Assembly: GCA_964439935.1 (NCBI GenBank) | Contig: CAYTPW010000009.1 | Coordinates: 1,623-65,622, forward strand | Source: an uncultured bacterium | GTDB lineage: Bacteria > Fidelibacterota > Marinisomatia > Marinisomatales > TCS56 | DNA: 64,000 nt | Reading direction: 5' to 3' | In this document: positions 1-64,000 of the stretch, piece after piece | How the letters are laid out: the number at the start of each line of letters is the position of its first letter | Numbering within the stretch: position 1 is the first letter of the stretch | Program-made: the position numbers and the translations under genes | Notes under the pieces: generated by a model | What the model was told of the DNA's origin: nothing | What the model saw: only the letters and a program-made list of their open reading frames with translations | The model's database searches: none

Positions 1-549
1 CGCATTGGTACCAACAACTCCGCCGCCGATCACAGTGACCGTGGCCGGCTTGACACCGGGAACACCGCCAAGCAGAATTCCGCTGCCGCCGAATGCCCGT
101 TCCAGATACTTGGCTCCTTCCTGGGCGGCCATCCTTCCGGCTACTTCACTCATTGGAACCAACAATGGCAAACTACCGTCTTCCAGCATTATCGTTTCAT
201 AGGCAATCGCCGTAGCACCGGTAGCAGCAAAATCTCTGGTCAACTTTTCGTCAGCGGCAAAATGAAAATAAGTGAACATGGTCATGTCCTGCCGACACAG
301 GGCTATTTCCGCTGGCTGGGGTTCTTTTACTTTGACTACCATCTCAACCGCGTCGAAAACTTCCTTGGGTGTGTCTACTATCCGGCAACCAACTTCCAGA
401 TAAGAATCATCAGAAAAGCCGCTTTCCACACCGGAATTACGTTCTGTGATGACCGTGTGTCCCCGGTTAACCAACTCCAGGGCGCCATGTGGCGTCAGTG
501 CAACACGCGATTCATTATCTTTAATCTCTTTTGGTACACCAATTATCAT
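1..549 (-). CDS. ald: Alanine dehydrogenase, N-terminal 183 codons (3' end runs off the window)
   Basis: Absent from the ORF track because no stop lies inside the window. My reverse-complement translation from the ATG at 549..547 gives MIIGVPKEIKDNESRVALTPHGALELVNRGH...GILLGGVPGVKPATVTVIGGGVVGTNA. This is the canonical Ald N-terminus plus the GxGxxG NAD loop. The frame stays open to base 1. Confidence 0.9.
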   Translation of the reverse strand, partial: MIIGVPKEIKDNESRVALTPHGALELVNRGHTVITERNSGVESGFSDDSYLEVGCRIVDTPKEVFDAVEMVVKVKEPQPAEIALCRQDMTMFTYFHFAADEKLTRDFAATGATAIAYETIMLEDGSLPLLVPMSEVAGRMAAQEGAKYLERAFGGSGILLGGVPGVKPATVTVIGGGVVGTNA

Positions 550-572
550 CTTAGACCCCCATAGTCTTAATG

Positions 573-2735
573 TTAAAACCGTTTTTTCTTGAATGGACGG
601 CTATGGCCGCCATCGCGACGAGGCGGACGTTCGCGGCGCTGTGGTTCACGCCATCCCTCTGGTTTGGGCAGGGTCGCCTTACGACTGAAATCATAGCGTC
701 CCTGATCATCTACTTTAATCAGTTTGACCCGAACCTTATCGCCCGGATTAAGTACGTCAGCAACTTTCTCAACCCGTTTCCATTCCAGTTCGGATATATG
801 TACCAGACCTTCCCGTCCGGGAGCATATTCCACGAATGCACCAAAGGTCATTAATCTAGTCACAATGGCATCATATTCCTTACCTACCTCCGGCTCGAAA
901 GTAATCGCTTTGACCATTTCAACTGCATCCCGACATCTTTCAGTATCACTACCAGATACAACCACATTTCCTTCATCATCAACGTCAATACCACATTCCG
1001 TGTCGGCAATAATTTTTTTGATAGTTTTACCGCCTGGTCCGATCAACATACCGATCTTCTCAGGATTGATCTGCAGCATCAGAATCTTGGGTGCATGAGG
1101 TGATAGTTCACTGCGCGGTTCCGGTAACGCTGCATTCATTTTATCCAGGATAAACAGACGACCTTCCCGGGCTTGGGCCAGGGCTTCCCGCAGCAGATCA
1201 AAACTAAGCCCAGCGATTTTCAAATCAAGTTGGATGGCGGTAATTCCATTGGAAGTACCGGCAACTTTGAAATCCATATCTCCAAGATGATCTTCAGTGC
1301 CCAGAATATCGGTCAGGATAGCGTATTTATCACCTTCAAGTATCAATCCCATGGCAATACCAGCCACATGCTCACGCATTGGAGCACCGGTGTCCATCAG
1401 GGCCAGAGAACCGCCACAGACCGAAGCCATCGATGAGGAACCATTCGATTCCAGGATATCGGAAACGATCCTGACAGTGTAGGGAAATTCCTGAGCTGTC
1501 GGAATCAAAGGCTTAAGCGCTCGTTCCGCCAAATTACCATGCCCCACTTCACGGCGGCTGACGCCCATTATCCGTCGCACCTCACCGACACAAAATGGTG
1601 GGAAATTATAGTGCAGCATGTAGCGTTTGGTTGTGTCCCGATCGATATCATCTATTATCTGTTCATCACGCTTGGTACCCAGGGTAACCGCCACCAGAGC
1701 TTGTGTCTCACCGCGGGTGAATAGTGCTGAACCGTGTGTTCTGGGCAGGAATCCCGGTTCGATCGTGATCGGGCGTACTGTCTTTGTGTCCCGGCCATCA
1801 ATCCGGCGGCCCTTGGTAAGAATGATATCCCGCATTACAACCTTATGGCGCTCCTGAATCAATTCCTTGATTACCGGGTCCGATTCGGGATACACTTCAG
1901 CCAGGGCGGCAATTGTTTCATCGGTCAGGGTATCCATGGCTTCATAATGTTCCATCTTATCTTCGATGGCGACAATATCAACCACCTTGGCATCTGTCAG
2001 ATCAGCAACCGCTTTTGTCAATGCTTCATTTTCTTCGACTTCCGGGATTGAACGTTTCTTTACTTCGCAATCCGCTATCAGCTTCATCTGCAGTGCGTTC
2101 AATTCCTTGATATAGCCGTGTCCGAATTCAATCGCATCGATCAAGATCTCTTCAGATATCTCACTCGCTTCTCCCTCGACCATGACCACCGATTCATCAG
2201 AACCGGACAGGACAATTTCCAATTCGCTTTCTTCCAGTTGATACATGGTCGGATTGATGATGAATTCACCATCGATCCATCCAACACGAACGCTGGAAAT
2301 CGGTCCATTCCAGGGAATATCCGACAGCATCAGGGCCGCGGAAGCACCGAAACCCGCCAGGGTATCCGGCGAATTTTCGCCATCACTGGAAAGAGCGGTG
2401 ATGATCACCTGGGTTTCGTATTTGAATTCCTTGGGAAATAAAGGCCGGATCGGACGATCCGTCAATCGGCAGGTCAGGATTTCCTTCTCTGTCGGACGAC
2501 CTTCACGCTTGAAAAAGCCGCCAGGTATTTTTCCACCGGCGTAATAGCGTTCCCGGTATTCAACCTGCAGCGGGAAAAAATCAATATCATCCCGTAATTT
2601 GTTGGCAGCATTCACCGCTACCAATATCATAGTCTCGCCATAGGTCACCAGGACCGATCCGGAAGACTGTTTGGCCACATGGCCAGTTTGTATCGACAGT
2701 TCGCGACCACCGATATTAATTTCGTGTTTTACCAT
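573..2735 (-). CDS. pnp: Polyribonucleotide nucleotidyltransferase (PNPase)
   Basis: 720 aa with two RNase PH-like halves followed by KH and S1 regions (GPGGKTIKKI; AIVTRLMTFGAFVEY). Lies directly downstream of rpsO, as is usual. Confidence 0.97.
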   Translation of the reverse strand: MVKHEINIGGRELSIQTGHVAKQSSGSVLVTYGETMILVAVNAANKLRDDIDFFPLQVEYRERYYAGGKIPGGFFKREGRPTEKEILTCRLTDRPIRPLFPKEFKYETQVIITALSSDGENSPDTLAGFGASAALMLSDIPWNGPISSVRVGWIDGEFIINPTMYQLEESELEIVLSGSDESVVMVEGEASEISEEILIDAIEFGHGYIKELNALQMKLIADCEVKKRSIPEVEENEALTKAVADLTDAKVVDIVAIEDKMEHYEAMDTLTDETIAALAEVYPESDPVIKELIQERHKVVMRDIILTKGRRIDGRDTKTVRPITIEPGFLPRTHGSALFTRGETQALVAVTLGTKRDEQIIDDIDRDTTKRYMLHYNFPPFCVGEVRRIMGVSRREVGHGNLAERALKPLIPTAQEFPYTVRIVSDILESNGSSSMASVCGGSLALMDTGAPMREHVAGIAMGLILEGDKYAILTDILGTEDHLGDMDFKVAGTSNGITAIQLDLKIAGLSFDLLREALAQAREGRLFILDKMNAALPEPRSELSPHAPKILMLQINPEKIGMLIGPGGKTIKKIIADTECGIDVDDEGNVVVSGSDTERCRDAVEMVKAITFEPEVGKEYDAIVTRLMTFGAFVEYAPGREGLVHISELEWKRVEKVADVLNPGDKVRVKLIKVDDQGRYDFSRKATLPKPEGWREPQRRERPPRRDGGHSRPFKKKRF

Positions 2736-2738
2736 AAA

Positions 2739-3014
2739 TTATATATTACCTCTTATTGATAAATCTTTAATTATTTTTACATATGCTGCTGGGTTCGTCC
2801 TGCGCAGGTATTTCATCAATTTCCTGCGTTTGGCAACCAACATTACCAGTCCACGACGGGAATGGCTGTCTTTTTTATGTACTTTTACATGTTCCGTTAA
2901 ATCCCGAATCCGCTGGGTCATCATCGCAATCTGCGATTCCGGCGATCCGGTATCTTGTTCATTTCTGCCATGCTTAGAAATTAGTTCAACTTTCTTCTCA
3001 CTGGTCAATGGCAT
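2739..3014 (-). CDS. rpsO: 30S ribosomal protein S15
   Basis: 91 aa, GSPESQIA...LTEHVKVHKKDSHSRRGL signature. Conserved rpsO-pnp pair. Confidence 0.97.
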   Translation of the reverse strand: MPLTSEKKVELISKHGRNEQDTGSPESQIAMMTQRIRDLTEHVKVHKKDSHSRRGLVMLVAKRRKLMKYLRRTNPAAYVKIIKDLSIRGNI

Positions 3015-3022
3015 AATATCTC

Positions 3023-3961
3023 CTACTTGTATTTACTTAATAGATCTAAACAGTATTGTTTATCTTCTTCTAGTTGTTCAATTAATTCTTCAGCCGAATC
3101 AAATTTTTTCTCATCACGGATCCGCTCCAGAAATTCGATCGTGATCTGCCGGCCGTACAATTCTTCATCTATCGCCTTAAAAAAATGCACCTCCATCACA
3201 AATCCTTCCTCATCGAAGGTTGGACGAGTTCCCAAATTACACATACCATAGATATTTTTTGAATTAAGTCTTCCTCTGGTGAAATATACTCCTTGGCCTG
3301 GTAATAACTGGTTTTTCTCCCGGGGGATGAAGTTAGCGGTTGGAAATTGTAAGGTACGTCCCCGTCCAACTCCCGGTACTACTGTGGCCTGGAAACCATA
3401 GACCCATCCAAGTTCGAACGACGCCCGGCGCACAAATCCTGCGCTGATCAGCTCCCGGATATGAGTGCTGGATATTACAACATTCTCATCATGAACCGGC
3501 TCTACCACCTCCACTTCGATGTCCTGAAGATCAAGCTGCGACCGAATAAAAACAGGTGATCCTTCCCGAGCATGGCCGAAATGGTGATCATAGCCAATCA
3601 CAATCTGCCGGGGAGCGAATTTGCTTAGAATAATTTCTTCCAGAAAGTCTGCAGCTGATATGTGGGAAAATTCTTTTGTGAATGGAATAATCACCGCCAG
3701 GTCAACCTTCAATTCCGCCAGTATGTCCAATTTCTTATCAATACTCATCAATAGCGGCAATTGCTCACTATTTTCATTTAAAACATGGCGGGGATGAGGA
3801 TCAAAACTGATGACCACCGACTTGGAATCATGGGCATTGGCGTATGCTACAACCCGCTTGATGATCTCCTGGTGCCCCCGGTGAAGGCCATCATAAGTAC
3901 CGATAGTCAAATAACATTCCGGCAGTTTAGTGAATTGATCTAAGCTGCGGATGATTTCCAT
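3023..3961 (-). CDS. ribF: Bifunctional riboflavin kinase / FAD synthetase
   Basis: 312 aa. N-terminal FAD synthetase region (GTYDGLHRGHQ) and C-terminal riboflavin kinase region (PTANF, GVY, NLGTRPTF). Confidence 0.93.
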   Translation of the reverse strand: MEIIRSLDQFTKLPECYLTIGTYDGLHRGHQEIIKRVVAYANAHDSKSVVISFDPHPRHVLNENSEQLPLLMSIDKKLDILAELKVDLAVIIPFTKEFSHISAADFLEEIILSKFAPRQIVIGYDHHFGHAREGSPVFIRSQLDLQDIEVEVVEPVHDENVVISSTHIRELISAGFVRRASFELGWVYGFQATVVPGVGRGRTLQFPTANFIPREKNQLLPGQGVYFTRGRLNSKNIYGMCNLGTRPTFDEEGFVMEVHFFKAIDEELYGRQITIEFLERIRDEKKFDSAEELIEQLEEDKQYCLDLLSKYK

Positions 3962-4602
3962 TTCGCTGCCAGATCTTCAATTGTGATGGCCGACTCCAGT
4001 GTATATTTGCCCACCGCTGTCCGGATCAGTCGGGTCAGATGACCTACCGTACCAAGCTTCCGGGCAATATCGGAACCCAGGACCCTGATATAGGTACCCT
4101 TACTGCAAATTGTGCGGAATTCTATAATGTCAGGCATAAACTTTATCAGTTCAAGCGTATGGATTGTAATCGGTGCCGGTTTCCGCTCAACTGATATATT
4201 ATTCCGTGCCAACCTGTAAAGCCTCTGTCCACCTATTTTCTTAGCGGAAAACATCGGTGGAATCTGGGTTTGTTCACCACGAAATAAATCCAGAATCGAT
4301 ATTATTATCTCCGCGCTCAATTTGGGAACCGATTTTGTGTCAATAACTTTTCCGGTGAGATCGTGACTATCGGTAGCGGTGCCTAACTTCAGTACGGCTT
4401 CGTACGTTTTATCTGCAGTAGTAACAGTCGTCAGCTGCTTGGTATCCCGGCCGGTACCTAGAACCAGCACTCCCTCAGCAAATGGATCAAGGGTGCCACC
4501 ATGCCCAACTTTTTTCGCGCCGGTGATATTGCGTACCTTTTTAACTACATCGAACGATGTCCAGCCAACAGGTTTGTAAATATTAATCAACATCCGCTTC
4601 AC
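3940..4602 (-). CDS. truB: tRNA pseudouridine(55) synthase (short form)
   Basis: 220 aa, KPVGWTSFDVV...GHGGTLDPFAEGVL catalytic Asp motif. Located in the nusA-infB operon. Overlaps ribF by 22 nt. Confidence 0.93.
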   Translation of the reverse strand: MKRMLINIYKPVGWTSFDVVKKVRNITGAKKVGHGGTLDPFAEGVLVLGTGRDTKQLTTVTTADKTYEAVLKLGTATDSHDLTGKVIDTKSVPKLSAEIIISILDLFRGEQTQIPPMFSAKKIGGQRLYRLARNNISVERKPAPITIHTLELIKFMPDIIEFRTICSKGTYIRVLGSDIARKLGTVGHLTRLIRTAVGKYTLESAITIEDLAAKWKSSAA

Positions 4603-4957
4603 TAGGGGGAGGTAAATCCGACAACAGTTTATTCATTTTTTCGGCATATTCGAGCGACTCATCGTGAATAAATTGCAATTCAGGCGTATGCTTGATCCGC
4701 AATTCAGGACCCAGATATTTGCGAAACGCGGAACTTAGTCGGTTTAGCCGTTCAATCACAGATGAATTATCAGGTTTTGGTTGTATAACGCTGAAATAGA
4801 TTTTGGCTTGTTTCAGATCGCTGGTAATCTCGACGCGCGTAAATGTAATAAATCCCAAATGGGATAAATCTATATTCCGGGCAGCAATTTCACCGAGAAT
4901 CTCGAGGATCTGTTGGGCGACTCGATCCGGTCGCCGATAGGGTGTCGCTAAGTTCAA
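4583..4957 (-). CDS. rbfA: Ribosome-binding factor A
   Basis: 124 aa, R..RVAQQILEILGEI and VEITSDLKQAKIYFS pattern. ATGA overlap with the infB stop. Confidence 0.9.
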   Translation of the reverse strand: MNLATPYRRPDRVAQQILEILGEIAARNIDLSHLGFITFTRVEITSDLKQAKIYFSVIQPKPDNSSVIERLNRLSSAFRKYLGPELRIKHTPELQFIHDESLEYAEKMNKLLSDLPPPSEADVD

Positions 4958-7449
4958 TTTGCTTCAAGTTTCCGCTTAATTTTCTTTACTACGAAGGATT
5001 CGATGATATCACCTTCGTTATACTTGGATATGCCTGCCAGACCAATTCCACATTCCAGACCTTCTTTCACTTCCTTGGCATCATCTTTAAAACGTTTCAA
5101 TGAAGATACCGTACCTGAACCGATGACTTCTTCATCCCGGATCAGGCGGGCATCTGCATTGCGTTTAATTAGGCCTTCGGTTACCTTACAACCAGCGATA
5201 TTACCAATCTTGGGGATTTTAAATTGGGCTTGAACCAATGCCCGGCCGGTGATTTCTTCTACCAAATCCGGTTCCAGTAAACCTTCCAAGGCTAATTTGA
5301 TATCTTCAACCACATTATAGATCACACTGTAATCCCGGATTTCAATTCCTTCTTGATTAGCCAACAGTTTAGCGTTCGAATGGACTTGAACCTGGAAACC
5401 AATTACAACCGCACCGGAGGCCGCCGCCAGTAATACATCTGATTCGCTAACCATACCCACCGCTTTATGCCTGATCTGTACACCGACTTCCTCGGTGTTA
5501 AGTTTTTCCAGTGTTTGGGCCAGAACTTCGACCGAGCCATCCACGTCACCTTTGATGATCAATGGTAAATTCTTAATACTGCCTTCTTTGATCATGGCTG
5601 ATATTTGATCCAGTGACTGAGTAGCAATTTTCTTATGATCGATTTCCCGCTTCAGACGCTGGCGCTCGGAGGCGATTCGCTTAAGATCCCGTTCATTCTC
5701 AACACCGGCAAAAATATCAGCTGCCTGAGGTACCTGATTGAAGCCTAAAATCTGCACGGCTTCTGAAGGACCGGCTTGTTTAATCCGATTGCTACGTTCA
5801 TCCAGGATCGCCCGCACCTTACCGGGATAATTATTACAGATAAACGGTGTCCCAACCTTCAGGGTACCTTTTTGGATCAAAACAGTAGCTATCGGTCCAT
5901 GTCCCTTGTCCAACCGAGCCTCTACCACCGTACCCTTGGCCAGGCCGCTGTGATTGGCTTTCAACTCCAGCATTTCCGATTCCATCAGAATGGCGGCTAA
6001 TAAATCTTCGATTCCCTCACCGGTTTTGGCTGATACCGGAATTGATTGCACTTTACCACCCCAATCTTCAACCAGTACTTTCTGTTCGGATAATTCCCGT
6101 TTGACCCGGTCAATATCAACATTGCTTAAATCTATTTTATTAATTGCCACAACTAATGGAACATTGGCTGCTCGGGCATGATTGATCGCTTCGATAGTCT
6201 GGGGCATAACCGCATCATTGGCCGCCACAACCAGAACAACAATATCGGTCACCTGGGCGCCCCGGGCACGCATAGCGGTAAAAGCCTCATGTCCCGGCGT
6301 ATCCAGGAAGGTTATCGGTTTACCGGGATTAACCTCTACCCTATAGGCGCCGATATGCTGGGTGATTCCGCCAGATTCACCGGCGACGACATTGGCTGTA
6401 CGTATATAATCAAGGATCGATGTTTTGCCATGATCTACATGACCCATTACCGTTACAACCGGCGAACGCTCATGAGCCTGCTTAAGGTCTTCTTCTGTAT
6501 CTTCCAGTGAAAATAATTCTTCGCCAATCTCGGTCAACTGTTCGGCCTGATAGCCAAATTCCTCCGCCAGCAATTCGATTGTATCCCAATCCAGCCGTTG
6601 GTTGATCGTTGCCAGAAAACCCAGGCTAAAACATTTTTGGATAATCTGATTGGGCGGTACTTCAAAAATCTTGGATAACTCTTCCACGTTGGCGAATTCA
6701 GCAATTTTGAGGATATTAACTTCCTCACCTTCGTCAACTTTTTCCTTTTTCGCTTTGGAATAGGATTTTTTCCTGGATTTGGAGTCTATCCCGGCTATTG
6801 TTCGGCGCACAGCATCACGGACAGTGGGCTTGACATCAGCCGCCTTCTCCTGATCCTTTTCTTTCTTGTCCTTGGCTTTAGGCCTGTGTCCCGATGTACC
6901 AATTTGCGATTCGATTTCAGACAAGTTAATCTTACGCAGCTTCCGCTTCTTACCCTTAACGGTTGATTTAACTACCTTGGTCTTTGCATCTTTAGCCGCC
7001 TTAACCTTATCCGCTGCTGCTTTTTCCTCGGCCAGTTTCTTGGCTGTCTTGCGGGCGGCTTCCTCGGCTTTCTTTTCCTCTTCCTTACGCTTGGCTTCTG
7101 CCGCTTTGGCTTCTAACCGAGCTGCTTTATCCTCAGCTTCCTTCCGCGAGCGTTCCTTGCGTTCATCTTCTTCGATTTTCCGCTGCTCAGACAGCGAAAG
7201 GATCTTCATTTGCTTACCGGAATGCTGCTCTTCCATCATGCGGGTTTCATGAATCTCCCGCCGGACCTGATCCTTTCGGTAACGGTCAACGACTTCCTTA
7301 TCCTTGGCAAACTCAGCTAAGATTTGATTGTAAACCTCTTCATTTACCGGTGACATGTGGCTGGATATCGCTTCCCCGTTTTTCTTCAGGAAGGTCATAA
7401 TCTCCTGATGAGAGATATTCAGTTCTTTGGCAATTTGGAAGATTCGCAT
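4954..7449 (-). CDS. infB: Translation initiation factor IF-2
   Basis: GTPase motifs [14 protein letters not shown] and NKID, with a K/E/A-rich N-terminal region. I prefer the ATG at 7449 ([17 protein letters not shown], a typical IF-2 N-terminus, no overlap with nusA) over the longest-ORF start at 7506. Confidence 0.95.
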
Positions 7450-7468
7450 CAGTCGTCCGTCATAAAAA

Positions 7469-8806
7469 TTATTTATCCAATTCCTGCTCGGTCGGACTCG
7501 ATTCATTTTCAGGCGCCATCAAGTCAAAATCAAAGATAGATTCGTCTTCCTCAACTTCCGACCGCTCGACGAAATTCTGAATCGTATCATACATTTTTTC
7601 AATTGATACAGGGGTAATTCCCTCAATTGCCGCTAACGTATTATCGTCCGTATTCAATGCGTCTGAAACGAGGTTTATATTACCATTGGCCAATGTGGTT
7701 GCCAGATCCTCTGGAAAATCGGGGATATTTTTCAACAGTGTATTTTGATCACTTTGTTGTCGCTCATACTCCGATTTACCGTAAGCATCAATCCGATAGC
7801 CGGTTACACGGGCAGCAAGATTGATATTGACACCACCTTTTCCGATTGCCGTATCAAGATCATTATCACCGAAAATAGCTGCACAATAGCGTCGATCGTC
7901 ATCGATATAGAGGTTGATTGGCTTGGCCGGTGATAAAGCCCGGCTAATCAGAATTTCGGGTTGGTCGCTATGATTAATAATATCGATTTTCTCGTTATTC
8001 AATTCTCTTACAATCGCCTGGATCCGGCTACCACGCATACCAACGCAGGCTCCGACTGCATCAATCCGTCGATCCTGAGATTTGACAATAATTTTAGCGC
8101 GTTCACCGGGCTGGCGGGTAATTGTGGTAATTTCTATAATCCCATCCTCTATTTCCGGTACTTCCATCTCGAATAATTTGTACAGGAATTGGTTACTACT
8201 TCGAGAAACAATGATATCTGGTCCTTTGGGTGAAACATCAACTGATTTAATGATTGCCCGGATTGTATCACCACGGCGGTAACGTTCCGATTGAATCTGT
8301 TCGCGTCTGGGCATGTGCAGTTCAGCATGTTCAATATTGATGTAAATGTTGTCCTTCTGGACCTGATGCACCGCTCCAATAATTATTTCACCTACACGCT
8401 GATTATAATCTTCATAAATATATTTTTTTTCTACATCCTGGATCCGCTGAGCAAAAAACTGCTTGGCTGTCGCCACCAGTCGCCGTCCGAAAACGGTAGG
8501 ATCAATAACTTCAATATAGTCATCGCCAATATCCAGATCACCCAGATCCGGCTCCAATTTGCGTACATCAGCTAACGAAATTTCATGGGTTGGATCTTCA
8601 ACCTCGGCAACAATCTGTCGTTCAGCATAGATTTCGATCTCACCCTTATCGATATTGACGATTACACTGCAATTCTCCGAATCACCGCGCTGTTTTTCGA
8701 TTATATATAAAAACAGCTGTTCGATAATTGATCCTAATTCCGAACGCTCGACATTTTTCTCCCGTGCGATTTCAGAAAATACTTCAATTAATTCCCGGTT
8801 AATCAA
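7469..8806 (-). CDS. nusA: Transcription termination/antitermination factor NusA
   Basis: 445 aa. Order is N-terminal domain, S1, then two KH regions (ACVGMRGSRIQ, AIGKGGVNI), followed by an acidic C-terminus. Confidence 0.96.
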   Translation of the reverse strand: MINRELIEVFSEIAREKNVERSELGSIIEQLFLYIIEKQRGDSENCSVIVNIDKGEIEIYAERQIVAEVEDPTHEISLADVRKLEPDLGDLDIGDDYIEVIDPTVFGRRLVATAKQFFAQRIQDVEKKYIYEDYNQRVGEIIIGAVHQVQKDNIYINIEHAELHMPRREQIQSERYRRGDTIRAIIKSVDVSPKGPDIIVSRSSNQFLYKLFEMEVPEIEDGIIEITTITRQPGERAKIIVKSQDRRIDAVGACVGMRGSRIQAIVRELNNEKIDIINHSDQPEILISRALSPAKPINLYIDDDRRYCAAIFGDNDLDTAIGKGGVNINLAARVTGYRIDAYGKSEYERQQSDQNTLLKNIPDFPEDLATTLANGNINLVSDALNTDDNTLAAIEGITPVSIEKMYDTIQNFVERSEVEEDESIFDFDLMAPENESSPTEQELDK

Positions 8807-8818
8807 AAATGACCTCCA

Positions 8819-9292
8819 TTAACCCTTAAAGGAAACTATTAAGTTGGCTTGAATTATCTGCTTAAACGGGATAAACTGGTTGGGATTTTTTTTCCCACTG
8901 ATAAAAATACCTGTTTCTTCGACTTTCGTTAATTTTCCTAGCAGTTCGCTGCTTTGATCTTCACGCAGTTTTAGTCTGAGAGTCCGGTTAATATTTTTCC
9001 GGTACTGAAACGAGTGCTCAAGGGGAGAATCAATTCCAGGTGAGGTTACTTCAAGGCGTAATCCATCGGGAAATAATTCTTCTATTTCATCGGCATCCTT
9101 GATCAGCCGCGTAATCCGGGTCACCATGTCTAGCGATACCGGAATTTCGGAATCGATAATAATCCTCAAAGGCGAATTGATTCCATCACCGCGCACTTCC
9201 AGAACGACCACTTTTTCAGCAGCGACCAAATTTCTAATTATTTGCGTTATCTGTTCCATCTCGTTCAGTAAAAGAAAAGTGGGTGTTGTCAA
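8819..9292 (-). CDS. rimP: Ribosome maturation factor RimP
   Basis: 157 aa directly upstream of nusA, with an LEVTSPGIDSPL motif. The true start may be the internal Met at 9259. Confidence 0.85.
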   Translation of the reverse strand: MTTPTFLLLNEMEQITQIIRNLVAAEKVVVLEVRGDGINSPLRIIIDSEIPVSLDMVTRITRLIKDADEIEELFPDGLRLEVTSPGIDSPLEHSFQYRKNINRTLRLKLREDQSSELLGKLTKVEETGIFISGKKNPNQFIPFKQIIQANLIVSFKG

Positions 9293-9349
9293 CCCACTTT
9301 TCAGCCCTGATTTTACTTGTAATTATTTACTTTACCAAGCCATTTATCG

Positions 9350-10030
9350 TCATTCTAGGGCCAGTAATTGACCAGACAATTCTTCCACCCGCTTTTTTAT
9401 TGCAGCCGGTAATGCTTCATCAACCATAATCTGCTTGACCAGCTTATCCGCCGCATCGATTTGATCATTGCGTAAGTACAATTTGGCCAGTGCGAGTTGT
9501 TTTCCCACCTGGTCACCTTTGCTGGAGGCTGATTTTACGGCATTAGTGGACATTTTGATCGCTGTCTCAATATCAGCTGCCTGTTCGTTGATATCCGCTA
9601 GCATGGTGTAGGCGTTTGATGTCAAAAGATCAACTGGTGATCCGCTAACGAAATCTGTGAGGTAGGTTTCCGCCATCGGCAGGTCATTTTGATCGTAAAG
9701 GATTTGACCAAGATAATACATTGCCAGCTTGCCATGCTGATTTCCGGAGTACTCATCATTGACAAACTCAAATTGGAGTCGGGCATTTGACAGATCATTG
9801 GACATGAAAGCGACCAGGGCTTTGCCAAAAGCTGTACGGGCATCCATATTGATGGTGCGATTACGTTCGATCAAAACAAAAGCTACTATCAGAACAACCG
9901 CTGCAACGGCAGCAATTCTGAAGATCGCAGTGCGATTTTTTTTATAATAGGTTTGTGCTTTGTAAGTTGTTTCCAGCAGAGGGTCCTGCTTGATTTCTTT
10001 TTTTGTTATCTTCTTTTTTGGTTTAAGCAT
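9350..10030 (-). CDS. Membrane-anchored TPR-like protein (YfgM-like architecture)
   Basis: 226 aa with a basic N-terminus, one TM helix (FRIAAVAAVVLIVAFVLI) and a helical repeat region. No catalytic motif recognized. Confidence 0.6.
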   Translation of the reverse strand: MLKPKKKITKKEIKQDPLLETTYKAQTYYKKNRTAIFRIAAVAAVVLIVAFVLIERNRTINMDARTAFGKALVAFMSNDLSNARLQFEFVNDEYSGNQHGKLAMYYLGQILYDQNDLPMAETYLTDFVSGSPVDLLTSNAYTMLADINEQAADIETAIKMSTNAVKSASSKGDQVGKQLALAKLYLRNDQIDAADKLVKQIMVDEALPAAIKKRVEELSGQLLALE

Positions 10031-10208
10031 TATGTCTCCATTCCCTTTCAGGAATTTTTAATATCCGGCCAGCCGGCTATTGATTAATTTCTATCAAATT
10101 TTAATTCCCCGTATTTAGGTGGTACCGCTTTTTTCAGGCACGGATTCGCAGTTATTGCCGTCCGAGTGATACCAGCCAGGTCAGATCGGGGGATTCTCAA
10201 ATAACCAG

Positions 10209-10282
<74 letters not shown>

Positions 10283-10334
10283 AGCCTGGGAAATTAATTC
10301 TATATATAGATGTATGAAAAGCAGGAAAATCTAT

Positions 10335-11348
10335 TTAAACAGCAGTTTCATCCTTCAAGTCGCGGGTCATCAGATTGCGGACCGCCTGGATCGGATCCAT
10401 ACCCTTAAATAATACCTTGTACATTATTTCGGAGATTGGCATCTCTACCTGATATTTATTCAGCAACTGATGCACGGAAGTCGCAGTCTTCACCCCTTCT
10501 GCCACCATTTTCATATCAGCCAGTATCTCATCCAGTTTACGTCCCCGGCCGATTTCTTCGCCCACATAGCGATTGCGGCTGTGTTTGCTGAGACAGGTGA
10601 CAATCAGGTCACCGATCCCGCTCAATCCGGCGAATGTCTCCCTCTGGGCGCCCATTTTGAGCCCCAGGCGGGTGATCTCCACAATACCGCGCGTCAGGAG
10701 TGCTGCCTTGGTATTATCTCCAAAGCCGACTCCGTCACAGATACCGGAGGCAATTGCAATTACGTTTTTCAACGAACCACCCAGCTCAACACCCAGGATA
10801 TCATTATTAGTATATACGCGCATAACGGGATTGGCAAAGATATGCTGAACCAGCCGAGCTGCATCTTGAGATTTGGAAGCGGCCACCAGGGTAGTGGGTA
10901 CTCGTCGAGCCACCTCCTCTGCGTGACTGGGGCCATATAGAGTCACGATCCGTTCATTCTCAATTCCAGCCACGGAAGATATGACCTGACTCATGGTCAA
11001 CAGCGAATTATTCTCAATGCCCTTAGCCAGGTTAACGATAATCGCGTCGGGTGGAATAAAATCCTTGATTTCATCGATAACCGGCCGGACAATGTGGGAC
11101 GGCACAGCTACCACTATCAAATCCGCATTTTCCAGAGCTGTTGTTAAAGAGCCTGCAAATTCAATATTATCGGAAAAAACCAGTTCCGGAATAAAAGGAT
11201 GCCGACGAGTTTTTTCCATTCGCTCCAGTTCATCAGCGAACTTATGCCATACTTTTAATGCGTATTCGTTCTCCGCCAATAACTGGGCCACGGTACCTCC
11301 CCAGGAACCGCAGCCCAATACAGTGATTTTCTTGTCGATGTAATTCAT
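10335..11348 (-). CDS. gpsA: NAD(P)H-dependent glycerol-3-phosphate dehydrogenase
   Basis: 337 aa, N-terminal VLGCGSWGGTVA Rossmann loop and LKNVIAIASG motif. Confidence 0.93.
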   Translation of the reverse strand: MNYIDKKITVLGCGSWGGTVAQLLAENEYALKVWHKFADELERMEKTRRHPFIPELVFSDNIEFAGSLTTALENADLIVVAVPSHIVRPVIDEIKDFIPPDAIIVNLAKGIENNSLLTMSQVISSVAGIENERIVTLYGPSHAEEVARRVPTTLVAASKSQDAARLVQHIFANPVMRVYTNNDILGVELGGSLKNVIAIASGICDGVGFGDNTKAALLTRGIVEITRLGLKMGAQRETFAGLSGIGDLIVTCLSKHSRNRYVGEEIGRGRKLDEILADMKMVAEGVKTATSVHQLLNKYQVEMPISEIMYKVLFKGMDPIQAVRNLMTRDLKDETAV

Positions 11349-11368
11349 ATTATATCACTGAAGTGTTG

Positions 11369-13159
11369 TCAGGAATAGATCTGCTCGATTTGCTCGGCGT
11401 ACTTTTCAATGACAACTTTCCGCTTTACTTTCAGCGAAGGCGTGATTTCACCACCCGATATCGTCCATAGCTCAGGCAGCAGGACAAATTTCTTGATCTT
11501 CTCGTAACGAGCAAAATCCTCCATTGACTGCTCCACTTCGGCCTCAAAAAGTTCCATAACCTGGGGGTGCATTATTAGAGTCGCATAGTCTTCACTGGGC
11601 AAACTGTTTTCCTCGGCCCAGGCCACCAGATTTTCCTGCGACGGAACGATCAGAGCACTGACGAAATTGCGTTGGTCACCGATCGCCAGGCATTGTTCGA
11701 TGTATTTGGATAGAATCAGAGCATTTTCAAGCTGTGCGGGGGCGATATTTTTACCACCGGAAGTGACTATCAGGTTCTTGATCCGATCGGTGATCACCAG
11801 ATAATTTTCATCATCGAGGTGACCGACATCGCCGGTATGGAACCAGCCATCTTTGTCGATCGTTTCGGCAGTGGCTTCCGGATTCTTATAATAACCTTTC
11901 ATTACATTATCACCTTTACAAAGGATTTCACCGTCATCGGCAATCTTGACTTCAACTCCATCAATCGTCCCACCCACGGTACCGAATTTGAACAATTCAG
12001 TCCGGTTACAGGTAATAACCGGGCTGGTCTCTGTTAATCCATAACCTTCCAGGATTGGAATATTGGCCGAGGCGAAGAATTCACCAATAGCTTTAGATAA
12101 TGGGGCACCGCCGGAAACGAAAAAGCGTAGTTTGCCCCCGACCCTTTCCTTCAACTTTGAGAAGACCAGTTTATCGGCCAGACTAAATTTAAAGGCCAAA
12201 AAGCCGGTTGGTTTGGAACCGCGTGTCAGATACTTGGCCGATTTTTGCCCGACACCCAATGCCCAGTAAAATATTTTCTGGCGCAGGGCCGGATCGTTAC
12301 TGACCTTATCAATAACACGGCCATGGACTTTTTCAAAGAAGCGCGGTACGGCAACCACCACCGTTGGATGAACATCCTGCATGTCAGCCGCGACTGTGTC
12401 GATACTTTCGGCATAATAGACTATACCGTTGGCTGAAAAAGCAGTCAAATGTCCGACCATCCGCTCAAAACTATGACTGAGGGGCAGGAATGACAGAAAT
12501 ACGTCGGTATGATCAATCTTGATTGCCTTACGTCCATTGACAATATTGGAGATCAGGTTTTTGTGAGTCAGCATAACGCCTTTGGGATCACCGGTGGTCC
12601 CGCTGGTGTAGATCAAAGTCAGGAGGTCGTCCGGTTTTATCGCTTTCGATCGTTCTTCAAAAGTAAATCCGGCCTGTGACTTGAAATCAGCTCCGGTTTT
12701 CATCAGATCGCTGAATCCGATGACCCGCTTATCATCGCTGGTATCATCATTCATGACAACAACTGTTTTAAGCTCAGGAGTTTCATCAATGAATTCCATT
12801 ACCTTGGCCGTTTGTTCCTGATCCTCAGTAAATATCAATTTTGAATCGGAATTCGAGATAATATACTTGATTTGAGGAGCAATCAGAGTTGGATAGACGG
12901 TAACTGAGGCCGCTCCCAGACCGGTGATAGCATAATCGCTGAGTGCCCACCGGGATTGGTTGGTTGACAAAATGGCCACATTATCGCCGGGATTAATCCC
13001 CACAGAAGCCAGTCCAAAAGCCAGGTTCTCAACGATTTTACCAGCATCACCATAGGTAGTTTTTACCCATTCACCATCGACTTTATCATAGTAGGCCGGG
13101 TGCTCGGGCATATTCTTCACTGATCTTAAAAACAGTTCGGCTATAGTATTAATTTCCAC
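11369..13159 (-). CDS. Long-chain-fatty-acid--CoA ligase (AMP-dependent synthetase family)
   Basis: 596 aa, AMP-binding signature IYTSGTTGDPKGVMLTHKN, plus GYGLTE and GWFHTGD motifs. Confidence 0.88.
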   Translation of the reverse strand: MEINTIAELFLRSVKNMPEHPAYYDKVDGEWVKTTYGDAGKIVENLAFGLASVGINPGDNVAILSTNQSRWALSDYAITGLGAASVTVYPTLIAPQIKYIISNSDSKLIFTEDQEQTAKVMEFIDETPELKTVVVMNDDTSDDKRVIGFSDLMKTGADFKSQAGFTFEERSKAIKPDDLLTLIYTSGTTGDPKGVMLTHKNLISNIVNGRKAIKIDHTDVFLSFLPLSHSFERMVGHLTAFSANGIVYYAESIDTVAADMQDVHPTVVVAVPRFFEKVHGRVIDKVSNDPALRQKIFYWALGVGQKSAKYLTRGSKPTGFLAFKFSLADKLVFSKLKERVGGKLRFFVSGGAPLSKAIGEFFASANIPILEGYGLTETSPVITCNRTELFKFGTVGGTIDGVEVKIADDGEILCKGDNVMKGYYKNPEATAETIDKDGWFHTGDVGHLDDENYLVITDRIKNLIVTSGGKNIAPAQLENALILSKYIEQCLAIGDQRNFVSALIVPSQENLVAWAEENSLPSEDYATLIMHPQVMELFEAEVEQSMEDFARYEKIKKFVLLPELWTISGGEITPSLKVKRKVVIEKYAEQIEQIYS

Positions 13160-13251
13160 AATATTACCTCCAACTTGTTATACTGAGTCAAAAATATTGA
13201 CTATATATTAACAGATTCTCGAAATTTCCGCACTCGTTTTTTTAATAAATT

Positions 13252-13335
13252 GCCGGGGTGGCGGAATTGGTAGACGCGCTGGTCTCAAAAACCAGTGAGG
13301 GCGACCTCGTGCCGGTTCGATCCCGGCCCTCGGCA
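13252..13335 (+). tRNA. tRNA-Leu (anticodon CAA), long variable arm
   Basis: GCCGGGGTGGCGGAATTGGTAGACGCGCTGGTCTCAAAAACCAG...GGTTCGATCCCGGCCCTCGGCA. The anticodon loop is CTCAAAA. D loop and variable arm are class II. Confidence 0.9.
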
Positions 13336-13341
13336 CACAGG

Positions 13342-13374
13342 AATCCCCGATAAAGAATCGGGGATTTTTGTTTG
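13342..13374 (+). terminator. Rho-independent terminator after tRNA-Leu
   Basis: AATCCCCGA-taaagaa-TCGGGGATT stem-loop followed by a TTTTTGTTTG run. Confidence 0.6.
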
Positions 13375-13818
13375 TTGGGCGATTGGTCTGGTTTGGTCTG
13401 GTTTTGTCTGAAAATTGCAACTTAATTGCTACTAGCGATTCAAAACCAACCAACAGTTGCTTTTGTTTGCTGTAACTTAATTGTTAGAAGGATTGATCAA
13501 GATAACAATTACATAGAGGCGAATTGGTTTATACTCTTCTATGCCTAACGGTTATATGGGATTTATTCTTGTTTAGCAATGCAGTTCGTCCTTATGCAGA
13601 TTTAGAATCATTTTATGTAAAATCTACTTAAACCACAATTTATATTCAAATTAAACCGGTTCTTACATAAATTCCATCAACCGAATACGAATTGTGCTTT
13701 GAGTTGCTCAATGGGGATGGGGATTGATAGATTAATTCAACTGAATGGATGAAATGAAACAAAAATCTCCACTTATTGATATCTGACAGACCAGAAATTG
13801 AAAAAGGAGTAATTAGTA

Positions 13819-14511
13819 ATGCTTAATAAAACGATTTTCTTTTCAATCATATTGGTGTTAATAATGTGCTGTTGTTCAAAAATAGATGACAGTCTAAATA
13901 CACTTGATCCCCAACTATATAGTTATGATTTTAACGACAATGATCTTTCCAGTTGGGATGGAACGGCAAACGCTGAAATTATCAATGGTCAATTACATCT
14001 TAGTTCTGTTCAGGGATATTGGTGGCACACAATAGAATATGATAGCAGTACACACTTTGTTGAAGGTGATATAGAAGTTGAAATATATCCACAAAATGGT
14101 TCGTATTCATTTCAAACTAAGGGCAATACTTTAAGTAGTGGTATTCTTGAGTGGAGTATTTTCACTCTTTTCAGACGTGATTCATTATTTGTTCGTCAAT
14201 TCATTGATGGTAGTGTTACGCCAGTATATACAGATTTCATATATGAGAAAAATACCTGGTATTATCTAAGATATAAATTCAATAATGAAGCTGGTGAGCA
14301 AGGCAAATTTGATTTTTGGATAACAGAAATGGATAACGAAAGTAGTGAAATTTACTTAGGGAATTTTGATTATGGTGCAAGATATGGCCGACTCGAAGGC
14401 ATTAATCAATTTGTTTTAGCTGCAGGTGATCCTGATGGATCAGTTATAATGGAAGGTATTTTTGACAACGTTGAGTTCAATGAAATGACCGGTGTTCTGA
14501 CCCCTTTTTAG
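13819..14511 (+). CDS. Hypothetical exported protein
   Basis: 230 aa with an AAAAAGGAG RBS about 10 nt upstream and a hydrophobic N-terminal signal ending in CCC (possible lipoprotein). AT-rich. No motif I can name with confidence. Confidence 0.6.
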   Translation: MLNKTIFFSIILVLIMCCCSKIDDSLNTLDPQLYSYDFNDNDLSSWDGTANAEIINGQLHLSSVQGYWWHTIEYDSSTHFVEGDIEVEIYPQNGSYSFQTKGNTLSSGILEWSIFTLFRRDSLFVRQFIDGSVTPVYTDFIYEKNTWYYLRYKFNNEAGEQGKFDFWITEMDNESSEIYLGNFDYGARYGRLEGINQFVLAAGDPDGSVIMEGIFDNVEFNEMTGVLTPF

Positions 14512-14832
14512 ACTCAAATAATAAAATAATATACAAAAGCAATAGGCATTGGTTATAAACATCCTCAATCTTTCGGACTTTACCTTAAAAAAAATAACAA
14601 ACAGTATTTTGCGAGAAAATCTATGTCAAAATTATGGACTAACCACCCCCGGTCATTTCCTGATTTGGTTTTCAGATTTTTGTAGAGTTTTTAGTTTTAA
14701 TAAATAAGGCTAATGAATCTATCATATTACCAAGGAGCATTGAACGGGAAAACACTGCATGAGGTGACAGTTTGACAACCATTTATTGGATGAAGTTGTC
14801 TTACTGTTAACTAACTTGACTGGAGAATACAA

Positions 14833-15234
14833 ATGCTAATAAAACAAATCATTCTTCCGTTCCTCATGTTTTGCCTGGTGTTTGGAAGTAACTCAACTGT
14901 AACATTTTCACCTTACAAACAGAACAATGAAGCAGCTTACGTGAAATGCCTTAATAATTATAATTTAGGTGTTGTCGAATCAGCAATATACTGCGCGGTT
15001 AAGATGCAAAATGTCAATCAGGATAAAGCTTATTATGACCTCACCAGAGTTCTGAATCGTTTGTCACATACGGGAAGAACCGCCACAATCCGTTACAAGG
15101 CAAATGTAGCCAGCATATATTTAACGAATCATGAATTGATGAGCAAATTGGATCTGTCCTATTCTGAAGATGGTCCCCAATTCTGGTCGACGCTGGTGTC
15201 AAATATGAGTAATCCTTCACCTGAGTGGAATTGA
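14833..15234 (+). CDS. Hypothetical exported protein
   Basis: 133 aa with an N-terminal signal-like helix (ILPFLMFCLVFG) and a GGAGAA RBS-like element upstream. No recognizable domain. Confidence 0.5.
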   Translation: MLIKQIILPFLMFCLVFGSNSTVTFSPYKQNNEAAYVKCLNNYNLGVVESAIYCAVKMQNVNQDKAYYDLTRVLNRLSHTGRTATIRYKANVASIYLTNHELMSKLDLSYSEDGPQFWSTLVSNMSNPSPEWN

Positions 15235-15580
15235 CAGTAAGTTGATTATCAAACGACTCGGATACTCACGCCAATCAATGACTTTATGACACCTGCATAA
15301 ATTTCAAATCCTCAGATTTTCAACCAAAGGGGATAAATTCCGGAGGATCATTTTTCCGATTTTGAATATGATTTTTCGTTGAACATATCAATCACATTGT
15401 TTCATTATTATTTCAGCAATAGGGAGTATGATTGACAAACTCACAGTTACGCTGTAAGTTGTAGGAAATAAGCTGGCACATAGAACTGGAGATCAATTAG
15501 TTTTAAAATTTCTGTGAGTCAAATATTCAAGCTATTCAATTCAAGGAAGAATTAACGATTATGGCAAGGAAAGCCGATCA

Positions 15581-16000
15581 ATGAAGATAGAGATGATCCT
15601 AGATTCTGAGTTTTATATCAGGATTATCACCATAAAGGGACTATTAACCTATAATGATCTTCGTAATAAACTGCAGGAAATTTATTCCGACCCAAATCTG
15701 ATCCCCTATCAGAAGTCGCTCTGGGATCTCGCTCAAGCAGATGTAACTACTTTCACCTCCGAACAGATCAATACTATCGCTGATTTCGTATCCAAATCCT
15801 GGGGCACCAATGGGCAGAGCCGAGCAGCACTGGTAGTGAAACAGGATGTATCATTTGGGTTGTCGCGTATGTATGAAATTCTACTCAGCGATAAAACACT
15901 CTCTGTAACCAAAGTTTTCAATGATTACGAACAGGCACTGGAATGGTTGAAAACCGGCCAAGAACCGGCATCTTTGAACAAAGAAAAAATTATATCCTAA
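15581..16000 (+). CDS. Hypothetical cytoplasmic protein
   Basis: 139 aa with no signal peptide. There is a vague resemblance to STAS/SpoIIAA-like small regulators that I cannot verify. Confidence 0.5.
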   Translation: MKIEMILDSEFYIRIITIKGLLTYNDLRNKLQEIYSDPNLIPYQKSLWDLAQADVTTFTSEQINTIADFVSKSWGTNGQSRAALVVKQDVSFGLSRMYEILLSDKTLSVTKVFNDYEQALEWLKTGQEPASLNKEKIIS

Positions 16001-16110
16001 CGCTGATATCGGTCAAGTTGATCAACACTGCAGTCCGCAAACAATAAAATGTGCTACTGTTTCCAAGATAGGGACCTGCCCCACGGCGGATGGCAACAAT
16101 TCAGTAATAA

Positions 16111-16134
16111 AAAAGGGCTGTTAAACAGCCCTTT
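16111..16134. terminator. Bidirectional rho-independent terminator between convergent genes
   Basis: AAAAGGGCTG-ttaa-CAGCCCTTTT: a perfect 6-bp GC core flanked by an A-run and a T-run. It sits between the 16000 (+) and 16153 (-) gene ends. Confidence 0.6.
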
Positions 16135-16152
16135 TAGCAAGCTTTAAAACGC

Positions 16153-16695
16153 CTACCGGCGCTTTTCATCCTTCTCTTTTTCAAATACCTCTTCATTCAA
16201 TTTATTAACATCTGCCTGAAGGGTAGATATCGACTGCTGCACTTCTGCGATTTGTGCTGCAACACGGCGACGATAGGACGAAAAACTATCCTGTACATCG
16301 CGGATATCGCGGGTGATGCCACTTAATTCATCATTTGTTTCTCGCTGGAACTCTTCAAGGTTGAACTGCACATCGCTGATCATTGTGGCCAGTGAATCGG
16401 TGTTCTTTTTGATCAGCTCAAGGTTGGCAGCGACATTATCGCGATTCCGGGCAACATGCTTACCGCGGCCGATAAACTGTAGATTCAAAGTGCGTAAATC
16501 CTCACGGAATTCAGCGTTTATTTCATCGACATGAGAATCGATAATCGGATTTTCAATGGTCGCCTTTGAATATAGTTGTTCAGAGGCTAATACTTCCATT
16601 ACAGCTAATAATTGAGTATAAGTATACTGAATGTATCCACCACCAATGAGTAAGACGACAATCAATCCAAATATGATTTTATCCTTAATGCTCAT
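16153..16695 (-). CDS. Hypothetical membrane-anchored coiled-coil protein
   Basis: 180 aa with an N-terminal TM helix (IIFGLIVVLLIGGGYI) followed by heptad-like helical sequence. Last gene of the 18678->16153 operon. Confidence 0.6.
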   Translation of the reverse strand: MSIKDKIIFGLIVVLLIGGGYIQYTYTQLLAVMEVLASEQLYSKATIENPIIDSHVDEINAEFREDLRTLNLQFIGRGKHVARNRDNVAANLELIKKNTDSLATMISDVQFNLEEFQRETNDELSGITRDIRDVQDSFSSYRRRVAAQIAEVQQSISTLQADVNKLNEEVFEKEKDEKRR

Positions 16696-16713
16696 AGTAT
16701 CCCCTATCTGTAA

Positions 16714-17046
16714 TTATTTACCTGATGTTTCTACCCGTTTTTCCCATTCACTTATATTTTCATCAGCAGCAGGGGCAGATTCAGGTTGCTCGGGTTCGGT
16801 ATTACTAGATTTAATATTCTGCAGCAATTGCTCTTTGCGCTTGAGATTCTCCTGCAGTTGAACCATCATCTGGCTCACTTCATCATTGAATTCTTTGATT
16901 GTATTTTCCAGGCGCTCTACTAATTCATCCATTAATGATTTACCGTAGGTTTCATTTATACCAACAAGTAAATCATCGAATTTTGAAATCAGATAGTTTT
17001 TTCGGCCTTCTTCTTTATGAAAATCAAGTGCCATTTTTCTACTCAA
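16714..17046 (-). CDS. Small acidic coiled-coil protein (paralog of 36637-37014)
   Basis: 110 aa. The core YGKSLMDELVERLENTIKEFNDEVSQMMVQL...EQLLQNI and the C-terminal ISEWEKRVE align with the 125-aa protein at 36637-37014. Confidence 0.65.
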   Translation of the reverse strand: MSRKMALDFHKEEGRKNYLISKFDDLLVGINETYGKSLMDELVERLENTIKEFNDEVSQMMVQLQENLKRKEQLLQNIKSSNTEPEQPESAPAADENISEWEKRVETSGK

Positions 17047-17126
17047 GTTTACCTATATTATTATGGAAATTAAAAATTGAATTTATTTATTCCTCACTTT
17101 AATTGCACTGTGTGCCGACCAATTCC

Positions 17127-17603
17127 TCATAGCCTCCCAGCCACTGGCTGCTGTTGTGAACTAAACTCTATTATTCCCTGCGTCTGTAATTTTCCACGGA
17201 TTGGATTCAAGATTTCATTCTGCAATTTAAATGGAAGTTTATCTTCCTGTTCATTTTCAATCATTGTGCTGCCGAACAGTGATAGTTGAGATCCCCGCTT
17301 ATACACATATTTTTGTGCCGTGACAAATATCTTCAATCGATCTTCAATTCCCAAGACCAAGGAATAATCGTAGCGCTGTAAAAAATATTTGATCGGTTGT
17401 TGGGTTGTTACGATTAAATTGCTTTCAGGAGCATAAACATCGATCTCGTAACCTAGTTCTTCCAGGATTTGTTTGCAGGCGACCAGAGTAGCGGCTTTGG
17501 TCCCGGGATAATCAAATTCCCAAGCCATCCGAGTCGATTCTGGACATGATGACAGCTGGATCGCCAGGATCAGCGAGCCGAAAAAACGCAGTTTTCCTGA
17601 CAT
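17127..17603 (-). CDS. Hypothetical lipoprotein
   Basis: 158 aa with a signal peptide and lipobox-like LSSC. Separated by 4 nt from the upstream gene. Confidence 0.6.
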   Translation of the reverse strand: MSGKLRFFGSLILAIQLSSCPESTRMAWEFDYPGTKAATLVACKQILEELGYEIDVYAPESNLIVTTQQPIKYFLQRYDYSLVLGIEDRLKIFVTAQKYVYKRGSQLSLFGSTMIENEQEDKLPFKLQNEILNPIRGKLQTQGIIEFSSQQQPVAGRL

Positions 17604-17607
17604 CTAA

Positions 17608-18627
17608 TCAGTAGATTTCAAAAATGCTGGGGATTTTCTCAGCACGTTCCGAGATCGGACGAAAATGCATGTAATCAGGATTATAATAGACCAGCTTCAA
17701 TACGCTGAATTCACCTTCAAAGATCGGTAGTACCGATCCACTCTGTTGCACAACAGCGCTGAGTAATAATTCAATCCTGACCGGAAGTGGCTGCCAGCCA
17801 GAACGATAAAAGGCGCGGGAGAAATTGACATCCAGGATATCATTATATGACGGTGACGGTCCCTGGTAAATCTGATTGGTACTGCTGGGATAACCATAGA
17901 TCTCGGACATACTTTTTTCAATCCGCAAAAACTGATCAATCTGATCGTCTATATCGGTTTGTACCAGTTCGAAATCTATCTCAACTTTCCAGAATCCACT
18001 ATCAGCAAAATGGTACGTAATTTGAACAGGATCAGGCCCTAACCGGGCTGCTAATATAACTTTTACACTGTCCTGGGATATTATCGATTCAGCATAAGCA
18101 AACTGTGGAACACTGCCAATCGGGCTGCCCCAGCGATAACCCTTATAGCCATAACTCATTTCCATTGGCAATGGTGCGATCGGTGCTTCCAGCAACTCTA
18201 CCGCAGCTGCCTCCTGTTCTGCAGTAGGCTGGGATATAGAATCCGTTTGAACGATCTTGGTTATAGTTGAGTCAGTTAGCTCCTCGACGAATTCGCCAGG
18301 CAACGAGTCAGTAGCCGTTATCACCGCAGCTGTATCTGTCTCCAGGCTATCAACAACGAATGTATCTTCAGTAATCAGATTGGTGGTTGAATCGGTAGCG
18401 ACTGAGTCTTCGGTCGCCAGATCGATTGGTGCATCGGCGGTGATTGAATCTTCGGCACCTAAGTTGGTTGGTGTATCGGTAGCGGTTGAATCTTCGGCAT
18501 CCAGATTTGTTGTCGTATCGACAGGTATTGTCTCCGCCGGGACATTACTGGTAACTGTATCTTCCAATATCTCCTGTGCGCAAATCAATGTACTGATGGA
18601 AATTATCAGGATTAATGCTGTTCTCAT
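17608..18627 (-). CDS. Hypothetical secreted protein with acidic 14-aa tandem repeats
   Basis: I prefer the ATG at 18627 (AGGAG RBS 7 nt upstream; MRTALILIISISTLICAQE signal peptide) over the longest-ORF start at 18678. No recognizable domain in the C-terminal about 200 aa. Confidence 0.6.
   Translation of the reverse strand: MRTALILIISISTLICAQEILEDTVTSNVPAETIPVDTTTNLDAEDSTATDTPTNLGAEDSITADAPIDLATEDSVATDSTTNLITEDTFVVDSLETDTAAVITATDSLPGEFVEELTDSTITKIVQTDSISQPTAEQEAAAVELLEAPIAPLPMEMSYGYKGYRWGSPIGSVPQFAYAESIISQDSVKVILAARLGPDPVQITYHFADSGFWKVEIDFELVQTDIDDQIDQFLRIEKSMSEIYGYPSSTNQIYQGPSPSYNDILDVNFSRAFYRSGWQPLPVRIELLLSAVVQQSGSVLPIFEGEFSVLKLVYYNPDYMHFRPISERAEKIPSIFEIY
18349..18516 (-). repeat. Four tandem 42-nt (14-aa) coding repeats
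   Basis: TTTNLDAEDSTATD / TPTNLGAEDSITAD / APIDLATEDSVATD / STTNLITEDTFVVD within the 17608-18627 CDS. Confidence 0.7.
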
Positions 18628-18726
18628 GCCGGTACTCCTGTTGCCGTGGTTCAATGGACGGATTTGCCCATACCTCAAGATAGGGCAAAATACACTTTCA
18701 GCAATCTTTTCGCAAGTGTAAAAAAT

Positions 18727-19707
18727 TTAGCGAATTATTGTACCAATCCGACTTAAACGGGGCAACCAGGTATCGAAATCAATCGACATATAGGAAAAAA
18801 GTGCTTCCCCAAGAATGTAGCAACGCGGGACGAATCCCCAGTAGCGTGAATCAGCACTATCATCACGGTTATCCCCCATCATCCAGAAATAGTCCTGCTC
18901 AACTGTATAGTCGGTTATTTCTGAAATGGGCAATCCATCGATATGCAGAGCCTGGACCTGGTTGGAATTATAGGACAGTTGATCCGCCCAGGGTGTCAAC
19001 AGAGTTCCCCGCGGATAATATTCATTGATAATTTTTAATTGTGGAGTCCGTTTTTTTCGACGCATAACATCCACCGGTTCAAACATGGTGAATTCATAGC
19101 GAACATTATCAGTTTCAATGGTTACCGTATGCCCATCCATGAGCATGATCGGGATCAGATACTCCCAGTTGGTGGAACCATTAAAGGTGATTAAATCACC
19201 TTTCTGCGGTACGCGTAAAGACCTGAAATGATCCCGGTTACCCTGGGTACCCAGAAAAATGTCGGGCTGGACATCGTTGGGCGACAATGAATACGGTTTT
19301 ACTTTACCATTTGGAGAAAGCGCCACTTCATTGCCATTAACAAACAGCTGTTTGGCAACGATCTCAACTGTATCTCCCGGTTCAGCCACGCAACGTTTAA
19401 CATATTTCTGAAATACGTCCCGTGGATATTTAAATATCATAACGTCTCCTGCACGGGGCTCACGGAATACCGGGAACTGAAAATGGGGAAAGCTGAAACC
19501 GATATCAGTATATGGAATCCCAATCCAATCCGGTGTCCGCATTCCATACACAAATTTTGATCCGATCAGAAAATCTCCGGTCATTATGGTATCTTCCATA
19601 CTACCGGTCGGAACGATATATGCTTCAATAATAGTTGCCTTCAGTGTGAAGGCAATAATAATGATTATTACAATCGATTTTACTTCGCGAATTACTTTAT
19701 TTTTCAT
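18727..19707 (-). CDS. lepB: Signal peptidase I
   Basis: 326 aa with an N-terminal TM helix, the S26 catalytic Ser box (PTGSMEDTI) and GDNRDDSADSRYWGFVP. Confidence 0.92.
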   Translation of the reverse strand: MKNKVIREVKSIVIIIIIAFTLKATIIEAYIVPTGSMEDTIMTGDFLIGSKFVYGMRTPDWIGIPYTDIGFSFPHFQFPVFREPRAGDVMIFKYPRDVFQKYVKRCVAEPGDTVEIVAKQLFVNGNEVALSPNGKVKPYSLSPNDVQPDIFLGTQGNRDHFRSLRVPQKGDLITFNGSTNWEYLIPIMLMDGHTVTIETDNVRYEFTMFEPVDVMRRKKRTPQLKIINEYYPRGTLLTPWADQLSYNSNQVQALHIDGLPISEITDYTVEQDYFWMMGDNRDDSADSRYWGFVPRCYILGEALFSYMSIDFDTWLPRLSRIGTIIR

Positions 19708-19757
19708 TGGTCTGAATTTACCTAAGTCTTATGAATGAGGACTATTTTAATTCGTGA

Positions 19758-20690
19758 TTAATCCACATCGATTCCAACGTAATGCTTCAGGTTGGGACCG
19801 CCTTTCGCGAGCCTCACAGTTATCACATCCAGTCTGATATCCTTGTAAATTTCTTTCTGCATCAAATGATAATCGATTGCCCGCTGCAATTTGGATAATT
19901 TATTGCGATCCACTTTCTGCTCTGGTGTTCCCAGCTGTGCTTTGGTGACAGTTTTAACCTCGACAAATATGATTTCTTCATTCGATTCTGCAATGATATC
20001 GATTTCTCCGTAATTACCACAGTTCAGATTGGTTGCCGAAATCGTTAAACCCTGTTTGATCAATTCAAGACAGGCCAATCTTTCGCCCCACCAACCGATT
20101 CTGTGCTGGTCTCGAAGCCAGGCCATCGTTGGCAGATTTTCTGACACTGGTCGGAAACTTCGACGGTGGATCGGGGTTGCTTTTAATTCAGTTAATGCCG
20201 CCAAATGCTGTCTGGTTCCGTAACCTTTATGCCGGGCAAATCCATATTCCGGAAAGACAACATCCATGGCGCACATATATCGGTCCCGAGCTACTTTGGC
20301 AATGATAGAAGCCGCTTTGACACAGTCAATCTTACGATCGCCACCGACGATACCGCGGTTGGGAATAATCTGGGTTGGAAGACCATAACCATCTATCAAT
20401 GCTTCATCGGGAGCTATTTTAAGTCGGCCAAGAGCCTGTTTCATTGCCTTGAAGGTGGCCTGTAGGATATTTATTCGGTCAATTTCCTGTTCGTCAACTA
20501 TCCCAATTCCAACCGCCAGCGCATGTTCTTGGATCACGCCGAACAGGAGTTCGCGTTTGCGGGCAGTAAGTCTTTTCGAATCATCCAATCCATCGATCAA
20601 ATACTTTTCAGGTAAAATAACAGCGGCAGCATAGACCGGACCTGCCAAAGGTCCCCTTCCAGCTTCATCGACACCGGCTATCATTGCCAT
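19758..20690 (-). CDS. rnhB: Ribonuclease HII fused to a YraN/UPF0102-family endonuclease domain
   Basis: The N-terminal part has GVDEAGRGPLAGPV, DDSK and HRRSF (RNase HII). The C-terminal about 115 aa has GERLACLELIKQGL...GEIDIIA...IFVEVKT...RLDVITV (YraN pattern). The start is ATG 20690 or 20684; the latter forms an ATGA overlap with the comEC stop. The longest ORF starts at 20756. Confidence 0.85.
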   Translation of the reverse strand: MAMIAGVDEAGRGPLAGPVYAAAVILPEKYLIDGLDDSKRLTARKRELLFGVIQEHALAVGIGIVDEQEIDRINILQATFKAMKQALGRLKIAPDEALIDGYGLPTQIIPNRGIVGGDRKIDCVKAASIIAKVARDRYMCAMDVVFPEYGFARHKGYGTRQHLAALTELKATPIHRRSFRPVSENLPTMAWLRDQHRIGWWGERLACLELIKQGLTISATNLNCGNYGEIDIIAESNEEIIFVEVKTVTKAQLGTPEQKVDRNKLSKLQRAIDYHLMQKEIYKDIRLDVITVRLAKGGPNLKHYVGIDVD

Positions 20691-23053
20691 TCCACCACCT
20701 TTATCTCTCTTCCATCGGAGTTTAGCCACAGCGCTTGATGTAGGTCGGTGCGCCATATATCTGCACCGGCTGATTTCAGACGATTGATGGTCAATTGAGA
20801 TGGATGTTTAAATTTGTTCCCATGCCCAACTGAAATTACCGCATGTTGTGGTTTAACGGCAGAAATAAAACCAGGTGTTGTCCCTGTGATCGATCCATGA
20901 TGGGCTACTTTGAGCACATCTGAATTCAGGCATTCTCCCAGTGGCCTGAGTAACTGCTCACCCTCTTTTTCCAAGTCTCCGGTAAATAGAAATGATGTTT
21001 TACCATAAATTAATTTAAAAACAATACTCCAATTGTTCAGATTATGCTTATCGCTGATCAAATTCGAATCGGGCGCAAAAACTTGAATAGTTGTTTTAGA
21101 ATCAATTTGGAAAATATCGCCCCGGACCGGATAAACATATTCGATGCCCAATTCCGGTATTACGGTCAGGATAGCTTGGTAAGCGTAAGAGCTGTAATCG
21201 ACTGATGTGTCCCATACTGTGTCAACCGGAATCGTTTCCAGGACTGTAATAATTCCTCCGACATGATCATTATGGGGATGGGTCATAACAACATAATCAA
21301 ATCGGTCGATATCCATATATATGGCTGTCGGTATTACAACATTTTTACCCATATCCTTTTTCCTAAACCGCAATCCGGCATCAACAAGCATCGTCTTTTG
21401 ATTTGGAAATTTGATCATTGCGGCATCCCCCTGGCCAACATCCAAAATCAGTATCTCCAAACCAGGACGAATCAAAGCCCATTTCCAAATCGCACAGGTT
21501 ACCAGACTCAGGAAAATAACAAATATATATTTCCGTTTGGATTGAACACTCAATAAATACAGGGAAATCAAAAAAGTGACGTAGACCAATCCGCTCATTA
21601 AACCGGGATTCGGCATATCAATCGCCGCCATTGGTAACGAAGAAAAACCTTTAGTGAGCAGAATGATAATCTGAGACAATAACCAGATAGCATTTCCAAG
21701 GGCAAATCCAATCAGGGGCAGCCAGTTAAGAAATAATAAGGCAAATCCGAGCGCAACCAATATACCAATCAGCGGTACGATGAGAACATTGGCCACCAGG
21801 GCAATGATCGGCAAACGGTGAAAAAACAATACGGTAAACGGCAGAGTTCCAATCTGAGCTGAAAGTGACACCAGAAATAAGCCCCAGCTGTATTTCAAAA
21901 ATTTATTTTTAATGTTGCTAACGCGCATTTTTACCGGCAGGATTTTCTCAAACAGGTTATAGAAGAATATTATCGAAATAACAGCGGTAAAGCTGAGTAA
22001 AAAACCAAGGTCATAAATATAGATCGGATTAAAAACCAGGATTGACAAAGCGGCAGCAGCAATCAGATTCCATACTTTTGCAGGTCGATTAACCACAGGC
22101 GCCAGAATGTACAAACCAGTCATTAGAGCAGCCCGGATAACGCTTGGTTTTCCACCTGTTAATAGTACAAAAAAAATCAAGCCAATGATTACAGCCAGTC
22201 GATCCCAGCCCCAGGGAATCCGCAGAACCCGGGTCAGGGCCAGTAATATGATCAAGACGTAACCGACATGCAGCCCGGATACGGCCAGCACGTGAATCAC
22301 ACCAGTGTCGGCAAATGCCGTCCGTACTTCCGGGTCCACCTCTGATTTATCGCCGAGGATAAGAGCCTGCAGTAAGCCTGCCGGTTGACCACCGATATTA
22401 GTCCGGAATATCTCCCGGATCGATTCTCGAATAGATTCAAGTCGTCTTTGGACCGGATGATTATCAGCGGCTACATACATCAGCGGAAATTGATCCGCTA
22501 AATAAATCCGTCCATATATTCCCTTGCGGTGATAAAAAGAGCGAAAATCGAATCCACCAGGATTGCGAGGGCCTTCAAGTGCATAGAACTTGCCCCTGCC
22601 ACTGATCGTATCTGCCAGTTGAACAATCTTTAGCTGGTCATCATAAATGTAATATGATAACTTGCCGGTAAATTTTATAGAATCATTTTCGATACTAAAA
22701 TTATCGATCTGGATTCGCATTCCCCGATCAGTTGTGTTGACAGCCCGAACGACTCCCTCAAAAGATACTGAACTGTAAGCAAGTTTTTCAGCCAGATTGG
22801 AACGGATTTCCATTTTTTGTAAGGATAACGAATATTGCAGCCATCCATACCCAAAGATTATCATAAACCAGAAGATCAGCAACCGATTACTGCTTTTAAC
22901 CAGCAATACTCCAGCACAGGCACCGGACATAAAGCTGACCGCCCACAGACTATTATTCAATATACTGGCGGTAATAATGCCGCTGATCATAAAAAAGATC
23001 AACCAGACTAATGGAATCTGTTTATAAAACTTAGATATACTTAACGAACACAT
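20681..23053 (-). CDS. comEC: DNA internalization competence protein ComEC/Rec2
   Basis: 790 aa with a polytopic membrane core and a C-terminal metallo-beta-lactamase domain (THPHNDHVGG, AHHGS). Confidence 0.9.
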   Translation of the reverse strand: MCSLSISKFYKQIPLVWLIFFMISGIITASILNNSLWAVSFMSGACAGVLLVKSSNRLLIFWFMIIFGYGWLQYSLSLQKMEIRSNLAEKLAYSSVSFEGVVRAVNTTDRGMRIQIDNFSIENDSIKFTGKLSYYIYDDQLKIVQLADTISGRGKFYALEGPRNPGGFDFRSFYHRKGIYGRIYLADQFPLMYVAADNHPVQRRLESIRESIREIFRTNIGGQPAGLLQALILGDKSEVDPEVRTAFADTGVIHVLAVSGLHVGYVLIILLALTRVLRIPWGWDRLAVIIGLIFFVLLTGGKPSVIRAALMTGLYILAPVVNRPAKVWNLIAAAALSILVFNPIYIYDLGFLLSFTAVISIIFFYNLFEKILPVKMRVSNIKNKFLKYSWGLFLVSLSAQIGTLPFTVLFFHRLPIIALVANVLIVPLIGILVALGFALLFLNWLPLIGFALGNAIWLLSQIIILLTKGFSSLPMAAIDMPNPGLMSGLVYVTFLISLYLLSVQSKRKYIFVIFLSLVTCAIWKWALIRPGLEILILDVGQGDAAMIKFPNQKTMLVDAGLRFRKKDMGKNVVIPTAIYMDIDRFDYVVMTHPHNDHVGGIITVLETIPVDTVWDTSVDYSSYAYQAILTVIPELGIEYVYPVRGDIFQIDSKTTIQVFAPDSNLISDKHNLNNWSIVFKLIYGKTSFLFTGDLEKEGEQLLRPLGECLNSDVLKVAHHGSITGTTPGFISAVKPQHAVISVGHGNKFKHPSQLTINRLKSAGADIWRTDLHQALWLNSDGREIKVVEWQ

Positions 23054-23188
23054 GTTTAAAATTGGATAAAATGATAGCGAAATACCAGATTAATTTTAAT
23101 CTGGATCATTTTAATAAATTACATTTTGCCGTAATCAGTCTGTGCCGTTAATTTGCCCGCAAAATTAATTAACCAAAGGGGATCGTTC

Positions 23189-24799
23189 ATGAGTCGACTC
23201 ACAGCGGGATTGATTGCTTTCGGAATTATTTTCTTAATTCTAATTATATTCGGAATTGGACCCTACGAGGCTGTCTGGTCTTTCCCTGGTAATTTTGACG
23301 CTATTCACAATTTACCCAGCTCTGACCTACCCCTTGGCGCCATTCCGCTCTTGATCATTGTACTGGTTGGAACTGGTATTTATGCCACCGTAAGGCTGGG
23401 TTTTCCGCAGATAAAACATTTCTGGCACGGCGTCAAAGTGACCATGGGCATCTATGATAATCCCGAGGACGAAGGCGATTTAAATCATTTTCGGGCTTTG
23501 ACAACCGCCCTGTCTGCGACGGTTGGTATTGGTAATATCGCCGGTGTGGCGACAGCCCTTTACTACGGTGGACCAGGAGCAATATTTTGGATGTGGATTA
23601 CCGCTTTTTTCGGAACTACCTTGAAATATGCGGAATGTTCTCTGTCTCTGAAATACCGTGAGATTCGTCCTGATGGATCAACGGCCGGTGGTCCAATGTA
23701 CACTATCGAACACGGGCTCGGTAAAAACTGGCGCTGGCTGGCAGTGGCCTTTGCCGCATTTACAATTATCTGCTCTTTTGCCACCGGTAATGCAGTTCAA
23801 TCATTTACCGTCTCGGACCAGGTATACTCCGAAGTGGCGCAAATTGTGGGAACCAGCCATTTCCTGACAATCAAACATCAGTTGTTTGAGAATTACTCAC
23901 TGTCGGTTCAGCAGGTCATTAATGGTCTGGTCATGGCCGGATTGGTAGCTATGGTTATCATCGGCGGAATTCGTCGCATTGGAAATGTAACTGGTGTTCT
24001 CGCGCCAGTGATGGCTTTGATTTATGTCAGTGCAACACTGTTGATCATTGTGTCCCACCTTAACACTTTGGGTGAAAGCTTCTCAATGATTTTCCGTTGG
24101 GCTTTCAATCCACCGGCCGAGATTGCCGGTATAGCCGGCGGCGGTTTCCTGGTATTTATGAACACTCTCCTGTGGGGTATCAAACGTGGCCTGTATTCCA
24201 ATGAAGCTGGCCAGGGCAGCGCCGCCATCGCCCATTCCACAGCCAAGACCAAATACCCGATCCGTGAAGGATCCGTTGCGATGCTGGGTCCCTTCATTGA
24301 CACAATCGTGATCTGCACCCTGACCGGTCTGGCAATCATCACAACCGGTGCCTGGCAACATACCGCCTTTTACGTAAATCGGATTGATCCCAATTTCACG
24401 ACTGAATTACTGAATGGTAGCCTGCTTACCTCACTAGCGTTTAAAGAGGGTCTGAGCTGGTTGTTCATCGGTGGTGATAAAATCGTGACTCTGTCGGTTA
24501 TGCTGTTTGCGATTTCAACAGCGATCAGTTGGTCATTTTATGGTGACCGGGCATCAGAATATTTATTTGGAAATAAAGCGATCCTCCCCTACCGCTGGAT
24601 TTTTGTGTTCTTTATTTTCATGGGTGCGATTGTCCCGCTGGAAGCAGCCTGGGCTTTTGGTGACGCTGCATTGGGCTTCATGACTTTCCCCAACCTCATA
24701 ACAATCATTTTACTGACCGGTGCCCTGCGGAAGATGACTAAAGATTATTTTGCTGTGAACCATCAACCCTACACCAAGCAAACTTTTCATGACAAATGA
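23189..24799 (+). CDS. Sodium:alanine (amino acid) symporter, AGCS family
   Basis: ALSATVGIGNIAGVATAL, GGPGAIFWMW and EAGQGSAAIAHS motifs. I prefer the ATG at 23189, with an AAAGGGGA RBS, over the TTG at 23153. Confidence 0.9.
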   Translation: MSRLTAGLIAFGIIFLILIIFGIGPYEAVWSFPGNFDAIHNLPSSDLPLGAIPLLIIVLVGTGIYATVRLGFPQIKHFWHGVKVTMGIYDNPEDEGDLNHFRALTTALSATVGIGNIAGVATALYYGGPGAIFWMWITAFFGTTLKYAECSLSLKYREIRPDGSTAGGPMYTIEHGLGKNWRWLAVAFAAFTIICSFATGNAVQSFTVSDQVYSEVAQIVGTSHFLTIKHQLFENYSLSVQQVINGLVMAGLVAMVIIGGIRRIGNVTGVLAPVMALIYVSATLLIIVSHLNTLGESFSMIFRWAFNPPAEIAGIAGGGFLVFMNTLLWGIKRGLYSNEAGQGSAAIAHSTAKTKYPIREGSVAMLGPFIDTIVICTLTGLAIITTGAWQHTAFYVNRIDPNFTTELLNGSLLTSLAFKEGLSWLFIGGDKIVTLSVMLFAISTAISWSFYGDRASEYLFGNKAILPYRWIFVFFIFMGAIVPLEAAWAFGDAALGFMTFPNLITIILLTGALRKMTKDYFAVNHQPYTKQTFHDK

Positions 24800-25607
24800 T
24801 GGTCCGATTCCGCTTAGTGATCTACATGCTGCAGCGTCTGAAGCAGCGCACGCTGCACGTGATATAATTAATTCTGCGGCGGACCAGCCAAAACAAATCG
24901 ACTATAAAGGCGACACCGACCTGGTTACCACTACCGATCGTGAATCAGAAGCGGCAATTACAGGTATCATCAGGCAGTATTTTCCAAACCACCAGATCCT
25001 GGCTGAAGAAAGCGGAGATAGCCACCACAAGTCAGACTATGAGTGGCTAATTGATCCTTTAGATGGAACCACCAATTTTGTACATGGTTATCCCTCCTAC
25101 GCTGTTTCCATTGGAATAGCTTATCAAAAAATCCTTGTTTGCGGCGTAATTGTCGAATTGCCTGCAAATCATGTGTATCATGCTATCCGAGGTCAGGGTG
25201 CTTTCTGCGATAATTATCCAATCACGGTTTCAAATGTGTCAGATCTGGGGAAATCACTATTGGTAACCGGCTTTGGTTATGTGCACGATGCCGCCTGGCA
25301 GGCCAATATGGAGCTGTTTAAGCATTTTACCGACATTACCCAGGGTGTACGCCGTTTAGGCGCAGCAGCGGTCGATTTAGCCCATGTTGCCTCGGGCAAA
25401 GTAGATGGCTTCTGGGAATTCAGTCTAAATCCCTGGGACACAGCCGCTGGAATTTTATTGGTGGAGGAAGCAGGCGGAAAAGTCAGCCGGATAGATGGTG
25501 AAAACTATTCAATCTATGATAAAAATTTCCTGGCAACCAACGGTAAGCTATATGATACCGTGTTAGCGCAAGTACAGTCAACATTAGCAATGTCCTCTCA
25601 CTTGTGA
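24789..25607 (+). CDS. suhB: Inositol monophosphatase family protein
   Basis: 272 aa, WLIDPLDGTTNF and WDTAAG motifs. Confidence 0.88.
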   Translation: MTNDGPIPLSDLHAAASEAAHAARDIINSAADQPKQIDYKGDTDLVTTTDRESEAAITGIIRQYFPNHQILAEESGDSHHKSDYEWLIDPLDGTTNFVHGYPSYAVSIGIAYQKILVCGVIVELPANHVYHAIRGQGAFCDNYPITVSNVSDLGKSLLVTGFGYVHDAAWQANMELFKHFTDITQGVRRLGAAAVDLAHVASGKVDGFWEFSLNPWDTAAGILLVEEAGGKVSRIDGENYSIYDKNFLATNGKLYDTVLAQVQSTLAMSSHL

Positions 25608-25638
25608 TCTGAATCTACACTTTGAGATGCGCGAATAT

Positions 25639-26391
25639 TTATTTATACAATATTTTCTGCAATTGCTTATCACTGGCAATTTCAGCAGCATCGCATCCAT
25701 ATTGAAAAATTCTAACTGGTTTTTCACCAATGATGGCTATTTGTGAATTAACAATTTGCAGGATACTGCCTTCATACAATCCAACAACCGGGACATGCTT
25801 ATTAACGGTAATAAATTCATTCAAACGGTCCGCCCGTGATTCACCACCGTGCCCTTCTGGTTTGGCATCAATAAAATGGGGATTGATCTGAAAAGGAACC
25901 AAACCCAGTGCTTCCAGGCTGGGAGGATTGACAATCGGCATATCATTGGTGGTCATAATTGTTGGACAGGCCAGATTGGAACCGGCACTCCAGCCCAAAT
26001 AGGGTTTACCACTGGATATTGCCTGTCTAATCGGTTCCAATAATTCATAGCGATATATTTCATGTAACAGCTGAAACGTATTCCCGCCACCGACCATGAT
26101 GGCATCCGCGATTTGAATGGCTGCTGTTTTATCAGTCTGGTCATGTAATGCGATGATATCATATCCCATCTCGTCAAATCGCTGCCGGACTTTATCTGCA
26201 TAATCCTGGTAAGAGATTGAAACACCGGCAAAAGGTAGAAAAATGATTGTCTTTATTGATGAGCCTAAAAATGCCTTAATGATTGGTTCGGGATACGCCA
26301 GGAATGATTCACCATAATTAGTAGAATTGCTCATCAACAGGAGACGATTATGAGCATATTGATCTTGACCGGCCATTCTCCCCTGCTCCAT
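25639..26391 (-). CDS. pepE: Dipeptidase E (peptidase S51)
   Basis: LLMSNST, GGGNTFQLL and GWSAGSN (nucleophile Ser) motifs. The N-terminal start is uncertain by about 5-20 codons. Confidence 0.85.
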   Translation of the reverse strand: MEQGRMAGQDQYAHNRLLLMSNSTNYGESFLAYPEPIIKAFLGSSIKTIIFLPFAGVSISYQDYADKVRQRFDEMGYDIIALHDQTDKTAAIQIADAIMVGGGNTFQLLHEIYRYELLEPIRQAISSGKPYLGWSAGSNLACPTIMTTNDMPIVNPPSLEALGLVPFQINPHFIDAKPEGHGGESRADRLNEFITVNKHVPVVGLYEGSILQIVNSQIAIIGEKPVRIFQYGCDAAEIASDKQLQKILYK

Positions 26392-26411
26392 TACTTGATA
26401 ATTATCATGTT

Positions 26412-28403
26412 TTATTTAGTTAATCCGGGTAGACGGGACCGGATTTCAGAAACCGGTAAATCGATTAAATCGTTGAAGGTAAACCGACCGTCATCGGTAA
26501 CTCGTCCAATCGTAGTGGATGGAACTCCGACATTCATGCATATACGCTCAAATTCCATAAGATCATTCTCGCCCAATGTAATCAGTACTACCCCCTGTGA
26601 CTCACCAAAAAGGAGCTCAGCCGGTAGCAGTTTTCGTGACAGATGAACCCGCGCACCAAGCTCTTCCTGAGCATAAACCAGATTATTGGCAATCGCCGCA
26701 ACCAGTCCACCCCGTCCAATACTATAAGCTGATTTAACGAATTTTCCCTCAATTCCTTGGATTATGGTTTCCTGCAGACGCCGTTCCATTCCGAAATCCA
26801 GAGTCGGTAATACACCGGCTGAGGAATTATGAAATACCTGCATATATTTTGATCCCCCCAATTCACCACGCAAACTACCCAATATGGAAATAAAATCGCC
26901 ACTATCCTTGAATACAGTAGTAACCGGCTCGCTGTTAGAGCTCATTGATCCAATTAGTCCAATCGTTGGTGAATATTGTTGAGTTATTTTTACCGGACCC
27001 GAATAAATGCTCAATTGCTGCAATCCCAGCTGGTGACAGGCACTTGAAATTCCCCTAATAACCTGACTGAAATTTAAGAGGTTATCAGCTGCCAGATCCT
27101 GATTACAGAGAATATATGCTGTAATCCCATTAGCTTTGCCCCCGTTGCAAGCCATTCTGCGAACCATTTTAGCAATCAAAATCGTCACTGACAATTGCGG
27201 ATCCAGTGCTGTCATCGATTGATTTTGTCCGATATCAAACAAGATGGAAGAATTAGTGATATCCGATGAAATGATTCGTGCCGGTTGGCCGATATTTCGA
27301 TCAGTGATATATGCCATTAAATCCAGTAACTGAAGGTTGTAATCTTCTCCATATTTTACTTCGGAGATCGCTCCGGTCTGCCGTTCAGTTTCTTCAGGAG
27401 TAAAAAGAGTTGAGTACTCCTCGATCAAACTCACATCCGGATTGTAAAGGGTTGCCGGGATATGTACCAGTATTTCACCATTATTTGTAACTGTAAAATC
27501 CAGATCTTCCTTGATGTGTCCGATAGTTTGGAAAGTCAAACTGAAATCGCTTAAAAGTGACAGCAATTCATGCTCATACCCGGCTTGAATCTGAACCATG
27601 AATAACCGTTCAATGGAAAACAATCGATCGTACATATCATCGGGGGAAACATCTTTTAGCGAAATTTCGATCCCAACGCCATTGTTTATTAAGAAATCGA
27701 TGATATCATTGATGCAGTTTCGTGTGGAGACGTCTGCCAAACGGATAATCCATGGTTTTTCGATCAACAACCGTAAAGCTTTAATAATATTTTTCCGTTG
27801 AGCTATTGTTGTCGCGCTACCCGATTTACGGTAAATACCGGTATCTACTGCAACTAAAATTCCTTGACTGGGATTGATTGTTCCCACCCGTGACTGAGCA
27901 GGAACACCAAGAACCATTAAATCTGCGCTATCTTTTTCACCAGATAAATAGGATCTTCCCGGTATAATCCGCAAATCCAAGTCACCATATTGTCGTTCTA
28001 ATTTCCGGATAATGTGCGGTAGTGAAGCAGATTCATTTTCAATTAGATTTCCACCGATGATAGCAGTACTTGGTAACCATCGTTTCAGCAACATGTTTAG
28101 TACCGAATCATGCAGGGCTACAGGCAGATTCTTCAATGAATTATTTCCATTGATTTCAGTAATATAATCACTATCCAGTTTCAAGATTGAATTTTCTGAT
28201 GTGAGGATTTCATCTTGAGCTGTCTGGTTTCGTCTAATCATATCAGCGTAAGGAAACCATTGATAAAATTCATGCCAGATATGGGCGACTACCAACTGTT
28301 CGTATTCAGTTGGAATCCTACCTAGCGAGTGGCGCAGATATTCCTGCTCGCGTTCAGTAAGCCTGCCACGGGAACCGGCTTTTTTCGTCACAGTGCTCAT
28401 CAA
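26412..28403 (-). CDS. PurL-like (FGAM synthase II / AIR-synthase-related) protein with degenerate catalytic motifs
   Basis: 663 aa. The N-terminus LGRIPTEYEQLVVAHIWHEF parallels PurL LGREPT..EL..F...WSEHC. The C-terminus GRGGLVAAIANN...LLFGESQGVVLIT...GVPSTTIGRVT parallels the PurL C-terminal half. I could not find the ESHNHPS, GAATGVGG or GRDG motifs. Confidence 0.6.
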   Translation of the reverse strand: MMSTVTKKAGSRGRLTEREQEYLRHSLGRIPTEYEQLVVAHIWHEFYQWFPYADMIRRNQTAQDEILTSENSILKLDSDYITEINGNNSLKNLPVALHDSVLNMLLKRWLPSTAIIGGNLIENESASLPHIIRKLERQYGDLDLRIIPGRSYLSGEKDSADLMVLGVPAQSRVGTINPSQGILVAVDTGIYRKSGSATTIAQRKNIIKALRLLIEKPWIIRLADVSTRNCINDIIDFLINNGVGIEISLKDVSPDDMYDRLFSIERLFMVQIQAGYEHELLSLLSDFSLTFQTIGHIKEDLDFTVTNNGEILVHIPATLYNPDVSLIEEYSTLFTPEETERQTGAISEVKYGEDYNLQLLDLMAYITDRNIGQPARIISSDITNSSILFDIGQNQSMTALDPQLSVTILIAKMVRRMACNGGKANGITAYILCNQDLAADNLLNFSQVIRGISSACHQLGLQQLSIYSGPVKITQQYSPTIGLIGSMSSNSEPVTTVFKDSGDFISILGSLRGELGGSKYMQVFHNSSAGVLPTLDFGMERRLQETIIQGIEGKFVKSAYSIGRGGLVAAIANNLVYAQEELGARVHLSRKLLPAELLFGESQGVVLITLGENDLMEFERICMNVGVPSTTIGRVTDDGRFTFNDLIDLPVSEIRSRLPGLTK

Positions 28404-28411
28404 ATCACCAC

Positions 28412-29068
28412 TTATTTAGCTTCATTTTGGGACTGTATAACAGTGTTGATTTCTGTCCAGTTATACCCTTTTCGCATAAGAAAATCGATTATTTTTTTTT
28501 GTTGTTTTTTATCTGAGCCAGCCATCGAAATATTCTTTTTATCCAATAATTTCCTGATCAATTCAATTTCTCTGCCAGCCGGATAATATTCAGTAATTAT
28601 CTGCTGAATAATAGTGGCGGTTATATGCAGTCGAAATAATTCGGAACTCACTACCCTGGGACCTAAATACTTCAATTTAATTTTATCTCTACAGAAAGCG
28701 CGGCTAAACTCCAGATCATCCAGATACCCTTTATTTTCCAGCCGATCCAAAATTGGTTCGACTTCGGATTTATCCCAGTTTTTCTGGATCAAGCGCTGTT
28801 TCAGTTCTCCACGGCTGCGAGCCCGGTAGCTCAACAGGTTAAGTGCCGAATCCCACAGTTTCTGCTGATCGCTTTGGTCCAATAAATCATTTATCTGATG
28901 CTCGTCAAGATGATCCCCGGGATGAATAGGGTGGGCAAGGAAGATATCTCCCGGCAGGCCGAATACTCGACCATCAGCCAGAAATATCGTCCGTCGATCG
29001 GTACGTCGTCGTTGCTCCTTTACATTGACAACTTTAATCTTCGGAGTGATCTTCCGCTTCCTCTTCAA
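28412..29068 (-). CDS. recX: RecA regulator RecX
   Basis: 218 aa immediately downstream of recA with a 35-nt overlap. Has the [16 protein letters not shown] helical repeat pattern. Confidence 0.85.
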
Positions 29069-30059
29069 TTCCCATAAATGCTTTCACCTGGCTGATGACT
29101 TTGGCCATAGTATCGGCATTATCCCGGAAGTAACTCTTGGCATTTTCGCGACCTTGACCAATACGTTCATCGCCAAATGAATACCACGATCCTGTTTTCT
29201 GAACAATATCACCTTTCAGGGCTAAATCAAGTATATCACCTTCATATGAGATGCCGTGCCCAAACATGATATCAAATTCGGTCTTTTTAAATGGTGGAGC
29301 TACCTTATTTTTAACCACTTTCACCCGTACACGATTGCCAACATTTTCACCGCCATCCTGAATTGATGTAATGCGTCGTATATCCATTCTGATCGAGGTG
29401 TAAAATTTTAAAGCACGTCCACCGGATGTTGTTTCCGGGTTACCGAACATAACGCCTATCTTTTCCCTGATCTGGTTAATAAAAATAACACAGGTATTGG
29501 ATTTATGAACAGTACCGGTAAGTTTGCGCAGTGCCTGGGACATTAGGCGAGCCTGCAATCCGATAAACGAATCGCCCATTTCACCTTCCAATTCAGCCCG
29601 GGGAACCAAAGCAGCGACCGAATCGATTACAATTACATCCAAGGCACCGCTGCGAACAAGTGTCTCAGTGATTTCCAGGGCTTGCTCGCCAGTGTCAGGT
29701 TGTGAAACCAGAAGTTGGTCGGTGTCCACTCCTAATTTTCGGGAATATTCCGGGTCTAAGGCATGTTCAGCATCAATAAAAGCAGCATAACCACCAGCTA
29801 TTTGCGCCTGAGCAATTATATGTAAGGCTAAGGTTGTTTTACCACCAGCTTCCGGACCATAAATTTCTACTATTCTGCCCCTGGGTACCCCGCCAATCCC
29901 CAAAGCAATATCAAGTGAAAGACAGCCAGTAGAAATTATATTATCGAGCATCCGGGGTTGATCACTTCCTAATCTCATTATCGATCCTTTTCCGAATTGC
30001 CGGTCGATCTGGCTGATAGCTAAATCTAATGCACGTTCTTTCTTATCTGTGGCTGCCAT
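29034..30059 (-). CDS. recA: Recombinase RecA
   Basis: 341 aa, [12 protein letters not shown] Walker [10 protein letters not shown], and the conserved L1/L2 loop region. Confidence 0.98.
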
Positions 30060-30062
30060 AAA

Positions 30063-30671
30063 TCACTCCTTTACAGGTTGTGGTGAAAAATAATGGGTTC
30101 CCAAATTGGTATAGATCGGGCCACCCGGTAATAATTCACTGGAAATTAAATGTATACGATCAGTTACTAGGTTGATACTATTATACTGCGTTCGTAGAAA
30201 AGAATTTATATCAGGGGTATGTTTCTGTGGATATCTGATCCGCGCAATTGTAACATGTGGTTTGAAACGTTCACTTTCGTCCGGAAAGCCGAATTTGTCC
30301 AGCACATTATGGATGAGTCGAACCAGTTCCTGTAATTGCTCTAACTCTCCATCCATACCAAGCCATAAGACACGAGGTCTGTTAGGTGTCGGGAAGCAGC
30401 CAGTACCGGTGATTTTAAAGTTAAGTGGCTGGAATTGCTCAGCCAGATTTTTCAGACGGTAATTAATTTTATCGATCAATTTTTCCGGAGTCGGTCCAAG
30501 AAATTTTGCGGTGATATGAATGGAATTGGGATTGACCCATTTCAGTTTCGTACGTTTAGCTTCGATAGTCGTTTTTAACATCTCCTGAACAGCACTAACC
30601 CGTTTAGGTACTGCGAGAGCAATGAATGTTCTAAGTAGTCTTTCAGGCATTTTCAAGTTCAAGTCTAACAA
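30063..30671 (-). CDS. thpR: RNA 2',3'-cyclic phosphodiesterase (2H phosphoesterase, ThpR/LigT)
   Basis: Two HxT motifs (HITAKF and HVTIARI) at the expected spacing. An alternative start lies at 30650. Confidence 0.85.
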   Translation of the reverse strand: MLDLNLKMPERLLRTFIALAVPKRVSAVQEMLKTTIEAKRTKLKWVNPNSIHITAKFLGPTPEKLIDKINYRLKNLAEQFQPLNFKITGTGCFPTPNRPRVLWLGMDGELEQLQELVRLIHNVLDKFGFPDESERFKPHVTIARIRYPQKHTPDINSFLRTQYNSINLVTDRIHLISSELLPGGPIYTNLGTHYFSPQPVKE

Positions 30672-31857
30672 TATTTAAGGCAATCTGGCTACTCATTGCT
30701 TTATTTATCTTGCGATCATAAATGAATTGAAATTTCCGCGTGAAAGACTGTTGAGGACTGGCAAAACCAAAATAAACCAGTCCTACTGGTTTTGCCTTAG
30801 ATCCGCCACCCGGCCCAGCAATTCCAGTGGAGGAAATACCAATATCGGCACCAAGATTTTGGCGCACTCCCTCCGCCATTGCAATCGCGGTCTGTGAGCT
30901 GACCGCACCATGCTCGATCAATGTTTTTTCAGGAACACCAAGTTGCTCCATTTTTACCGCATTGCTATATGCAACAACACCGCCAAGCATATAGTTAGAA
31001 CTTCCCGGAACCTGTGTTAGACGGTGACTAATCAAACCTCCCGTGCACGACTCAGCCGTAGCAATGGTCAATTTTTGTTTTGTCAAAAATGATCCGACCA
31101 CGTTTTCCAGTTCATCCGCATCAAAGCCATAGATATAATCACCAGCACGCTCGATAATCTTGGACTCCAAGTCGTTTACAGCTGTGCGATCGTTACTAAT
31201 CAACCTGATGTCAACACCACCCAACCGTGGAAGCGAAGCAACGCTGACTGTTGGGTATGAATTATATAGATCGGTCAGCTTTTCCGCCAGGTGCGATTCG
31301 ATATTTCCAGCAGTACGGATTACCCTGATCTTACCGTTAAAACTAGCTGGCTTGATCAATGGCAGAATCGTTGCATTGAACATTGCCTTCATTTCTGCTG
31401 GTACACCGGGCAGCAGAAATAATCTGTATCGTTCGGATTTAAAAATAGCACCTCGTGCCGAACCAACCGGATTTGGGATTATTGAATGACCTGCCGGAAC
31501 CAGCGCCTGGTTACGGTTTATAGCGCCGATCTTGAAACCACGTCGGGCAAACCGCTCAGTTAATTCCTCCCAGTACACCTGATCAAATTCCAGCTCCGCT
31601 CCGTATACTTCTGTGATTGTCTTCAGCGTAATATCATCATGGGTTGGACCCAAACCCCCGGTTACAATCAATTCCCGGACATGTTCTGGCACCGAATTCA
31701 GCGCTGCTTTAATCGATTCAGTGCTATCACCGATAGACAGATGCCAGACTGGTGCTCGACCGATAATAGTCAACTCGCGCCCCAACCAGGAACCATTTGT
31801 ATCATCGATGAATCCCGTGAGCAGTTCATCTCCCACGGTAATTATCCCTACACTCAT
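30643..31857 (-). CDS. cinA: Competence/damage-inducible protein CinA (MoCF-like plus PncC nicotinamide-nucleotide amidase domains)
   Basis: 404 aa, N-terminal IITVGDELL..G and C-terminal ATAESCTGGL motif. Confidence 0.92.
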   Translation of the reverse strand: MSVGIITVGDELLTGFIDDTNGSWLGRELTIIGRAPVWHLSIGDSTESIKAALNSVPEHVRELIVTGGLGPTHDDITLKTITEVYGAELEFDQVYWEELTERFARRGFKIGAINRNQALVPAGHSIIPNPVGSARGAIFKSERYRLFLLPGVPAEMKAMFNATILPLIKPASFNGKIRVIRTAGNIESHLAEKLTDLYNSYPTVSVASLPRLGGVDIRLISNDRTAVNDLESKIIERAGDYIYGFDADELENVVGSFLTKQKLTIATAESCTGGLISHRLTQVPGSSNYMLGGVVAYSNAVKMEQLGVPEKTLIEHGAVSSQTAIAMAEGVRQNLGADIGISSTGIAGPGGGSKAKPVGLVYFGFASPQQSFTRKFQFIYDRKINKAMSSQIALNIVRLELENA

Positions 31858-32315
31858 AACCAGATAAATTTAATCAAGTGGGTAACTCCCAATGCATATA
31901 TTCCCGCCAGCAGATCATCGGTCATCACTCCCCAGCCTTTTGGCAAAGTTTGCAGTCGATTGATCGGCCAAGGTTTTAGAATATCAAATGCTCTGAAAAA
32001 TAAAAATGCTATCAATCCGATTAGCCAATTTTGTGGCAGGGCTATTAAAGCAAACCACTGCCCTACCCATTCATCCACAATAATATATCCCGGATCGTTA
32101 CTCCTGTGAAAATCCTCGACTTTGGTTGCCGACCAAACGCCGATAAAAAAAAGAATTATTGCCAAACCTATGAAAAGAGGCCATTCAATCACCGATTGTG
32201 GTAAAATCAACCAGGCCAGTACCGCTGCCAGGCTGCCCCAGGTTCCGGGTGCTCCAGGAATCCGGCCAATATTCCCGACAGTGGCAACCCACTCGGCCAG
32301 CTTAATATTACTCAC
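31854..32315 (-). CDS. pgpA: Phosphatidylglycerophosphatase A
   Basis: 153 aa, APGTWGSLAAV and DDLLAGIYA motifs. ATGA-type overlaps with both neighbours. Confidence 0.85.
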   Translation of the reverse strand: MSNIKLAEWVATVGNIGRIPGAPGTWGSLAAVLAWLILPQSVIEWPLFIGLAIILFFIGVWSATKVEDFHRSNDPGYIIVDEWVGQWFALIALPQNWLIGLIAFLFFRAFDILKPWPINRLQTLPKGWGVMTDDLLAGIYALGVTHLIKFIWL

Positions 32316-32908
32316 TGACCGATAGTAAAAAATTGTTTAATAGCACTCCGGTTACTCCTAATATAGGCGATGCCGGTAATCACTGTAAAAATAGTCATTA
32401 TCAATGTAATAACATAAATGAAATTATATTGTACAATCAGTTGAAGAATGAATTTCAATGGTTCAAGATTCAAAGCTTTCAAACCCAGAAAAACGAGTAT
32501 GAAGATAATAATTCCAATCTGTGTGCCTGTTTTTGCTTTAGCAATCTTGCTGGTGATCATAATGAATCCCCGCTGGGATATTACAATTCGCAGACCGGTT
32601 ACGAACAGATCTCGGAATACAATTAGGGCAACCATCCAGTATTCGACAACTCCCATTACGGCAAATGATATAAAGGCCGACGAGACCAGAATTTTATCTG
32701 CCAGTGGATCCAAAAATCGGCCGGCTTCGGTCACCTGATCATTCTTGCGGGCTAGATAACCGTCATATGCATCGGTAATTGATGCGACAACAAATATAAT
32801 TAATGCCCAGGTTTTGGCCCAGGGATGATCATAGAACAAGCAAATGATGAAAAAAGGTGTCATTAATATGCGCCCGATAGTTAAAATATTTGGCAAAGTC
32901 ATTAACAT
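32312..32908 (-). CDS. pgsA: CDP-diacylglycerol--glycerol-3-phosphate 3-phosphatidyltransferase
   Basis: CDP-alcohol phosphatidyltransferase motif DGYLAR...G...DPLADK in a 198-aa polytopic protein. Confidence 0.9.
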   Translation of the reverse strand: MLMTLPNILTIGRILMTPFFIICLFYDHPWAKTWALIIFVVASITDAYDGYLARKNDQVTEAGRFLDPLADKILVSSAFISFAVMGVVEYWMVALIVFRDLFVTGLRIVISQRGFIMITSKIAKAKTGTQIGIIIFILVFLGLKALNLEPLKFILQLIVQYNFIYVITLIMTIFTVITGIAYIRSNRSAIKQFFTIGQ

Positions 32909-33498
32909 AATGCTGTTCTACCTTCTATTGCTCTAATTAAAGTCGCGTCATCGGTATATTCCAGATCGCTGCCGACTGGAAGACCGCGCGCCAGCCTGGT
33001 GACGTATGCGCCACGTGAATTTAACAATTTAGCCAGATATAATGCAGTGGTCTCACCTTCAACACTGGGATTAGTTGCTACTATTATTTCACTATCCGCA
33101 TTTATTCGCGGTAATAAAGAATCAATATTCAAGTCATCCGGGCCGACACCGTCAAGCGGCGATAATACACCTCCGAGAACATGATAAATCCCCTGGTAAC
33201 TATTCGTTCTCTCAAATGCATATATGTCCGCTGGATCTTCGACAATGCAGATCAGGTTTTTATTGCGCTTTGAATCCAGACAGATCTCACAAGTATTCTG
33301 CTCGGTTATTCCGCCGCATACATCGCAAAAGATGATTTTAGTTTTCATCTCCATCACGGCCTGAGCCAGGTTAGCAGCTGCTTCATCAGACGAGTTCAAA
33401 AGGTGAAAAGCCATCCGGCGCGCAGTTTTTCGACCAATACCAGGAAATTTGGCAAACTGCTCGATTAATCGATTTACAGTGTCTGGTACGAAACCCAC
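32902..33498 (-). CDS. recR: Recombination protein RecR
   Basis: 198 aa with a helix-hairpin-helix N-terminus, a C4 zinc finger (CDVCGGITEQNTCEIC) and a Toprim domain. Confidence 0.96.
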   Translation of the reverse strand: MGFVPDTVNRLIEQFAKFPGIGRKTARRMAFHLLNSSDEAAANLAQAVMEMKTKIIFCDVCGGITEQNTCEICLDSKRNKNLICIVEDPADIYAFERTNSYQGIYHVLGGVLSPLDGVGPDDLNIDSLLPRINADSEIIVATNPSVEGETTALYLAKLLNSRGAYVTRLARGLPVGSDLEYTDDATLIRAIEGRTALC

Positions 33499-33501
33499 AG
33501 T

Positions 33502-33828
33502 TTACACTCCCGGTATCTTTAAGCCTGACAGCATACCGCCGGTAGCGGAATTCATTCTGGTCTGTGATTCTTCCTGAGACTTGCGCAATCCCATGTTTAC
33601 AGCAGAAATAACTAGATCTTCCAGCATTTCAACATCCTCTTCCAACGCTTCCGGCTGGATCTTCAATTCTAAAAGTTCCTGTTTGCCATTTACCTGCACT
33701 TTTACGAGACCACCACCGGCCTCAGCTTCCACGATCAAGTCCTCCAATTCATTCTGTACCGACTCGATTCGTTTCTGAACATCCTGGGCTTGTTTTAAAA
33801 TATTTGTCATATTTCCTTTATTGAACAT
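33502..33828 (-). CDS. ybaB: Nucleoid-associated protein YbaB/EbfC
   Basis: 108 aa in the conserved dnaX-ybaB-recR position, with the GGGLVKVQVNGKQEL motif. Confidence 0.92.
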   Translation of the reverse strand: MFNKGNMTNILKQAQDVQKRIESVQNELEDLIVEAEAGGGLVKVQVNGKQELLELKIQPEALEEDVEMLEDLVISAVNMGLRKSQEESQTRMNSATGGMLSGLKIPGV

Positions 33829-33836
33829 CTTAACTC

Positions 33837-35555
33837 CTATCGAATTTGTTCTCCATCAAATAATTCTACAATTCTGTCAACAACCGCTTCCCGATGTTCC
33901 GCCTGCCCCTGATCATCAGATGCAACATCAGGTATCTCTACTTCCATATCGGGCTGCGAATCGATCTCCAGACTTTTGTCTATCTCAATAAATTTAACTG
34001 TTACTGAAAAATCAATCTGCCGCTTTATTATCGCTTCAATCTGATGTTTCTTTTTCTCGATCAGATCCAGGTTGAAACGGGACTGGCCTTCTACACCAAT
34101 CACTATCTGATTATTCTCAATAGCATTAATCCGGCTTTGTTCCAGGATATTTCCAACCGAAGCGCTTTCTTTTTGTATATCCGATAAAATGGCACTCCAT
34201 TTTCCCTGGAGCATTTCCGGTATGAGTGTATTTTCGACCGGCTGCTCACTGGATTGCTCCGTAGGTCCTGATTCAACCTGCTCAGCATTTACCGGTACCT
34301 GCGGTCGTGACTTTCCACTTACCGGATCCGCTCCCGATTTGGTACTAGCTTGAGTATCGCTATCCTCGATCGCTGGCTTGTTGTGCACAGTTGATTTTTT
34401 GGGAGTAAGAACCGGTTTTGGCAGTGATTCAGTTGGTAATTGTGTCAATAATTGGTCTATTGAAATTGAAGCATCCATCTCCAGTAGTTTTAGGACCAGA
34501 ACCTCAATCAGCAAGTAGGGATTATTTGAACGACGCAGGACTTGTTCTACTTCCAGGAGCAGATTGGCAATACGTAGCAAGTCACGTCGATCCCAGGAAA
34601 CCGCATCATCCAAATATCGCTGAGCCAATTCATCAGTCAAGCCTATTACCTTGTGTCCGTCCGGTAAGGTGGCATACAGCAAATTCCGAATATGTTGGCT
34701 AAAACCATTGATAAATTCAGCCACAGGTGTTCCCGATAGTTGAATATCCTCAATCAATTTTAGTGCATCAATGGATGATCTGGTCTTGATTGAATTTGAC
34801 AAACTAAAATGTAAATCAAATGGAATAATTCCAAGTACCTTAATCGTGGCCTTGTATGTAATTGTATCGCCACAGTAGGCTATAACCTGATCCAGATAAC
34901 TCAATCCATCCCGCATGCTGCCATCGGCTTTACGTGCCAGGGCTTGAAGAGCTTCTGCCTCGCAAACAACACCTTCATCCTTTAAAACCTGTTCTAACCG
35001 ATCAGCGATAATATTTACAGTAATTCGATTGAAATCATAGCGCTGGCAGCGTGAAATTATTGTCAGTGGAACCTTGTGGATATCGGTAGTCGCCAGGATA
35101 AATTTACCATGTTCAGGCGGCTCTTCTAATGTTTTCAGTAATGCATTAAAAGCGGGACCGGTTAGCATGTGCACTTCATCAATAATAAAAATCTTATATG
35201 GGGAATTAATAGGAGCATATTTAATCATTTCGCGCAGATTGCGAATTTCCTCGATCCCCCGATTAGAAGCCCCATCGATCTCCAGAACATCCATATTACG
35301 ACTGTCAGCAATTTCAGTACAATTGCTACATTGATTGCAGGGATTACTGGTATGATCATTCTTACAGTTCAATGCAGCAGCTAAAATTCGTGCCGTGGTT
35401 GTTTTACCTACTCCCCGTGGACCGGTAAACAAATATGCCTGTGCAATCCGCTCCTTTTTGAAAGCATTGACCAGCGTATCGGTTACATGTTCCTGTCCAA
35501 CAACATCATCAAATGTTTTCGGTCGCCATTTAAGGGATAATACTTGGTATGCCAT
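33837..35555 (-). CDS. dnaX: DNA polymerase III subunit gamma/tau
   Basis: 572 aa, GPRGVGKTT Walker A, a zinc module (CNQCSNC), DEVHML and SRCQ. Confidence 0.95.
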   Translation of the reverse strand: MAYQVLSLKWRPKTFDDVVGQEHVTDTLVNAFKKERIAQAYLFTGPRGVGKTTTARILAAALNCKNDHTSNPCNQCSNCTEIADSRNMDVLEIDGASNRGIEEIRNLREMIKYAPINSPYKIFIIDEVHMLTGPAFNALLKTLEEPPEHGKFILATTDIHKVPLTIISRCQRYDFNRITVNIIADRLEQVLKDEGVVCEAEALQALARKADGSMRDGLSYLDQVIAYCGDTITYKATIKVLGIIPFDLHFSLSNSIKTRSSIDALKLIEDIQLSGTPVAEFINGFSQHIRNLLYATLPDGHKVIGLTDELAQRYLDDAVSWDRRDLLRIANLLLEVEQVLRRSNNPYLLIEVLVLKLLEMDASISIDQLLTQLPTESLPKPVLTPKKSTVHNKPAIEDSDTQASTKSGADPVSGKSRPQVPVNAEQVESGPTEQSSEQPVENTLIPEMLQGKWSAILSDIQKESASVGNILEQSRINAIENNQIVIGVEGQSRFNLDLIEKKKHQIEAIIKRQIDFSVTVKFIEIDKSLEIDSQPDMEVEIPDVASDDQGQAEHREAVVDRIVELFDGEQIR

Positions 35556-35577
35556 GCAATTTTATTAGTGTTAAGAA

Positions 35578-35856
35578 TGCAGTCGTGCACCATCGCTTGA
35601 CCAGTCTGGAGATTCATCTGATCGCAATAGTTGGCTCCCCTTCAGGATACCGCCACCAATTGACTTCAACACCTACCGCTGCTCCTTTCCAGGCCTGACG
35701 GGATTTAGCGTAAAACCATTGCAACGGTTTGAAGTTTCAACGCCACTTTTCACGATTGCTGAATACAGCACCGGCCGTACTTTGGAGTTAAACCCTGCTG
35801 TAGCGGATTGCAGGTTACAGGGCACCGCTACCTCCCCGTCTAGCACGACCACAATG
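35578..35856 (-). ncRNA. ffs: Signal recognition particle RNA, long (Alu-domain-containing, Bacillus-type) form; ends approximate
   Basis: The minus strand contains the helix-8 core GTCAGGCCTGGAAAGGAGCAGCGGTAGG (compare E. coli GUCAGGUCCGGAAGGAAGCAGC). Its 5' segment GTCGTGCTAGACGGGGAGGTAGCGGTGCCCTGTAACCTGCAATCCGCTACAGCAGGG resembles my recollection of the B. subtilis scRNA Alu domain. The 3' end GGTGCACGAC can pair with the 5' GTCGTGC. It lies directly upstream of dnaX, as scr does in Bacillus. Confidence 0.8.
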
Positions 35857-35891
35857 TCAATTAACGCTCTGGTTTTCGTCTAATTCTAACG

Positions 35892-35964
<73 letters not shown>

Positions 35965-36212
35965 ATTTGAAAATCAAATTGGGACTCAGCAAGCTTTTCG
36001 ATGAATTCTTGGCAGTTATCTGGATTTACAGCCCCAATGGTCAAATGTCAATTCAAAGAGCGGTGGCGAATTTACAAGTATGCTCTTACCAAGTCTAACC
36101 AAAATATTGCCCGGAAAATGGTTTACGGAAAATATCTGCCATCGATTATTCTCCTTAATCGTAAACTCAATCTATCTTCCTAAAAAAATACTCTTTAACA
36201 AATCTTAGCATA

Positions 36213-36590
36213 TCAATAATAAATCACAATTTTTATTTCATCCAATTCGATCCAATCCCAGAAATTCGATCGATCGAGTTTGATGACGCCGTCTTGAAAG
36301 CTGAATCGCACACGTTTGCGATACAGTGACTCGGTAAACCACTGCGAATTATTTCTTTTGTAATAAATCGCTATATATGGCGGACTGTCGGCTTTGAAAT
36401 CTGGTATTATCAGAGTACAAATCGCCTCGTTAAACTCCCCTTCTTCAGTAATAAATTCCACCTTGGTAAAACTGTATACGCGCTTGGTAAGATTTGTGTA
36501 ATCCCGGTACTTGTGAATTGATTGGCAATCAGCCCATGGCGAACAGGCACAAATTATTGCCAGAAGTAATATACCGTTCCGCCAATACAT
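36213..36590 (-). CDS. Hypothetical exported protein
   Basis: 125 aa with an N-terminal signal-like segment (GILLLAIICACSPWADC). Last gene of the 42815->36213 co-directional block. Confidence 0.55.
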   Translation of the reverse strand: MYWRNGILLLAIICACSPWADCQSIHKYRDYTNLTKRVYSFTKVEFITEEGEFNEAICTLIIPDFKADSPPYIAIYYKRNNSQWFTESLYRKRVRFSFQDGVIKLDRSNFWDWIELDEIKIVIYY

Positions 36591-36636
36591 GATTGTATAA
36601 CAACTCGAACCCAGATCTTATTTCTGTCCGGGAAGC

Positions 36637-37014
36637 TTAACTTTTTTTCTGCTCCAGCATCTCCAATCGACGTTCCCACTCACTCATTTCCCGCGCCGGT
36701 TCTTCTGTTTCTTCCTCGGCAGGTTCTTCTTCAACTATCTCAGTTTCACTTTCCTGATGTTGAATCATATTCTGTAGTTGTTCCCGGCGGGTCAGTGACC
36801 GCTGTTTTAATTCCACCAGCATTTCATTGACTTCATTATCAAATTCAGCGATTGTCCGCTCCAGGCGATTCAATAATTCATCCTGCAGAGATACACCATA
36901 CTGGGAACCAATATTTTCCAGGATGTTGCCCAGTTTTTCACTGATATAATTTGCTGCATCAATTTCTGGTGCTGGTTTGGGAGCTGTTTTGTTGGTTGTC
37001 TTTGCCACTGGCAT
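36637..37014 (-). CDS. Small acidic coiled-coil protein (paralog of 16714-17046)
   Basis: 125 aa, core YGVSLQDELLNRLERTIAEFDNEVNEMLVEL...REQLQNMI, an E-rich tract, then MSEWERRLEMLE. Separated by 8 nt from the upstream gene. Confidence 0.65.
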   Translation of the reverse strand: MPVAKTTNKTAPKPAPEIDAANYISEKLGNILENIGSQYGVSLQDELLNRLERTIAEFDNEVNEMLVELKQRSLTRREQLQNMIQHQESETEIVEEEPAEEETEEPAREMSEWERRLEMLEQKKS

Positions 37015-37022
37015 GTAACCTC

Positions 37023-37823
37023 CTATTCTTCAATATTAATGATTTTCTGCACTTCTTCTGGTGAAAGGGTAAAATGTGTTTTAGGACTGGTGAGAATATT
37101 GACCGCCTCATACATCTCCCGTCCTCCAAGTAGACCTAGCAGTATACCCATAAAACGGTAGTGCCAGCCCATTTCGGGTACAGGATTGGTATGGCCATTC
37201 CAGACTTCAGCCAATCCCAATCCCATCAAAGCACCTGCCGTATAAATCCATTTACGCCAACCATATCGGATATTAAAGAATTCGCGATATGCTATTCCAC
37301 TAACTTGATGGTAGGGAAAATCCAGGACTTGAACAGGAGTCTGGATTTGAAGAGAATGGTCAACAGATGGTAGTAAAATTCCACGGATCTTTTTACCGCT
37401 GACGTGTTTGATGATAACATATTGTCCGGTGGGTATCTCCTCCAGAATTTCACTCGTTCTTAAATATGTTAGATTTTCATAAATCTCTTGCCGATCCTTC
37501 ATCGTAATAGCCGGTTTACGATCAATCATGTGTTTTAACCTGATAAATTTATCGAAAGTATAATTCAGGGTTTTAATTTTGATCCTTCCAGATTTCAGAT
37601 AGGCAATTTTCACTTGGTAAGTATCATCAGGCAATGCAAAAATCTGGGCGCTCTCAAACCCAATCACATCTTGGAAGATTCCAAAAACGATATTCTCTTC
37701 CGCATCGATTGTTGTGCCAACCTTGGCGCTGAGAGGTATGATCTCCGGTGACTGGGAAGTTGCCCAACTTGCCAGTAATAAACCGATAATCAGGATTGTC
37801 TTATAAAACCGCCAGCAATTCAT
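37023..37823 (-). CDS. Hypothetical envelope protein (signal peptide plus C-terminal Gly-rich hydrophobic helices)
   Basis: 266 aa, signal TILIIGLLLASWATSQS. The C-terminus has two hydrophobic segments (IYTAGALMGLGLAEVW; FMGILLGLLGG). Overlaps the SelW-like gene by 23 nt. Confidence 0.6.
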   Translation of the reverse strand: MNCWRFYKTILIIGLLLASWATSQSPEIIPLSAKVGTTIDAEENIVFGIFQDVIGFESAQIFALPDDTYQVKIAYLKSGRIKIKTLNYTFDKFIRLKHMIDRKPAITMKDRQEIYENLTYLRTSEILEEIPTGQYVIIKHVSGKKIRGILLPSVDHSLQIQTPVQVLDFPYHQVSGIAYREFFNIRYGWRKWIYTAGALMGLGLAEVWNGHTNPVPEMGWHYRFMGILLGLLGGREMYEAVNILTSPKTHFTLSPEEVQKIINIEE

Positions 37824-38022
37824 CTAATTCCGGAAAACGTCCCGATTCTTTTTTTGAGAAAATCAGTTTATCATTTTTGGTCACCTCAAAAACGCCGCCT
37901 CCGGAAGGAATTAACGTCATTGACTTAATCTTATTTCCATATTTAGTTAAAATGTCCACAGCCACACTGGCTGCTCTAGGTAAATAATTTCAGGCATTAC
38001 AATATTCAATGCTTACATGCAT
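37801..38022 (-). CDS. Rdx-family (SelW/SelT/SelH-like) selenoprotein; UGA at 37992..37990 read as selenocysteine
   Basis: Not in the ORF track. My translation is MHVSIEYCNA-U-NYLPRAASVAVDILTKYGNKIKSMTLIPSGGGVFEVTKNDKLIFSKKESGRFPELDELLAVL* (73 codons). It has the CxxU redox motif, the GGGVFEV...LIFSKK..GRFPE pattern typical of bacterial SelW-like proteins, an AAAGGAG RBS 11 nt upstream of the ATG and a hairpin downstream of the UGA. Confidence 0.8.
37958..37974 (-). promoter_or_regulatory. Candidate bacterial SECIS hairpin
   Basis: On the mRNA, 15 nt after the UGA: GCAGCCA-GUG-UGGCUGU. This gives a 6-7 bp stem with G and U in the apical loop, consistent with bSECIS spacing and loop rules. 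Confidence 0.55.
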
Positions 38023-38105
38023 AAATTACTAAACTCCTTTCTTCTAGGTGATTTTACCTTTCAATTTTAGTACTAAACCAGACAGATTTTAAACACTTGA
38101 GTTGA

Positions 38106-40337
38106 TCATAATTTAAAAGCTGTCTCGATTGTTGTTTGTTTGATCGGGATTAATTCACCGGTCCCATCATCGCGGTAGAACTGGCGAAAATCCCAAATCA
38201 TACTAACTCCGGATGCAATGGCATATCCGACCCGGTAGCCAATGATTGTATTGATGCTGGGATTAGCAAAATCAAATGGATTTGAGTCATTGTTACGCTG
38301 GTAGTAAGCACGCGCTTCACTCAATTTCGGAATCAGATCTGGTTTGATCTCAAGTCCAGCATTGAAACTGTTATACTCTAACGTATCCTTTACCATATTG
38401 GTGTAGGATGCATCGACCCGGACAAGATCGAACAGATTAATACCGGCTGATCCGTAAAAACCCGACATTGACATATCTGAATTTTCCTCACCAAATACCT
38501 GCATATCCTTGGTCCGAACAATTGTCGAAAAACCATCATTAATCGGGACAACCCGTGTTATATCGTAAGATTGATCAAAAAAGCGCGGCACGAAATAACC
38601 TGATTTAATCCGGTATTCAACATTAATATTAATCATACTGAACAGGGTTGCCTTAAGACCCGGTATTGTAATTCCGTCACCTGATCTTGCTTCCGGTCGG
38701 TAAAAGGCTGTTCCCGAATCGCCATCCGCCGGAAAACTAAGGTGGTTCCATTCTGTATATACGGTCAACTGTGCCGATTTTAATTTGATAATTGGGTAAC
38801 CTATATCCAATCCATACCCAAAGGCCTGAGCCTGGCTCCCCTGTGCGCTGAATGGTTCACTCTTTAAAATGACCTCTGTATCACTGCCACCGATCCATGG
38901 ATCAAAATATTCATCATCGTCAGAATTAGGATCCCATAATATTGAATCGGTTCCGGCATGGGGATCCGGAATTCCATCACCATCCGTATCGTTCCAGAAT
39001 AGCTTGTCATTGGGGTAATCATCAAAAGCATCGGGGTAACTATCATCATCGCTGTCAACCAATCCGGAGAATTGATTCATATCCATCACAAAATTGACAC
39101 CGAATGTGAGCGGAAAATTCCTGGAGACTGTATATGAACTTCTGAGACCCATTAATGTACCACCGCGGGAAAAATCCTTCACATTTGACAAGAAAATTTC
39201 AACGCCAAATGATCCAAAACCAAATCCACTGTTGACACCTATCTGGCGCACAGTCGGAAATTCCATCATATTGGAATAACCACTGAGAATACCGCCATAA
39301 CCCAGAGTTACGTTTTCCAGAGCGCCCAATTTAATCCAGAAGGGATCGCCTTTATCGGCCCAGCGGATGTAGAGGAATTTATCCACGATATCCGAAGCTT
39401 CATTCCACTCCTCCTGGCGGATATTACCTTCATTATCGAGGTAAATAACAAGATCAAATCCCAATCCTAGCTTACCAATTTTCAGTTCAGGTCGGAAAGC
39501 TAGCTGATTATACACAATTCCATCAATCGTCACTGAACCGACACCAAAGCCCATTCCAAATGGTTTTGACGGTGGCGAAGGAGTCGATTGCGGGACATCA
39601 GTATCCGGTGTCTCCGGGCTGGTTTCAGGCTCCGGTGCGGGTGCCTGTTCCGGCAGCACTTCCTGTGGGAATTCTTCCGGTATCGCTTCTCCCGGAGCTG
39701 GGGAATACTGTTCAATTAACTGATCCAGTTCCCCGGTTCCGACATCAGGATCGGGATCGATGGGGAATTCAGTTGGCGTGGCCGGTGCGGAGATAACATT
39801 TCCGGTTGGACTGGATAATGCTTTTTGTCCCGGTCCAATTTCCACGGACTGTCCGCTGACCAGATTGAAAACATCAAAGATTCCCTCCTGGCCGTAAAAC
39901 TGGTCGATCCCGCTGGCATCCACAATTGCAGCAAAGATGGTACCCTTCACCGATGCCACTGACGTGGGAGTTTGAACCCGGAAAGTTTTAGTCCTGTTTT
40001 CTTTATTGATATCGTTGATAATTGTGCCTATTTCTATATCGATTGTACGGGTATTCTCAGTATCAACGAACTGGAACTGAGTATTTTCCTTCATTTTAAT
40101 TACGGATTTGTCATCAAGATACATAACGACTGCAAAACTGGCTGATTCGACACGCACGATATCACCGTTACTGATCCCGAATCCTGGCTTTACTAATGTA
40201 TTAAAAGCCTCCGCAGCAACTTTTTTCAATTTGACCGAACCGTTTACTTTGATAACCCGGGCAATCGGCGTGGCTCCGATTATTTGAAAAAAAAGTGCCA
40301 CTCCCAAAATTTGGAGTAAATATTTTTTTGCCAACAT
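38106..40337 (-). CDS. Secreted FecR-domain protein with Pro/acidic linker, TSP3-like Ca-binding repeats and putative C-terminal beta-barrel (paralog 1)
   Basis: 743 aa with a signal peptide. The FecR-like N-terminal domain includes GDIVRVESASFAVVMYLDDKSVIKMKENTQFQF and FRVQTPTSVASVKGTIFAA. The linker is PAPEPETSPETPDTD. Aspartate-rich repeats are DSDDDSYPDAFDDYPND and DTDGDGIPD. The C-terminal region alternates hydrophobic and polar residues. GGAGGA RBS. Confidence 0.8.
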   Translation of the reverse strand: MLAKKYLLQILGVALFFQIIGATPIARVIKVNGSVKLKKVAAEAFNTLVKPGFGISNGDIVRVESASFAVVMYLDDKSVIKMKENTQFQFVDTENTRTIDIEIGTIINDINKENRTKTFRVQTPTSVASVKGTIFAAIVDASGIDQFYGQEGIFDVFNLVSGQSVEIGPGQKALSSPTGNVISAPATPTEFPIDPDPDVGTGELDQLIEQYSPAPGEAIPEEFPQEVLPEQAPAPEPETSPETPDTDVPQSTPSPPSKPFGMGFGVGSVTIDGIVYNQLAFRPELKIGKLGLGFDLVIYLDNEGNIRQEEWNEASDIVDKFLYIRWADKGDPFWIKLGALENVTLGYGGILSGYSNMMEFPTVRQIGVNSGFGFGSFGVEIFLSNVKDFSRGGTLMGLRSSYTVSRNFPLTFGVNFVMDMNQFSGLVDSDDDSYPDAFDDYPNDKLFWNDTDGDGIPDPHAGTDSILWDPNSDDDEYFDPWIGGSDTEVILKSEPFSAQGSQAQAFGYGLDIGYPIIKLKSAQLTVYTEWNHLSFPADGDSGTAFYRPEARSGDGITIPGLKATLFSMININVEYRIKSGYFVPRFFDQSYDITRVVPINDGFSTIVRTKDMQVFGEENSDMSMSGFYGSAGINLFDLVRVDASYTNMVKDTLEYNSFNAGLEIKPDLIPKLSEARAYYQRNNDSNPFDFANPSINTIIGYRVGYAIASGVSMIWDFRQFYRDDGTGELIPIKQTTIETAFKL

Positions 40338-40485
40338 AAAAACCGGTCCTCCGCAGAATAGTTATTGATCCCTGAAAGCACTTACGGTGGAATTTAAGTG
40401 CCCCTGAAATCTGGCAACGTGAGGAAGTTCACGTCGAACTGATTGTGATTAATTTATTGCTAAATCCAATTAAAAGGAAGAATAC

Positions 40486-40515
40486 AATCAGGGGCAAGTG
40501 AACATGCCCCTGATT
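40486..40515 (-). terminator. Strong hairpin downstream of paralog 2 (possible terminator)
   Basis: AATCAGGGGCA-(8 nt)-TGCCCCTGATT, an 11-bp stem followed on the minus strand by GTATTCTTCCTTTT, a moderate T tract. Begins 33 nt after the stop at 40548. Confidence 0.45.
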
Positions 40516-40547
40516 GATGAAAGCATCGTGATCTGACTAGAGATCAG

Positions 40548-42815
40548 CTAAAAATTAAATACCGTTTCAATAGTGGTTTGCGCGATTGGTTCCAACCCAT
40601 CACCGGTATCGCGGTAAAACTGACTGAAGTCCCAGATCAGGCTAACACCAGCACTGATTTCATACCCCAGCCGATAGCCAAAAACTGTGTTTTCAGAGGG
40701 ATTATTAAAATCAAATGGATCAGCGTCGTTATTCCGAATATAATAAGCTCTAGCCTCGCTTAATTTAGGAATCCAATCGGTGTTCAGTCCAGCTACCGCG
40801 GTAAAGCTGCGCACTGTATCGGTTTCAGCCTTCATGTTGGCATAGGAGGCCGACACATTGGCAAAGCCAAAGATATCCCAACCGGCGGATCCAAAGTAAC
40901 CTGATAGGTCAGAATCGTCGACCAAAACTAACATGTCTTTGGTATATATCTCTGTTTCGCCCTGTGAATTTCTCATTGATATTACGCGCGAAATATCATA
41001 TGACTGGTCGAAGAAACGGGGAACGAAATAACCGGTCTTATAACGATATTCGGCATTAATCTGTATCATTTTGAATAGAGTCAGCTTTACACCAGGAATA
41101 GTTATACCTGTTCCTGACTGGGTATCGCGTCCTATGAATTGAGTCCCGGAGGCGCTAGCAGATGGAAATATCAAATGATTCATCTCTGAGTAGATATCGA
41201 TCCCAATAATATTATTACTGAAAACGGGATAACCGACGTCAAATGCAAAGCCAAATGCTCTTGCATTGTTATTTTCCGTACTAAAGGGATCATTGACTAA
41301 TTCAATGAGTGAATCAGGAATGACATCGTAATACGCACTCATATCAATTCCAGTAATAGATTCTATATTCTGCCAGTACTCTAAGATAGCCGGACCAGCC
41401 ACATCTGGATAATCATCCCCATCTCTATTTGTTTCAGCTGGATCATTATCAGCGAGTCCATCATCATCACTATCTTTCCAATACTCTTCCTGATCTGGAA
41501 ATTTGTCAAATACGTCGGGATAATTATCTCCATCACGATCCTTTAATCCCGAAAACTGATTAATATCCACCACCAGATTAGCTCCAACTGTCAGCGGTAA
41601 AGCCTTCGAGAATTTATAGGAAGCCCTGGCACCCAGCAGAGTACCACCACGCATCAAATCTTTAACATTAGAAAGGAAAATTTCTGTGTTGATTTTTTCC
41701 TTGAACTGCATCCCCATGTTAACGCCCAGCTGCCGGACTGACGGATACTCCATCATATTTGAATATCCATTCAACAATCCGCCATAACCAAGTGTCACAG
41801 TCGGTAATGTTCCAAATCTGACCCAGAATGGATCACCTTTTTGGGCCCAGCTGAGATACATGATTTTATCCATGATCACGCTGGGATCATTCTTAACATC
41901 CCAGTCATCCTTGCGGACATTCCCTTCATTATCGATATACAGGACTATATCGAGGCCTACACCCAGTTTGCCGAATTTTAACTCAGGTCGTAAGGCAAAT
42001 TGATTGTAGATCACACCATCGATAGTAACAGAACCGATTCCCAATCCGAAATTATAGGGGCTGTCTTCAGCGGCTTCCCCGGTATCTTCCGGTGGAGCGA
42101 CTTCCTCAGGCACTGGTTGAGTTTCATCTGGAGTAACTTCCTCGGCACCAGTATCCTCCACTTCGGCGTCTTCGTCATCAATTTCTTCGTCAGAATCCGG
42201 TTCTGGTTCAGGTTGTGGTTCCGGCTCAGCATCCGGGTCGCTGGGATATTCATTCGGCAGTGCCGGAGCCTGAATCAAAGCACCGGCAATATTTGAAATC
42301 GCTTTCTGACCGGCGCCGATCGATACAATTTGCTGACTGATCAGATTCAATACTTCGACCAGACCACTGGACCCTAAGAACTGGTCAACACCAAATATGG
42401 AATTTACTATCGCCGTAAATTCAGTACCTTTCACCGAGGCAACAGATGTTGGTGTTTCAATCCGAAATGTTTTAGACCTACCCTCAGTGGCGATCTGATT
42501 GATCAGTGTTCCATTTTCAATTTTCAGTGTACGGCTGCTTTCTGAATCCACGAATTCGAATTCGGAATTCTCTTTAACCTTAATAACCGACCGGTCATCG
42601 ATAAATACCACCACAGCGAATCCTAGTTCGCCAACTTTCAGGGCATCACCATTGTTAATGGCAACTCCTGGCGCGGCGGCTTCTGCAAACTCGGGTCCAC
42701 CCAGCCTTTTAATATTTACTTCACCTTGAGCTTTCATTACCCGGGCAATGGATTCGGCTACAGTAAATCCGGTCATCAGACAAATGACCATTAAACAAAT
42801 AATTATTTTTTTCAT
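40548..42815 (-). CDS. Secreted FecR-domain protein with Pro/acidic linker, TSP3-like repeats and putative C-terminal beta-barrel (paralog 2)
   Basis: 755 aa, collinear with 38106-40337. Shared blocks are FRxxTPTSVASVKGT, GSVTIDGxxYNQ, GDPFW, LGYGGxLxGYSNMMExP, EIFLSNVKD, GITIPGxK, GYFVPRFFDQSYDI, IPKLSEARAYY and QTTIET. Ends in ...VFNF, a C-terminal Phe as in many OMPs. Confidence 0.8.
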   Translation of the reverse strand: MKKIIICLMVICLMTGFTVAESIARVMKAQGEVNIKRLGGPEFAEAAAPGVAINNGDALKVGELGFAVVVFIDDRSVIKVKENSEFEFVDSESSRTLKIENGTLINQIATEGRSKTFRIETPTSVASVKGTEFTAIVNSIFGVDQFLGSSGLVEVLNLISQQIVSIGAGQKAISNIAGALIQAPALPNEYPSDPDAEPEPQPEPEPDSDEEIDDEDAEVEDTGAEEVTPDETQPVPEEVAPPEDTGEAAEDSPYNFGLGIGSVTIDGVIYNQFALRPELKFGKLGVGLDIVLYIDNEGNVRKDDWDVKNDPSVIMDKIMYLSWAQKGDPFWVRFGTLPTVTLGYGGLLNGYSNMMEYPSVRQLGVNMGMQFKEKINTEIFLSNVKDLMRGGTLLGARASYKFSKALPLTVGANLVVDINQFSGLKDRDGDNYPDVFDKFPDQEEYWKDSDDDGLADNDPAETNRDGDDYPDVAGPAILEYWQNIESITGIDMSAYYDVIPDSLIELVNDPFSTENNNARAFGFAFDVGYPVFSNNIIGIDIYSEMNHLIFPSASASGTQFIGRDTQSGTGITIPGVKLTLFKMIQINAEYRYKTGYFVPRFFDQSYDISRVISMRNSQGETEIYTKDMLVLVDDSDLSGYFGSAGWDIFGFANVSASYANMKAETDTVRSFTAVAGLNTDWIPKLSEARAYYIRNNDADPFDFNNPSENTVFGYRLGYEISAGVSLIWDFSQFYRDTGDGLEPIAQTTIETVFNF

Positions 42816-42911
42816 CAGAATTCTCTCTGTTTATTACTAAACATTGCTGTGTGATTCCCCTGAACAGCGAAATTTAACGGTATACAACAATCAATACCAT
42901 ATTTTTCAGAA

Positions 42912-45761
42912 TCACATAATCTGGGTCAAATAATCGCGAACGAGTAGTGCAATTGATTCATAAGCGCGATCAGAAGCTGACATCATACCCACTTCGCAGG
43001 TCCGACTGGTTGATATACCCTGGGCAGTGTCAGGAAGTTGTTTAACCTGCTCGGCTTCTTTACGAGTGGCGCTGGCTGTCAGTTCCGGAATTAGCATACC
43101 ACGGTCCCCTGCAAATGCACAACAACCATAATCTTCCGGCAAATGTACGGTCCGGGCGCAATTCCGGGCTAGATCGACCATCATATCTACCTGATCCATT
43201 TTTTGGGTTGAACAAGTGGGATGTAAAACAACTTCACGCTCCAGAGGTTTTTCATCGCGTTCCGCGATCAAATCATGCAGGAAAGGAATGATATCAATAA
43301 ATTTCAATTTATTCCACATAACCAGGATATGCTCATCAGTTATATGATTACCCATGTTTATAAATTGATAAGTGCAGGGGGATGTATCAACTATAATGGG
43401 TACTTCTCCTTGGTGGGATGTTTCAAAAAGCATTGTAATTGTTCGGTTCACCATTTTAGAGTAGGCTGCTTTGAATCCTTTGGAACCGTAGGGCGTGCCA
43501 CAACAGGTATCATTGATCCGTTCCGGAACGATTAACTGAATATTACAGATGGCAGCAATCTGCCCGATGATGTCTGTCAGCGACATTTTTTTACCACTGG
43601 CATTGAAAGTCCGGTTAATACAGGATGTATAATAAATATACGGCATACCACTTCCATATACCTCCTGAGAACGAACGCGGGCACCTGCAGGTAGGACAGA
43701 ATTCCAAACCGGAATCACATGGTTGGACCACCAATTGATTAACTCGGATGGTTTCTTCAATAAATGCTGTAAACCAATATACTTGGCAATATGTTGAACA
43801 TTCAGCAGAAAACGAATCAATTTCTGCAGTCCATTAAAATGAGTAACGGTCCAGTCTGCGATTTGATTTTGCAGCGAACTATGGGCGTCAAACCGTAATT
43901 TTTTTACATAACTGCCCGTATCGATGTTCACCGGGCAGGCGGTTTCGCACAGACCATCCGCCGCACAGGTAGCGGTACCCTTATAATTGTAAGCCTTGAT
44001 CAAATCATATCGACGTTTATCTGAATTACTTTTCATCGTTTCTATTTCACGGGCAACAGCGATGCGATTCCGTGGTGTAAAGGTCAAATTCCGTGACGGG
44101 CATACCGGTTCACAAAAACCACATTCCACACAAAGATCTACCTGCTCATTGACCAGTGGTAACGGTTTCAACGATTTGATATGTACTTTTGGATCGCGAT
44201 TCAGCAAAACATCAGGATTTAATATATTCTGCGGATCTGACAATTCCTTGATCCGCCACATAATCTCGTACAAATCACTACCCCACTCCTGTTCGACAAA
44301 CGGTGCCATATTGCGCCCGGTTCCATGTTCTGCCTTTAATGAACCGTCATATTTAGAGACTGTCATTTGTCCAATGTCAGCCAGCATCCGTTCGTATGCT
44401 TTGATGCCTGCGTCTGTTTCCAGATCGATTGAAGCAACAAAATGCAGGTTACCGTCTTTGGCATGCCCGAAGATTACGGCATCTTCGTAATTCCATTTAT
44501 CAAAAATGGCATGTAGATCGGCAATCACGTCAGCCAGTTTTTCAACATCGAAGCAAATATCTTCGGTTATTACGCTGGTACCTGGCTTCCGTAGCGAACC
44601 AACTGTTGTAAACAGACTCTTCCGCACAGTCCACAATTTTAAACGGTTAGTCTCATCATTGAAAAAACCACTGAGTACTTTGCCTTTATATTTACCAAGA
44701 TTTGTTTCAATGTACTGAGCGCAAACCTCAGCTTCCTTGAGACTGTCTTTCTGAAATTCGCATAATAAAGATGCGGAACCTGGTTTCAATTTGTCTGGGT
44801 CGTATGGTGGTGCTTCCAGATATTTTGCAGTTGTCAGAGAATTGAAATCCATCAATTCGACCGCATCGGCTCCATTGGCTTTTAAGAATTCAATCGCATT
44901 ACAGGTTTCTTTCAAGGATGGAAATATCAATAAACCGGTCACTTTAAATTCAGGATCTGGTAACGTTTTCAATGTAACATCAGAAATGAAGGCCAGAGTA
45001 CCCTCGGCACCAATCAGCAAATGAGCGAATATATCTAATGGATTTTCAAAGTCAAGCATTGCATTAAGAGAATAGCCCAATGTGTTCTTAATACGGTATT
45101 TATGTATTATTTTTTTCTTTAAATCATCACTGGATATAATTTCATCACGCAGCCTGGTTAATCCCGAAGCCAGTTCTTTTTCCTGTACTGCAAAACGTTG
45201 ATAATCAGCATCGATGCTGGTATCATAAACATTTCCATTACCGAGAATGAAGCGGATATCCTGCAATGTATAATAAGAATTCAAGCCGATCCCGCTGTTC
45301 ATTCCGGAGGCATTATTTGATACAATTCCACCGACTCTGGCTGCCTTGATGGAAGCCGGGTCAGGTCCGATCTTCCGTCCAAACGGCGCTAAAGCGCGGT
45401 TGACATGATCACCGATTACACCTGGTTGGAGGTTTATAGCCTTACCATCTGCAAGAATTTTATATCCGGTCCAACCCTGGACCGTTTCTGCCACAATGCC
45501 ATCGGTTACTGTCTGACCGGATAGCGAAGTACCACCACCTCTGAATGTAACTCCAACTCTGTTCTGATGGGCATATTTCAGCAATCTGATCACCTGCGCT
45601 TCATCCTGTGGCTGTACAACTGCCTGAGGAACCAGGCGGTATATGCTGGCATCATGGGCATAAGCAAGACGATCGATCAACTGGACAGTCGCACTCTGTT
45701 CTTTCAATGTATTAGTCAGCTGTTGAAGGTTCAAACCAACTGAATTATCATCCAATTTCAT
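42912..45761 (-). CDS. FAD-linked oxidase fused to 4Fe-4S and CCG (GlcF-like) domains, YdiJ-like
   Basis: 949 aa with an N-terminal FAD-binding PCMH-type region (RGGGTSLSGQ), two ferredoxin-type Cys clusters (CVECGFCEPVCPS; CAADGLCETACPV) and a Cys-rich C-terminal region. Confidence 0.85.
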   Translation of the reverse strand: MKLDDNSVGLNLQQLTNTLKEQSATVQLIDRLAYAHDASIYRLVPQAVVQPQDEAQVIRLLKYAHQNRVGVTFRGGGTSLSGQTVTDGIVAETVQGWTGYKILADGKAINLQPGVIGDHVNRALAPFGRKIGPDPASIKAARVGGIVSNNASGMNSGIGLNSYYTLQDIRFILGNGNVYDTSIDADYQRFAVQEKELASGLTRLRDEIISSDDLKKKIIHKYRIKNTLGYSLNAMLDFENPLDIFAHLLIGAEGTLAFISDVTLKTLPDPEFKVTGLLIFPSLKETCNAIEFLKANGADAVELMDFNSLTTAKYLEAPPYDPDKLKPGSASLLCEFQKDSLKEAEVCAQYIETNLGKYKGKVLSGFFNDETNRLKLWTVRKSLFTTVGSLRKPGTSVITEDICFDVEKLADVIADLHAIFDKWNYEDAVIFGHAKDGNLHFVASIDLETDAGIKAYERMLADIGQMTVSKYDGSLKAEHGTGRNMAPFVEQEWGSDLYEIMWRIKELSDPQNILNPDVLLNRDPKVHIKSLKPLPLVNEQVDLCVECGFCEPVCPSRNLTFTPRNRIAVAREIETMKSNSDKRRYDLIKAYNYKGTATCAADGLCETACPVNIDTGSYVKKLRFDAHSSLQNQIADWTVTHFNGLQKLIRFLLNVQHIAKYIGLQHLLKKPSELINWWSNHVIPVWNSVLPAGARVRSQEVYGSGMPYIYYTSCINRTFNASGKKMSLTDIIGQIAAICNIQLIVPERINDTCCGTPYGSKGFKAAYSKMVNRTITMLFETSHQGEVPIIVDTSPCTYQFINMGNHITDEHILVMWNKLKFIDIIPFLHDLIAERDEKPLEREVVLHPTCSTQKMDQVDMMVDLARNCARTVHLPEDYGCCAFAGDRGMLIPELTASATRKEAEQVKQLPDTAQGISTSRTCEVGMMSASDRAYESIALLVRDYLTQIM

Positions 45762-46113
45762 TTAGTACTCATTCGTCAGTTTCGGTGAAACAATGTCATG
45801 ATCAATTATGAATTTATCACGTATTGATTATAAGCTCAGCACCCTAAAGCGGATTTACTCGGGTTTCTGCTCTCAAATCTATTTTTTCGAATATTGCGAA
45901 ATTAATAATTATTACTTACAGTACCATTTCGAGATTGAAAAATTATGCTGTTAATTAATCCCGATTCGATAGATATGTTTGCTAAATTCGTCCGGTCAGA
46001 ATGAATGAACAAAATAAACAACAGGTTCGTTCCCAGACTTCTTAATCTTATGAATAATAAATCAATCATTATTTCCTGATGTTTAATAATTCGACCAACG
46101 AAGGACTACAATT

Positions 46114-47289
46114 TTGAACCGAATATTTTTAACCGTCCTGTGCTTTGGAAATCTGATGAGTACAAGCCAGCTATTGGCTGCGGGTGAAAATATTACTAAA
46201 GCTAGTAATTGGGGGTATAGTTACAATGATTTACTTAACGATCTGCCAATTTGGAATGCCAGTCCCTGGGTAACTCTCGATTCGATCGGTGCCAGCGTTC
46301 AGGGAAGAGCATTGTGGGAGTTGACCATCACCGATACCCTGCCACACGATTCACCGCGTCGCACTATCTATATGCACGTTCGCACCCATCCCAATGAAGT
46401 ACAGTCATTCTGGGTTGCCAACGAATTTATCAATCTGCTTCTTTCTGATGATCCTTACGCTGCGTTTTTACGATCGCGATGCACTTTCTATATTATTCCC
46501 ATGTATAATCCCGATGGTGTCGAACTCGGCTTTCCCAGGGAAAATGCCAACGGAATAGATATTGAAAGCAACTGGGCCGATATTCCAATGCAACCAGAAC
46601 CAACGGCCTTGAAGCAGCGATTTACAGACCTGATGGCATCCGCCGCTCCGATAGAAATAGCACTAAATATGCATTCTGCGTACAGAGCCGCTGTTAGGTA
46701 TTTTGTCTATCACCATGAGAATGGAACATCATACGAGTATACTCAGCTGGAACAGCAATTCATTGGAGCAGTTCAATCATATTTTCCTACCGGGATCGCC
46801 CCCTGGTACCACACTGTTACCTGGACCAATTTTACTCCCGATTATTATCCCGAAAGCTGGTTCTGGCTGAACCACGGTAATTCTGTAATGGCTTTGACTT
46901 ACGAAGATATGAACAATGATCAGGCAGGCTTGTATGATTCCACTGCCTACGCTCTGCTTCATGGGATAGGTGACTATCTGGGATTGGTTCCCTCAACAAC
47001 TGTTGTTGAAGTAACTGATCATCCTCAAACATTCACTCTGAACCAAAATTATCCCAATCCATTTAATCCGATCACAACAATCAGTTATTATCTCATAAAA
47101 CCGGGATATGTTACCATGAATATATTAGACTTGAGAGGTCGTACAGTGGCAACTCCAGTAAATACATTCCAATCAGCTGGGAACAAACAAATACAGTGGA
47201 ACGGTGAACTGTATCCCACAGGAACATATTTCTACCAGCTAATAGTCGACGGACGGCAACAAACAGGGAAAATGACTATGCTAAAATAG
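46114..47289 (+). CDS. Secreted zinc carboxypeptidase (peptidase M14) with T9SS C-terminal sorting domain
   Basis: 391 aa with a TTG start and a signal peptide. Has an HPNE zinc motif, PMYNPDG and NMHSA. The C-terminus NYPNPFNPITTISYYL...GTYFYQL...KMTMLK matches the Por_Secre_tail pattern. Confidence 0.8.
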   Translation: MNRIFLTVLCFGNLMSTSQLLAAGENITKASNWGYSYNDLLNDLPIWNASPWVTLDSIGASVQGRALWELTITDTLPHDSPRRTIYMHVRTHPNEVQSFWVANEFINLLLSDDPYAAFLRSRCTFYIIPMYNPDGVELGFPRENANGIDIESNWADIPMQPEPTALKQRFTDLMASAAPIEIALNMHSAYRAAVRYFVYHHENGTSYEYTQLEQQFIGAVQSYFPTGIAPWYHTVTWTNFTPDYYPESWFWLNHGNSVMALTYEDMNNDQAGLYDSTAYALLHGIGDYLGLVPSTTVVEVTDHPQTFTLNQNYPNPFNPITTISYYLIKPGYVTMNILDLRGRTVATPVNTFQSAGNKQIQWNGELYPTGTYFYQLIVDGRQQTGKMTMLK

Positions 47290-47360
47290 CCCCTGTCAGT
47301 ATTAATTTCATAACCAGCCTGATCATTTAAGACTCTTATTAATCTTCAGGATTGCATGCG

Positions 47361-48617
47361 ATGACATCACATCCACTAATAAAGCTGATAGCCGATAAAA
47401 ATCTGTTGGGGAATCTAGCCGACGAATATGGCACTCCGACCTACATCTATTCGCAACCGCGCCTGCTCGACAATATTAACCGACTAGATAAAGCACTGCG
47501 GCAGAATTTTGATAAGTATCATATCTGCTATGCAGTTAAAGCAAACAGTAATCCTAATTTAATTGCGGTGATGAAGGCTCACCTGCCCAACCTGGGTGGA
47601 GATTGCGCAAGTCCTGGTGAGATCGAAGCAGCTTGGTTAGCCGGAATCAAATCGCAAGATTGTATTTACACTGGAAATTATGAATCGCCCGCAGATTTGC
47701 AGTACGCCCTGGATTCTCGCATTTGCATCAATCTGGATGATGTATCATCATTGGACCGTTTAGCGCGCCTAAAGCTACCGAAACGTCTGTCATTCCGGCT
47801 TAATCCCGGATTTGGTAGGGGCATGTTTAAACAGATCAATACGGGAGGTGAAAAGGCAAAATTCGGTGTTCCCCGACATGATATTATTAATGCTTATTCG
47901 AAAGCGTTGAATCTGGGAGTCAAACGTTTTGGGCTACAATGCATGACCGGATCCGGTATTTTGGATAAAGATTATTTTGCAAGCTTATTGACCGCAATCC
48001 TGGATTCCGCTAAAAATATCGATACAGAACTCGGCATTAAAATGGAATATATATCTATCGGGGGTGGGCTGGGAATTCCATATCAGGACAAAGATCAGCC
48101 CCTGCCAATTGATTACGTGATGAAGCAACTTGGTGAAGTTTTTTATCAATATTATGACCGGAAAGCAATCGATTGTCCAGCTCTATGGCTCGAGCCGGGT
48201 AAGTATATTGTTGGCGATAGTGGATTCGTATTATCAAGAGTAACCGGGATTAAAAAAGGGTACCGCACTTTTATTGGTTTGGATGCTGGGATGGAAACCA
48301 TCCTTAGACCGGCCCTCTACCAAGCATACCATAGATTTTTAAAGGTCGGTGATCCCGATGCCAATCCGGTTGGCAAAGTCGACTTTACCGGCCAGATTTG
48401 CGAAAATACAGACCGCCAGGCCATTGATCGGTCTTTCCCTTCTGTCGCAGAAGGAGATTTAATAGCGATTATGGATGCGGGAGCATATGGATTTGTAATG
48501 TCAATGAATTATAACTCACGTCCCCGGCCGTCGGAGGTTTTATTGACTGAATCGGGATCCCAGTTAATTCGCCATCGTGAAATGATCGATGATATTTATG
48601 CTAAATGCATTTTATAA
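47361..48617 (+). CDS. lysA: Diaminopimelate decarboxylase (PLP-dependent, Orn/DAP/Arg decarboxylase family 2)
   Basis: LADEYGTPTYIY N-terminus, PLP lysine in YAVKAN, then GGGLGIPY, EPGKYIVG, CENTD and AGAYGFVMSMNYNSRPRP. ATG at 47361; the track uses the TTG at 47352. Confidence 0.85.
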   Translation: MTSHPLIKLIADKNLLGNLADEYGTPTYIYSQPRLLDNINRLDKALRQNFDKYHICYAVKANSNPNLIAVMKAHLPNLGGDCASPGEIEAAWLAGIKSQDCIYTGNYESPADLQYALDSRICINLDDVSSLDRLARLKLPKRLSFRLNPGFGRGMFKQINTGGEKAKFGVPRHDIINAYSKALNLGVKRFGLQCMTGSGILDKDYFASLLTAILDSAKNIDTELGIKMEYISIGGGLGIPYQDKDQPLPIDYVMKQLGEVFYQYYDRKAIDCPALWLEPGKYIVGDSGFVLSRVTGIKKGYRTFIGLDAGMETILRPALYQAYHRFLKVGDPDANPVGKVDFTGQICENTDRQAIDRSFPSVAEGDLIAIMDAGAYGFVMSMNYNSRPRPSEVLLTESGSQLIRHREMIDDIYAKCIL

Positions 48618-51048
48618 AAGATTAGTTGGCTTCCTGATCTTATTGGGCATAATAGTCGCCCAGGATCACCAATCGATCCATCAGGAGCAGGCTGAATATT
48701 ATCGGCAGAATTATCGTCACCCGGCTAAACCCGACGACAGTGGTCCTCTGCTACCCAAGCAATTGCGAACAACTGAACCAAGTCATACTGTATTCGGTTA
48801 TCACCCTTACTGGATGGGAACTGCCTGGCAGAATTATAATTACAATTTGCTTACTACTGTTGCTTGGTTCAGTGCCGAAGCAACCCCAACCGGGCAGTTG
48901 AGCGATCTGAACGGCTGGCCGGTAACCGGATTGATTAACCTGGCACATTCCCATGGAGTCGAGGTTGTACTTTGCGTGACCCTGTTTGATGACGCGGATC
49001 TGACCACACTACTGAGCAATCCTTCTTATCGCCAGAATTTGATCAATAATTTGATCGCACAGATTCAAGCCGGGAATGCGGATGGCGTCAATATTGATTT
49101 TGAAGATTTCCCCAGCTCGCAAGAAAATAGTATGGTCCAATTTATCAGCGATTTGACTGACGCATTCCATTCGCAAATCCCAGGATCGCAGGTTACACTA
49201 GCCACTCCTGCTGTGGATTGGAGTAATGAATGGGATTACAATGCTCTGGCGGCTGCCAGTGATGGCTTATTCATCATGGGCTATGGCTATCATTGGTCAG
49301 GCAGTGACTACACCGGTGCGATTGCTCCTTTAACCGGTGGATCTTACAATATTACCTGGACCGTAAATGATTATCTAACCAAGACGAATAATCAATCTGA
49401 TAAAATCATCCTGGGCCTACCCTATTATGGTCGCGAATGGGAAGCTGTAAGCGCCAGTCCCGGAGCAGCAACCCTCAGTTCTGGAGCGGTACGGTTATAT
49501 GATGCTGCCGAAGCACTGGCAATGACCTACGGCAGAATCTGGCACGGCAGTTCACAGACTCCCTATTATACCTATCAAAATCCCGGTTGGTACCAGGGCT
49601 GGTATGACGACAGTTTGTCATTATCCATAAAATACGATCTGGCGATCCAGAATGATCTTCAGGGTGTGGGAATGTGGGCATTGGGCTATGACGGTTCAAG
49701 TCCCAAATTATGGCAAGCGCTGGCAGATAAATTTGGTGGAGTATTACCACCCACGGAACCGCAGAATTTTACCATCAGTAATCTTGGGAATGGAACTGTT
49801 GAAATTGATTTTAGCGGCTCTAATTCGGCAGATAGTCTCACCATTCTGCGTCACTATCTAAATTCAAGTCAAATTGATATACTTGGCACATATGACCAGC
49901 ACCCGATTCTGGTCAATAGTTTAGCAACCACCGAGACCTATTTTATCAGCGTCGTTGCTTCAAACGCTGCTGGTGATAGCCCCGCGACCGAAATACTGGG
50001 TGTCAAACCAGATACTAATCTATCCAATGCGTTGATAATCAACGGTTTTGACCGCCAGTCCGGAACTACTAATCCCCGAAACTACTTTACTCAGCACGGA
50101 TCTGCACTAGGGCAAGCTGGAATCAGCTTCGATGGTGCCTGTAATGAAGCTGTTATTGAAGGATTGATCAACCTGAATGATTACACCGTGGTGGACTGGA
50201 TATTGGGTGAAGAAGGCGCTACAAACTCAACATTTACACTCGCAGAGCAAGCTCTAATCCAGGCCTATCTTGAACAAGGTGGACATCTTATGGTCTCAGG
50301 TTCCGAAATCGGCTATGACCTGGTTGACCAAGGTAATAGCCTGGATCAGGATTTCTATTCCAATTATCTTAAAGCAGAATATGTCACAGATGCCGCCGGT
50401 GGCCAATCTGGTGTTTATCAGGCCTGGGGAGTTTCAGGAAGCATTTTTGATGGTATCAATGCAATCAATTTTGACAACGGAACCCATGGAACTTATGATG
50501 TCGATTGGCCTGATGGCATTTTACCAATCGTTGGGGCACAAAATTGTGCCCGTTATACCTCTGTGGATTACGACGCTAAAGGTGGTACCGGAATAGTATA
50601 TAATGGTCCCTTCGGAACCAGTACGGCATACGGGGCTCTGGTTTATTTGGCGATCGGTTTTGAAGCTATATATCCGGAATCAAAGCGAAATGAGCTTATG
50701 TCGCGGATTACTGATTATTTTGATCAAGCGGAAGGTGGAACAATCAATCCCCCTGAAATACCAGTCGAATTTGGAATCACCTCAATTTACCCAAATCCGA
50801 CTAATAGTACAGTCACGATTGAGTTTTCATTGGCCTTAAATGTCGCTCAACCGGTTGAAATTAGTATAATTGATATGCTGGGTCGCACAATTCAAACATT
50901 AGTTCTTACACAACAACAATTAACTAATAACCGAGTAAGCTGGAATGGATACTCTGCCAAAGGTTCTATTGCTCCGTCAGGGGTATATATTGCCTTGCTA
51001 AAATCCGGTTCAAAATCCGATATCAGTAAATTTACGGTATTAAAATGA
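48598..51048 (+). CDS. Secreted multidomain glycoside hydrolase family 18 protein with Fn3-like region, unknown domain and T9SS C-terminal domain
   Basis: Signal peptide. GH18 catalytic block ADGVNIDFEDF (DxxDxDxE). An Fn3-like segment (PPTEPQNFTISNLGNGTVEIDF), then an unassigned domain of about 250 aa. The C-terminus is YPNPTNSTVTIEFSL...GVYIALL...KFTVLK. The start is 48598 or 48589, overlapping the lysA end. Confidence 0.8.
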   Translation: MLNAFYKRLVGFLILLGIIVAQDHQSIHQEQAEYYRQNYRHPAKPDDSGPLLPKQLRTTEPSHTVFGYHPYWMGTAWQNYNYNLLTTVAWFSAEATPTGQLSDLNGWPVTGLINLAHSHGVEVVLCVTLFDDADLTTLLSNPSYRQNLINNLIAQIQAGNADGVNIDFEDFPSSQENSMVQFISDLTDAFHSQIPGSQVTLATPAVDWSNEWDYNALAAASDGLFIMGYGYHWSGSDYTGAIAPLTGGSYNITWTVNDYLTKTNNQSDKIILGLPYYGREWEAVSASPGAATLSSGAVRLYDAAEALAMTYGRIWHGSSQTPYYTYQNPGWYQGWYDDSLSLSIKYDLAIQNDLQGVGMWALGYDGSSPKLWQALADKFGGVLPPTEPQNFTISNLGNGTVEIDFSGSNSADSLTILRHYLNSSQIDILGTYDQHPILVNSLATTETYFISVVASNAAGDSPATEILGVKPDTNLSNALIINGFDRQSGTTNPRNYFTQHGSALGQAGISFDGACNEAVIEGLINLNDYTVVDWILGEEGATNSTFTLAEQALIQAYLEQGGHLMVSGSEIGYDLVDQGNSLDQDFYSNYLKAEYVTDAAGGQSGVYQAWGVSGSIFDGINAINFDNGTHGTYDVDWPDGILPIVGAQNCARYTSVDYDAKGGTGIVYNGPFGTSTAYGALVYLAIGFEAIYPESKRNELMSRITDYFDQAEGGTINPPEIPVEFGITSIYPNPTNSTVTIEFSLALNVAQPVEISIIDMLGRTIQTLVLTQQQLTNNRVSWNGYSAKGSIAPSGVYIALLKSGSKSDISKFTVLK

Positions 51049-52352
51049 AATCAATTACCATCCTGTTTGCAGTAGGAATTTGTGCTAGTTTCGTAATGGC
51101 TCAAAATCACCCCTCGATCCACCAGGAACAGGCACGGCAACACAAAGGGCAGATTAATCCACCAGCGGACAAAATTAATGTCCTGAATGGGATTGATGTT
51201 TTGCTGGAGCAGCAAGCTAACAGGTTGACTGGCAAGAATATCGCACTGGTGACAAATCATTCCGGGATTGACAAACAAGGTCAGCCCAATTATCAACGCT
51301 TAATGGAACTGGAACAAATCAACCTGCAGGTTATCTTTTCACCCGAGCATGGATTATTCGGAGAAGCCGCTGCAGGTGAAAAAGTGAAGTATGGAAAAGA
51401 TATTAAAGAATTACCTGAGGTAATAAGTCTATATGGGAAAATAAGGAAACCTACAGCGGAAATGCTCAATGGTATTGATCTTATTCTTTACGACATCCAG
51501 GATATTGGCGCACGTTTTTACACCTATATTTCTACGATGGGTCTGGTAATGGAGGCAGCCGGTGAATTGGGAATACCGATTTGGATTCTTGATCGACCTA
51601 ATCCGATTCGAGCAGATTTGGTGGAAGGACCTGTTTTGGATATCAATTATCAGTCTTTTGTTGGCTACTACCCGATTCCGATTCGTTATGGCTTAACGGC
51701 AGGAGAACTGGCACAGATGATCGTTGGTGAAAAATGGATAATCACAATTCCAGAACTTGAAGTAATTCCATTGCAGGATTGGACTCGCGATCGCTGGTTC
51801 GATGAAACTGACCTGCCCTGGATTAAACCATCTCCGAATATTACAGACCTCGAAACAGCGCTAATCTACCCTGGTATGTGTCTATTGGAAGCTACTAATG
51901 TCAGTGAAGGCCGGGGTACCTATCAACCATTTAAAAAGTTTGGTGCTCCCTGGATCGATGGCCACCGATTAGCACAATCGCTTAACAAACAACATTTGCC
52001 AGGCGTTATATTTAAACCGGTACAATTTATTCCCGTATCTATCCCCGGAATGTCAGGTAAGCCCAAGTACCAGGACTTAGCTTGTCAAGGAATCGAAATA
52101 GTGGTTACTAATCGAACGAAATATCGAAGTTTAATGGTGGGAATCAGCGTCCTGTCCACAATTCAATCACAGTATCCGGATGAATTAAAATTCCGGACGA
52201 ATAGCTTAAACCGATTATGGGGATCAGATTCACATCAGGCAACGATAAATTCATATCCCGAACAAACCGAATACATTGATTCCGGCCAGGTGGAATATCA
52301 TGAAATTGCAAAGAAATATCATATTTATTCCAATAGTTACAGAAATCCCTAG
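51045..52352 (+). CDS. namZ: DUF1343 / NamZ-type exo-beta-N-acetylmuramidase
   Basis: 435 aa with a signal peptide. GKNIALVTNHSGID, SLYGKIRKPTAEML..IDLILYDIQDIGARFYTYISTM and EGRGT closely follow my recollection of the B. subtilis YbbC/NamZ pattern. ATGA overlap with the GH18 stop. Confidence 0.8.
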   Translation: MKSITILFAVGICASFVMAQNHPSIHQEQARQHKGQINPPADKINVLNGIDVLLEQQANRLTGKNIALVTNHSGIDKQGQPNYQRLMELEQINLQVIFSPEHGLFGEAAAGEKVKYGKDIKELPEVISLYGKIRKPTAEMLNGIDLILYDIQDIGARFYTYISTMGLVMEAAGELGIPIWILDRPNPIRADLVEGPVLDINYQSFVGYYPIPIRYGLTAGELAQMIVGEKWIITIPELEVIPLQDWTRDRWFDETDLPWIKPSPNITDLETALIYPGMCLLEATNVSEGRGTYQPFKKFGAPWIDGHRLAQSLNKQHLPGVIFKPVQFIPVSIPGMSGKPKYQDLACQGIEIVVTNRTKYRSLMVGISVLSTIQSQYPDELKFRTNSLNRLWGSDSHQATINSYPEQTEYIDSGQVEYHEIAKKYHIYSNSYRNP

Positions 52353-52489
52353 ACAAATCTCAAATTAATCTGCCATCAAAATTAAGTGACCAAAACAAGT
52401 AACTTCCATTATGACCTCCATGTTGTATTTTCTGAAAGTTACTAATCCTATTCAAACTCGGATTCCACCGATTAAATCTTGTATTTAAT

Positions 52490-53932
52490 ATGAAATTATT
52501 GATCCGATTGCTTATCTTGTCTACTCTGCTTTTTATAGGTGGGTGTTCTCAGATTCCCCGAACGTACGCCGTCAAGGGTCACCCTATCCTGTCACATAAA
52601 ATTAAGTCTGCTATTGACGATTCGGGATTGGTAACTAATCTGGGAATCAATGTACTAGATCTGAGGAACGGAAAAACCCTGTATCAACTAAATTCCAACC
52701 ACCTGTTTACCCCGGCCAGTAATAATAAATTATATACCGCGGCGGCCGCACTCCATTACCTGGGACCGGATTATCGCTTCAGTACTACGGTCTGGACAGA
52801 TAGCAGTGGCATTACAAACGGTCGGGTCAACAAATTGATACTGAAAGGCGGTGGCGATCCTGATTTTTCCCTGACCAGTCTTGATTCTCTGGCGGGAGTC
52901 CTCAAGCAGGATATCACCGCCATCGATACATTAATTGTTGATAATTCCCGTCTCGATTCAATTCGTTTTGGTGAAGGTTGGATGTGGGATGAAGGTTCCT
53001 GGTGGTATGCTGCACAGATCGATGCCATGTCCCTGAATGACAACTGCATAGATATTGATATTGCTCCCGGAATCCTCGGTCAGGCACCGCAAATAACAAT
53101 CAATCCACCAACCAATTATGTGACCTTGAACAATCTTTCTCAGACCGTCGCCGATACGTTGGATTTACAATCCATGAAAATTGAGCGGCGCTGGTGGGAT
53201 TTCAGCAATACTATCGATATCACCGGTGATATACTATTTACCGAGGAACGAGACACTATTTACCGAAATATTGAATATCCGGCACGATTTGCCGGAAAAA
53301 CATTCAGCGAATCGTTGATCAGGCAGGGTATTTCGTTTGATGGACCGATAATTATCGAAACCATCCCACGTGGCACACAGCTGATTGCGGAACATATTTC
53401 AGATTCTCTTTTCGTGTCGTTAAGGAATTTCTTAAAAGAGAGTGATAACCTTACCGGTGAACTTCTGATCAAGACAATCGGCCGGGAAACCAGCGGTCAG
53501 CAGGGTAATTGGCAAAACGGTCTGCTGGCAGTAAAAACATTCTTAAATGATATAGCCGCTATCGACACCACCGAATTGAGGATGGTCGATGGTTCCGGCG
53601 TATCCCGGTATAACCTAACCAGACCCGACCAATTAGTAACGATTCTGGAATATGTTTTTAATCAATCCGGATTCAAGTCCGAATATCTGGCTTCCCTACC
53701 ATTGTCCGGAGTTGATGGCACCTTAGAAGAAAGAATGGAAAATGACCGAGCCAAAGGCCAGATTTTGGCTAAGACCGGGACCCTCTCCGGTGCAAGTTGT
53801 CTGTCCGGTTATGCTTTTACCAGTTCTGGAACACCGTTGGCATTTTCGATCATGATGAATGGATATGTGGGATCATCGGGACCTTATCGAAAACTTCAGG
53901 ACGATATCTGCACAATTTTGGCAACCTATTAA
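52490..53932 (+). CDS. dacB: D-alanyl-D-alanine carboxypeptidase/endopeptidase (PBP4, peptidase S13), lipoprotein
   Basis: 480 aa, lipobox FIGGC, SxxK (ASNNK), SxN (SDN) and KTG (AKTGT) motifs. Confidence 0.88.
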   Translation: MKLLIRLLILSTLLFIGGCSQIPRTYAVKGHPILSHKIKSAIDDSGLVTNLGINVLDLRNGKTLYQLNSNHLFTPASNNKLYTAAAALHYLGPDYRFSTTVWTDSSGITNGRVNKLILKGGGDPDFSLTSLDSLAGVLKQDITAIDTLIVDNSRLDSIRFGEGWMWDEGSWWYAAQIDAMSLNDNCIDIDIAPGILGQAPQITINPPTNYVTLNNLSQTVADTLDLQSMKIERRWWDFSNTIDITGDILFTEERDTIYRNIEYPARFAGKTFSESLIRQGISFDGPIIIETIPRGTQLIAEHISDSLFVSLRNFLKESDNLTGELLIKTIGRETSGQQGNWQNGLLAVKTFLNDIAAIDTTELRMVDGSGVSRYNLTRPDQLVTILEYVFNQSGFKSEYLASLPLSGVDGTLEERMENDRAKGQILAKTGTLSGASCLSGYAFTSSGTPLAFSIMMNGYVGSSGPYRKLQDDICTILATY

Positions 53933-53945
53933 GGGAGAAGAATAA

Positions 53946-54875
53946 ATGATAAAACCATTACGGTTAAAACCTGGTGGGACGATTGGCATTGTAAATCCGT
54001 GCTACTGGTTGAAAGAGGAATTCCTGACTAAAACAGTTAAAATTATGGAGGCACACGGGTATAAAATCCAGTTGGGCAAATCGCCCGGACTAAAGGACAA
54101 TCTATATGCCGGTACACCGCAAGAACGGGCCGATGATTTGATGAACATGTTCATAGATCCGGATATCGATGCTATAGTTTGTGCGCGTGGTGGTTATGGT
54201 GCTAACCGTGTTGAGCCGCTGCTGGATTACGATCTAATTCAAGCTAATCCCAAAATATTTATGGGATATAGCGACATCACTGTTTATCACACTTCAATCA
54301 CCCAAAATACAGGCTTAATCACTTTCCATGGCCCAATGCTGGTAACCCACAAAGATGAAGAGCTTGAATATAATTTTATCAATTTTGAATACGGTGTTGT
54401 TAATGGAGAGCCGTACACAATCACTCCACCGGACGACTTCCCGTCTCAGATTCTTAAGCCAGGTCAGGCTGAAGGTCCTTTGTGGGGTGGTAATATATCT
54501 CTACTGGTCAACCGGCTGGCAACTCACCGGCAACTGGATACTGATGGTGTAATCCTGTTCCTGGAGGATATTGACGAATACTTATATTCCTTCGATCGCA
54601 CAATGTACCATTTGCGGCAAACCGGAATGTTTGACAAAATCAACGGTCTTATCATCGGTGAAATGTATGAAATGAAAGATACTGAGACTCCGTTTGGCAA
54701 ATCAGTCGATCAAATCGTAATGGATGTCTGCGGCGATCTGGATATTCCGATCATTTCCAATTTTACCTGTGGTCATGGCCGCTACCAGGCTACATTACCA
54801 ATTTCAATCTCATCCCGGTTGCGAGCCGATGGTGCTATTCCGACGTTGGAAATTCTTGAATCACCCGTCAAATAA
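53946..54875 (+). CDS. ldcA: LD-carboxypeptidase (muramoyltetrapeptide carboxypeptidase, peptidase S66)
   Basis: 309 aa, PGGTIGIVNP, ARGGYGANR, GYSDIT (nucleophile Ser) and a C-terminal GH motif. No signal peptide. Confidence 0.88.
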   Translation: MIKPLRLKPGGTIGIVNPCYWLKEEFLTKTVKIMEAHGYKIQLGKSPGLKDNLYAGTPQERADDLMNMFIDPDIDAIVCARGGYGANRVEPLLDYDLIQANPKIFMGYSDITVYHTSITQNTGLITFHGPMLVTHKDEELEYNFINFEYGVVNGEPYTITPPDDFPSQILKPGQAEGPLWGGNISLLVNRLATHRQLDTDGVILFLEDIDEYLYSFDRTMYHLRQTGMFDKINGLIIGEMYEMKDTETPFGKSVDQIVMDVCGDLDIPIISNFTCGHGRYQATLPISISSRLRADGAIPTLEILESPVK

Positions 54876-54886
54876 AGGGAAATAAT

Positions 54887-55522
54887 ATGCTCAACTATAT
54901 CTGGTTCGGATTAATGATGATTGCAATCATCGTTGGAGTAATCAACGGTTCATTAACTGAAGTGACTAATGCTGCCGTGAATTCTGCCGCTGTGGCAGTG
55001 AAAATCGCATTAGGCCTGATTGGCATCATGGCCATGTGGTTGGGAATCATGAAAATTGCCGAAAAAGGCGGCCTGATTAAAATCCTTGCTCGTGGTATCA
55101 GGCCAGTGGCGCGTTTCCTGTTTCCTGAGATACCCGACGGTCATCCCGCTATTGGTGCCATGATGATGAATATCACCGCTAACTGGCTGGGGCTGGGTAA
55201 TGCCGCTACACCACTTGGGTTAAAAGCCATGGATCAATTACAGAGTTTGAATCCATCTGCTGATACAGCTACAAATTCCCAGATTACTTTCCTGGCAATC
55301 AATACCGCCAGCATTACCTTTATTCCAATGACAGTAATCGCGGTACGCGCCGAACTCGGTTCGGCAAATCCATTTGAAATTATCAGTACCGGAATCTTTG
55401 CTTCCACCTGTGCCTGTATCGCTGCCATCACTGCTTCACGTTTATTACAGAAATTGCCTTCTTCACGAGGTAGCGATCCCATGAAAAAAAATACGAATGA
55501 AAAGGTGGTGCAAAATGATTGA
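54887..55522 (+). CDS. spmA: Nucleoside-recognition (Gate) domain membrane protein, SpmA-like
   Basis: 211 aa polytopic protein. The N-terminus MLNYIWFGLMMIAIIVGVINGS resembles B. subtilis SpmA. Confidence 0.8.
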   Translation: MLNYIWFGLMMIAIIVGVINGSLTEVTNAAVNSAAVAVKIALGLIGIMAMWLGIMKIAEKGGLIKILARGIRPVARFLFPEIPDGHPAIGAMMMNITANWLGLGNAATPLGLKAMDQLQSLNPSADTATNSQITFLAINTASITFIPMTVIAVRAELGSANPFEIISTGIFASTCACIAAITASRLLQKLPSSRGSDPMKKNTNEKVVQND

Positions 55523-56099
55523 CACATTGGCTACTACCGCAGCAGCTGCTGTATCCGATCCCCTTTTCACAGTGATTATGAAAGGGATATCCAATCTGGC
55601 GATCCCGTTCCTGTTATTCGTTATTATTCTGGTGGGTTTCATTCGGAAGGTCAAGGTTTATGAGGTTTTTGTTGATGGAGCCAAAGAAGGTTTTGATGTT
55701 GCCATACGGATAATTCCCTATCTAGTGGCAATATTGGTAGCAATCGGCATGTTCCGCGCTTCCGGTGCGATGGACTGGCTGGTGGCAATCTTATCACCAG
55801 CTACAAATCTGATTGGAATGCCGGCCGAGACGTTGCCGGTGGCTCTGATGCGTCCACTGTCTGGTAGTGGTTCGCTCGGAATTGTAACTGAATTAATCAA
55901 CACTCACGGTCCGGATTCATTTATCGGTCGTCTGGCTTCGACTCTGTTTGGGAGTACTGAAACGACTTTCTATGTGCTGGCGGTGTATTTTGGGGCTGCT
56001 GGTATCCGAAAGAGCCGCCATGCCGTCGCTTCCGGATTGATCGGTGATTTCGTAGGTATAATGGCCGCTGTTTTCATTTGTCGAATCGTATTCAGCTAA
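55515..56099 (+). CDS. spmB: Nucleoside-recognition domain membrane protein, SpmB-like
   Basis: About 194 aa polytopic protein with MRPLSGSGSLG and STETTFYVLAVYFGA motifs. Start 55515, or 55497 in the track. Confidence 0.8.
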   Translation: MIDTLATTAAAAVSDPLFTVIMKGISNLAIPFLLFVIILVGFIRKVKVYEVFVDGAKEGFDVAIRIIPYLVAILVAIGMFRASGAMDWLVAILSPATNLIGMPAETLPVALMRPLSGSGSLGIVTELINTHGPDSFIGRLASTLFGSTETTFYVLAVYFGAAGIRKSRHAVASGLIGDFVGIMAAVFICRIVFS

Positions 56100-56168
56100 T
56101 TCTTGGTAAATTTGACAGGTAATTAAACTTATCATTTCCGTTGACCTCATAGAAACCTAATTTCAATC

Positions 56169-57326
56169 ATGGCAACCATTAGAGAAGTATTCGAAATATT
56201 ATTCCAAGTGTTTAAATATCCTGTGATAAACAGTGCTGCTCTACAGATTGAACTGGGGCAACTGATCCTGGGAGTATTTATCTTTCTGGTTGGTCTGAAA
56301 TTGATACGATTTTTAATTAACAGGTTGTTCTCACCCTATTTCTATAAGGGAATAAAAGATACTGAAACCAGAAGTTGGCTAAACGGTTTTACTACATTCC
56401 TGTTGATTATTGTTCTCAGCATCATTTCGTTGACGATAATTGGTTTCCCCTTTTCAATTTTCGGACAGGTCTGGCATCTAACTTTATTCACTATTAAAGA
56501 TAATTCCGTTAATATCGGCAATATTATACTGGGATTAATTTTACTATACCCCGGCATCAGAATTTCAAGATATTTCTCCGGTGAATTTCAGTCCCTGGTT
56601 CTGAAAAGGCTGCGCTTAGACTCGGGTACAAAAAAGTCGCTAGAAGCTTTCTTCCGTTACATATTATTCGCAATTGTCATATTATTTGTACTGACGATTG
56701 TCGGAATTCCCTTAACTGCATTCACATTGTTGGGCGGTGCTTTTGCGATTGGCATTGGCCTTGGAAGTCAAAACCTCGTCAATAATTTCCTTTCCGGTAT
56801 TGTATTAATGACCGAACGACCGTTGAAAATCGGTGATATTGTGGAATTAGAGAACAGGCGGGGAATTGTCGAACATATCGGGGGAAGATCAACCCGGATA
56901 AAAACATTCGAAAATGTTCGAATGGTGATTCCGAATAGCAAATTACTGGAAAATACGGTTATTAACTGGTCCCTCATCGACAGTGATCTAAGGCGCGAAG
57001 TTTCAGTTGGAGTGGCCTACGGTTCACCAGCCAGTACTGTTGGTAACATTCTGAAGCAGGCAGTCAGTGATATTCCGGACATAAAGCAATCACCGGAACC
57101 GGTAATTCTATTCGATAATTTCGGCGATGATGCACTGATATTCAGAATTTTATATTGGGTAGAGATCAGTAACACCCTGAATCCATTCGTAATTGACAGC
57201 GATCTAAGATATAAAATATATGAAATGCTAAACGCCGAGAATATAACTATTGCGTTTCCACAACGTGATATCCACCTGGACACGACAAGCCCTCTTGAAG
57301 TGTCGATGGTAAAACCTGCTGACTGA
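56169..57326 (+). CDS. Mechanosensitive ion channel, MscS family
   Basis: 385 aa with several N-terminal TM helices and the MscS core FLSGIVLMTERPLKIGDIVEL...GIVEHIGGRSTRIKTFEN. Confidence 0.88.
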   Translation: MATIREVFEILFQVFKYPVINSAALQIELGQLILGVFIFLVGLKLIRFLINRLFSPYFYKGIKDTETRSWLNGFTTFLLIIVLSIISLTIIGFPFSIFGQVWHLTLFTIKDNSVNIGNIILGLILLYPGIRISRYFSGEFQSLVLKRLRLDSGTKKSLEAFFRYILFAIVILFVLTIVGIPLTAFTLLGGAFAIGIGLGSQNLVNNFLSGIVLMTERPLKIGDIVELENRRGIVEHIGGRSTRIKTFENVRMVIPNSKLLENTVINWSLIDSDLRREVSVGVAYGSPASTVGNILKQAVSDIPDIKQSPEPVILFDNFGDDALIFRILYWVEISNTLNPFVIDSDLRYKIYEMLNAENITIAFPQRDIHLDTTSPLEVSMVKPAD

Positions 57327-57344
57327 GAATAATACTATGATAAA

Positions 57345-57364
57345 GGGGGTCCGTTAGCACCCCC
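57345..57364. terminator. GC hairpin between convergent mscS-family gene and nagB
   Basis: GGGGGT-ccgttagc-ACCCCC, flanked by A/T-rich sequence on both sides. Confidence 0.5.
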
Positions 57365-57385
57365 CGATCCAATTAATTAGGACAA

Positions 57386-58192
57386 TTATAACTCACATGG
57401 ATCTAAATTATCTTTTTCAATATCGCGGAAATACCTGACAGTTTCCATTTTCAATTCGGCTGTAGCATCAATATCGCCAACGATCATCGATTTAGGATGG
57501 AGCTGCAGTGCAGATGCTGTCCACATATGGTTAACGCCTTCTTCAATGATTTTATGCAGGGCGCGAGCTTTTCCATGACCACTGACGATCAGAATGACCT
57601 CCTCCGCATCGGTAACGGTGGCTACACCGACAGTTAAAGCCAGTTTGGGGACTTGATCGACATCATTGTTAAAGAACCGGGAGTTGGCGATTCTGGTGTC
57701 ATAAGTCAGTGTTTTAATCCTCGTCCGGGAATGGAGCGATGATCCGGGCTCATTGAAGGCAATATGACCATCGGGACCGATTCCCCCCAGAAATAGCTTA
57801 ATCCCACCACGGGCAGCAATCTTTTCTTCGAAACGCTGACATTCTTTTTCCAGGTCTTCGGCGTTACCGTCCAGTATATTGATATTCTCCAACGGCATGC
57901 CGATATGCTCAAATAAATTTTTCCGCATAAATGAATGGTAGCTTTCCGGGTGCCCATGCTCTATACCGACATATTCATCCATATTGAAAGTGACGACATT
58001 GTTAAAAGACACCTTTCCGGCTTTTACCAGTTTCACCAATTCTTTATAGGTTCCCACCGGTGATGAGCCGGTCGGCAAACCGAGCACAAATGGATTATCA
58101 GGTGTAGGATTGAAATCATTAATTGATTTTGCGATATAGTTTGCTACCCATTTACTAAGCGTGTTATAACTGTTTTGAATGATCAAACGCAT
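57386..58192 (-). CDS. nagB: Glucosamine-6-phosphate deaminase
   Basis: 268 aa, [17 protein letters not shown] and [16 protein letters not shown] motifs. Confidence 0.95.
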
Positions 58193-58212
58193 CTTAAACT
58201 CCGATCTTTTCC

Positions 58213-60222
58213 TTATATCCGGTCAATGATTCCCTGAGCACTGGCATATTTTTCTTCGACCTCATAACCCATTGCTTCCAATTGCTGGATAAATGTGTTG
58301 TTGGAATAATCTCCGCGGACCGCAGTAAAATCTTCATCCTGATTGCCATCAATACCGTATCCGATCCGGACATTACCTTCAAATTCTTTTTTAGAGTCAT
58401 TGGCCACCAGATTCAGATATTTCCGAGACGCCTTAAGCCAGAATTCCAGCATCTTTTTCAAATCTTCTTTGGTGGCCTCCGACAATTTCTTTCCCTGCTG
58501 TTTCGCATATACAGCCAGAAACCAGTTCCATTCATCAGTGCGATAGGCCGCATGAATTGCTTCAAATCCTTCCTGCAGTTGATCGAAATCAGCGATCTGC
58601 CCTGTTTCTATCGCAGTGAGCATTCGTTCCAGACGACTCTGGCGACAAAGCAGGCCATTTACATCGATCCATTCACCCTGCCCCTTTTCTCCGTCGGGGT
58701 TCGGCCGGCCGATTGATTCCGATGTTGCCTGATCGCCCAGTTCCTCGAGCCGACAGATCAATAAATCACCAAAATACATATCCAAAGCCATTTGATAATA
58801 ACGCCCGCAGGTTTTCAGCAGCAGGCGTTTGATGTGTATACCGTTATTGATGATCGAATCCTGACCCTTCACAGTTTTAGCATATAGTTCAGCCATGGCC
58901 TGCTGACCACGGAGCATCTTTTGGGCAGTATAAGGCGATAATACATCAAAAATGATCAGATCAAGCTTATCAGCGTTTTTACGCCGGTCACGTTTGGGCC
59001 ATTTCAGGCCATCGCGGAGGGTTCCAACCGTAAAATAATTCATACCTGGAATCAGGTAGGAATTCCCATCGATGATATCCAGATACGAGAATGGAAAATC
59101 GCTGGTATCAAAATTAGCGTAATGCTTTCCCATTATCGCGGAGAATGCTCCGACCTTTGCTGGCCACAATAAATAGGAGCCGGATCCGGTCTTGCAGCCC
59201 CGCTCCAAAATACCTTGATGAACCGGACCAAGCTTGTACATATGGTTGGATTGGTTGGTGGCGCTGCCAGCGTTGTAAAAAGAAAACAGGCCGGCAATCA
59301 GTAAAGTCGAACGATGATGGGTTACGGTATAGGGTCCACCCATTATAGAACAGACCTCCGAGTGAAAACCTTCACAGTTGGCAAATAAGGCGCTGTTCTC
59401 AGCTGAAAACTGTTTACCGATTTTGGCGCCTTCTCCGATCAAGCAGGAAGATAACATTGCCATATCGGTAACGGTGGCACCAGACTGGATGATAAAATTT
59501 TCAGCGATTACACCCTGACCGACATAACTATTGTGATCCGGCGAAGATACTACCGTTCCATTTTCCAATGATTGTACTCCGTCAAGAAAAGCACCATCGC
59601 CAACTAAAACATTACGAAGAGTTCCGCAATTCAGAATACGAACCTGATCACCGATTGCCGCCCAATCAGTCCGCAGTTTGTCGGCATATTTTCCAGCTAT
59701 TTCATCCAGCCGTTGGATCAGTTCGCTGCGCTGGCGATATTGGGTGTTCAGATACGCTGACTGAGCGCTGGTCCGGGCCGTAATTTTGATTTCCCTGCCA
59801 CCACCTTCGTTGATAACCTCAATCGAATGACCATTTCCAAATGCAGATTCACCATCACAGCTCACAGATCCGACATTTTCAATAATCACCGATCTGCCGA
59901 TAGTCAGATTAGATAACCAGCCTTTAACATTGGAAATATGGCAATTATCACCGATGTCTACATTATTAAACCGGCTGTTTAACAGTGCGGCCTGGCGCTG
60001 GATGCCGTCAAACACTTTTAAGTCCGCATCCAGTTGTCCGATTGACATACTACCCTGGAATTCACAGTTTATGACACGATCCAGTTTGGTTTTATCTGTG
60101 ATCAATATTCGATCCCAGTCAGCGGACCGGCAACCATTGCCCTTGAGAATCGCAATCTCGGCAGTGGTTAGCTGTCGATAATCCGGCTTCATAGCATAGC
60201 CTTCATTTGGTGATTTCCACAT
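58213..60222 (-). CDS. Uncharacterized beta-helix-like protein (tentatively DUF4954-like)
   Basis: 669 aa. The N-terminus [27 protein letters not shown] is followed by short V/I/L-G/N periodic repeats suggesting a left-handed beta-helix and a helical C-terminus. The DUF4954 assignment is from memory and unverified. An alternative start lies at 60192. Confidence 0.6.
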
Positions 60223-60970
60223 TCAGTTTATATTTATCACCCCGGTAAATGCCTTCAAGGTATTCAATGGGTCGATTTGCCGCTGAATAGGTAGTCCCTT
60301 TGACAAACAGAATCGGGCTACCCGTCTTGATACTCAACAGTTTAGCGGTTGTATTCTTAGCCAGCGCCGGTTCGATAATATGCTCTGCCCGAGAAAGATG
60401 AATAGCACATTCTTTTTCAATAAAACCATAAATGGAAATGATTTCGTCCAGGCCTTTTTCTAATATTTTTTCACCAACCAAATGCGTTAGAAACGAAGTT
60501 TCCAGGCAATATGGTGTATCCTCCAGGTAACGCAGACGCCGAACCATGACGATTGGATGTTCATTAGTTTGATTCAACCCCTGGAAAGCATATTCCCATT
60601 TTTTCTGGGATCGGGTAATTGTTTGAATTTTTAGAATTTGTGAATGAGTTGAATAACCCATTTTATGCATTACTGCTGAAAACCCCTCCAGCTTAATCAG
60701 CATCTGGGTGGTTGGCAATTCATTAACAAACGTACCTTCCCCACGTTTGATGTGTATATAGCCTTCTTTAACCAATTCACGGATCGCCTGCCGAACCGTC
60801 ATTCTACTGATATTGAATGCGGTTGATATTTGATTCTCACTGGGAATGCGCTGATTTGGTAAAAGTTTTTTATCCTTAATCAATCCGATCAGTATATCCC
60901 TGACCTGGATATAGATTGGCGTATGAGTATTTTTGTCCACATAATAATCTGCGAGCAGTTTCAACATCAT
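60203..60970 (-). CDS. GntR-family transcriptional regulator, HutC/NagR-like (wHTH plus UTRA)
   Basis: 255 aa, PSENQISTAFNISRMTVRQAIRELVKEGYIHIKRGEGTFV, then an effector domain of UTRA length. Confidence 0.88.
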   Translation of the reverse strand: MMLKLLADYYVDKNTHTPIYIQVRDILIGLIKDKKLLPNQRIPSENQISTAFNISRMTVRQAIRELVKEGYIHIKRGEGTFVNELPTTQMLIKLEGFSAVMHKMGYSTHSQILKIQTITRSQKKWEYAFQGLNQTNEHPIVMVRRLRYLEDTPYCLETSFLTHLVGEKILEKGLDEIISIYGFIEKECAIHLSRAEHIIEPALAKNTTAKLLSIKTGSPILFVKGTTYSAANRPIEYLEGIYRGDKYKLNVEITK

Positions 60971-61019
60971 TTACCCCTTGCCCAAAGCCCAAACATTTGC
61001 TATCGAAACTAGGTTCAGC

Positions 61020-61262
61020 TCAATTCCCAGCTATTACATTTTCGATGAATTCATTGGCATCGCTGACATTGGTGATCGCCAGGGCTGCATCCTCATCCAT
61101 CTCAATATTAAATTCTTCTTCAAATGCTGCTACCAGCTCGATCGACTGAATTGATTCGGCACCTAGATCTTCAACAAACCGGGCCTGGTCGCTGATCTGT
61201 TCAATATTAATCCCCAGAAGATCAGCTGTTACTTGCTTGATTCTTCCAATTGTATCCGACAT
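61020..61262 (-). CDS. Acyl carrier protein-like (stand-alone)
   Basis: 80 aa. FVEDLGAESIQSIELVAAFEEEFNIEM matches the ACP helix II region with the Ser attachment site; the context is AES rather than the canonical DSL. Confidence 0.75.
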   Translation of the reverse strand: MSDTIGRIKQVTADLLGINIEQISDQARFVEDLGAESIQSIELVAAFEEEFNIEMDEDAALAITNVSDANEFIENVIAGN

Positions 61263-61433
61263 AAATTCCTCACTTAATTAATTATAGAAGATTGCTGTTT
61301 TAAAATATCGAGTTGATAGATATCCTCAGCAATCGCGGTTACCAGCAATTTGTCTGGCTTGCTGAAAAGTGACGGCGAAATAAAGTGCTTGATAAGGTTC
61401 ATTGGTTTTACGTGTAGTCATATCGATGTTAAC

Positions 61434-61445
61434 TTGTCTATACAA
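61434..61445. promoter_or_regulatory. Candidate GntR/HutC-type operator
   Basis: TTGTCTATACAA contains the GT-n-TA-n-AC core typical of HutC/DasR/NagR operators. It is an imperfect palindrome (10 of 12) lying 172 nt upstream of the ACP start. Confidence 0.3.
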
Positions 61446-61538
61446 CTTATGCAAGAAAAAAAATAGATCCTAAATGGAGATGGTCGATAATGTTTTAAAT
61501 AGAATTGTTGAGACGAATATTCTAAACCGGATGGCAGC

Positions 61539-63860
61539 TCAGCTAATCTGACCTTCCATGGATTTCTCCAGGTTGCGAGCCATCTTTATAAAGTCTGCTA
61601 CCGACAGATCCTTCAGGAAGATTAATCCGTGTGCCGAACGTAGCCTGGGATGTTCATTCTGATACCAGAAATCCTTGCCCTGCAATAACTGCAACTGCTG
61701 GTGTTGTTCGACCCAGATCCGCTGGGCCAGATCGCTGAATGGTCCATCATATTCATGACTGGGGAATGATGCTTCTTTTTGGCTTAAGTAACTTTCCATG
61801 AACATTGATTGAAAAACAGCCAGTGAATTGATGGAAACAGGAATGATAATATCAGCCTCGGCCGGATTGAAACGATACCATACATTTCGGTAACCCCAGA
61901 TTCGTACCTGGGACAGATCTTTTTCCTTTTGCCATTCCCGCACTGCTTCTGCGATTGCCTGCAGCACTTTGTAGTGTGTATCCGGACCGCTTCCCTCCGG
62001 ATCCAGGGCTAATGTGATCACGGTAGGATCAAGCTGACGCAATTGATCCAGAATCGGTGGAATATCACGCTTTCGATCAGGTTGCTCTGTGAATACATCA
62101 CCGGTATAAAAACCTAGACGTAAATGGCTGACATCCCGGACCCTGACTCCAAGGTGCGCCCAGACCAATTCTTCTTCAAATTCCCTGATCATCCCTTTCA
62201 ATAATTGAATTGGCGGAGGATTTTTTTCGCCATCGTAACAACCTTCCAGATAAGTAACAATATCGCGAATTTTTACACTCAACTCTGATTTGGATTCAAC
62301 CGAATATATCTCTATCAGCGCTCGTACCACTCGATGGCACAATCCCCGTTTCTGGCCGGCAATATTTTTGGCTGCTATCTTATCCAAATAATGGTAGACA
62401 TCCTTATCACGCTTAAACTTAAAACCACCGTCAAAAAAATCAGGATAATCAGTCATCTGGATCTGCCCAGCATCGAGTAATCTACCGGTTTCAGCCAAGA
62501 TCGAGATGACATAGGCATTGGTGACCGAAGTGAATCCAGAGGTCAGTACTGAAAAATGATGACGGTTGAGTGGTGTCCGTGCCAGGTGCAGTATTTGAGG
62601 CGTATAACCCAGCATAATATCATCGTGGTGGGGTCCGGTGTGATAAAATATCTGGTCAACCGGCAGATCCAATCCCCGCTCCATTTTGCCGGTCAAATCT
62701 GCCAATACACCAGCAACAGTGTCTTCATCAATTGCTGGAATTTTACTGCAATATCGATCGGCCCGCAGATCTTCAACTGTGATGTTCTGGCCAAATTTCT
62801 GCAATTGATTCACCAGATTAATCACAGCCCGGTCAGTTTTTTCCTGATCCCAATCACCGGTAAAAAAATATTCATCCACACTATCTTTCAGAGCAGCAGC
62901 AGCACTGCGCGTCAAGTAAAATCGACTGTTGGGAAGGTTTTGTAAAACTGTCGCCGGATAATGATTATCCCGTTGGCTCTCCAGAGATTTTTTAACGATT
63001 GACGCTTTCGCTTCTCCAGCGGCAATGATTATTGCAGTTGCTTCAGGATTATAAGTTATAGTCGACAATCCAATCGTAATCACCAACCGGTTACGGGAGA
63101 TTTCAATCCCGCCCAAGTCACCTGCGGCGGCCGCCTGGGTTTCGAAATTTGTCTCCATCAAACGGGTGGTAGAATTGTGATCAGAGCCACGTACATTGAA
63201 AGCTATATGACCATCGGGACCGATTCCGCCCAGGAAAAATCCGATTCCGCCTTTTGCCCGGATCTGTTCCTCGTATTCAGTGCACCACTGATCAATCAAA
63301 AAGATGGTTTGCTGGCGGTCCTGATCAGGATCGGTCTGACAATCGCAATAACGGAGGGATAAATCCACTTTATTGTCGGGGAAAATCGCCACGACCGGCA
63401 AATTTTGGTAGGTGGGAATCGTAGTGCAGTCAATCAGTTGCGCCCGAGATTCGTCCAGGCCAAAGTCCTTTATATAATATTTTTTCACATAATAATAGAA
63501 GCTGTTGTGCTGCTGTGAATCAATGGGAAAAAATTCATCAATCTGGACAAATTGTAGTCCACGAAAATCGGGTTTTTGATTGATATCCAATCCATTATCG
63601 CGGCGCAGTTCAACCAATTTTTTATCATTCCAGTTGTTAATAAAATGATAAACCCATTTTATAAAATATTCCGGTGTCTTGCCTGTTGGCAGACTGATCA
63701 CGCCTTCGGGATTTTCATTAACCCATTCCAGAAAACGCAAAGCGGTGAAAAAACCAAGTTTGGGAAAATTATCGACTAATATATATGGTACCCTGGTTGT
63801 GGGCTCGGACCGTTGTGATTTCTGGAAGAAAACCTGTTCAACTGGCGATAAGTTAATCAT
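61539..63860 (-). CDS. Fusion protein: NagB-like glucosamine-6-phosphate deaminase/isomerase domain plus PIG-L/LmbE-type deacetylase domain
   Basis: 773 aa. The N-terminal half has LPTGKTPE, IDEF and [16 protein letters not shown]. The C-terminal half has the HTGPHHDDIMLGY (xHxDD) LmbE/PIG-L metal motif. Confidence 0.8.
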   Translation of the reverse strand: MINLSPVEQVFFQKSQRSEPTTRVPYILVDNFPKLGFFTALRFLEWVNENPEGVISLPTGKTPEYFIKWVYHFINNWNDKKLVELRRDNGLDINQKPDFRGLQFVQIDEFFPIDSQQHNSFYYYVKKYYIKDFGLDESRAQLIDCTTIPTYQNLPVVAIFPDNKVDLSLRYCDCQTDPDQDRQQTIFLIDQWCTEYEEQIRAKGGIGFFLGGIGPDGHIAFNVRGSDHNSTTRLMETNFETQAAAAGDLGGIEISRNRLVITIGLSTITYNPEATAIIIAAGEAKASIVKKSLESQRDNHYPATVLQNLPNSRFYLTRSAAAALKDSVDEYFFTGDWDQEKTDRAVINLVNQLQKFGQNITVEDLRADRYCSKIPAIDEDTVAGVLADLTGKMERGLDLPVDQIFYHTGPHHDDIMLGYTPQILHLARTPLNRHHFSVLTSGFTSVTNAYVISILAETGRLLDAGQIQMTDYPDFFDGGFKFKRDKDVYHYLDKIAAKNIAGQKRGLCHRVVRALIEIYSVESKSELSVKIRDIVTYLEGCYDGEKNPPPIQLLKGMIREFEEELVWAHLGVRVRDVSHLRLGFYTGDVFTEQPDRKRDIPPILDQLRQLDPTVITLALDPEGSGPDTHYKVLQAIAEAVREWQKEKDLSQVRIWGYRNVWYRFNPAEADIIIPVSINSLAVFQSMFMESYLSQKEASFPSHEYDGPFSDLAQRIWVEQHQQLQLLQGKDFWYQNEHPRLRSAHGLIFLKDLSVADFIKMARNLEKSMEGQIS

Positions 63861-64000
63861 TTTTATCTCTTTCTATCTAAAACAGCTGATGATACTCAAA
63901 CTATTCGGTAATAAACAGCACTAAAAATTAAACTGAAATCATTATCAGATTCACTATTCCAATAAATTAGCAGGTTCCTCTTCCCTGCTGAAAACCTTAC

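Follow-up and report, generated by a model that had tools for sequence, protein, structure and literature searches.

In the OmpM/SLH-barrel and OmpA-type tethers, a periplasmic binding domain is connected through a long flexible linker to an outer-membrane barrel, and the barrel of LptD is built from 26 strands. In addition, SlyB and YfgH form rings enclosing OMPs (bioRxiv 10.64898/2025.12.22.696046). Here we describe a locus, within a 64,000-nucleotide window of DNA from an uncultured Marinisomatales bacterium, that encodes a FecR-domain outer-membrane barrel, three proteins designated p266, p125a and p125b, and an Rdx/SelW-like selenoprotein (Table 1). Positions 36213 to 40337 constitute a five-gene operon that is specific to the phylum Marinimicrobia (Fidelibacterota) and had not been described before, and its ancestral core consists of the barrel, p266, p125a and p125b. 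A preliminary description of this DNA had recognized no described system in the locus; likewise, Pfam, NCBIfam, PADLOC and PDB sequence and fold searches returned no matching system and no confident homology to a characterised pathway for any of the proteins, and a literature search found no published description of this gene combination.

Table 1. Features of the cassette and its surroundings (positions are those of the window)
Feature	Coordinates	Strand	Remarks
FAD/Fe-S/CCG 2-hydroxyacid dehydrogenase, YdiJ-like architecture	42912-45761	minus	949 aa; Pfam domains
FecR-barrel paralog A	40548-42815	minus	755 aa
Terminator-like hairpin	40485-40516	minus	in 210-nt gap between paralogs A and B
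FecR-barrel paralog B	38106-40337	minus	743 aa; first gene of conserved cassette
Rdx/SelW-like selenoprotein gene	37801-38022	minus	73 aa; motif C-N-A-U
SECIS-like hairpin	37957-37975	minus	folding and covariation
p266	37023-37823	minus	exported protein (predicted)
p125a	36637-37014	minus	acidic helical protein, no signal peptide
p125b	36213-36590	minus	small exported protein (predicted)
tRNA-Ala	35891-35964		downstream flank
Large SRP RNA	35583-35848		downstream flank

The six minus-strand ORFs lie where the preliminary description had placed them, with all strands, lengths and spacings correct, and the flanking genes it named (YdiJ-like protein, tRNA-Ala and SRP RNA) are present. Rdx begins 83 nt after paralog B and overlaps p266 by 23 nt, and p125a and p125b follow after 8 nt and 46 nt, respectively. 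Signal peptides are predicted for the barrel, p266 and p125b, and none for Rdx or p125a. Although the six genes had been taken as one unit, paralog A forms a unit of its own and comes from a separate lineage, which leaves five. The two paralogs are 52% identical, and the best matches of paralog A are the upstream copies in two comparison loci (L001 and L017) and a solo copy in a third (L079), which score 1060-1214 bits with A versus 727-811 bits with B. In L079, the A-type barrel follows the YdiJ-like gene with no Rdx, p266 or p125 gene downstream. The terminator-like hairpin after paralog A combines a 12-bp stem, in which 7 pairs are G-C, with a T-rich tail; terminator-like sites are no more numerous in the region than in shuffles, and the call for this site relies solely on its position and the strength of its stem. 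Outside the cassette, paralog A, a lineage-specific duplicate, forms its own unit beside the upstream 2-hydroxyacid dehydrogenase.

The order barrel, Rdx (where present), p266, p125a and p125b (where present) is intact in all 75 comparable Marinimicrobia loci, which were taken from GTDB species representatives and metagenomes, and the orthologue of paralog B stands directly upstream of the rest of the cassette in 75 of 75. Adjacency in relatives, which the preliminary description had proposed to check, thus holds, including in genomes with both flanks different. The flanks are altered in about a quarter of the 75 loci: the nearest ORF departs from the usual one in at least 15 of 69 informative loci on the upstream side and in at least 18 of 65 on the downstream side, and both sides differ in seven (L004, L005, L022, L023, L032, L067 and L091). 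Across the 75 loci the cassette has been relocated as a block at least seven times, with breakpoints at both edges and never inside. The gene spacing is operon-like, with a median of 15 nt between p266 and p125a (58 loci), a median of -2.5 nt between p125a and p125b (ATGA overlap in 21 of 42 loci) and, in the clade that lacks Rdx, -4 to +13 nt between the end of the barrel gene and the start of p266. Against distant loci, the barrel shows a median identity of 52.8% and p125b one of 69.3%, compared with 45.2% for DnaX and 62.7% for RecR in the same loci. The barrel and p125b are as conserved as these two proteins, a level more readily expected of a core machine than of a nutrient porin.

The FecR domain exceeds the Pfam cut-off in both paralogs (3.7e-09 in paralog B). 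In paralog B, a signal peptide is followed by a FecR-type β-sandwich (residues ~26-185), a disordered acidic Pro-rich linker (~198-256) and, in the AlphaFold2 model, a β-barrel of ~20-22 strands (260-742) into which a DxDxDG Ca-binding-like loop (420-504) is inserted. The preliminary assignment of TSP3 repeats stands as far as the DxDxD[G/N]xxD motifs are concerned, one in B and two in A, but there is no Pfam TSP_3 match at E<=1. In Foldseek searches, the N-terminal domain matched the anti-sigma periplasmic domains 4m0n and 6ovk (rmsd 1.9-2.4 Å), and the barrel gave generic matches to LptD, AlgE, OccD and OmpF (TM-score 0.2-0.27). No peptidoglycan-binding motif was detected in the barrel protein. 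The AlphaFold2 models of paralog B (pLDDT 75.7) and p266 (pLDDT 73.6) are of only moderate confidence, and pTM values for the pair are 0.40 and 0.55.

In p266, found in 87 of 93 sources, a signal peptide precedes an α/β domain (~26-130), an Sm/SH3-like small barrel (135-180) and a Gly-zipper helical hairpin (187-245), in which G226, G230, G234, E206, W208, N209, W220, R223 and E236 are invariant in the alignment. The best Foldseek matches of p266, to Hfq/LSm, are weak (E~0.02). Two Gly-rich hydrophobic C-terminal helices had been noted, and they are indeed Gly-rich, with a GxxxGxxxG motif at G226/G230/G234. Their hydrophobicity, however, is very low, averaging 0.0 and 0.28 on the Kyte-Doolittle scale and staying at or below 1.2 in every 19-residue window, and positive charges precede helix 1. 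Inner-membrane spans were considered for these helices and rejected because the hydrophobicity is too low. For p266, Pfam returns no glycine-zipper match; the protein is not a lipoprotein, and a lipobox Cys is absent. An exhaustive profile search returned 384 cluster representatives, many covering residues ~5-100 alone, and elsewhere the N-terminal domain is fused to Gly-zipper_YMGG-like or barrel-like C-termini ending in OMP-type ...FYF.

The helical protein p125a has a pI of 4.5, is presumably cytoplasmic and in most lineages ends in a polybasic C-terminal tail, KKKKGLFGRKKK, which the copy in the window lacks. It had no informative match in Pfam or the PDB, and a marginal profile match over 41 residues to the sigma-binding protein Crl (E=6.5e-4) covers a short helical stretch and is probably compositional. 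The product p125b, a signal peptide plus ~100 aa with an invariant C-terminal Tyr, is the most conserved of the cassette (mean column identity 72%). Its family comprises 860 clusters, of which all named ones are Marinimicrobia, Fidelibacterota or FCB and none carries a Pfam domain. About 20 species, which fall into several separate groups, lack it at the locus; such gaps would be surprising if p125b were an obligatory subunit, unless its gene lies at another place in those genomes.

The Rdx frame runs from an ATG at 38022 to a stop at 37801-37803 with an in-frame TGA at 37992-37990, giving the N-terminus MHVSIEYCNA-U-NYLP, and it scores 83.9 bits against Pfam Rdx (cut-off 22.6; 8.9e-24) and 96.6 bits against NCBIfam SelTWH_Campy (cut-off 88). 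The CxxU motif with TGA is kept in 65 of 65 homologous Rdx copies of the fetched loci, and Cys replaces Sec in none. The SECIS-like hairpin has an 8-bp stem and a G-U-N apical loop that starts 22 nt past the UGA, and over 57 sequences 82% of the stem cells are paired. Pair 25-37, which occupies synonymous third positions of two Ala codons, is seen as GC, AU, GU, CG, UA and UG. The covariation score is 0.258 versus 0.128 in shuffles, with none of 500 shuffles reaching 0.258, and slid registers score 0.04-0.09. In 52 of 53 loci the 3' end of Rdx extends past the start of p266, which bears out the tight coupling to an exported protein proposed earlier and, as judged from the gene arrangement, points to translational coupling. 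The block is not built around the selenoprotein as had been suggested, given that a clade of 22 loci without Rdx keeps the barrel, p266, p125a and p125b. In a neighbour-joining tree of the barrel, these 22 loci form one clade and the 53 Rdx-bearing loci the other, within which Rdx is retained throughout and always with Sec. This distribution fits an optional gene with a single insertion or loss between barrel and p266, and the association of Rdx with the cassette reflects this one evolutionary event.

The upstream 949-aa protein carries FAD_binding_4, FAD-oxidase_C, 4Fe-4S and CCG domains (Pfam) and scores 189.8 bits against NCBIfam YdiJ, under the cut-off of 1350, so it is not a YdiJ equivalog. 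It had been taken to bound the block, but in at least 54 of 69 informative loci the neighbouring upstream gene, on the same strand, encodes a YdiJ-like or Dld-type enzyme, and this FAD-dependent 2-hydroxyacid dehydrogenase is a conserved co-directional neighbour and not a boundary. The YdiJ-like family accounts for the nearest upstream ORF at 44 loci (47 when counted by cluster), with a median gap of 34 nt and sometimes an overlap, and a differently built Dld-type D-lactate dehydrogenase substitutes in 10 more. Such linkage would suit a catabolic uptake operon in which the barrel is a channel for D-lactate, glycolate or another 2-hydroxyacid oxidised by this enzyme and p266 and p125b are periplasmic helpers; the A-type barrel that remained with the dehydrogenase in L079 after duplication and the substrate channels AlgE, OccD and OmpF among the Foldseek matches are in line with this. 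We nevertheless regard uptake as unlikely, as the cassette has no inner-membrane transporter and is intact without the dehydrogenase in the seven loci where both flanks differ, the barrel matches are generic, and a barrel more conserved than DnaX is unlike typical porins. The cassette region also adjoins the SRP RNA, dnaX, ybaB and recR, with dnaX downstream in 47 of 65 informative loci. Because the wider region, from the dehydrogenase to the SRP RNA and dnaX, is also syntenic, part of the conservation could be inertia, and the genes might be functionally unrelated neighbours in a region that rarely rearranges. The confinement of breakpoints to the cassette edges, its repeated movement as a block and the start/stop overlaps that point to translational coupling make this very improbable.

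Two further explanations concern what the proteins themselves would do. The preliminary description had suggested an envelope sensing, adhesion or redox module, a proposal that is speculative. A redox module organised around the selenoprotein, in which Rdx would reduce or oxidise exported or membrane partners, draws on the invariably Sec-containing CxxU redox motif, the overlap with p266 and the persistence of Rdx at this spot through deep divergence and cassette relocations. However, Rdx lacks a signal peptide whereas the barrel, p266 and p125b are predicted to be exported, and the Rdx-less clade keeps all the other genes. The alignments contain no conserved cysteine pair in any partner as a possible target and no invariant or nearly invariant Cys in the barrel, p266 or p125a, and the single nearly invariant Cys of p125b is also present in both Rdx-less copies inspected (L024 and L070). 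We consider such a module very improbable. There is an equally slim chance that the FecR domain works as in FecR/PupR anti-sigma regulators and passes a cell-surface signal inward via p266 and p125a. The superposition on 4m0n and 6ovk, the Pfam score and the Crl match speak for signalling, but that match is short and probably compositional, inner-membrane spans are not credible for the p266 helices, the FecR domain is attached to a barrel instead of an inner-membrane anchor, and by ORFs, Pfam and NCBIfam the cassette contains no ECF sigma factor, TonB-dependent transducer or cytoplasmic anti-sigma domain.

Taking the operon, the history of Rdx and a possible mechanism together, we tentatively favour a constitutive outer-membrane-centred envelope complex, a reading to which we give somewhat less than an even chance. 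In such a complex, the barrel would sit in the outer membrane with its FecR-type β-sandwich hanging into the periplasm on the flexible acidic, Pro-rich tether of ~60 residues, where it could dock exported partners. One of these would be p266, which probably forms oligomers on the inner face of the outer membrane by way of its Sm-like barrel and Gly-zipper hairpin, much like SlyB/YfgH; another would be p125b, small and very conserved. A site of action on the cytoplasmic side of the inner membrane is proposed for p125a and, in the lineages that have one, for a 44-aa single-span mini-protein. Rdx would be a cytoplasmic thiol/selenol oxidoreductase with an accessory role, produced in step with p266, and not part of the machine core. 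It is puzzling for a complex of this kind that two proteins predicted to be cytoplasmic, Rdx and p125a, are encoded among exported ones. The complex could stabilise or tether the outer membrane, or it could export or insert a component of the envelope.

Compared with known systems, the barrel protein shares the periplasmic FecR β-sandwich with FecR/PupR regulators (about 2 Å rmsd) but has neither a cytoplasmic anti-sigma domain nor a single inner-membrane span; a disordered linker instead connects its FecR domain with a large barrel in the outer membrane, and the partner ECF sigma and transducer of those systems are missing from the cassette. Rdx resembles the bacterial SelW-like/Rdx family (PF10262; SelTWH_Campy) in its near-N-terminal CxxU, its scores above both curated cut-offs and the G in the SECIS apical loop, and differs in its fixed, translationally coupled place in an envelope operon across a deep clade, a context not found reported for the family in a literature search. 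As in the SlyB/YfgH-type glycine-zipper 2TM lipoproteins, p266 combines a GxxxGxxxG hairpin of low hydrophobicity with an adjoining small β domain, and its gene lies beside an outer-membrane barrel gene, where SlyB and YfgH enclose OMPs; it departs from them in lacking a lipobox Cys and a Pfam glycine-zipper match, in its extra N-terminal domains and in a hairpin that is C-terminal to the globular domains. The architecture of the barrel protein matches that of OmpM/SLH and OmpA-type tethers, although its periplasmic domain is FecR-type and not SLH or OmpA_C. LptD is the top Foldseek match of the barrel (E 1.5e-8, with a TM-score of only 0.26 and an rmsd of 21 Å), but the barrel has ~20-22 strands versus 26 and no OstA or LptD match in Pfam/NCBIfam, and p125b is not a lipoprotein and is missing at the locus in about 20 species. 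The likeness to LptD/LptE lies in an N-terminal β-sandwich, a large barrel conserved at housekeeping level and a nearby gene for a small exported partner that is highly conserved.

The six minus-strand genes of the block at 36213-42815 lie in the ORF list where a preliminary description had placed them, and the gaps given for them (83 nt, a 23-nt overlap, 8 nt and 46 nt) are all right. The further proposal that the six genes form one unit did not survive comparison with related loci (L-numbers denote loci fetched for comparison). Paralogs A and B, the two FecR-domain barrel proteins, are 52% identical, and paralog A is closest to the upstream copies at L001 and L017 and to a solo copy at L079. 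At L079, an A-type barrel directly follows a YdiJ-like gene and precedes unrelated genes, and the same MAG carries a B-type cassette on a separate contig (L004). In the window, a terminator-like hairpin lies between paralogs A and B. Scans of the region for sigma-70 promoters and terminators gave no excess over shuffles, and we use from the terminator scan this strong hairpin alone, with caution. The relatives of paralog A, the layout at L079 and the hairpin together indicate that the block is an upstream unit, probably the dehydrogenase plus paralog A, followed by a five-gene operon. This cassette encodes barrel B, the SelW-like selenoprotein Rdx, the exported protein p266, the acidic protein p125a and the signal-peptide protein p125b, and we class it as an operon of an outer-membrane barrel and accessory proteins. 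Within the block, Rfam gave no match at a permissive E-value, and PADLOC defence models returned nothing credible.

Coordinates of the block, its flanks and the related-locus features (positions are those of the window unless a locus is named)
Feature	Position	Strand	Basis	Remarks
Paralog A	40548-42815	minus	ORF list	755 aa
Paralog B (barrel B)	38106-40337	minus	ORF list	743 aa
Barrel B, signal peptide	N-terminus			FecR domain directly after
Barrel B, FecR beta-sandwich	residues 26-185		AF2 model
Barrel B, linker	residues 198-256			disordered, acidic, Pro-rich; 18 Pro and 17 Asp+Glu in 72 residues
Barrel B, outer-membrane-type barrel			AF2 model	about 20-22 strands
Rdx selenoprotein gene	ATG 38022, stop 37801-37803	minus		73 aa
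SECIS-like hairpin	37957-37975			22 nt 3' of UGA; apical loop G-U-N
p266	37023-37823	minus	ORF list
p125a	36637-37014	minus	ORF list
p125b	36213-36590	minus	ORF list
YdiJ-like FAD_binding_4 / FAD-oxidase_C / 4Fe-4S / CCG protein	42912-45761		Pfam	949 aa, upstream
Terminator-like hairpin	40485-40516			12-bp stem, 7 GC; T-rich tail; 210-nt gap after paralog A
tRNA-Ala	35891-35964			downstream of block
Large SRP RNA	35583-35848			downstream of block
Mini-protein ORF	L012:441-575; L008:2329-2481; L034:8223-8357			at least 27 other loci
Dld-type upstream gene	L038:4131-5876; L039, L062, L076-L078, L080, L087, L090			same strand and position
p125b-less loci	L023, L030-L033, L035, L036, L038, L039, L044-L046, L050, L058, L062, L066, L086, L091

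When the window proteins were compared by phmmer with stop-to-stop ORFs from 92 fetched loci and the window (93 sources), p266 was matched in 87, p125a in 85, Rdx in 66 and p125b in 63. Gene order across these loci is invariably barrel, p266, p125a, with Rdx, where present, between barrel and p266, and p125b, where present, last. Adjacency in related genomes, which the preliminary description had put forward as a check, is borne out by an uninterrupted order in 75 non-redundant loci with flanking ORFs. The contigs of 12 p266 homologues from a word-indexed search also read barrel, Rdx, p266, ~125 aa and ~120 aa, and their flanks are unlike those of the window in three contig sets (L004, L005-7 and L008-11). 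The spacing is typical of an operon: the median distance is -29 nt from the Rdx stop to the p266 start (overlapping in 52 of 53 loci), 15 nt from p266 to p125a and -2.5 nt from p125a to p125b, where 21 of 42 loci show an ATGA overlap; in Rdx-less loci the barrel stop lies -4 to +13 nt from the p266 start. The ~143-nt spacer that separates barrel and Rdx is, in at least 30 of 57 Rdx-bearing loci, filled by a conserved ORF for a single-span membrane mini-protein of 41-52 aa (consensus M..xKTVYRYDxGGxGF+KAA, then about 20 hydrophobic residues), whose ATG in most cases shares 1 nt with the barrel stop codon; it is absent from the window (38023-38105) and its closest relatives. The barrel family comprises more than 972 clusters and 552 confirmed stretches in GTDB species representatives; among the best 80 of these stretches, those named by organism are Marinimicrobia, Neomarinimicrobiota, Fidelibacterota or FCB-group. 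Searches of Pfam, NCBIfam, PDB sequences, PADLOC and the literature turned up no known system made up of these genes, and literature searches on Marinimicrobia with selenoprotein or FecR and on SAR406 metaproteomics returned no description of the operon, whose members are annotated solely as 'hypothetical' or 'FecR domain-containing'.

Barrel B begins with a signal peptide, and its AF2 model (pLDDT 75.7) joins a FecR beta-sandwich through a disordered linker to an outer-membrane-type barrel. The FecR domain (PF04773) is matched at 3.7e-09 in paralog B and 5e-08 in paralog A, and in Foldseek the sandwich fits the periplasmic domains of the anti-sigma structures 4m0n and 6ovk with an rmsd of 1.9-2.4 A. 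The barrel part draws generic Foldseek matches, LptD first, then AlgE, OccD and OmpF. The TSP3 repeats ascribed to both paralogs stood in part: a DxDxD[G/N]xxD motif occurs once in B (residue 450) and twice in A (residues 426 and 448), but Pfam TSP_3 does not match at E<=1.

The AF2 model of p266 (pLDDT 73.6) comprises a signal peptide, an alpha/beta domain, an Sm/SH3-like barrel and a helical hairpin in which helix 187-212 pairs with helix 216-245. The best Foldseek matches of the Sm/SH3-like barrel, Hfq and SmAP, are weak (E 0.02-0.07), with target-normalised TM-scores of 0.6-0.69 over 45-80 columns of a moderate-confidence model. Residues E206, W208, N209, W220, R223, G226, G230, G234 and E236 are invariant in the alignment, which has no conserved Cys after the signal peptide and so no lipobox, and no Pfam family, glycine-zipper included, matches at E<=1. 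The C-terminal helices are Gly-rich, as had been described, but hardly hydrophobic (mean Kyte-Doolittle 0.0 and 0.28; no 19-residue window above 1.2), and the positive charges precede helix 1 and are not in the hairpin loop. The low hydrophobicity and charge position argue against inner-membrane spans, and we infer that p266 resides in the outer membrane or periplasm. An exhaustive profile search returned 384 cluster representatives, many matching the N-terminal ~100 residues only, often as tandem copies. These relatives of the N-domain include two with glycine-zipper-like C-termini (P0302, with a sub-threshold Gly-zipper_YMGG match, and P0318), and one with a barrel-like C-terminus and OMP-type ending ...VMFYF (P0355); one relative is from candidate division KSB1. 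These architectures suggest that the N-terminal domain is a periplasmic module joined to outer-membrane anchors. Remote N-domain relatives in metagenomes come from three loci, none of which carries the barrel, Rdx, p125a or p125b. The 12 word-indexed matches had made p266 look like a tiny family, which is a sensitivity artefact: local phmmer matched it in 86 fetched loci and the profile search in 384 representatives. Because p266 diverges quickly, few word-indexed matches are no sign of a narrow family.

The two smaller proteins differ in rate. Measured as median identity to the window protein over the same 74 distant loci, p125b (69.3%) and Rdx (64.5%) stand beside YbaB (62.9%) and RecR (62.7%), followed by the barrel (52.8%), the YdiJ-like protein (48.8%), DnaX (45.2%), p125a (37.8%) and p266 (37.0%). 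A barrel that changes more slowly than DnaX points to a core role with many interactions and away from that of a nutrient porin. With a signal peptide, about 100 further residues and an invariant C-terminal Tyr, p125b has a mean column identity of 72% and 860 clusters, the named ones all from this phylum or the FCB group and none with a Pfam domain; profile-profile comparison found it unrelated to p266 and to the barrel. This most conserved product is missing at the locus in about 20 species from several separate tree groups, and at L038, which lacks it, dnaX starts 51 nt after p125a. In turn, p125a is a helical, acidic protein (pI 4.5) that lacks a signal peptide. Most orthologues (e.g. L024, L049 and L083) end in a polybasic-aromatic tail, KKKKGLFGRKKK, which is missing from the window copy (36637-36700) and from L004 and L005, which end in ...LEQKKS or ...LDKKS; the tail is plausibly membrane-binding and lost from the window copy. 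In Pfam and NCBIfam, p125a gave sub-threshold noise alone and p266 and p125b no match. Profiles of all four uncharacterised proteins retrieved nothing significant from PDB sequences; a match of p125a to Crl (E=6.5e-4 over 41 residues) was treated as compositional. The window also encodes a 110-aa p125a paralog (16714-17046, minus; 34% identical, phmmer 5e-17) in a second small minus-strand cluster (16153-18678), whose other genes encode a 180-aa protein (16153-16695) with a coiled coil and a hydrophobic segment at its N-terminus, a 158-aa signal-peptide protein (17127-17603) and an exported 356-aa protein with acidic repeats (17608-18678); no meaningful Pfam match was obtained for any of them.

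By its sequence features, Rdx is a genuine selenoprotein gene and an ordinary member of a known family. It matches Pfam Rdx (8.9e-24; 83.9 bits, cut-off 22.6), NCBIfam SelTWH_Campy (96.6 bits, cut-off 88) and TIGR02174 (66.8 bits, cut-off 34.2). An AAAGGAG ribosome-binding site precedes its ATG, and its N-terminus, MHVSIEYCNA-UGA-NYLPRAAS..., holds a C-N-A-U motif with an in-frame TGA at 37990-37992. All 65 homologous copies from related loci read C-x-x-TGA (CxxU), none has a Cys variant, and the peptide sequence is conserved on either side of the UGA. The SECIS-like hairpin is conserved across 57 distinct sequences with 82% of cells paired, and one of its pairs, formed by synonymous third positions of two Ala codons, occurs as GC, AU, GU, CG, UA and UG. 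Its covariation score of 0.258 compares with 0.128 in shuffles, was reached by 0 of 500 shuffles and falls to 0.09 or less in slid registers. These properties agree with bacterial SECIS features of marine SelW-like genes (PMC1088965).

It is quite possible, on our reading of these predictions, that the cassette products form an outer-membrane-centred envelope complex. The barrel would lie in the outer membrane, p266 and p125b in the periplasm or at the outer-membrane inner face, Rdx and p125a in the cytoplasm and, in many lineages, the 44-aa single-span protein in the inner membrane. On this model, p266 and p125b would dock on the tethered FecR domain of the barrel, and p266 may oligomerise through its Sm-like and Gly-zipper parts in a manner comparable to SlyB/YfgH rings. 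The cytoplasmic members would act at the inner-membrane face, with Rdx as a redox accessory, and the complex could serve in stabilisation, tethering or export.

A catabolic reading, in which the genes form a dehydrogenase-linked uptake operon, turns on the upstream gene. The YdiJ-like oxidoreductase had been taken as a boundary of the block, and it is instead a conserved co-directional neighbour, being the nearest upstream same-strand ORF in 44 loci (47 by cluster count) at a median of 34 nt from the barrel, with overlap in some. The 949-aa protein shares domain architecture alone with the D-2-hydroxyglutarate dehydrogenase YdiJ and fails the NCBIfam equivalog test (189.8 bits, cut-off 1350). 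A Dld-type D-lactate dehydrogenase with FAD_binding_4 and Lact-deh-memb (3.5e-123) domains replaces it in 10 further loci and is an enzyme of the same broad class but of different build. This replacement is the main support for an uptake operon, but the cassette persists without a dehydrogenase in relocated loci, and we regard this reading as rather improbable. Of 69 loci informative on the upstream side, at least 15 have an atypical nearest ORF there; downstream the figure is 18 of 65, and both flanks are atypical in seven loci. That the arrangement is mere synteny is very unlikely. As separate observations on the upstream side, the C-terminal CCG region of the YdiJ-like protein has a weak match, far below cut-off (E 4e-4), to NCBIfam 'diclust_near_Sec', a family named for proximity to selenoprotein genes, which could hint at a dehydrogenase-Rdx redox link or be noise. 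Further upstream, a plus-strand 391-aa protein (46114-47289) carries a C-terminus, ...NYPNPFNPITTISYYL...GTYFYQL..., that by eye resembles a type IX secretion C-terminal sorting domain, which would suit an FCB-group organism.

The preliminary description had the block built around the selenoprotein, which as a rival reading would be a selenoprotein-centred redox module. This centrality is contradicted by 22 Rdx-less loci that retain the barrel, p266, p125a and p125b. In a barrel neighbour-joining tree, these form one clade and 53 Rdx-bearing loci the other, which implies a single gain or loss, and the association of selenoprotein and cassette rests on one evolutionary event. No Cys is invariant or nearly so in the barrel, p266 or p125a, and the one nearly invariant Cys of p125b is also present in the two Rdx-less copies read (L024 and L070). 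This pattern offers no evident thiol substrate for Rdx among its neighbours, and a thiol-based link was dropped for want of conserved Cys in the barrel, p266 and p125a. We accord a redox module little probability; a more apt description of Rdx is an accessory gene, apparently an ancient insertion that has been stably retained and is co-translated with p266. FecR-type signalling would account for the FecR domain and is hardly probable either: the signal peptide leads straight into that domain, where FecR regulators have an N-terminal anti-sigma domain in the cytoplasm and one span of the inner membrane, the barrel reaches 11 bits with NCBIfam FecR (cut-off 385), and Pfam and NCBIfam found no sigma factor or transducer among the six block genes.

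Marinimicrobia (SAR406) are abundant in the dark and the oxygen-poor ocean, and hardly any have been cultured. The five-gene operon is intact across the sampled phylum, with rates of change in its barrel and small partner as low as those of replication and recombination proteins, which makes it a promising candidate for a central envelope function that annotation misses entirely. Of the selenoproteins in marine metagenomes, the SelW-like ones are the most frequent, and for twenty years no function has been known for them. The cassette gives a handle on this function in an abundant, poorly known phylum: the fixed, translationally coupled position of Rdx offers p266 and, in many lineages, the 44-aa mini-protein as concrete partners, and the Rdx-less sister clade provides a natural comparison group.

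Among known systems, FecR regulators share the FecR fold with the barrel, yet its fusion is non-canonical and anti-sigma membership fails. LptD matches the barrel at a Foldseek E of 1.5e-8, yet with a TM-score of 0.26 and an rmsd of 21 A; the barrel has no OstA_N/LptD profile match in Pfam or NCBIfam and about 20-22 strands, whereas that of LptD has 26. SlyB and YfgH, whose rings enclose OMPs (bioRxiv 10.64898/2025.12.22.696046), share a GxxxG-repeat helical hairpin with p266 (G226, G230 and G234), but have a lipobox Cys and a Pfam glycine-zipper domain, both of which p266 lacks. For LptD, TSP3 and SlyB, membership fails at the profile level and the likenesses are architectural analogies only. 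A bolder reading, which we think unlikely, is that the barrel, p266, p125b and p125a constitute a hitherto unrecognised, phylum-specific Marinimicrobia envelope machine, with the SelW-like selenoprotein as a true functional accessory. Such a machine would be analogous to LptDE, a SlyB-type cage or a similar essential system for outer-membrane assembly, transport or tethering, and, if so, the most abundant marine bacterial selenoprotein family would gain its first defined cellular partner.

Follow-up and report, generated by a model that had tools for sequence, protein, structure and literature searches.

A predicted SelW-like selenoprotein gene with an in-frame UGA codon and a putative bacterial SECIS hairpin in a Marinimicrobia-like organism

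On the minus strand of the 64-kb stretch of bacterial DNA analysed here (the window), a short reading frame opens with an ATG at 38022..38020, runs through ten codons (MHVSIEYCNA) into a TGA at 37992..37990 and, if this triplet is read through, continues for 62 sense codons to a TAA at 37803..37801. The question raised by this locus is whether the TGA ends translation or stands for selenocysteine (Sec) in a protein of the Rdx family. We consider it very probable that the gene at 38022..37801 (minus strand) encodes a 73-residue Rdx protein of the prokaryotic SelW-like subgroup, MHVSIEYCNAUNYLPRAAS...LLAVL in translation, with a Cys8-x-x-Sec11 motif in which Sec is predicted.

The coordinates, the ribosome binding site, the reading frame, the spacer and the hairpin given for this gene in an earlier note on the same DNA were all reproduced by direct reading of the minus strand. 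The note had also stated that the ORF list holds only an antisense ORF of 63 aa at this place; the antisense ORF is indeed listed, but it is not the only one, since a sense ORF of 54 aa starting from a GTG is listed at 37801..37965 as well. The features of the locus are the following.

38034..38040, minus strand: AAAGGAG, Shine-Dalgarno-like, 11 nt 5' of the ATG (read from the sequence)
37801..38022, minus strand: predicted SelW-like/Rdx selenoprotein coding sequence, 73 residues plus TAA (translation, Pfam, NCBIfam, PDB homologues)
37999..38001, minus strand: TGT codon of Cys8, first residue of the CxxU redox motif (alignment of full-length homologues, model)
37990..37992, minus strand: in-frame TGA, predicted Sec codon, residue 11 (homologous codons, alignment to CxxC structures)
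37958..37974, minus strand: predicted bacterial SECIS hairpin (folding energy, bSECIS criteria, covariation)
37801..37965, minus strand: truncated 54-aa ORF from a GTG, tail of the Rdx gene (ORF list; expected output of a standard gene caller)
37796..37987, plus strand: antisense 63-aa ORF (mechanical ORF list)

Motifs of the GGAG type were found at a comparable distance from the start in several orthologous loci.

Family membership and conservation on both sides of the TGA

Selenocysteine was written as cysteine in every profile query. The whole protein matched the Pfam Rdx profile PF10262 with 83.9 bits (E = 8.9e-24, cutoff 22.6), TIGR02174 with 66.8 bits (cutoff 34.2) and NF041051, an NCBIfam equivalog named 'SelT/SelW/SelH family (seleno)protein', with 96.6 bits (cutoff 88). 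The 62 residues following the TGA reached 59.8 bits (E = 3.1e-16) on the Pfam profile by themselves, thus the similarity on the 3' side of the TGA is genuine and keeps the frame, and the claim that the post-stop sequence still matches the family is confirmed. Among solved structures the Cys-form Rdx proteins 2fa8, 3dex, 2ojl, 2p0g, 2obk and 2oka were recovered with E values from 1e-12 to 1e-8 (best 1.4e-12), residues 3-69 being the span that aligns with these homologues (2fa8, 3dex and others). The active-site motif, read from the sequence as C8-N-A-U11, coincides in this alignment with the CxxC of the solved structures, which is CTQC in both 2fa8 and 3dex. Membership in the Rdx family across the UGA, proposed earlier from the residue pattern, is therefore highly significant according to Pfam, NCBIfam and the PDB homologues.

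The fold was modelled with AlphaFold2, using an alignment of database relatives, on the homologue P0001, which is 82% identical to the window protein and has W in place of Sec. In this model (pLDDT 95.2) strand beta1 comprises residues 2-8 and helix alpha1 residues 14-31; the redox motif CxxU, when the sequence is placed on it, begins with the last residue of beta1 and lies ahead of alpha1. Foldseek superimposed the model on 2fa8, 2obk, 3dex and 2p0g with a TM score of 0.93 and an rmsd of 0.8 A, and returned MIEN1, mouse SelW and thioredoxins as more distant matches. According to this homologue model the window protein would adopt a thioredoxin-like fold.

In order to follow the codon itself, 80 homologous loci, taken one per species from named genomes after a locus search starting from 16 close sequences, were tabulated at the DNA level. 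The homologous codon was TGA in 79 of them and TGC in the remaining one, a gammaproteobacterial MAG; two further Cys forms were present among the database proteins (P0054 and P0060). The closest loci, with up to 78% identity, belong to Marinimicrobia/Neomarinimicrobiota/Fidelibacterota MAGs, and TGA-form orthologues also occur in the complete Fidelibacterota chromosomes CP070787.1 (L042), CP070638.1 (L063) and OZ252221.1 (L045). The source organism itself most likely belongs to Marinimicrobia (SAR406, Fidelibacterota). Other loci of the TGA type come from Bacillota (Desulforamulus putei, Alkaliphilus, Natronincola and others), Planctomycetota, Chloroflexota and Fibrobacteraceae. The homologues align across the UGA in one frame, a point that the earlier note had proposed to check. 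Cys8 is invariant in the alignment of full-length homologues, and beta1 of the model ends with it. Furthermore, synonymous codon differences between the window gene and its nearest relatives are frequent on both sides of the TGA, which argues that both parts are translated and are under purifying selection.

The hairpin downstream of the TGA

The candidate recoding signal is composed of GCAGCCA (37974..37968), GUG (37967..37965) and UGGCUGU (37964..37958), and is separated from the TGA by a spacer of 15 nt. It has a stem of 7 bp, one of them a G.U pair, and a 3-nt loop, GUG, closed by an A-U pair; the distance from the UGA to the apical loop is 22 nt, and the energy is -9.6 kcal/mol for the centroid and -9.1 kcal/mol for the isolated hairpin. 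The criteria published for bacterial SECIS elements (bSECIS) are a loop of 3-9 nt with a G in the first two loop positions, an upper stem of 4-16 bp, an MFE <= -7.5 kcal/mol and 16-37 nt from the UGA to the loop (PMC13188914), and the values of the window hairpin lie within all four. The typical bSECIS loop has been described as N1-G-[G/U]-N-N2 with N1 and N2 paired (PMC13188914, summarising the bSECISearch model of Zhang and Gladyshev), and the loop context A-GUG-U of the window fits this formula. The model is permissive and purely structural, and the binding of the window hairpin by SelB is a prediction. As a background, the window has 2812 TGA trinucleotides, of which 1.8% pass the SECIS model; a model hairpin of equal or greater stability follows 31 of them (1.1%).

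Conservation of the hairpin was analysed in an ungapped, UGA-anchored alignment of 79 sequences, with a slid 3' partner and 500 shuffles as controls. Across the alignment 78.5% of the cells were paired versus 18-52% in the slid controls, and the covariation score was 0.338 versus at most 0.125 in the slid controls; none of the 500 shuffles reached 0.338. The most telling columns are 24 and 36, each of them the last base of an Ala codon: in the 64 sequences with Ala at both places 88% of the columns' bases pair versus 41% after shuffling, with p <= 5e-5, shuffle p-values being optimistic in this data set as the sequences are related. The pairs found here were C-G (18), G-C (17), A-U (10), G-U (6), U-A (4) and U-G (1). 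Since this pairing is established at synonymous sites, it is not produced by the conservation of the amino acids.

Local MFE folding kept the register of the hairpin in 58 of the 79 homologues; in the other 21, which represent more distant lineages, the hairpin is shifted by a few nt. RNAalifold predicted no consensus structure for the 79-sequence alignment, and a strict test for a contiguous stem was passed at -7.5 kcal/mol by 22 of the 79 homologues, because many stems hold a mismatch. Two Cys-form genes keep some stem potential at the hairpin site, with larger loops that have no G, thus part of the self-complementarity, as judged from these two genes, stems from the peptide motif RAAx[LMV]A.

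An Infernal run on the region against Rfam, which the earlier note had recommended, found nothing relevant: neither at the gathering threshold nor at E <= 10 was there a SECIS-like match. Rfam models little of the diversity of bacterial SECIS elements, and we attribute the lack of a match to this. The proposal of a SECIS candidate itself is well founded, as its spacing, loop, stem and energy fit the published bacterial model and it is conserved with compensatory changes. On the evidence of the alignment the hairpin is under RNA-level selection, and its covariation at synonymous positions offers a clean example of an RNA signal that constrains a coding sequence.

Public gene calls and the meaning of the TGA

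In protein databases the relatives of the window protein appear in two classes: entries of 54-58 residues that start just 3' of the TGA, and full-length entries of 73-77 residues with W at the Sec position, one entry having S instead. There are 13 full-length entries with W, and these most likely arose from gene callers translating TGA by code 4 or 25 on short contigs; distant database members have CxxC. In the related public assemblies that were examined, the gene is either cut to 54-58 residues without the active site or carries Trp at the Sec position, from which it follows that the selenoproteomes of uncultured marine phyla are systematically undercounted. To call the gene unannotated is right for this locus and its relatives in the public calls (54-58 aa or W), but not for the family, which has long been known and has its own NCBI equivalog.

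The organism uses the standard genetic code. The stops of the 40 domain-supported ORFs of the window are TAA (17), TGA (17) and TAG (6), the domain matches of the 17 TGA-ended genes are complete at those ends, and Trp is encoded by 200 TGG codons; it is the use of TGA as the end of 17 of these 40 genes that identifies the code. A reassignment of TGA to Trp or Gly (codes 4 and 25), which would place one of these residues at position 11, might explain the 13 full-length homologues with W, but this is effectively refuted by the codon counts just given. Position 11 aligns, in addition, with the catalytic second Cys of the CxxC structures, and the origin of the W entries most likely lies in the choice of code made by the callers, hence we give this explanation practically no weight.

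The TGA could also be a true stop, and the locus then either a decayed pseudogene or a 10-residue peptide followed by a 54-residue Rdx fragment initiated at the GTG at 37965. Mechanical ORF calling yields just such a 54-aa ORF, the public calls in the relatives have 54-58 aa, and there is no Sec machinery within the 64-kb window. Nevertheless this is very improbable, since the TGA has been retained in 79 of 80 homologues belonging to several phyla, the ten upstream codons, the invariant Cys among them, show conservation together with synonymous substitutions, a ribosome binding site precedes them, the fragment would be left without strand beta1 and the entire redox motif, and a pseudogene would not maintain a hairpin that covaries at synonymous sites. 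It is similarly hard to believe that the UGA is decoded without the canonical SelA, SelB and tRNA-Sec, either by SECIS-independent near-cognate read-through with Cys or Trp or by an undescribed SelD-dependent route. SAR406 single-cell genomes with SelD but no other selenium-trait genes are on record (PMC5029168), and no report of selA, selB or selC for Marinimicrobia was found in the literature searched; one would, however, expect single-cell genomes to have gaps, and these would account for the absent genes. Moreover, the hairpin fits a SelB-type SECIS in its spacing, its loop and the conserved G-U, it is selected at the RNA level, and the TGA-form gene occurs in genera reported to have SelW-like and other selenoproteins (Desulfotomaculum, Alkaliphilus; PMC1794560).

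If the TGA is a Sec codon, as we propose, the hairpin at 37974..37958 would be bound during translation by SelB carrying GTP and Sec-tRNA(Sec), and SelB would deliver selenocysteine at the UGA (37992..37990) in place of termination. In the finished protein the Sec selenolate, situated in the beta1-alpha1 loop, might attack an oxidised substrate, after which Cys8 could resolve Sec as an intramolecular selenenylsulfide, to be reduced in turn by a cellular thiol reductant. A thiol-based redox role of the SelW-like proteins has been deduced from their CxxU motif and fold (PMC1088965).

Relatives of the protein, Sec machinery and genomic context

In the Sargasso Sea survey of 2005 no prokaryotic selenoprotein family was more abundant than the SelW-like proteins with CxxU, which had 48 genes (PMC1088965), and in 2008 they again came first in GOS, with 427 genes and an enrichment in marine samples (PMC2398784); SelW-like selenoproteins are also listed for Desulfotomaculum, Alkaliphilus, Geobacter, Symbiobacterium and others (PMC1794560). 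The window protein scores above the curated cutoffs of this prokaryotic group (PF10262, formerly PF05169; TIGR02174; NF041051), and shares with it the position of CxxU, the in-frame UGA with a small G-containing hairpin after it, and the marine bacterial setting. It shows no difference of kind from the known members: the gene is an ordinary new sequence in a thoroughly described family, the search of a collection of 5.8 billion proteins having given no match above 82% identity, and nothing here alters the existing knowledge of selenoproteins. The literature searched held no description of the Marinimicrobia-type synteny of the gene.

The Cys-form Rdx proteins (Atu0228, 2FA8; SAV_2001, 3DEX; 2OBK; 2OKA; 2OJL; 2P0G) have the fold and the place of the redox motif in common with the window protein, but they possess CxxC, measure about 100-108 residues in the deposited constructs and need no recoding signal, whereas the window protein has CxxU and 73 residues. 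Mouse SelW (2NPB) and MIEN1 (2LJK) belong to the Rdx superfamily too; their fold is thioredoxin-like, and beta1 is followed by CxxU (SelW) or by a motif of the CxxC type. Compared with the P0001 model they are distant, with TM scores of 0.67-0.77 and 21-31% identity (Foldseek ranks 22 and 26). The predicted SECIS of the window lies inside the coding sequence, just 3' of the UGA, unlike that of eukaryotic SelW, which sits in the 3'-UTR. According to the literature, the eukaryotic SelW element also has a different architecture.

From the sequence of this gene the organism would be expected to carry the Sec machinery, and the gene implies selenium use by a Marinimicrobia-like organism. No selA, selB or selD was found among the larger ORFs of the window, and ARAGORN detected no tRNA-Sec in the 64-kb window or in 60 loci (L002-L061). 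A window of 64 kb is too little of a genome for the absence of the machinery to be informative. The ORF at 26412-28403 was considered as SelD owing to its AIRS_C domain and was rejected, as it is PurL-like by NCBIfam. The window was also scanned for further reading frames interrupted by one TGA; the top candidate, at 30065-30063, turned out to be the LigT-like gene and then recA in one frame, and nothing else was convincing.

The literature search yielded nothing direct on selA, selB or selC in Marinimicrobia. In a survey from 2016, three single-cell genomes of SAR406 figure as 'orphan SelD', with no other selenium-trait or selenoprotein genes detected (PMC5029168). The TGA-form SelW-like genes, which are widespread in Marinimicrobia MAGs, are in tension with this listing. 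The tension likely comes from incomplete single-cell genomes together with truncated gene calls, and the 'orphan SelD' label is probably an artefact. That the lineage truly has no canonical SelA and SelB and recodes UGA by an undescribed SelD-dependent route is very doubtful; incomplete genomes and truncated calls are far likelier.

The gene belongs to a core region of the chromosome whose order recurs in related contigs, and in each public assembly sharing it the Rdx gene is called as a fragment of 54-58 aa. A FAD-oxidase/Fe-S fusion and one or two FecR-domain proteins (about 750 aa) are followed by Rdx. Next in order are three unknown proteins, the first with about 250-266 aa and the other two with about 125 aa each, and then tRNA-Ala(CGC) and dnaX. 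From dnaX the order continues with ybaB, recR, pgsA, pgpA, cinA, ligT, recA, recX and the PurL-like gene. Between tRNA-Ala(CGC) and dnaX the window also has an SRP RNA gene.

Genes conserved around the Rdx gene

The SelW-like selenoprotein (Rdx) gene lies between two groups of genes on the same strand:

36213-37823 (-), three downstream ORFs of 266, 125 and 125 aa
38106-42815 (-), two upstream paralogous FecR-domain proteins of about 750 aa

No family matches were obtained for the three downstream ORFs; the N-terminus of the first, the 266-aa ORF, resembles a signal peptide, and from its ATG this ORF shares 23 nt with the 3' end of the Rdx gene. Since both the three ORFs and the FecR-domain pair accompany the Rdx gene in a conserved order in Marinimicrobia, a functional link between this gene and its neighbours is suggested as a possibility.

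An RNA gene is located further downstream:

35583-35964 (-), large-type bacterial SRP RNA (Rfam RF01854, 129 bits)

It directly adjoins tRNA-Ala(CGC), upstream of dnaX-ybaB-recR, and in many Marinimicrobia loci this tRNA gene likewise follows the Rdx gene at a distance of 1-2 kb.

Sec and Cys forms among the homologues

The Sec-form SelW-like proteins were found in public collections in two wrong forms (database homologues P0001-P0013; homologous loci L082-L087). In one of these the Sec residue is written as Trp, apparently through code-4/25 gene calls made on short contigs, while the entries of the other are fragments of 54-58 aa. A single entry, P0003, carries Ser at this position, possibly encoded by TCA.

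In two Cys-form genes (L071 and L088) a G+C-rich stem is kept at the site where the Sec forms carry the SECIS hairpin, but its loop of 6-8 nt differs from that of the Sec-form SECIS in lacking the conserved G. With these two genes as the sample, two readings are possible: the RAAxMA peptide motif may produce the stem incidentally, or a former SECIS may have left it as a relic.

Candidates near recA and recX

The read-through scan flagged a single TGA (30063-30065, minus strand) which separates a LigT-like phosphoesterase gene from recA in the same reading frame. Read-through was rejected here, the two being complete adjacent genes.

26412-28403 (-), 663-aa protein with AIRS/AIRS_C domains, weakly PurL-like

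SelD was rejected as the identity of this protein: its domains are weakly PurL-like, at 160 bits where the PurL equivalog model requires 648, and its N-terminal ~200 residues gave no match. The gene adjoins recX in relatives too (loci L082 and L085).

Other regions of the window

13819-18678, stretch of about 5 kb with ORFs of 230, 133, 139, 180, 158 and 356 aa
46114-54875 (+), cluster of cell-wall-fragment enzymes

Those ORFs of the first region that were compared with Pfam or NCBIfam gave no match. The cluster holds a NamZ exo-muramidase, an S13 DD-carboxypeptidase and an LD-carboxypeptidase, together with an M14 carboxypeptidase and a GH18 hydrolase, each of the latter two with a T9SS C-terminal sorting domain. 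Its content is consistent with muropeptide scavenging, the lifestyle reported (PMC11652737) for Fidelibacter multiformis, a cultured member of the Fidelibacterota.

Follow-up and report, generated by a model that had tools for sequence, protein, structure and literature searches.

Two adjacent genes in the analysed stretch of DNA (64,000 nucleotides of a marine Marinimicrobia genome, here called the window) encode proteins that join a FecR-type domain, through a disordered linker, to a C-terminal region of about 500 aa, which we assign with moderate confidence as an outer-membrane beta-barrel of roughly 20 strands. The joining of a FecR-type domain to an uncurated barrel family is the unusual point. 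Our preferred reading, to which we give a probability of about 0.45, is that the protein is an outer-membrane channel or anchor presenting the tethered FecR-type domain as a binding module to a partner in the periplasm or the inner membrane.

Both open reading frames are intact on the minus strand, and ORF calling returned them exactly at the coordinates given in the preliminary description. The upstream gene of the pair, paralog 2 (40548..42815 (-)), codes for 755 aa comprising signal peptide, FecR domain, linker and beta-barrel, and the downstream gene, paralog 1 (38106..40337 (-)), codes for 743 aa with the same architecture. The proteins are collinear and align end to end with 49% identity and 64% positives, and their barrels are 56% identical. 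The six identical blocks described earlier for these collinear neighbours (FRxxTPTSVASVKGT, GSVTIDGxxYNQ, LGYGGxLxGYSNMMExP, GYFVPRFFDQSYDI, IPKLSEARAYY and QTTIET) all occur in both translations. Within the 210-bp gap that separates the genes, 32 nt past the paralog 2 stop codon, a consensus scan found a terminator-like hairpin at 40485..40516 (-) with a 12-bp stem and 7 G-C pairs; its T-tail is weak, and it is at most a putative terminator.

With at least 987 full-length homologues, the FecR-barrel architecture cannot be put down to chance. The barrel forms a separate family, an independent module that occurs alone or fused to FecR and has no curated model. It comprises 1,066 representative clusters, of which many consist of the barrel alone, and neither Pfam nor NCBIfam has a family that matches it. 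Among domains fused to it, FecR alone could be recognised (38 of the 55 N-terminally extended representatives). Barrel-only members have no adjacent FecR gene, a point against our preferred reading. At least 561 species genomes carry the fusion; all carriers with a taxon name are Marinimicrobia/Neomarinimicrobiota/Fidelibacterota or "FCB group", and the protein is conserved across this phylum. A tandem pair as the defining state was rejected, because most relatives hold a single copy, usually in fixed synteny; the pair arose by an old duplication of this normally single-copy gene and is limited to one subclade. Each copy has orthologues of its own in other species, namely L006 copy 1 (74% identity) and L007 (66%) for paralog 2, and L038 copy 2 (75% identity), L037 (69%) and L071 (61%) for paralog 1. 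For the folded domains omega comes to about 0.03-0.11, for the linker to 0.14-0.28, and for the paralog 2 linker to 0.18-0.23. As judged from the sequences, both paralogs are under purifying selection, in line with the earlier suggestion that both are maintained. The literature searched contained no localisation or expression data on the FecR-barrel protein.

The sole strongly hydrophobic 19-mer of each paralog is its N-terminus, which agrees with the signal peptide proposed at the outset. In paralog 2 this peptide (42756..42815 (-), residues 1-20, MKKIIICLMVICLMTGFTVA|ES, KD 2.17) is probably cleaved after residue 20, as small residues occupy -3 and -1, and the AF2 model places a helix at residues 2-16 followed by the first strand. 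The FecR-type all-beta domain of paralog 2 (42264..42752 (-), residues about 22-184) is equivalent to the CJM subdomain of PupR/FecR; that of paralog 1 (39783..40271 (-), residues about 23-185) was placed by Pfam and by collinearity with paralog 2. PF04773 matches residues 71-139 of paralog 1 with 37.3 bits and residues 70-134 of paralog 2 with 33.7 bits, both above the gathering score of 24. DSSP on the AF2 model finds strands throughout the paralog 2 domain and zero helix, and Foldseek aligns the N-terminus with the PupR periplasmic domain 6ovk_R (rmsd 2.0 A, 129 columns) and with 4m0h/4m0n (rmsd 2.5 A). The Pfam scores and the PupR-like fold thus uphold the FecR assignment made for both copies. 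The paralogs retain just the all-beta, CJM-like half of the periplasmic module known from FecR/PupR; the STN subdomain, which in FecR/PupR systems is needed together with CJM for transducer binding (PMC7186176), is absent.

The domain also carries a Gly-Thr pair, Gly130-Thr131 in paralog 2 (42423..42428 (-)), which is invariant in all 31 family sequences and aligns with Gly181|Thr182, the self-cleavage site of E. coli FecR (PMC12036975). In hhalign the segment VKGTEFT is paired with ALGTEFT of FecR at a probability of only 6% and E 0.006. Conservation of the pair is no proof of cleavage, and we regard it as a putative site.

Between the FecR-type domain and the barrel lies a linker of 67 aa in paralog 1 (39567..39767 (-), residues about 191-257), rich in Pro, Glu and Thr (P17 E10 D6 T5 Q5), and of 62 aa in paralog 2 (42060..42248 (-), residues about 190-252), rich in Glu, Asp and Pro (E17 P12 D11 A6) with an EPEPQPEPEP run. 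The two can barely be aligned to each other, as the earlier account of divergent acidic or Pro-rich linkers of about 70 aa had it. Residues 194-251 of paralog 2 are modelled by AF2 with pLDDT 21-39, and a linker of 58-80 aa rich in E/P/D/T/Q is present in 31 of 31 family members.

The C-terminal regions measure 486 aa in paralog 1 (38109..39566 (-), residues 258-743, ending ...TTIETAFKL) and 504 aa in paralog 2 (40551..42059 (-), residues 253-755, ending ...TTIETVFNF). The last residue is Leu in the former and Phe in the latter, and 27 of 31 family members have a C-terminal Phe. DSSP on the AF2 model of paralog 2 (mee05b23f7fbf) gives about 20 long strands. Foldseek matches of this region are many unrelated outer-membrane barrels and nothing else; AlgE (E 2e-7), OprB, Occ and MOMP barrels all reach probability 1.0. 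The dyad alternation of the strands was matched by 0 of 2000 shuffles, and in the model periplasmic turns of 2-7 aa are set against loops of 24 aa on average, the canonical short-turn/long-loop topology. Model, structural matches, terminal Phe, alternation and turn/loop pattern all agree with the putative barrel proposed beforehand. However, confidence in the model is no more than moderate (mean pLDDT 67, pTM 0.51) and known barrels are matched with low TM-scores (0.35-0.40, target-normalised, rmsd 11-15 A), so we infer rather than observe the strand number and the sides of the loops.

An Asp-rich insert interrupts the paralog 2 barrel at 41259..41564 (-) (residues 418-519, 19% Asp, three D-x-D-x-D(G) motifs) and is predicted to form a loop on the cell exterior, its side being assigned by strand-parity count backwards from the C-terminus. 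The DxDxDGxxD motif reads DTDGDGIPD in paralog 1 and DSDDDGLAD in paralog 2, each flanked by two more D-x-D-x-D segments, and D426, D428, D430, D448, D450, D452, G453 and D456 (paralog 2 numbering) are invariant in the family. These repeats had been described as TSP3-like calcium repeats, a claim that the profiles do not bear out: Pfam TSP_3 and TSP3_bac match neither paralog even at E <= 10, relatives stay sub-threshold at E 0.07-5, and the best support comes from an OmpA-family protein, whose TSP3 region is matched in a profile comparison with E 0.003. At the level of sequence the insert shows a likeness to the DxDxDG motif, and membership of the TSP3 family is not supported.

Paralog 1 sits in the ancestral position, adjoining an uncalled Rdx/SelW-like selenoprotein gene and p266. 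The Rdx gene (37801..38022 (-)) lies between the two, has an in-frame TGA in a C-N-A-U motif and, with U replaced by C, scores 83.9 bits against Pfam Rdx, of whose 74 profile positions 1-69 are covered; of 85 related loci, 55 have the gene in this place. The p266 gene (37023..37823 (-)) lies downstream of the FecR-barrel gene on the same strand in 80 of the 85 and directly abuts it wherever Rdx is absent. Its product has a helix of the signal/anchor type, a small beta domain that is Sm/SH3-like, and a helical hairpin that is conserved and rich in Gly. Pfam has no match for the product, and its AF2 model (pLDDT 72) yields no informative fold match, the best Foldseek matches being weak Hfq/Sm-fold ones at E about 6e-3. 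Further downstream are p125a (36637-37014 (-)), acidic, helical and without a signal peptide, and p125b (36213-36590 (-)), which has one; both conserved genes were detected in most related loci and neither matches a Pfam family. Because synteny extends over the entire neighbourhood, from an FAD/FeS oxidase to dnaX, throughout the phylum, the adjacency of p266 is weak functional evidence, and divergent FecR-barrel genes outside the core group are without p266. A Pfam scan of 20 window ORFs, among them all neighbours within about 10 kb of the pair, revealed neither an ECF sigma factor nor a TonB-dependent transducer, and five annotated related loci show none either; the reported absence of both nearby therefore stands.

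In view of the above, the following mechanism can be considered. After export by the Sec signal peptide, the barrel would be inserted by BAM via its C-terminal aromatic beta-signal and would bear long surface loops, one of them with the calcium-site-like DxDxDG motifs. The FecR-type all-beta domain would be held in the periplasm on a tether of sufficient length to span much of this compartment. The barrel could then serve as outer-membrane channel or anchor, and the tethered domain could bind proteins and so dock a partner in the periplasm or the inner membrane, with the co-linear p266 as the obvious candidate in Marinimicrobia. If such docking occurs, the outer membrane would be coupled to the rest of the envelope, and if the Gly-Thr site cleaves, the link would be a two-piece module able to separate, as in FecR.

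Alternatively, the barrel could be a porin or export channel of which the tethered FecR-type domain binds the periplasmic mouth in cis, gating or regulating it like a ball on a chain. Because barrel-only paralogues exist, and show that the barrel works alone, the FecR domain with its linker has the look of a regulatory add-on; the long flexible tether fits a cis-acting domain, the wider family has no conserved partner and the top structural matches (AlgE, OprB, Occ porins) are channels. However, FecR domains that have been characterised work in trans, by binding to other proteins (PMC7186176), and 58-80 aa far exceeds the reach to the barrel's own periplasmic rim. AF2 also leaves the domain undocked from the barrel, at a confidence too low to weigh much. 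We consider cis gating unlikely, though the strongest competitor to docking in trans.

In classical autotransporters a signal peptide, an N-terminal domain, a linker and a C-terminal barrel follow each other in this order. FecR-barrel proteins share it, and the NCBIfam models closest to the N-terminal domain, Lsa33 and Lsa19, represent Leptospira proteins that bear the name of surface adhesins, so that the barrel might export the FecR domain to the surface as an adhesin with the acidic linker as stalk. This is still less probable. The Pfam autotransporter beta-domain is not matched; the barrel, with about 20 strands and long conserved loops, has its best matches in AlgE and porins and not in the 12-strand barrels of autotransporters; in place of a pore-filling helix there is an acidic, disordered linker; and barrel-only members have nothing to export. 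Moreover, characterised FecR domains are periplasmic (PMC12036975, PMC7186176).

The prediction of a barrel could also be an artefact, the model being of middling confidence, and the C-terminal region a calcium-binding domain rich in beta structure that is soluble or secreted. The pLDDT, pTM and TM-scores given above would allow this, and the weakly related Leptospira ImpL63 serves as an inner-membrane marker, but we judge it improbable in view of matches to outer-membrane barrels only, the conserved terminal Phe beta-signal, alternation and turn/loop asymmetry that obey OMP rules, and zero hydrophobic segments apart from the N-terminus. A variant FecR-type sigma regulator with its ECF sigma factor and TonB-dependent transducer elsewhere in the genome is close to refuted: the Pfam FecR domain, retained Gly-Thr motif and PupR-like N-terminus speak for it, but neither sigma factor nor transducer appeared in the ORFs and loci scanned, and a protein anchored in the outer membrane is unable to sequester a cytoplasmic sigma factor.

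Comparison with known systems leads to the same conclusion. Classical FecR-type regulators combine a cytoplasmic anti-sigma domain, a TM helix and the STN subdomain, whereas FecR-barrel proteins are without all three; for this reason, and for want of an ECF sigma factor or TonB-dependent transducer among the ORFs scanned, they are not anti-sigma factors of the cell-surface-signalling kind. The preliminary description had called the arrangement an inverted FecR architecture. The FecR domain does follow the signal peptide, but the pattern had already been named, and the label is overstated, since FecR domains often occur in secreted form: the FecR domain likewise comes directly after the signal peptide in the models for LipL45, Lsa33 and Lsa19 of Leptospira.

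Two adjacent genes on the reverse strand, paralog 1 (38106-40337, 743 aa, downstream) and paralog 2 (40548-42815, 755 aa, upstream), were found as intact open reading frames with exactly the limits given in the preliminary description. Their products align end to end with about 49-51% identity and 64% positives, and the six sequence blocks that had been described as shared are all present in both. The N-terminus is the sole strongly hydrophobic 19-mer in a hydropathy scan of either protein, and the AlphaFold2 model of paralog 2 has a helix at residues 2-16. These features fit a predicted cleavable Sec signal peptide and the absence of a second transmembrane helix. Within the 210 bp that separate the two genes is a hairpin that resembles a terminator and has a stem of 12 bp.

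Both proteins match the Pfam FecR family (PF04773), with 37.3 bits for paralog 1 and 33.7 bits for paralog 2 against a gathering score of 24 bits, and no other significant family was returned by the Pfam scan. In the AlphaFold2 model of paralog 2, which was built on a 31-sequence alignment and has a mean pLDDT of 67, residues 22-184 form an all-β, helix-free domain followed by a disordered linker. Foldseek superimposes this domain on the periplasmic domain of PupR (6OVK chain R) with an rmsd of 2.0 Å over 129 columns, covering 129 of the 213 target positions, and on BDI_1681 (4M0H/4M0N) with an rmsd of 2.5 Å. The modelled fold is the twisted, β-solenoid-like all-β fold of the CJM subdomain (local pLDDT about 56-86). 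The presence of a FecR domain is thus supported by a Pfam score above the gathering threshold as well as by the fold match to PupR. The proposed inverted architecture holds in that this domain lies directly behind the signal peptide, but it is less unusual than the preliminary description suggested, because the models of the Leptospira proteins Lsa33, Lsa19 and LipL45 have the same order; such a placement of a FecR domain is thus, taken alone, nothing new.

The periplasmic module of PupR consists of a 129-residue all-β CJM subdomain and a β-α-β STN subdomain, and binding of the transducer signalling domain needs both (PMC7186176). Since the model predicts no helix ahead of the linker, the paralogs are predicted to contain the CJM-sized all-β part alone, with the STN half absent. 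The most conserved block of the whole family, SVASVKGT(E/I)F, lies in this domain and includes an invariant Gly130-Thr131 pair. E. coli FecR cleaves itself at Gly181-Thr182, after which the two fragments stay associated (PMC12036975). In a profile-based alignment with E. coli FecR, VKGTEFT pairs with ALGTEFT, which places Gly130-Thr131 on Gly181-Thr182. The hhalign probability of this alignment is low, as is to be expected of a single-sequence template, but its register matches that of the Pfam and NCBIfam matches. The invariant motif and its alignment may mark a putative self-cleavage site at Gly130-Thr131.

Between the FecR domain and the C-terminal region, all 31 aligned family members have a segment of 58-80 aa that is dominated by Glu, Pro, Asp, Thr or Gln and is not conserved in sequence; in paralog 2 it includes an EPEPQPEPEP run, and residues 194-251 have pLDDT values of 21-39 in the AlphaFold2 model. 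In orthologue comparisons omega is 0.14-0.28 for the linker versus 0.03-0.11 for the folded domains. Because length and composition are kept and sequence is not, the linker behaves as a spacer or tether.

The remainder of paralog 2, residues 254-754, is modelled as about 20 long antiparallel strands, broken by an Asp-rich insert at residues 418-519. A Foldseek search with this region returned outer-membrane barrels alone, with AlgE as the best match (E 2e-7) and OprB, Occ porins, MOMP, OmpG, FadL and ushers following at a probability of about 1.0. The target-normalised TM-scores of these matches are low (0.35-0.40) and identities are 8-10%; the model supports the outer-membrane-barrel fold class, not membership of any of the matched families. 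Other features point the same way. Of the 31 family members, 27 have a C-terminal Phe as part of an alternating ...TTIETaFnF motif, a classical BAM β-signal; paralog 2 ends in ...ETVFNF and paralog 1 in ...ETAFKL, with Leu. Dyad alternation of the family-averaged hydropathy along predicted strands is 2.36, against 1.39 ± 0.22 in within-strand shuffles, none of 2000 of which reached the observed value. When the mid-confidence model (pLDDT 67) is parsed as 20 strands from a periplasmic C-terminus, the periplasmic turns are 2-7 residues long and the external loops 24 residues on average, an asymmetry that is the canonical pattern of outer-membrane proteins. The putative barrel of the preliminary description is accordingly backed, as a fold class, by four kinds of observation: Foldseek matches, the C-terminal Phe, strand alternation and turn/loop asymmetry.

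Two known barrel types do not fit. An AlgE-type alginate exporter is contradicted by the lack of any Pfam match other than FecR and by neighbours (an FAD/FeS oxidase, the Rdx-like gene, dnaX and the conserved p266 gene) that do not form a polysaccharide operon. A classical type Va autotransporter would be expected to match a Pfam autotransporter model, which was not the case, and to have 12 strands instead of about 20 and a helical rather than a disordered linker.

On the 20-strand parse the Asp-rich insert and the two segments outside the strands that the family conserves best, TLGYGGLLxGYSNMMEYP and YFVPxFFDQSYDxxRV, would all be external loops, and all three could fold back into the lumen. 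The insert has three D-x-D-x-D segments with invariant aspartates, the middle one being a perfect DxDxDGxxD motif (DTDGDGIPD in paralog 1, DSDDDGLAD in paralog 2). These had been described as thrombospondin type 3-like calcium repeats. The motifs are indeed present, but the Pfam models TSP_3 (PF02412) and TSP3_bac (PF18884), each with a gathering score of 25 bits, matched neither the complete paralogs at E <= 1 nor, in a second scan that covered the Asp-rich inserts of seven family members, the isolated inserts of the paralogs at E <= 10. Some relatives reach E-values of 0.07-5 with these models (7-13 bits, well under threshold), and some give a weak match to a thrombospondin-type MtsC model. 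A sequence search of solved structures gave no FecR-type or barrel match; its sole, weak match was between the family profile and the TSP3-repeat region of the Capnocytophaga OmpA-family protein 5WTL (E 0.003). The sub-threshold Pfam scores rule out membership of the TSP3 family, and the resemblance is retained at the level of the motif: we conclude that the segments are putative, generic DxDxDG calcium-site-like motifs.

To place the barrel among other proteins, a profile of the two barrels in the window was searched against 1.84 billion representative proteins. This gave 1,066 clusters at E <= 1e-3, including 184 at E <= 1e-30. Many of these relatives are 480-560 aa long with the barrel starting at residue 20-50, and are thus barrel-only forms without a FecR domain; some of them come from Marinimicrobia. 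A Pfam FecR domain is present in 38 of 55 N-terminally extended representatives, and an additional weak DUF7354 match in six; the scan showed no further domain, and the remaining extensions are of low complexity. The barrel region itself had no Pfam match in any of ten varied family members. Outside Marinimicrobia, a protein of Candidatus Cloacimonas combines a FecR domain with the barrel and a near barrel-only relative occurs in a Spirochaetota MAG. A barrel of about 500 aa thus spans Marinimicrobia, Cloacimonadota and Spirochaetota and is covered by no Pfam or NCBIfam model. The only NCBIfam signal on it, recurrent and weak and located in its second half, is Leptospira ImpL63 (NF047543), with E 1.6e-6 and 27 bits against a 1000-bit cutoff in the family member P0133 (residues 289-395) and E 1.5e-3 in paralog 2 (residues 525-672). 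The size of ImpL63 is near that of the barrel-only members, and a kinship suggested by these partial matches is a lead only. Published work employs ImpL63 as a marker of the inner membrane, a use that would need re-examination if the protein truly belongs to this family.

Some members of the family have neighbours of their own. In a Rosetta-stone check of three contexts no FecR gene adjoins a barrel-only gene. Two of the three barrel-only genes examined lie immediately downstream of one that encodes a type IX secretion (T9SS) cargo protein with a C-terminal sorting domain (L087, 4929-8599; L091, 4167-8602). The L087 cargo gene, which has the same orientation as the barrel gene and is its direct upstream neighbour, has weak CHU_C and Por_Secre_tail matches. 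These pairs recall the cargo/PorP-SprF barrel pairs of Bacteroidota, and the adjacency may be due to chance because these genomes contain many T9SS cargo genes. In locus L089 (9535-10995) the gene for a divergent FecR-barrel protein, P0206 (844 aa), overlaps the start of a gene for a 486-aa TPR protein by one base. P0206 has a second weak N-terminal segment that is DUF7354- or retention-module-like, and the TPR protein has a faint guanylate/adenylate-cyclase match, which hints at a possible link of some family members to nucleotide-cyclase signalling.

The fusion of FecR domain, linker and barrel (FecR-barrel) is widespread. A scan with one genome per GTDB species, which was run with a close alignment and so favours Marinimicrobia, found relatives in at least 561 loci. 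The named records among the 80 loci kept are all Neomarinimicrobiota, Marinimicrobia, Fidelibacterota or "FCB group". Most loci have a single copy, and in a set of 85 loci tandem pairs occur in the window, L006 and L038 alone. One MAG (JBDRBK01) has two copies on different contigs: in L007 a copy like paralog 2 comes after the FAD/FeS oxidase and before unrelated ORFs, and in L037 a copy like paralog 1 precedes Rdx, p266, p125a and p125b. Either the copies were parted by a rearrangement or an insertion, or the assembly is broken at this point. Orthologues of paralog 1 are L038 copy 2 (75%), L037 (69%) and L071 (61%), and those of paralog 2 are L006 copy 1 (74%) and L007 (66%). Because each paralog has its own orthologues, closer to it than the two are to each other, the duplication appears older than the split of at least four species, with both copies kept intact. 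Between paralogs 1 and 2 dS is saturated and only orthologue pairs are usable for dN/dS; in these, the omega of 0.03-0.11 for the FecR and barrel domains is a rough value, as dS is saturated there too. The suggestion that both copies are maintained under selection is supported by their separate orthologues and these low omega values. In a neighbour-joining tree, which is not reliable enough to decide their origin, the two clades are not sisters. The tandem may stem from an old duplication in place, with the copies evolving at unequal rates, or from a second copy acquired from another Marinimicrobia lineage.

The gene order around FecR-barrel is near-invariant over the 85 loci: FAD/FeS oxidase, FecR-barrel, Rdx (55/85), p266 (80/85), p125a, p125b and dnaX-ybaB-recR. 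In the window the p266, p125a and p125b genes (37023-37823, 36637-37014 and 36213-36590) form a reverse-strand block at 36213-37823 that is conserved downstream of FecR-barrel in almost all Marinimicrobia loci, and none of their products matches a Pfam family. The downstream end of the conserved block is marked by a tRNA-Ala(CGC) at 35891-35964 (-) and a large bacterial-type SRP RNA at 35583-35848 (-, 129 bits), both between p125b and dnaX. In loci lacking Rdx, p266 abuts the FecR-barrel gene (end 8268/start 8268 in L058, 8247/8250 in L059), which suggests that the two are co-transcribed. The adjacency is weak evidence of functional coupling, because the entire region is syntenic. The predicted structure of p266 has an N-terminal signal/anchor helix, a small Sm/SH3-like β domain and a Gly-rich helical hairpin that is conserved and in which E206, W208, N209, R223 and E236 are invariant; Foldseek returned weak Sm/Hfq-like small-barrel matches alone, none at E <= 0.001. 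The p125a product is acidic and helical and has no signal peptide; p125b has one. As a universal partner p266 fails, since divergent FecR-barrel loci outside the core group lack it and have other neighbours; at best it is a Marinimicrobia-specific candidate partner. Because the divergent loci differ in their neighbours and the barrel-only members have no adjoining FecR gene, no partner can be named with confidence. No ECF sigma factor or TonB-dependent transducer gene was found among 20 window ORFs scanned, as the preliminary description had it; the related loci that are annotated likewise showed none.

The "intergenic" stretch that separates paralog 1 from p266 contains an uncalled gene for a Rdx/SelW-like selenoprotein at 37801-38022 (-). 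It reads MHVSIEYCNA-U(TGA)-NYLPRA..., with a CxxU motif, and with U replaced by C the product scores 83.9 bits across almost all of the Pfam Rdx model; on related contigs, gene callers report just its C-terminal 40 aa. A 7-bp hairpin starts 18 nt past the TGA and the overall fold is no better than that of shuffled sequences (z = -0.47); a SECIS element is not established. Elsewhere in the window, an M14 carboxypeptidase (46114-47289, +) and a GH18 chitinase-like protein (48589-51048, +) both have a Por_Secre_tail sorting domain; the organism uses a T9SS, as these two type IX sorting domains show. Behind the GH18 gene, at 51045-52352, lies a gene for a NamZ exo-muramidase, and a 773-aa ORF at 61539-63860 (-) has no Pfam family at E <= 1e-4. 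The G+C content of the window is about 0.42-0.46 and, with the names of the homologues, identifies the source as a Marinimicrobia (SAR406, Neomarinimicrobiota, Fidelibacterota) genome. The lowest value, 0.362, is found at 14001-16000, together with a locally positive GC skew. Neither of the ORFs close by, 13819-14511 (+) and 16153-16695 (-), matches a Pfam family, and a tRNA-Leu lies at 13252-13336; this stretch could be a small island.

The analysis shows that the paralogs are secreted proteins in which a long disordered acidic tether joins a FecR/CJM-type domain to a C-terminal region of the outer-membrane-barrel fold class, and that this combination is conserved across the phylum under purifying selection. 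N-terminal extensions of barrels are periplasmic in TonB-dependent transducers, BamA and SLH-porins, and on this ground the N-terminal domain and tether would stay in the periplasm. There the FecR-type domain could serve as a protein-binding module offered to a periplasmic or inner-membrane partner, and cleavage of the Gly-Thr bond, if it occurs, would make it a separable two-piece module.

Three other possibilities can be considered. The FecR-type domain could act in cis as a ball-and-chain regulator of its own pore, it could be displayed on the cell surface in an autotransporter-like manner, or the C-terminal domain might not be a barrel. Each is less consistent with the data than a periplasmic binding module on a tethered barrel, as each fits the barrel-only members, the fold matches and the tether length less well. 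A classical role in cell-surface signalling (CSS) is rejected: the paralogs cannot be CSS anti-sigma factors because they lack an anti-sigma domain, a transmembrane helix and the STN subdomain, have no sigma or transducer gene among the ORFs scanned around them, and would reside in the wrong membrane. A bolder extension of the periplasmic-module proposal is a "reverse" CSS, in which an outer-membrane barrel with calcium-binding surface loops would carry a self-cleaving FecR-type module on an acidic/Pro-rich, periplasm-spanning tether. Separation of the cleaved halves, or engagement of an inner-membrane partner such as p266, would then signal the state of the outer membrane or surface inward with no sigma/anti-sigma pair. 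We consider this improbable, at roughly one chance in eight; if true, it would be a new kind of envelope-spanning device.

Marinimicrobia (SAR406) are abundant, uncultured bacteria of the dark ocean and oxygen-minimum zones. The FecR-barrel protein is a conserved envelope protein of this important phylum, whose envelope biology is essentially unknown, and its gene occupies a fixed chromosomal position under strong purifying selection in at least 561 species-level genomes. Public annotation calls it "FecR domain-containing" or "hypothetical" and nothing more, a wording that invites metagenomic studies to assume, wrongly, a role in iron or anti-sigma regulation. A FecR fold outside sigma control that keeps the Gly-Thr pair offers a simple system for the CJM/FecR module's own role. 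The finding has no bearing on a long-standing question, and the role is proposed only. Literature searches for a FecR domain with a β-barrel, or for Marinimicrobia with FecR, found nothing relevant. The components are each of known kind; neither Pfam and NCBIfam nor the literature searched describes their fusion, this family of barrels or a FecR/CJM domain employed outside sigma control.

Among known systems, AlgE and OprB/Occ/MOMP are outer-membrane barrels of like size (16-18 strands, Foldseek probability 1.0) that have no N-terminal domain; the paralogs have no Pfam match to their families and probably differ in strand number. Bacterial TSP3 repeats (TSP_3, TSP3_bac, 5WTL) have DTDGDGIPD-type motifs in common with the insert, which lacks true TSP3 Cys/Pro spacing and is a predicted surface loop of a barrel, not a periplasmic stalk. 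LipL45, Lsa33 and Lsa19 (NF033165, NF047849, NF047876) are the best NCBIfam matches of the N-terminal region, at about 30 bits against cutoffs of 250-420. They too have a signal peptide followed by a FecR-type domain without an anti-sigma part; unlike the paralogs, they are lipoproteins without a C-terminal barrel. The OmpM/SLH-porins of Negativicutes, Deinococcus-Thermus and cyanobacteria have an N-terminal SLH domain, which binds the cell wall, a periplasm-spanning linker and a C-terminal porin-type barrel. Their design logic is the same, but the periplasmic domain is SLH instead of FecR and no sequence or profile relationship was detected. The TonB-dependent transducers FecA and PupB are alike in combining a barrel with an N-terminal periplasmic extension for protein-protein contact. 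In the paralogs this extension is of FecR type, not STN, there is no plug domain (no match to the Plug or TonB_dep_Rec Pfam models), and about 20 strands are predicted versus 22. FecR, PupR and FoxR (PDB 6OVK) share the homologous CJM subdomain and the aligned Gly-Thr pair. They differ in having a cytoplasmic anti-sigma domain, for which the paralogs have no room, as their FecR domain begins about 20 residues past the start codon, and for which Pfam reports no match, as well as STN, sigma and transducer partners, and an inner-membrane helix, where the paralogs have the signal sequence as their sole hydrophobic 19-mer. In the paralogs the shared domain is N-terminal, directly behind that signal peptide, and its tether leads to a predicted outer-membrane barrel instead of the inner membrane.
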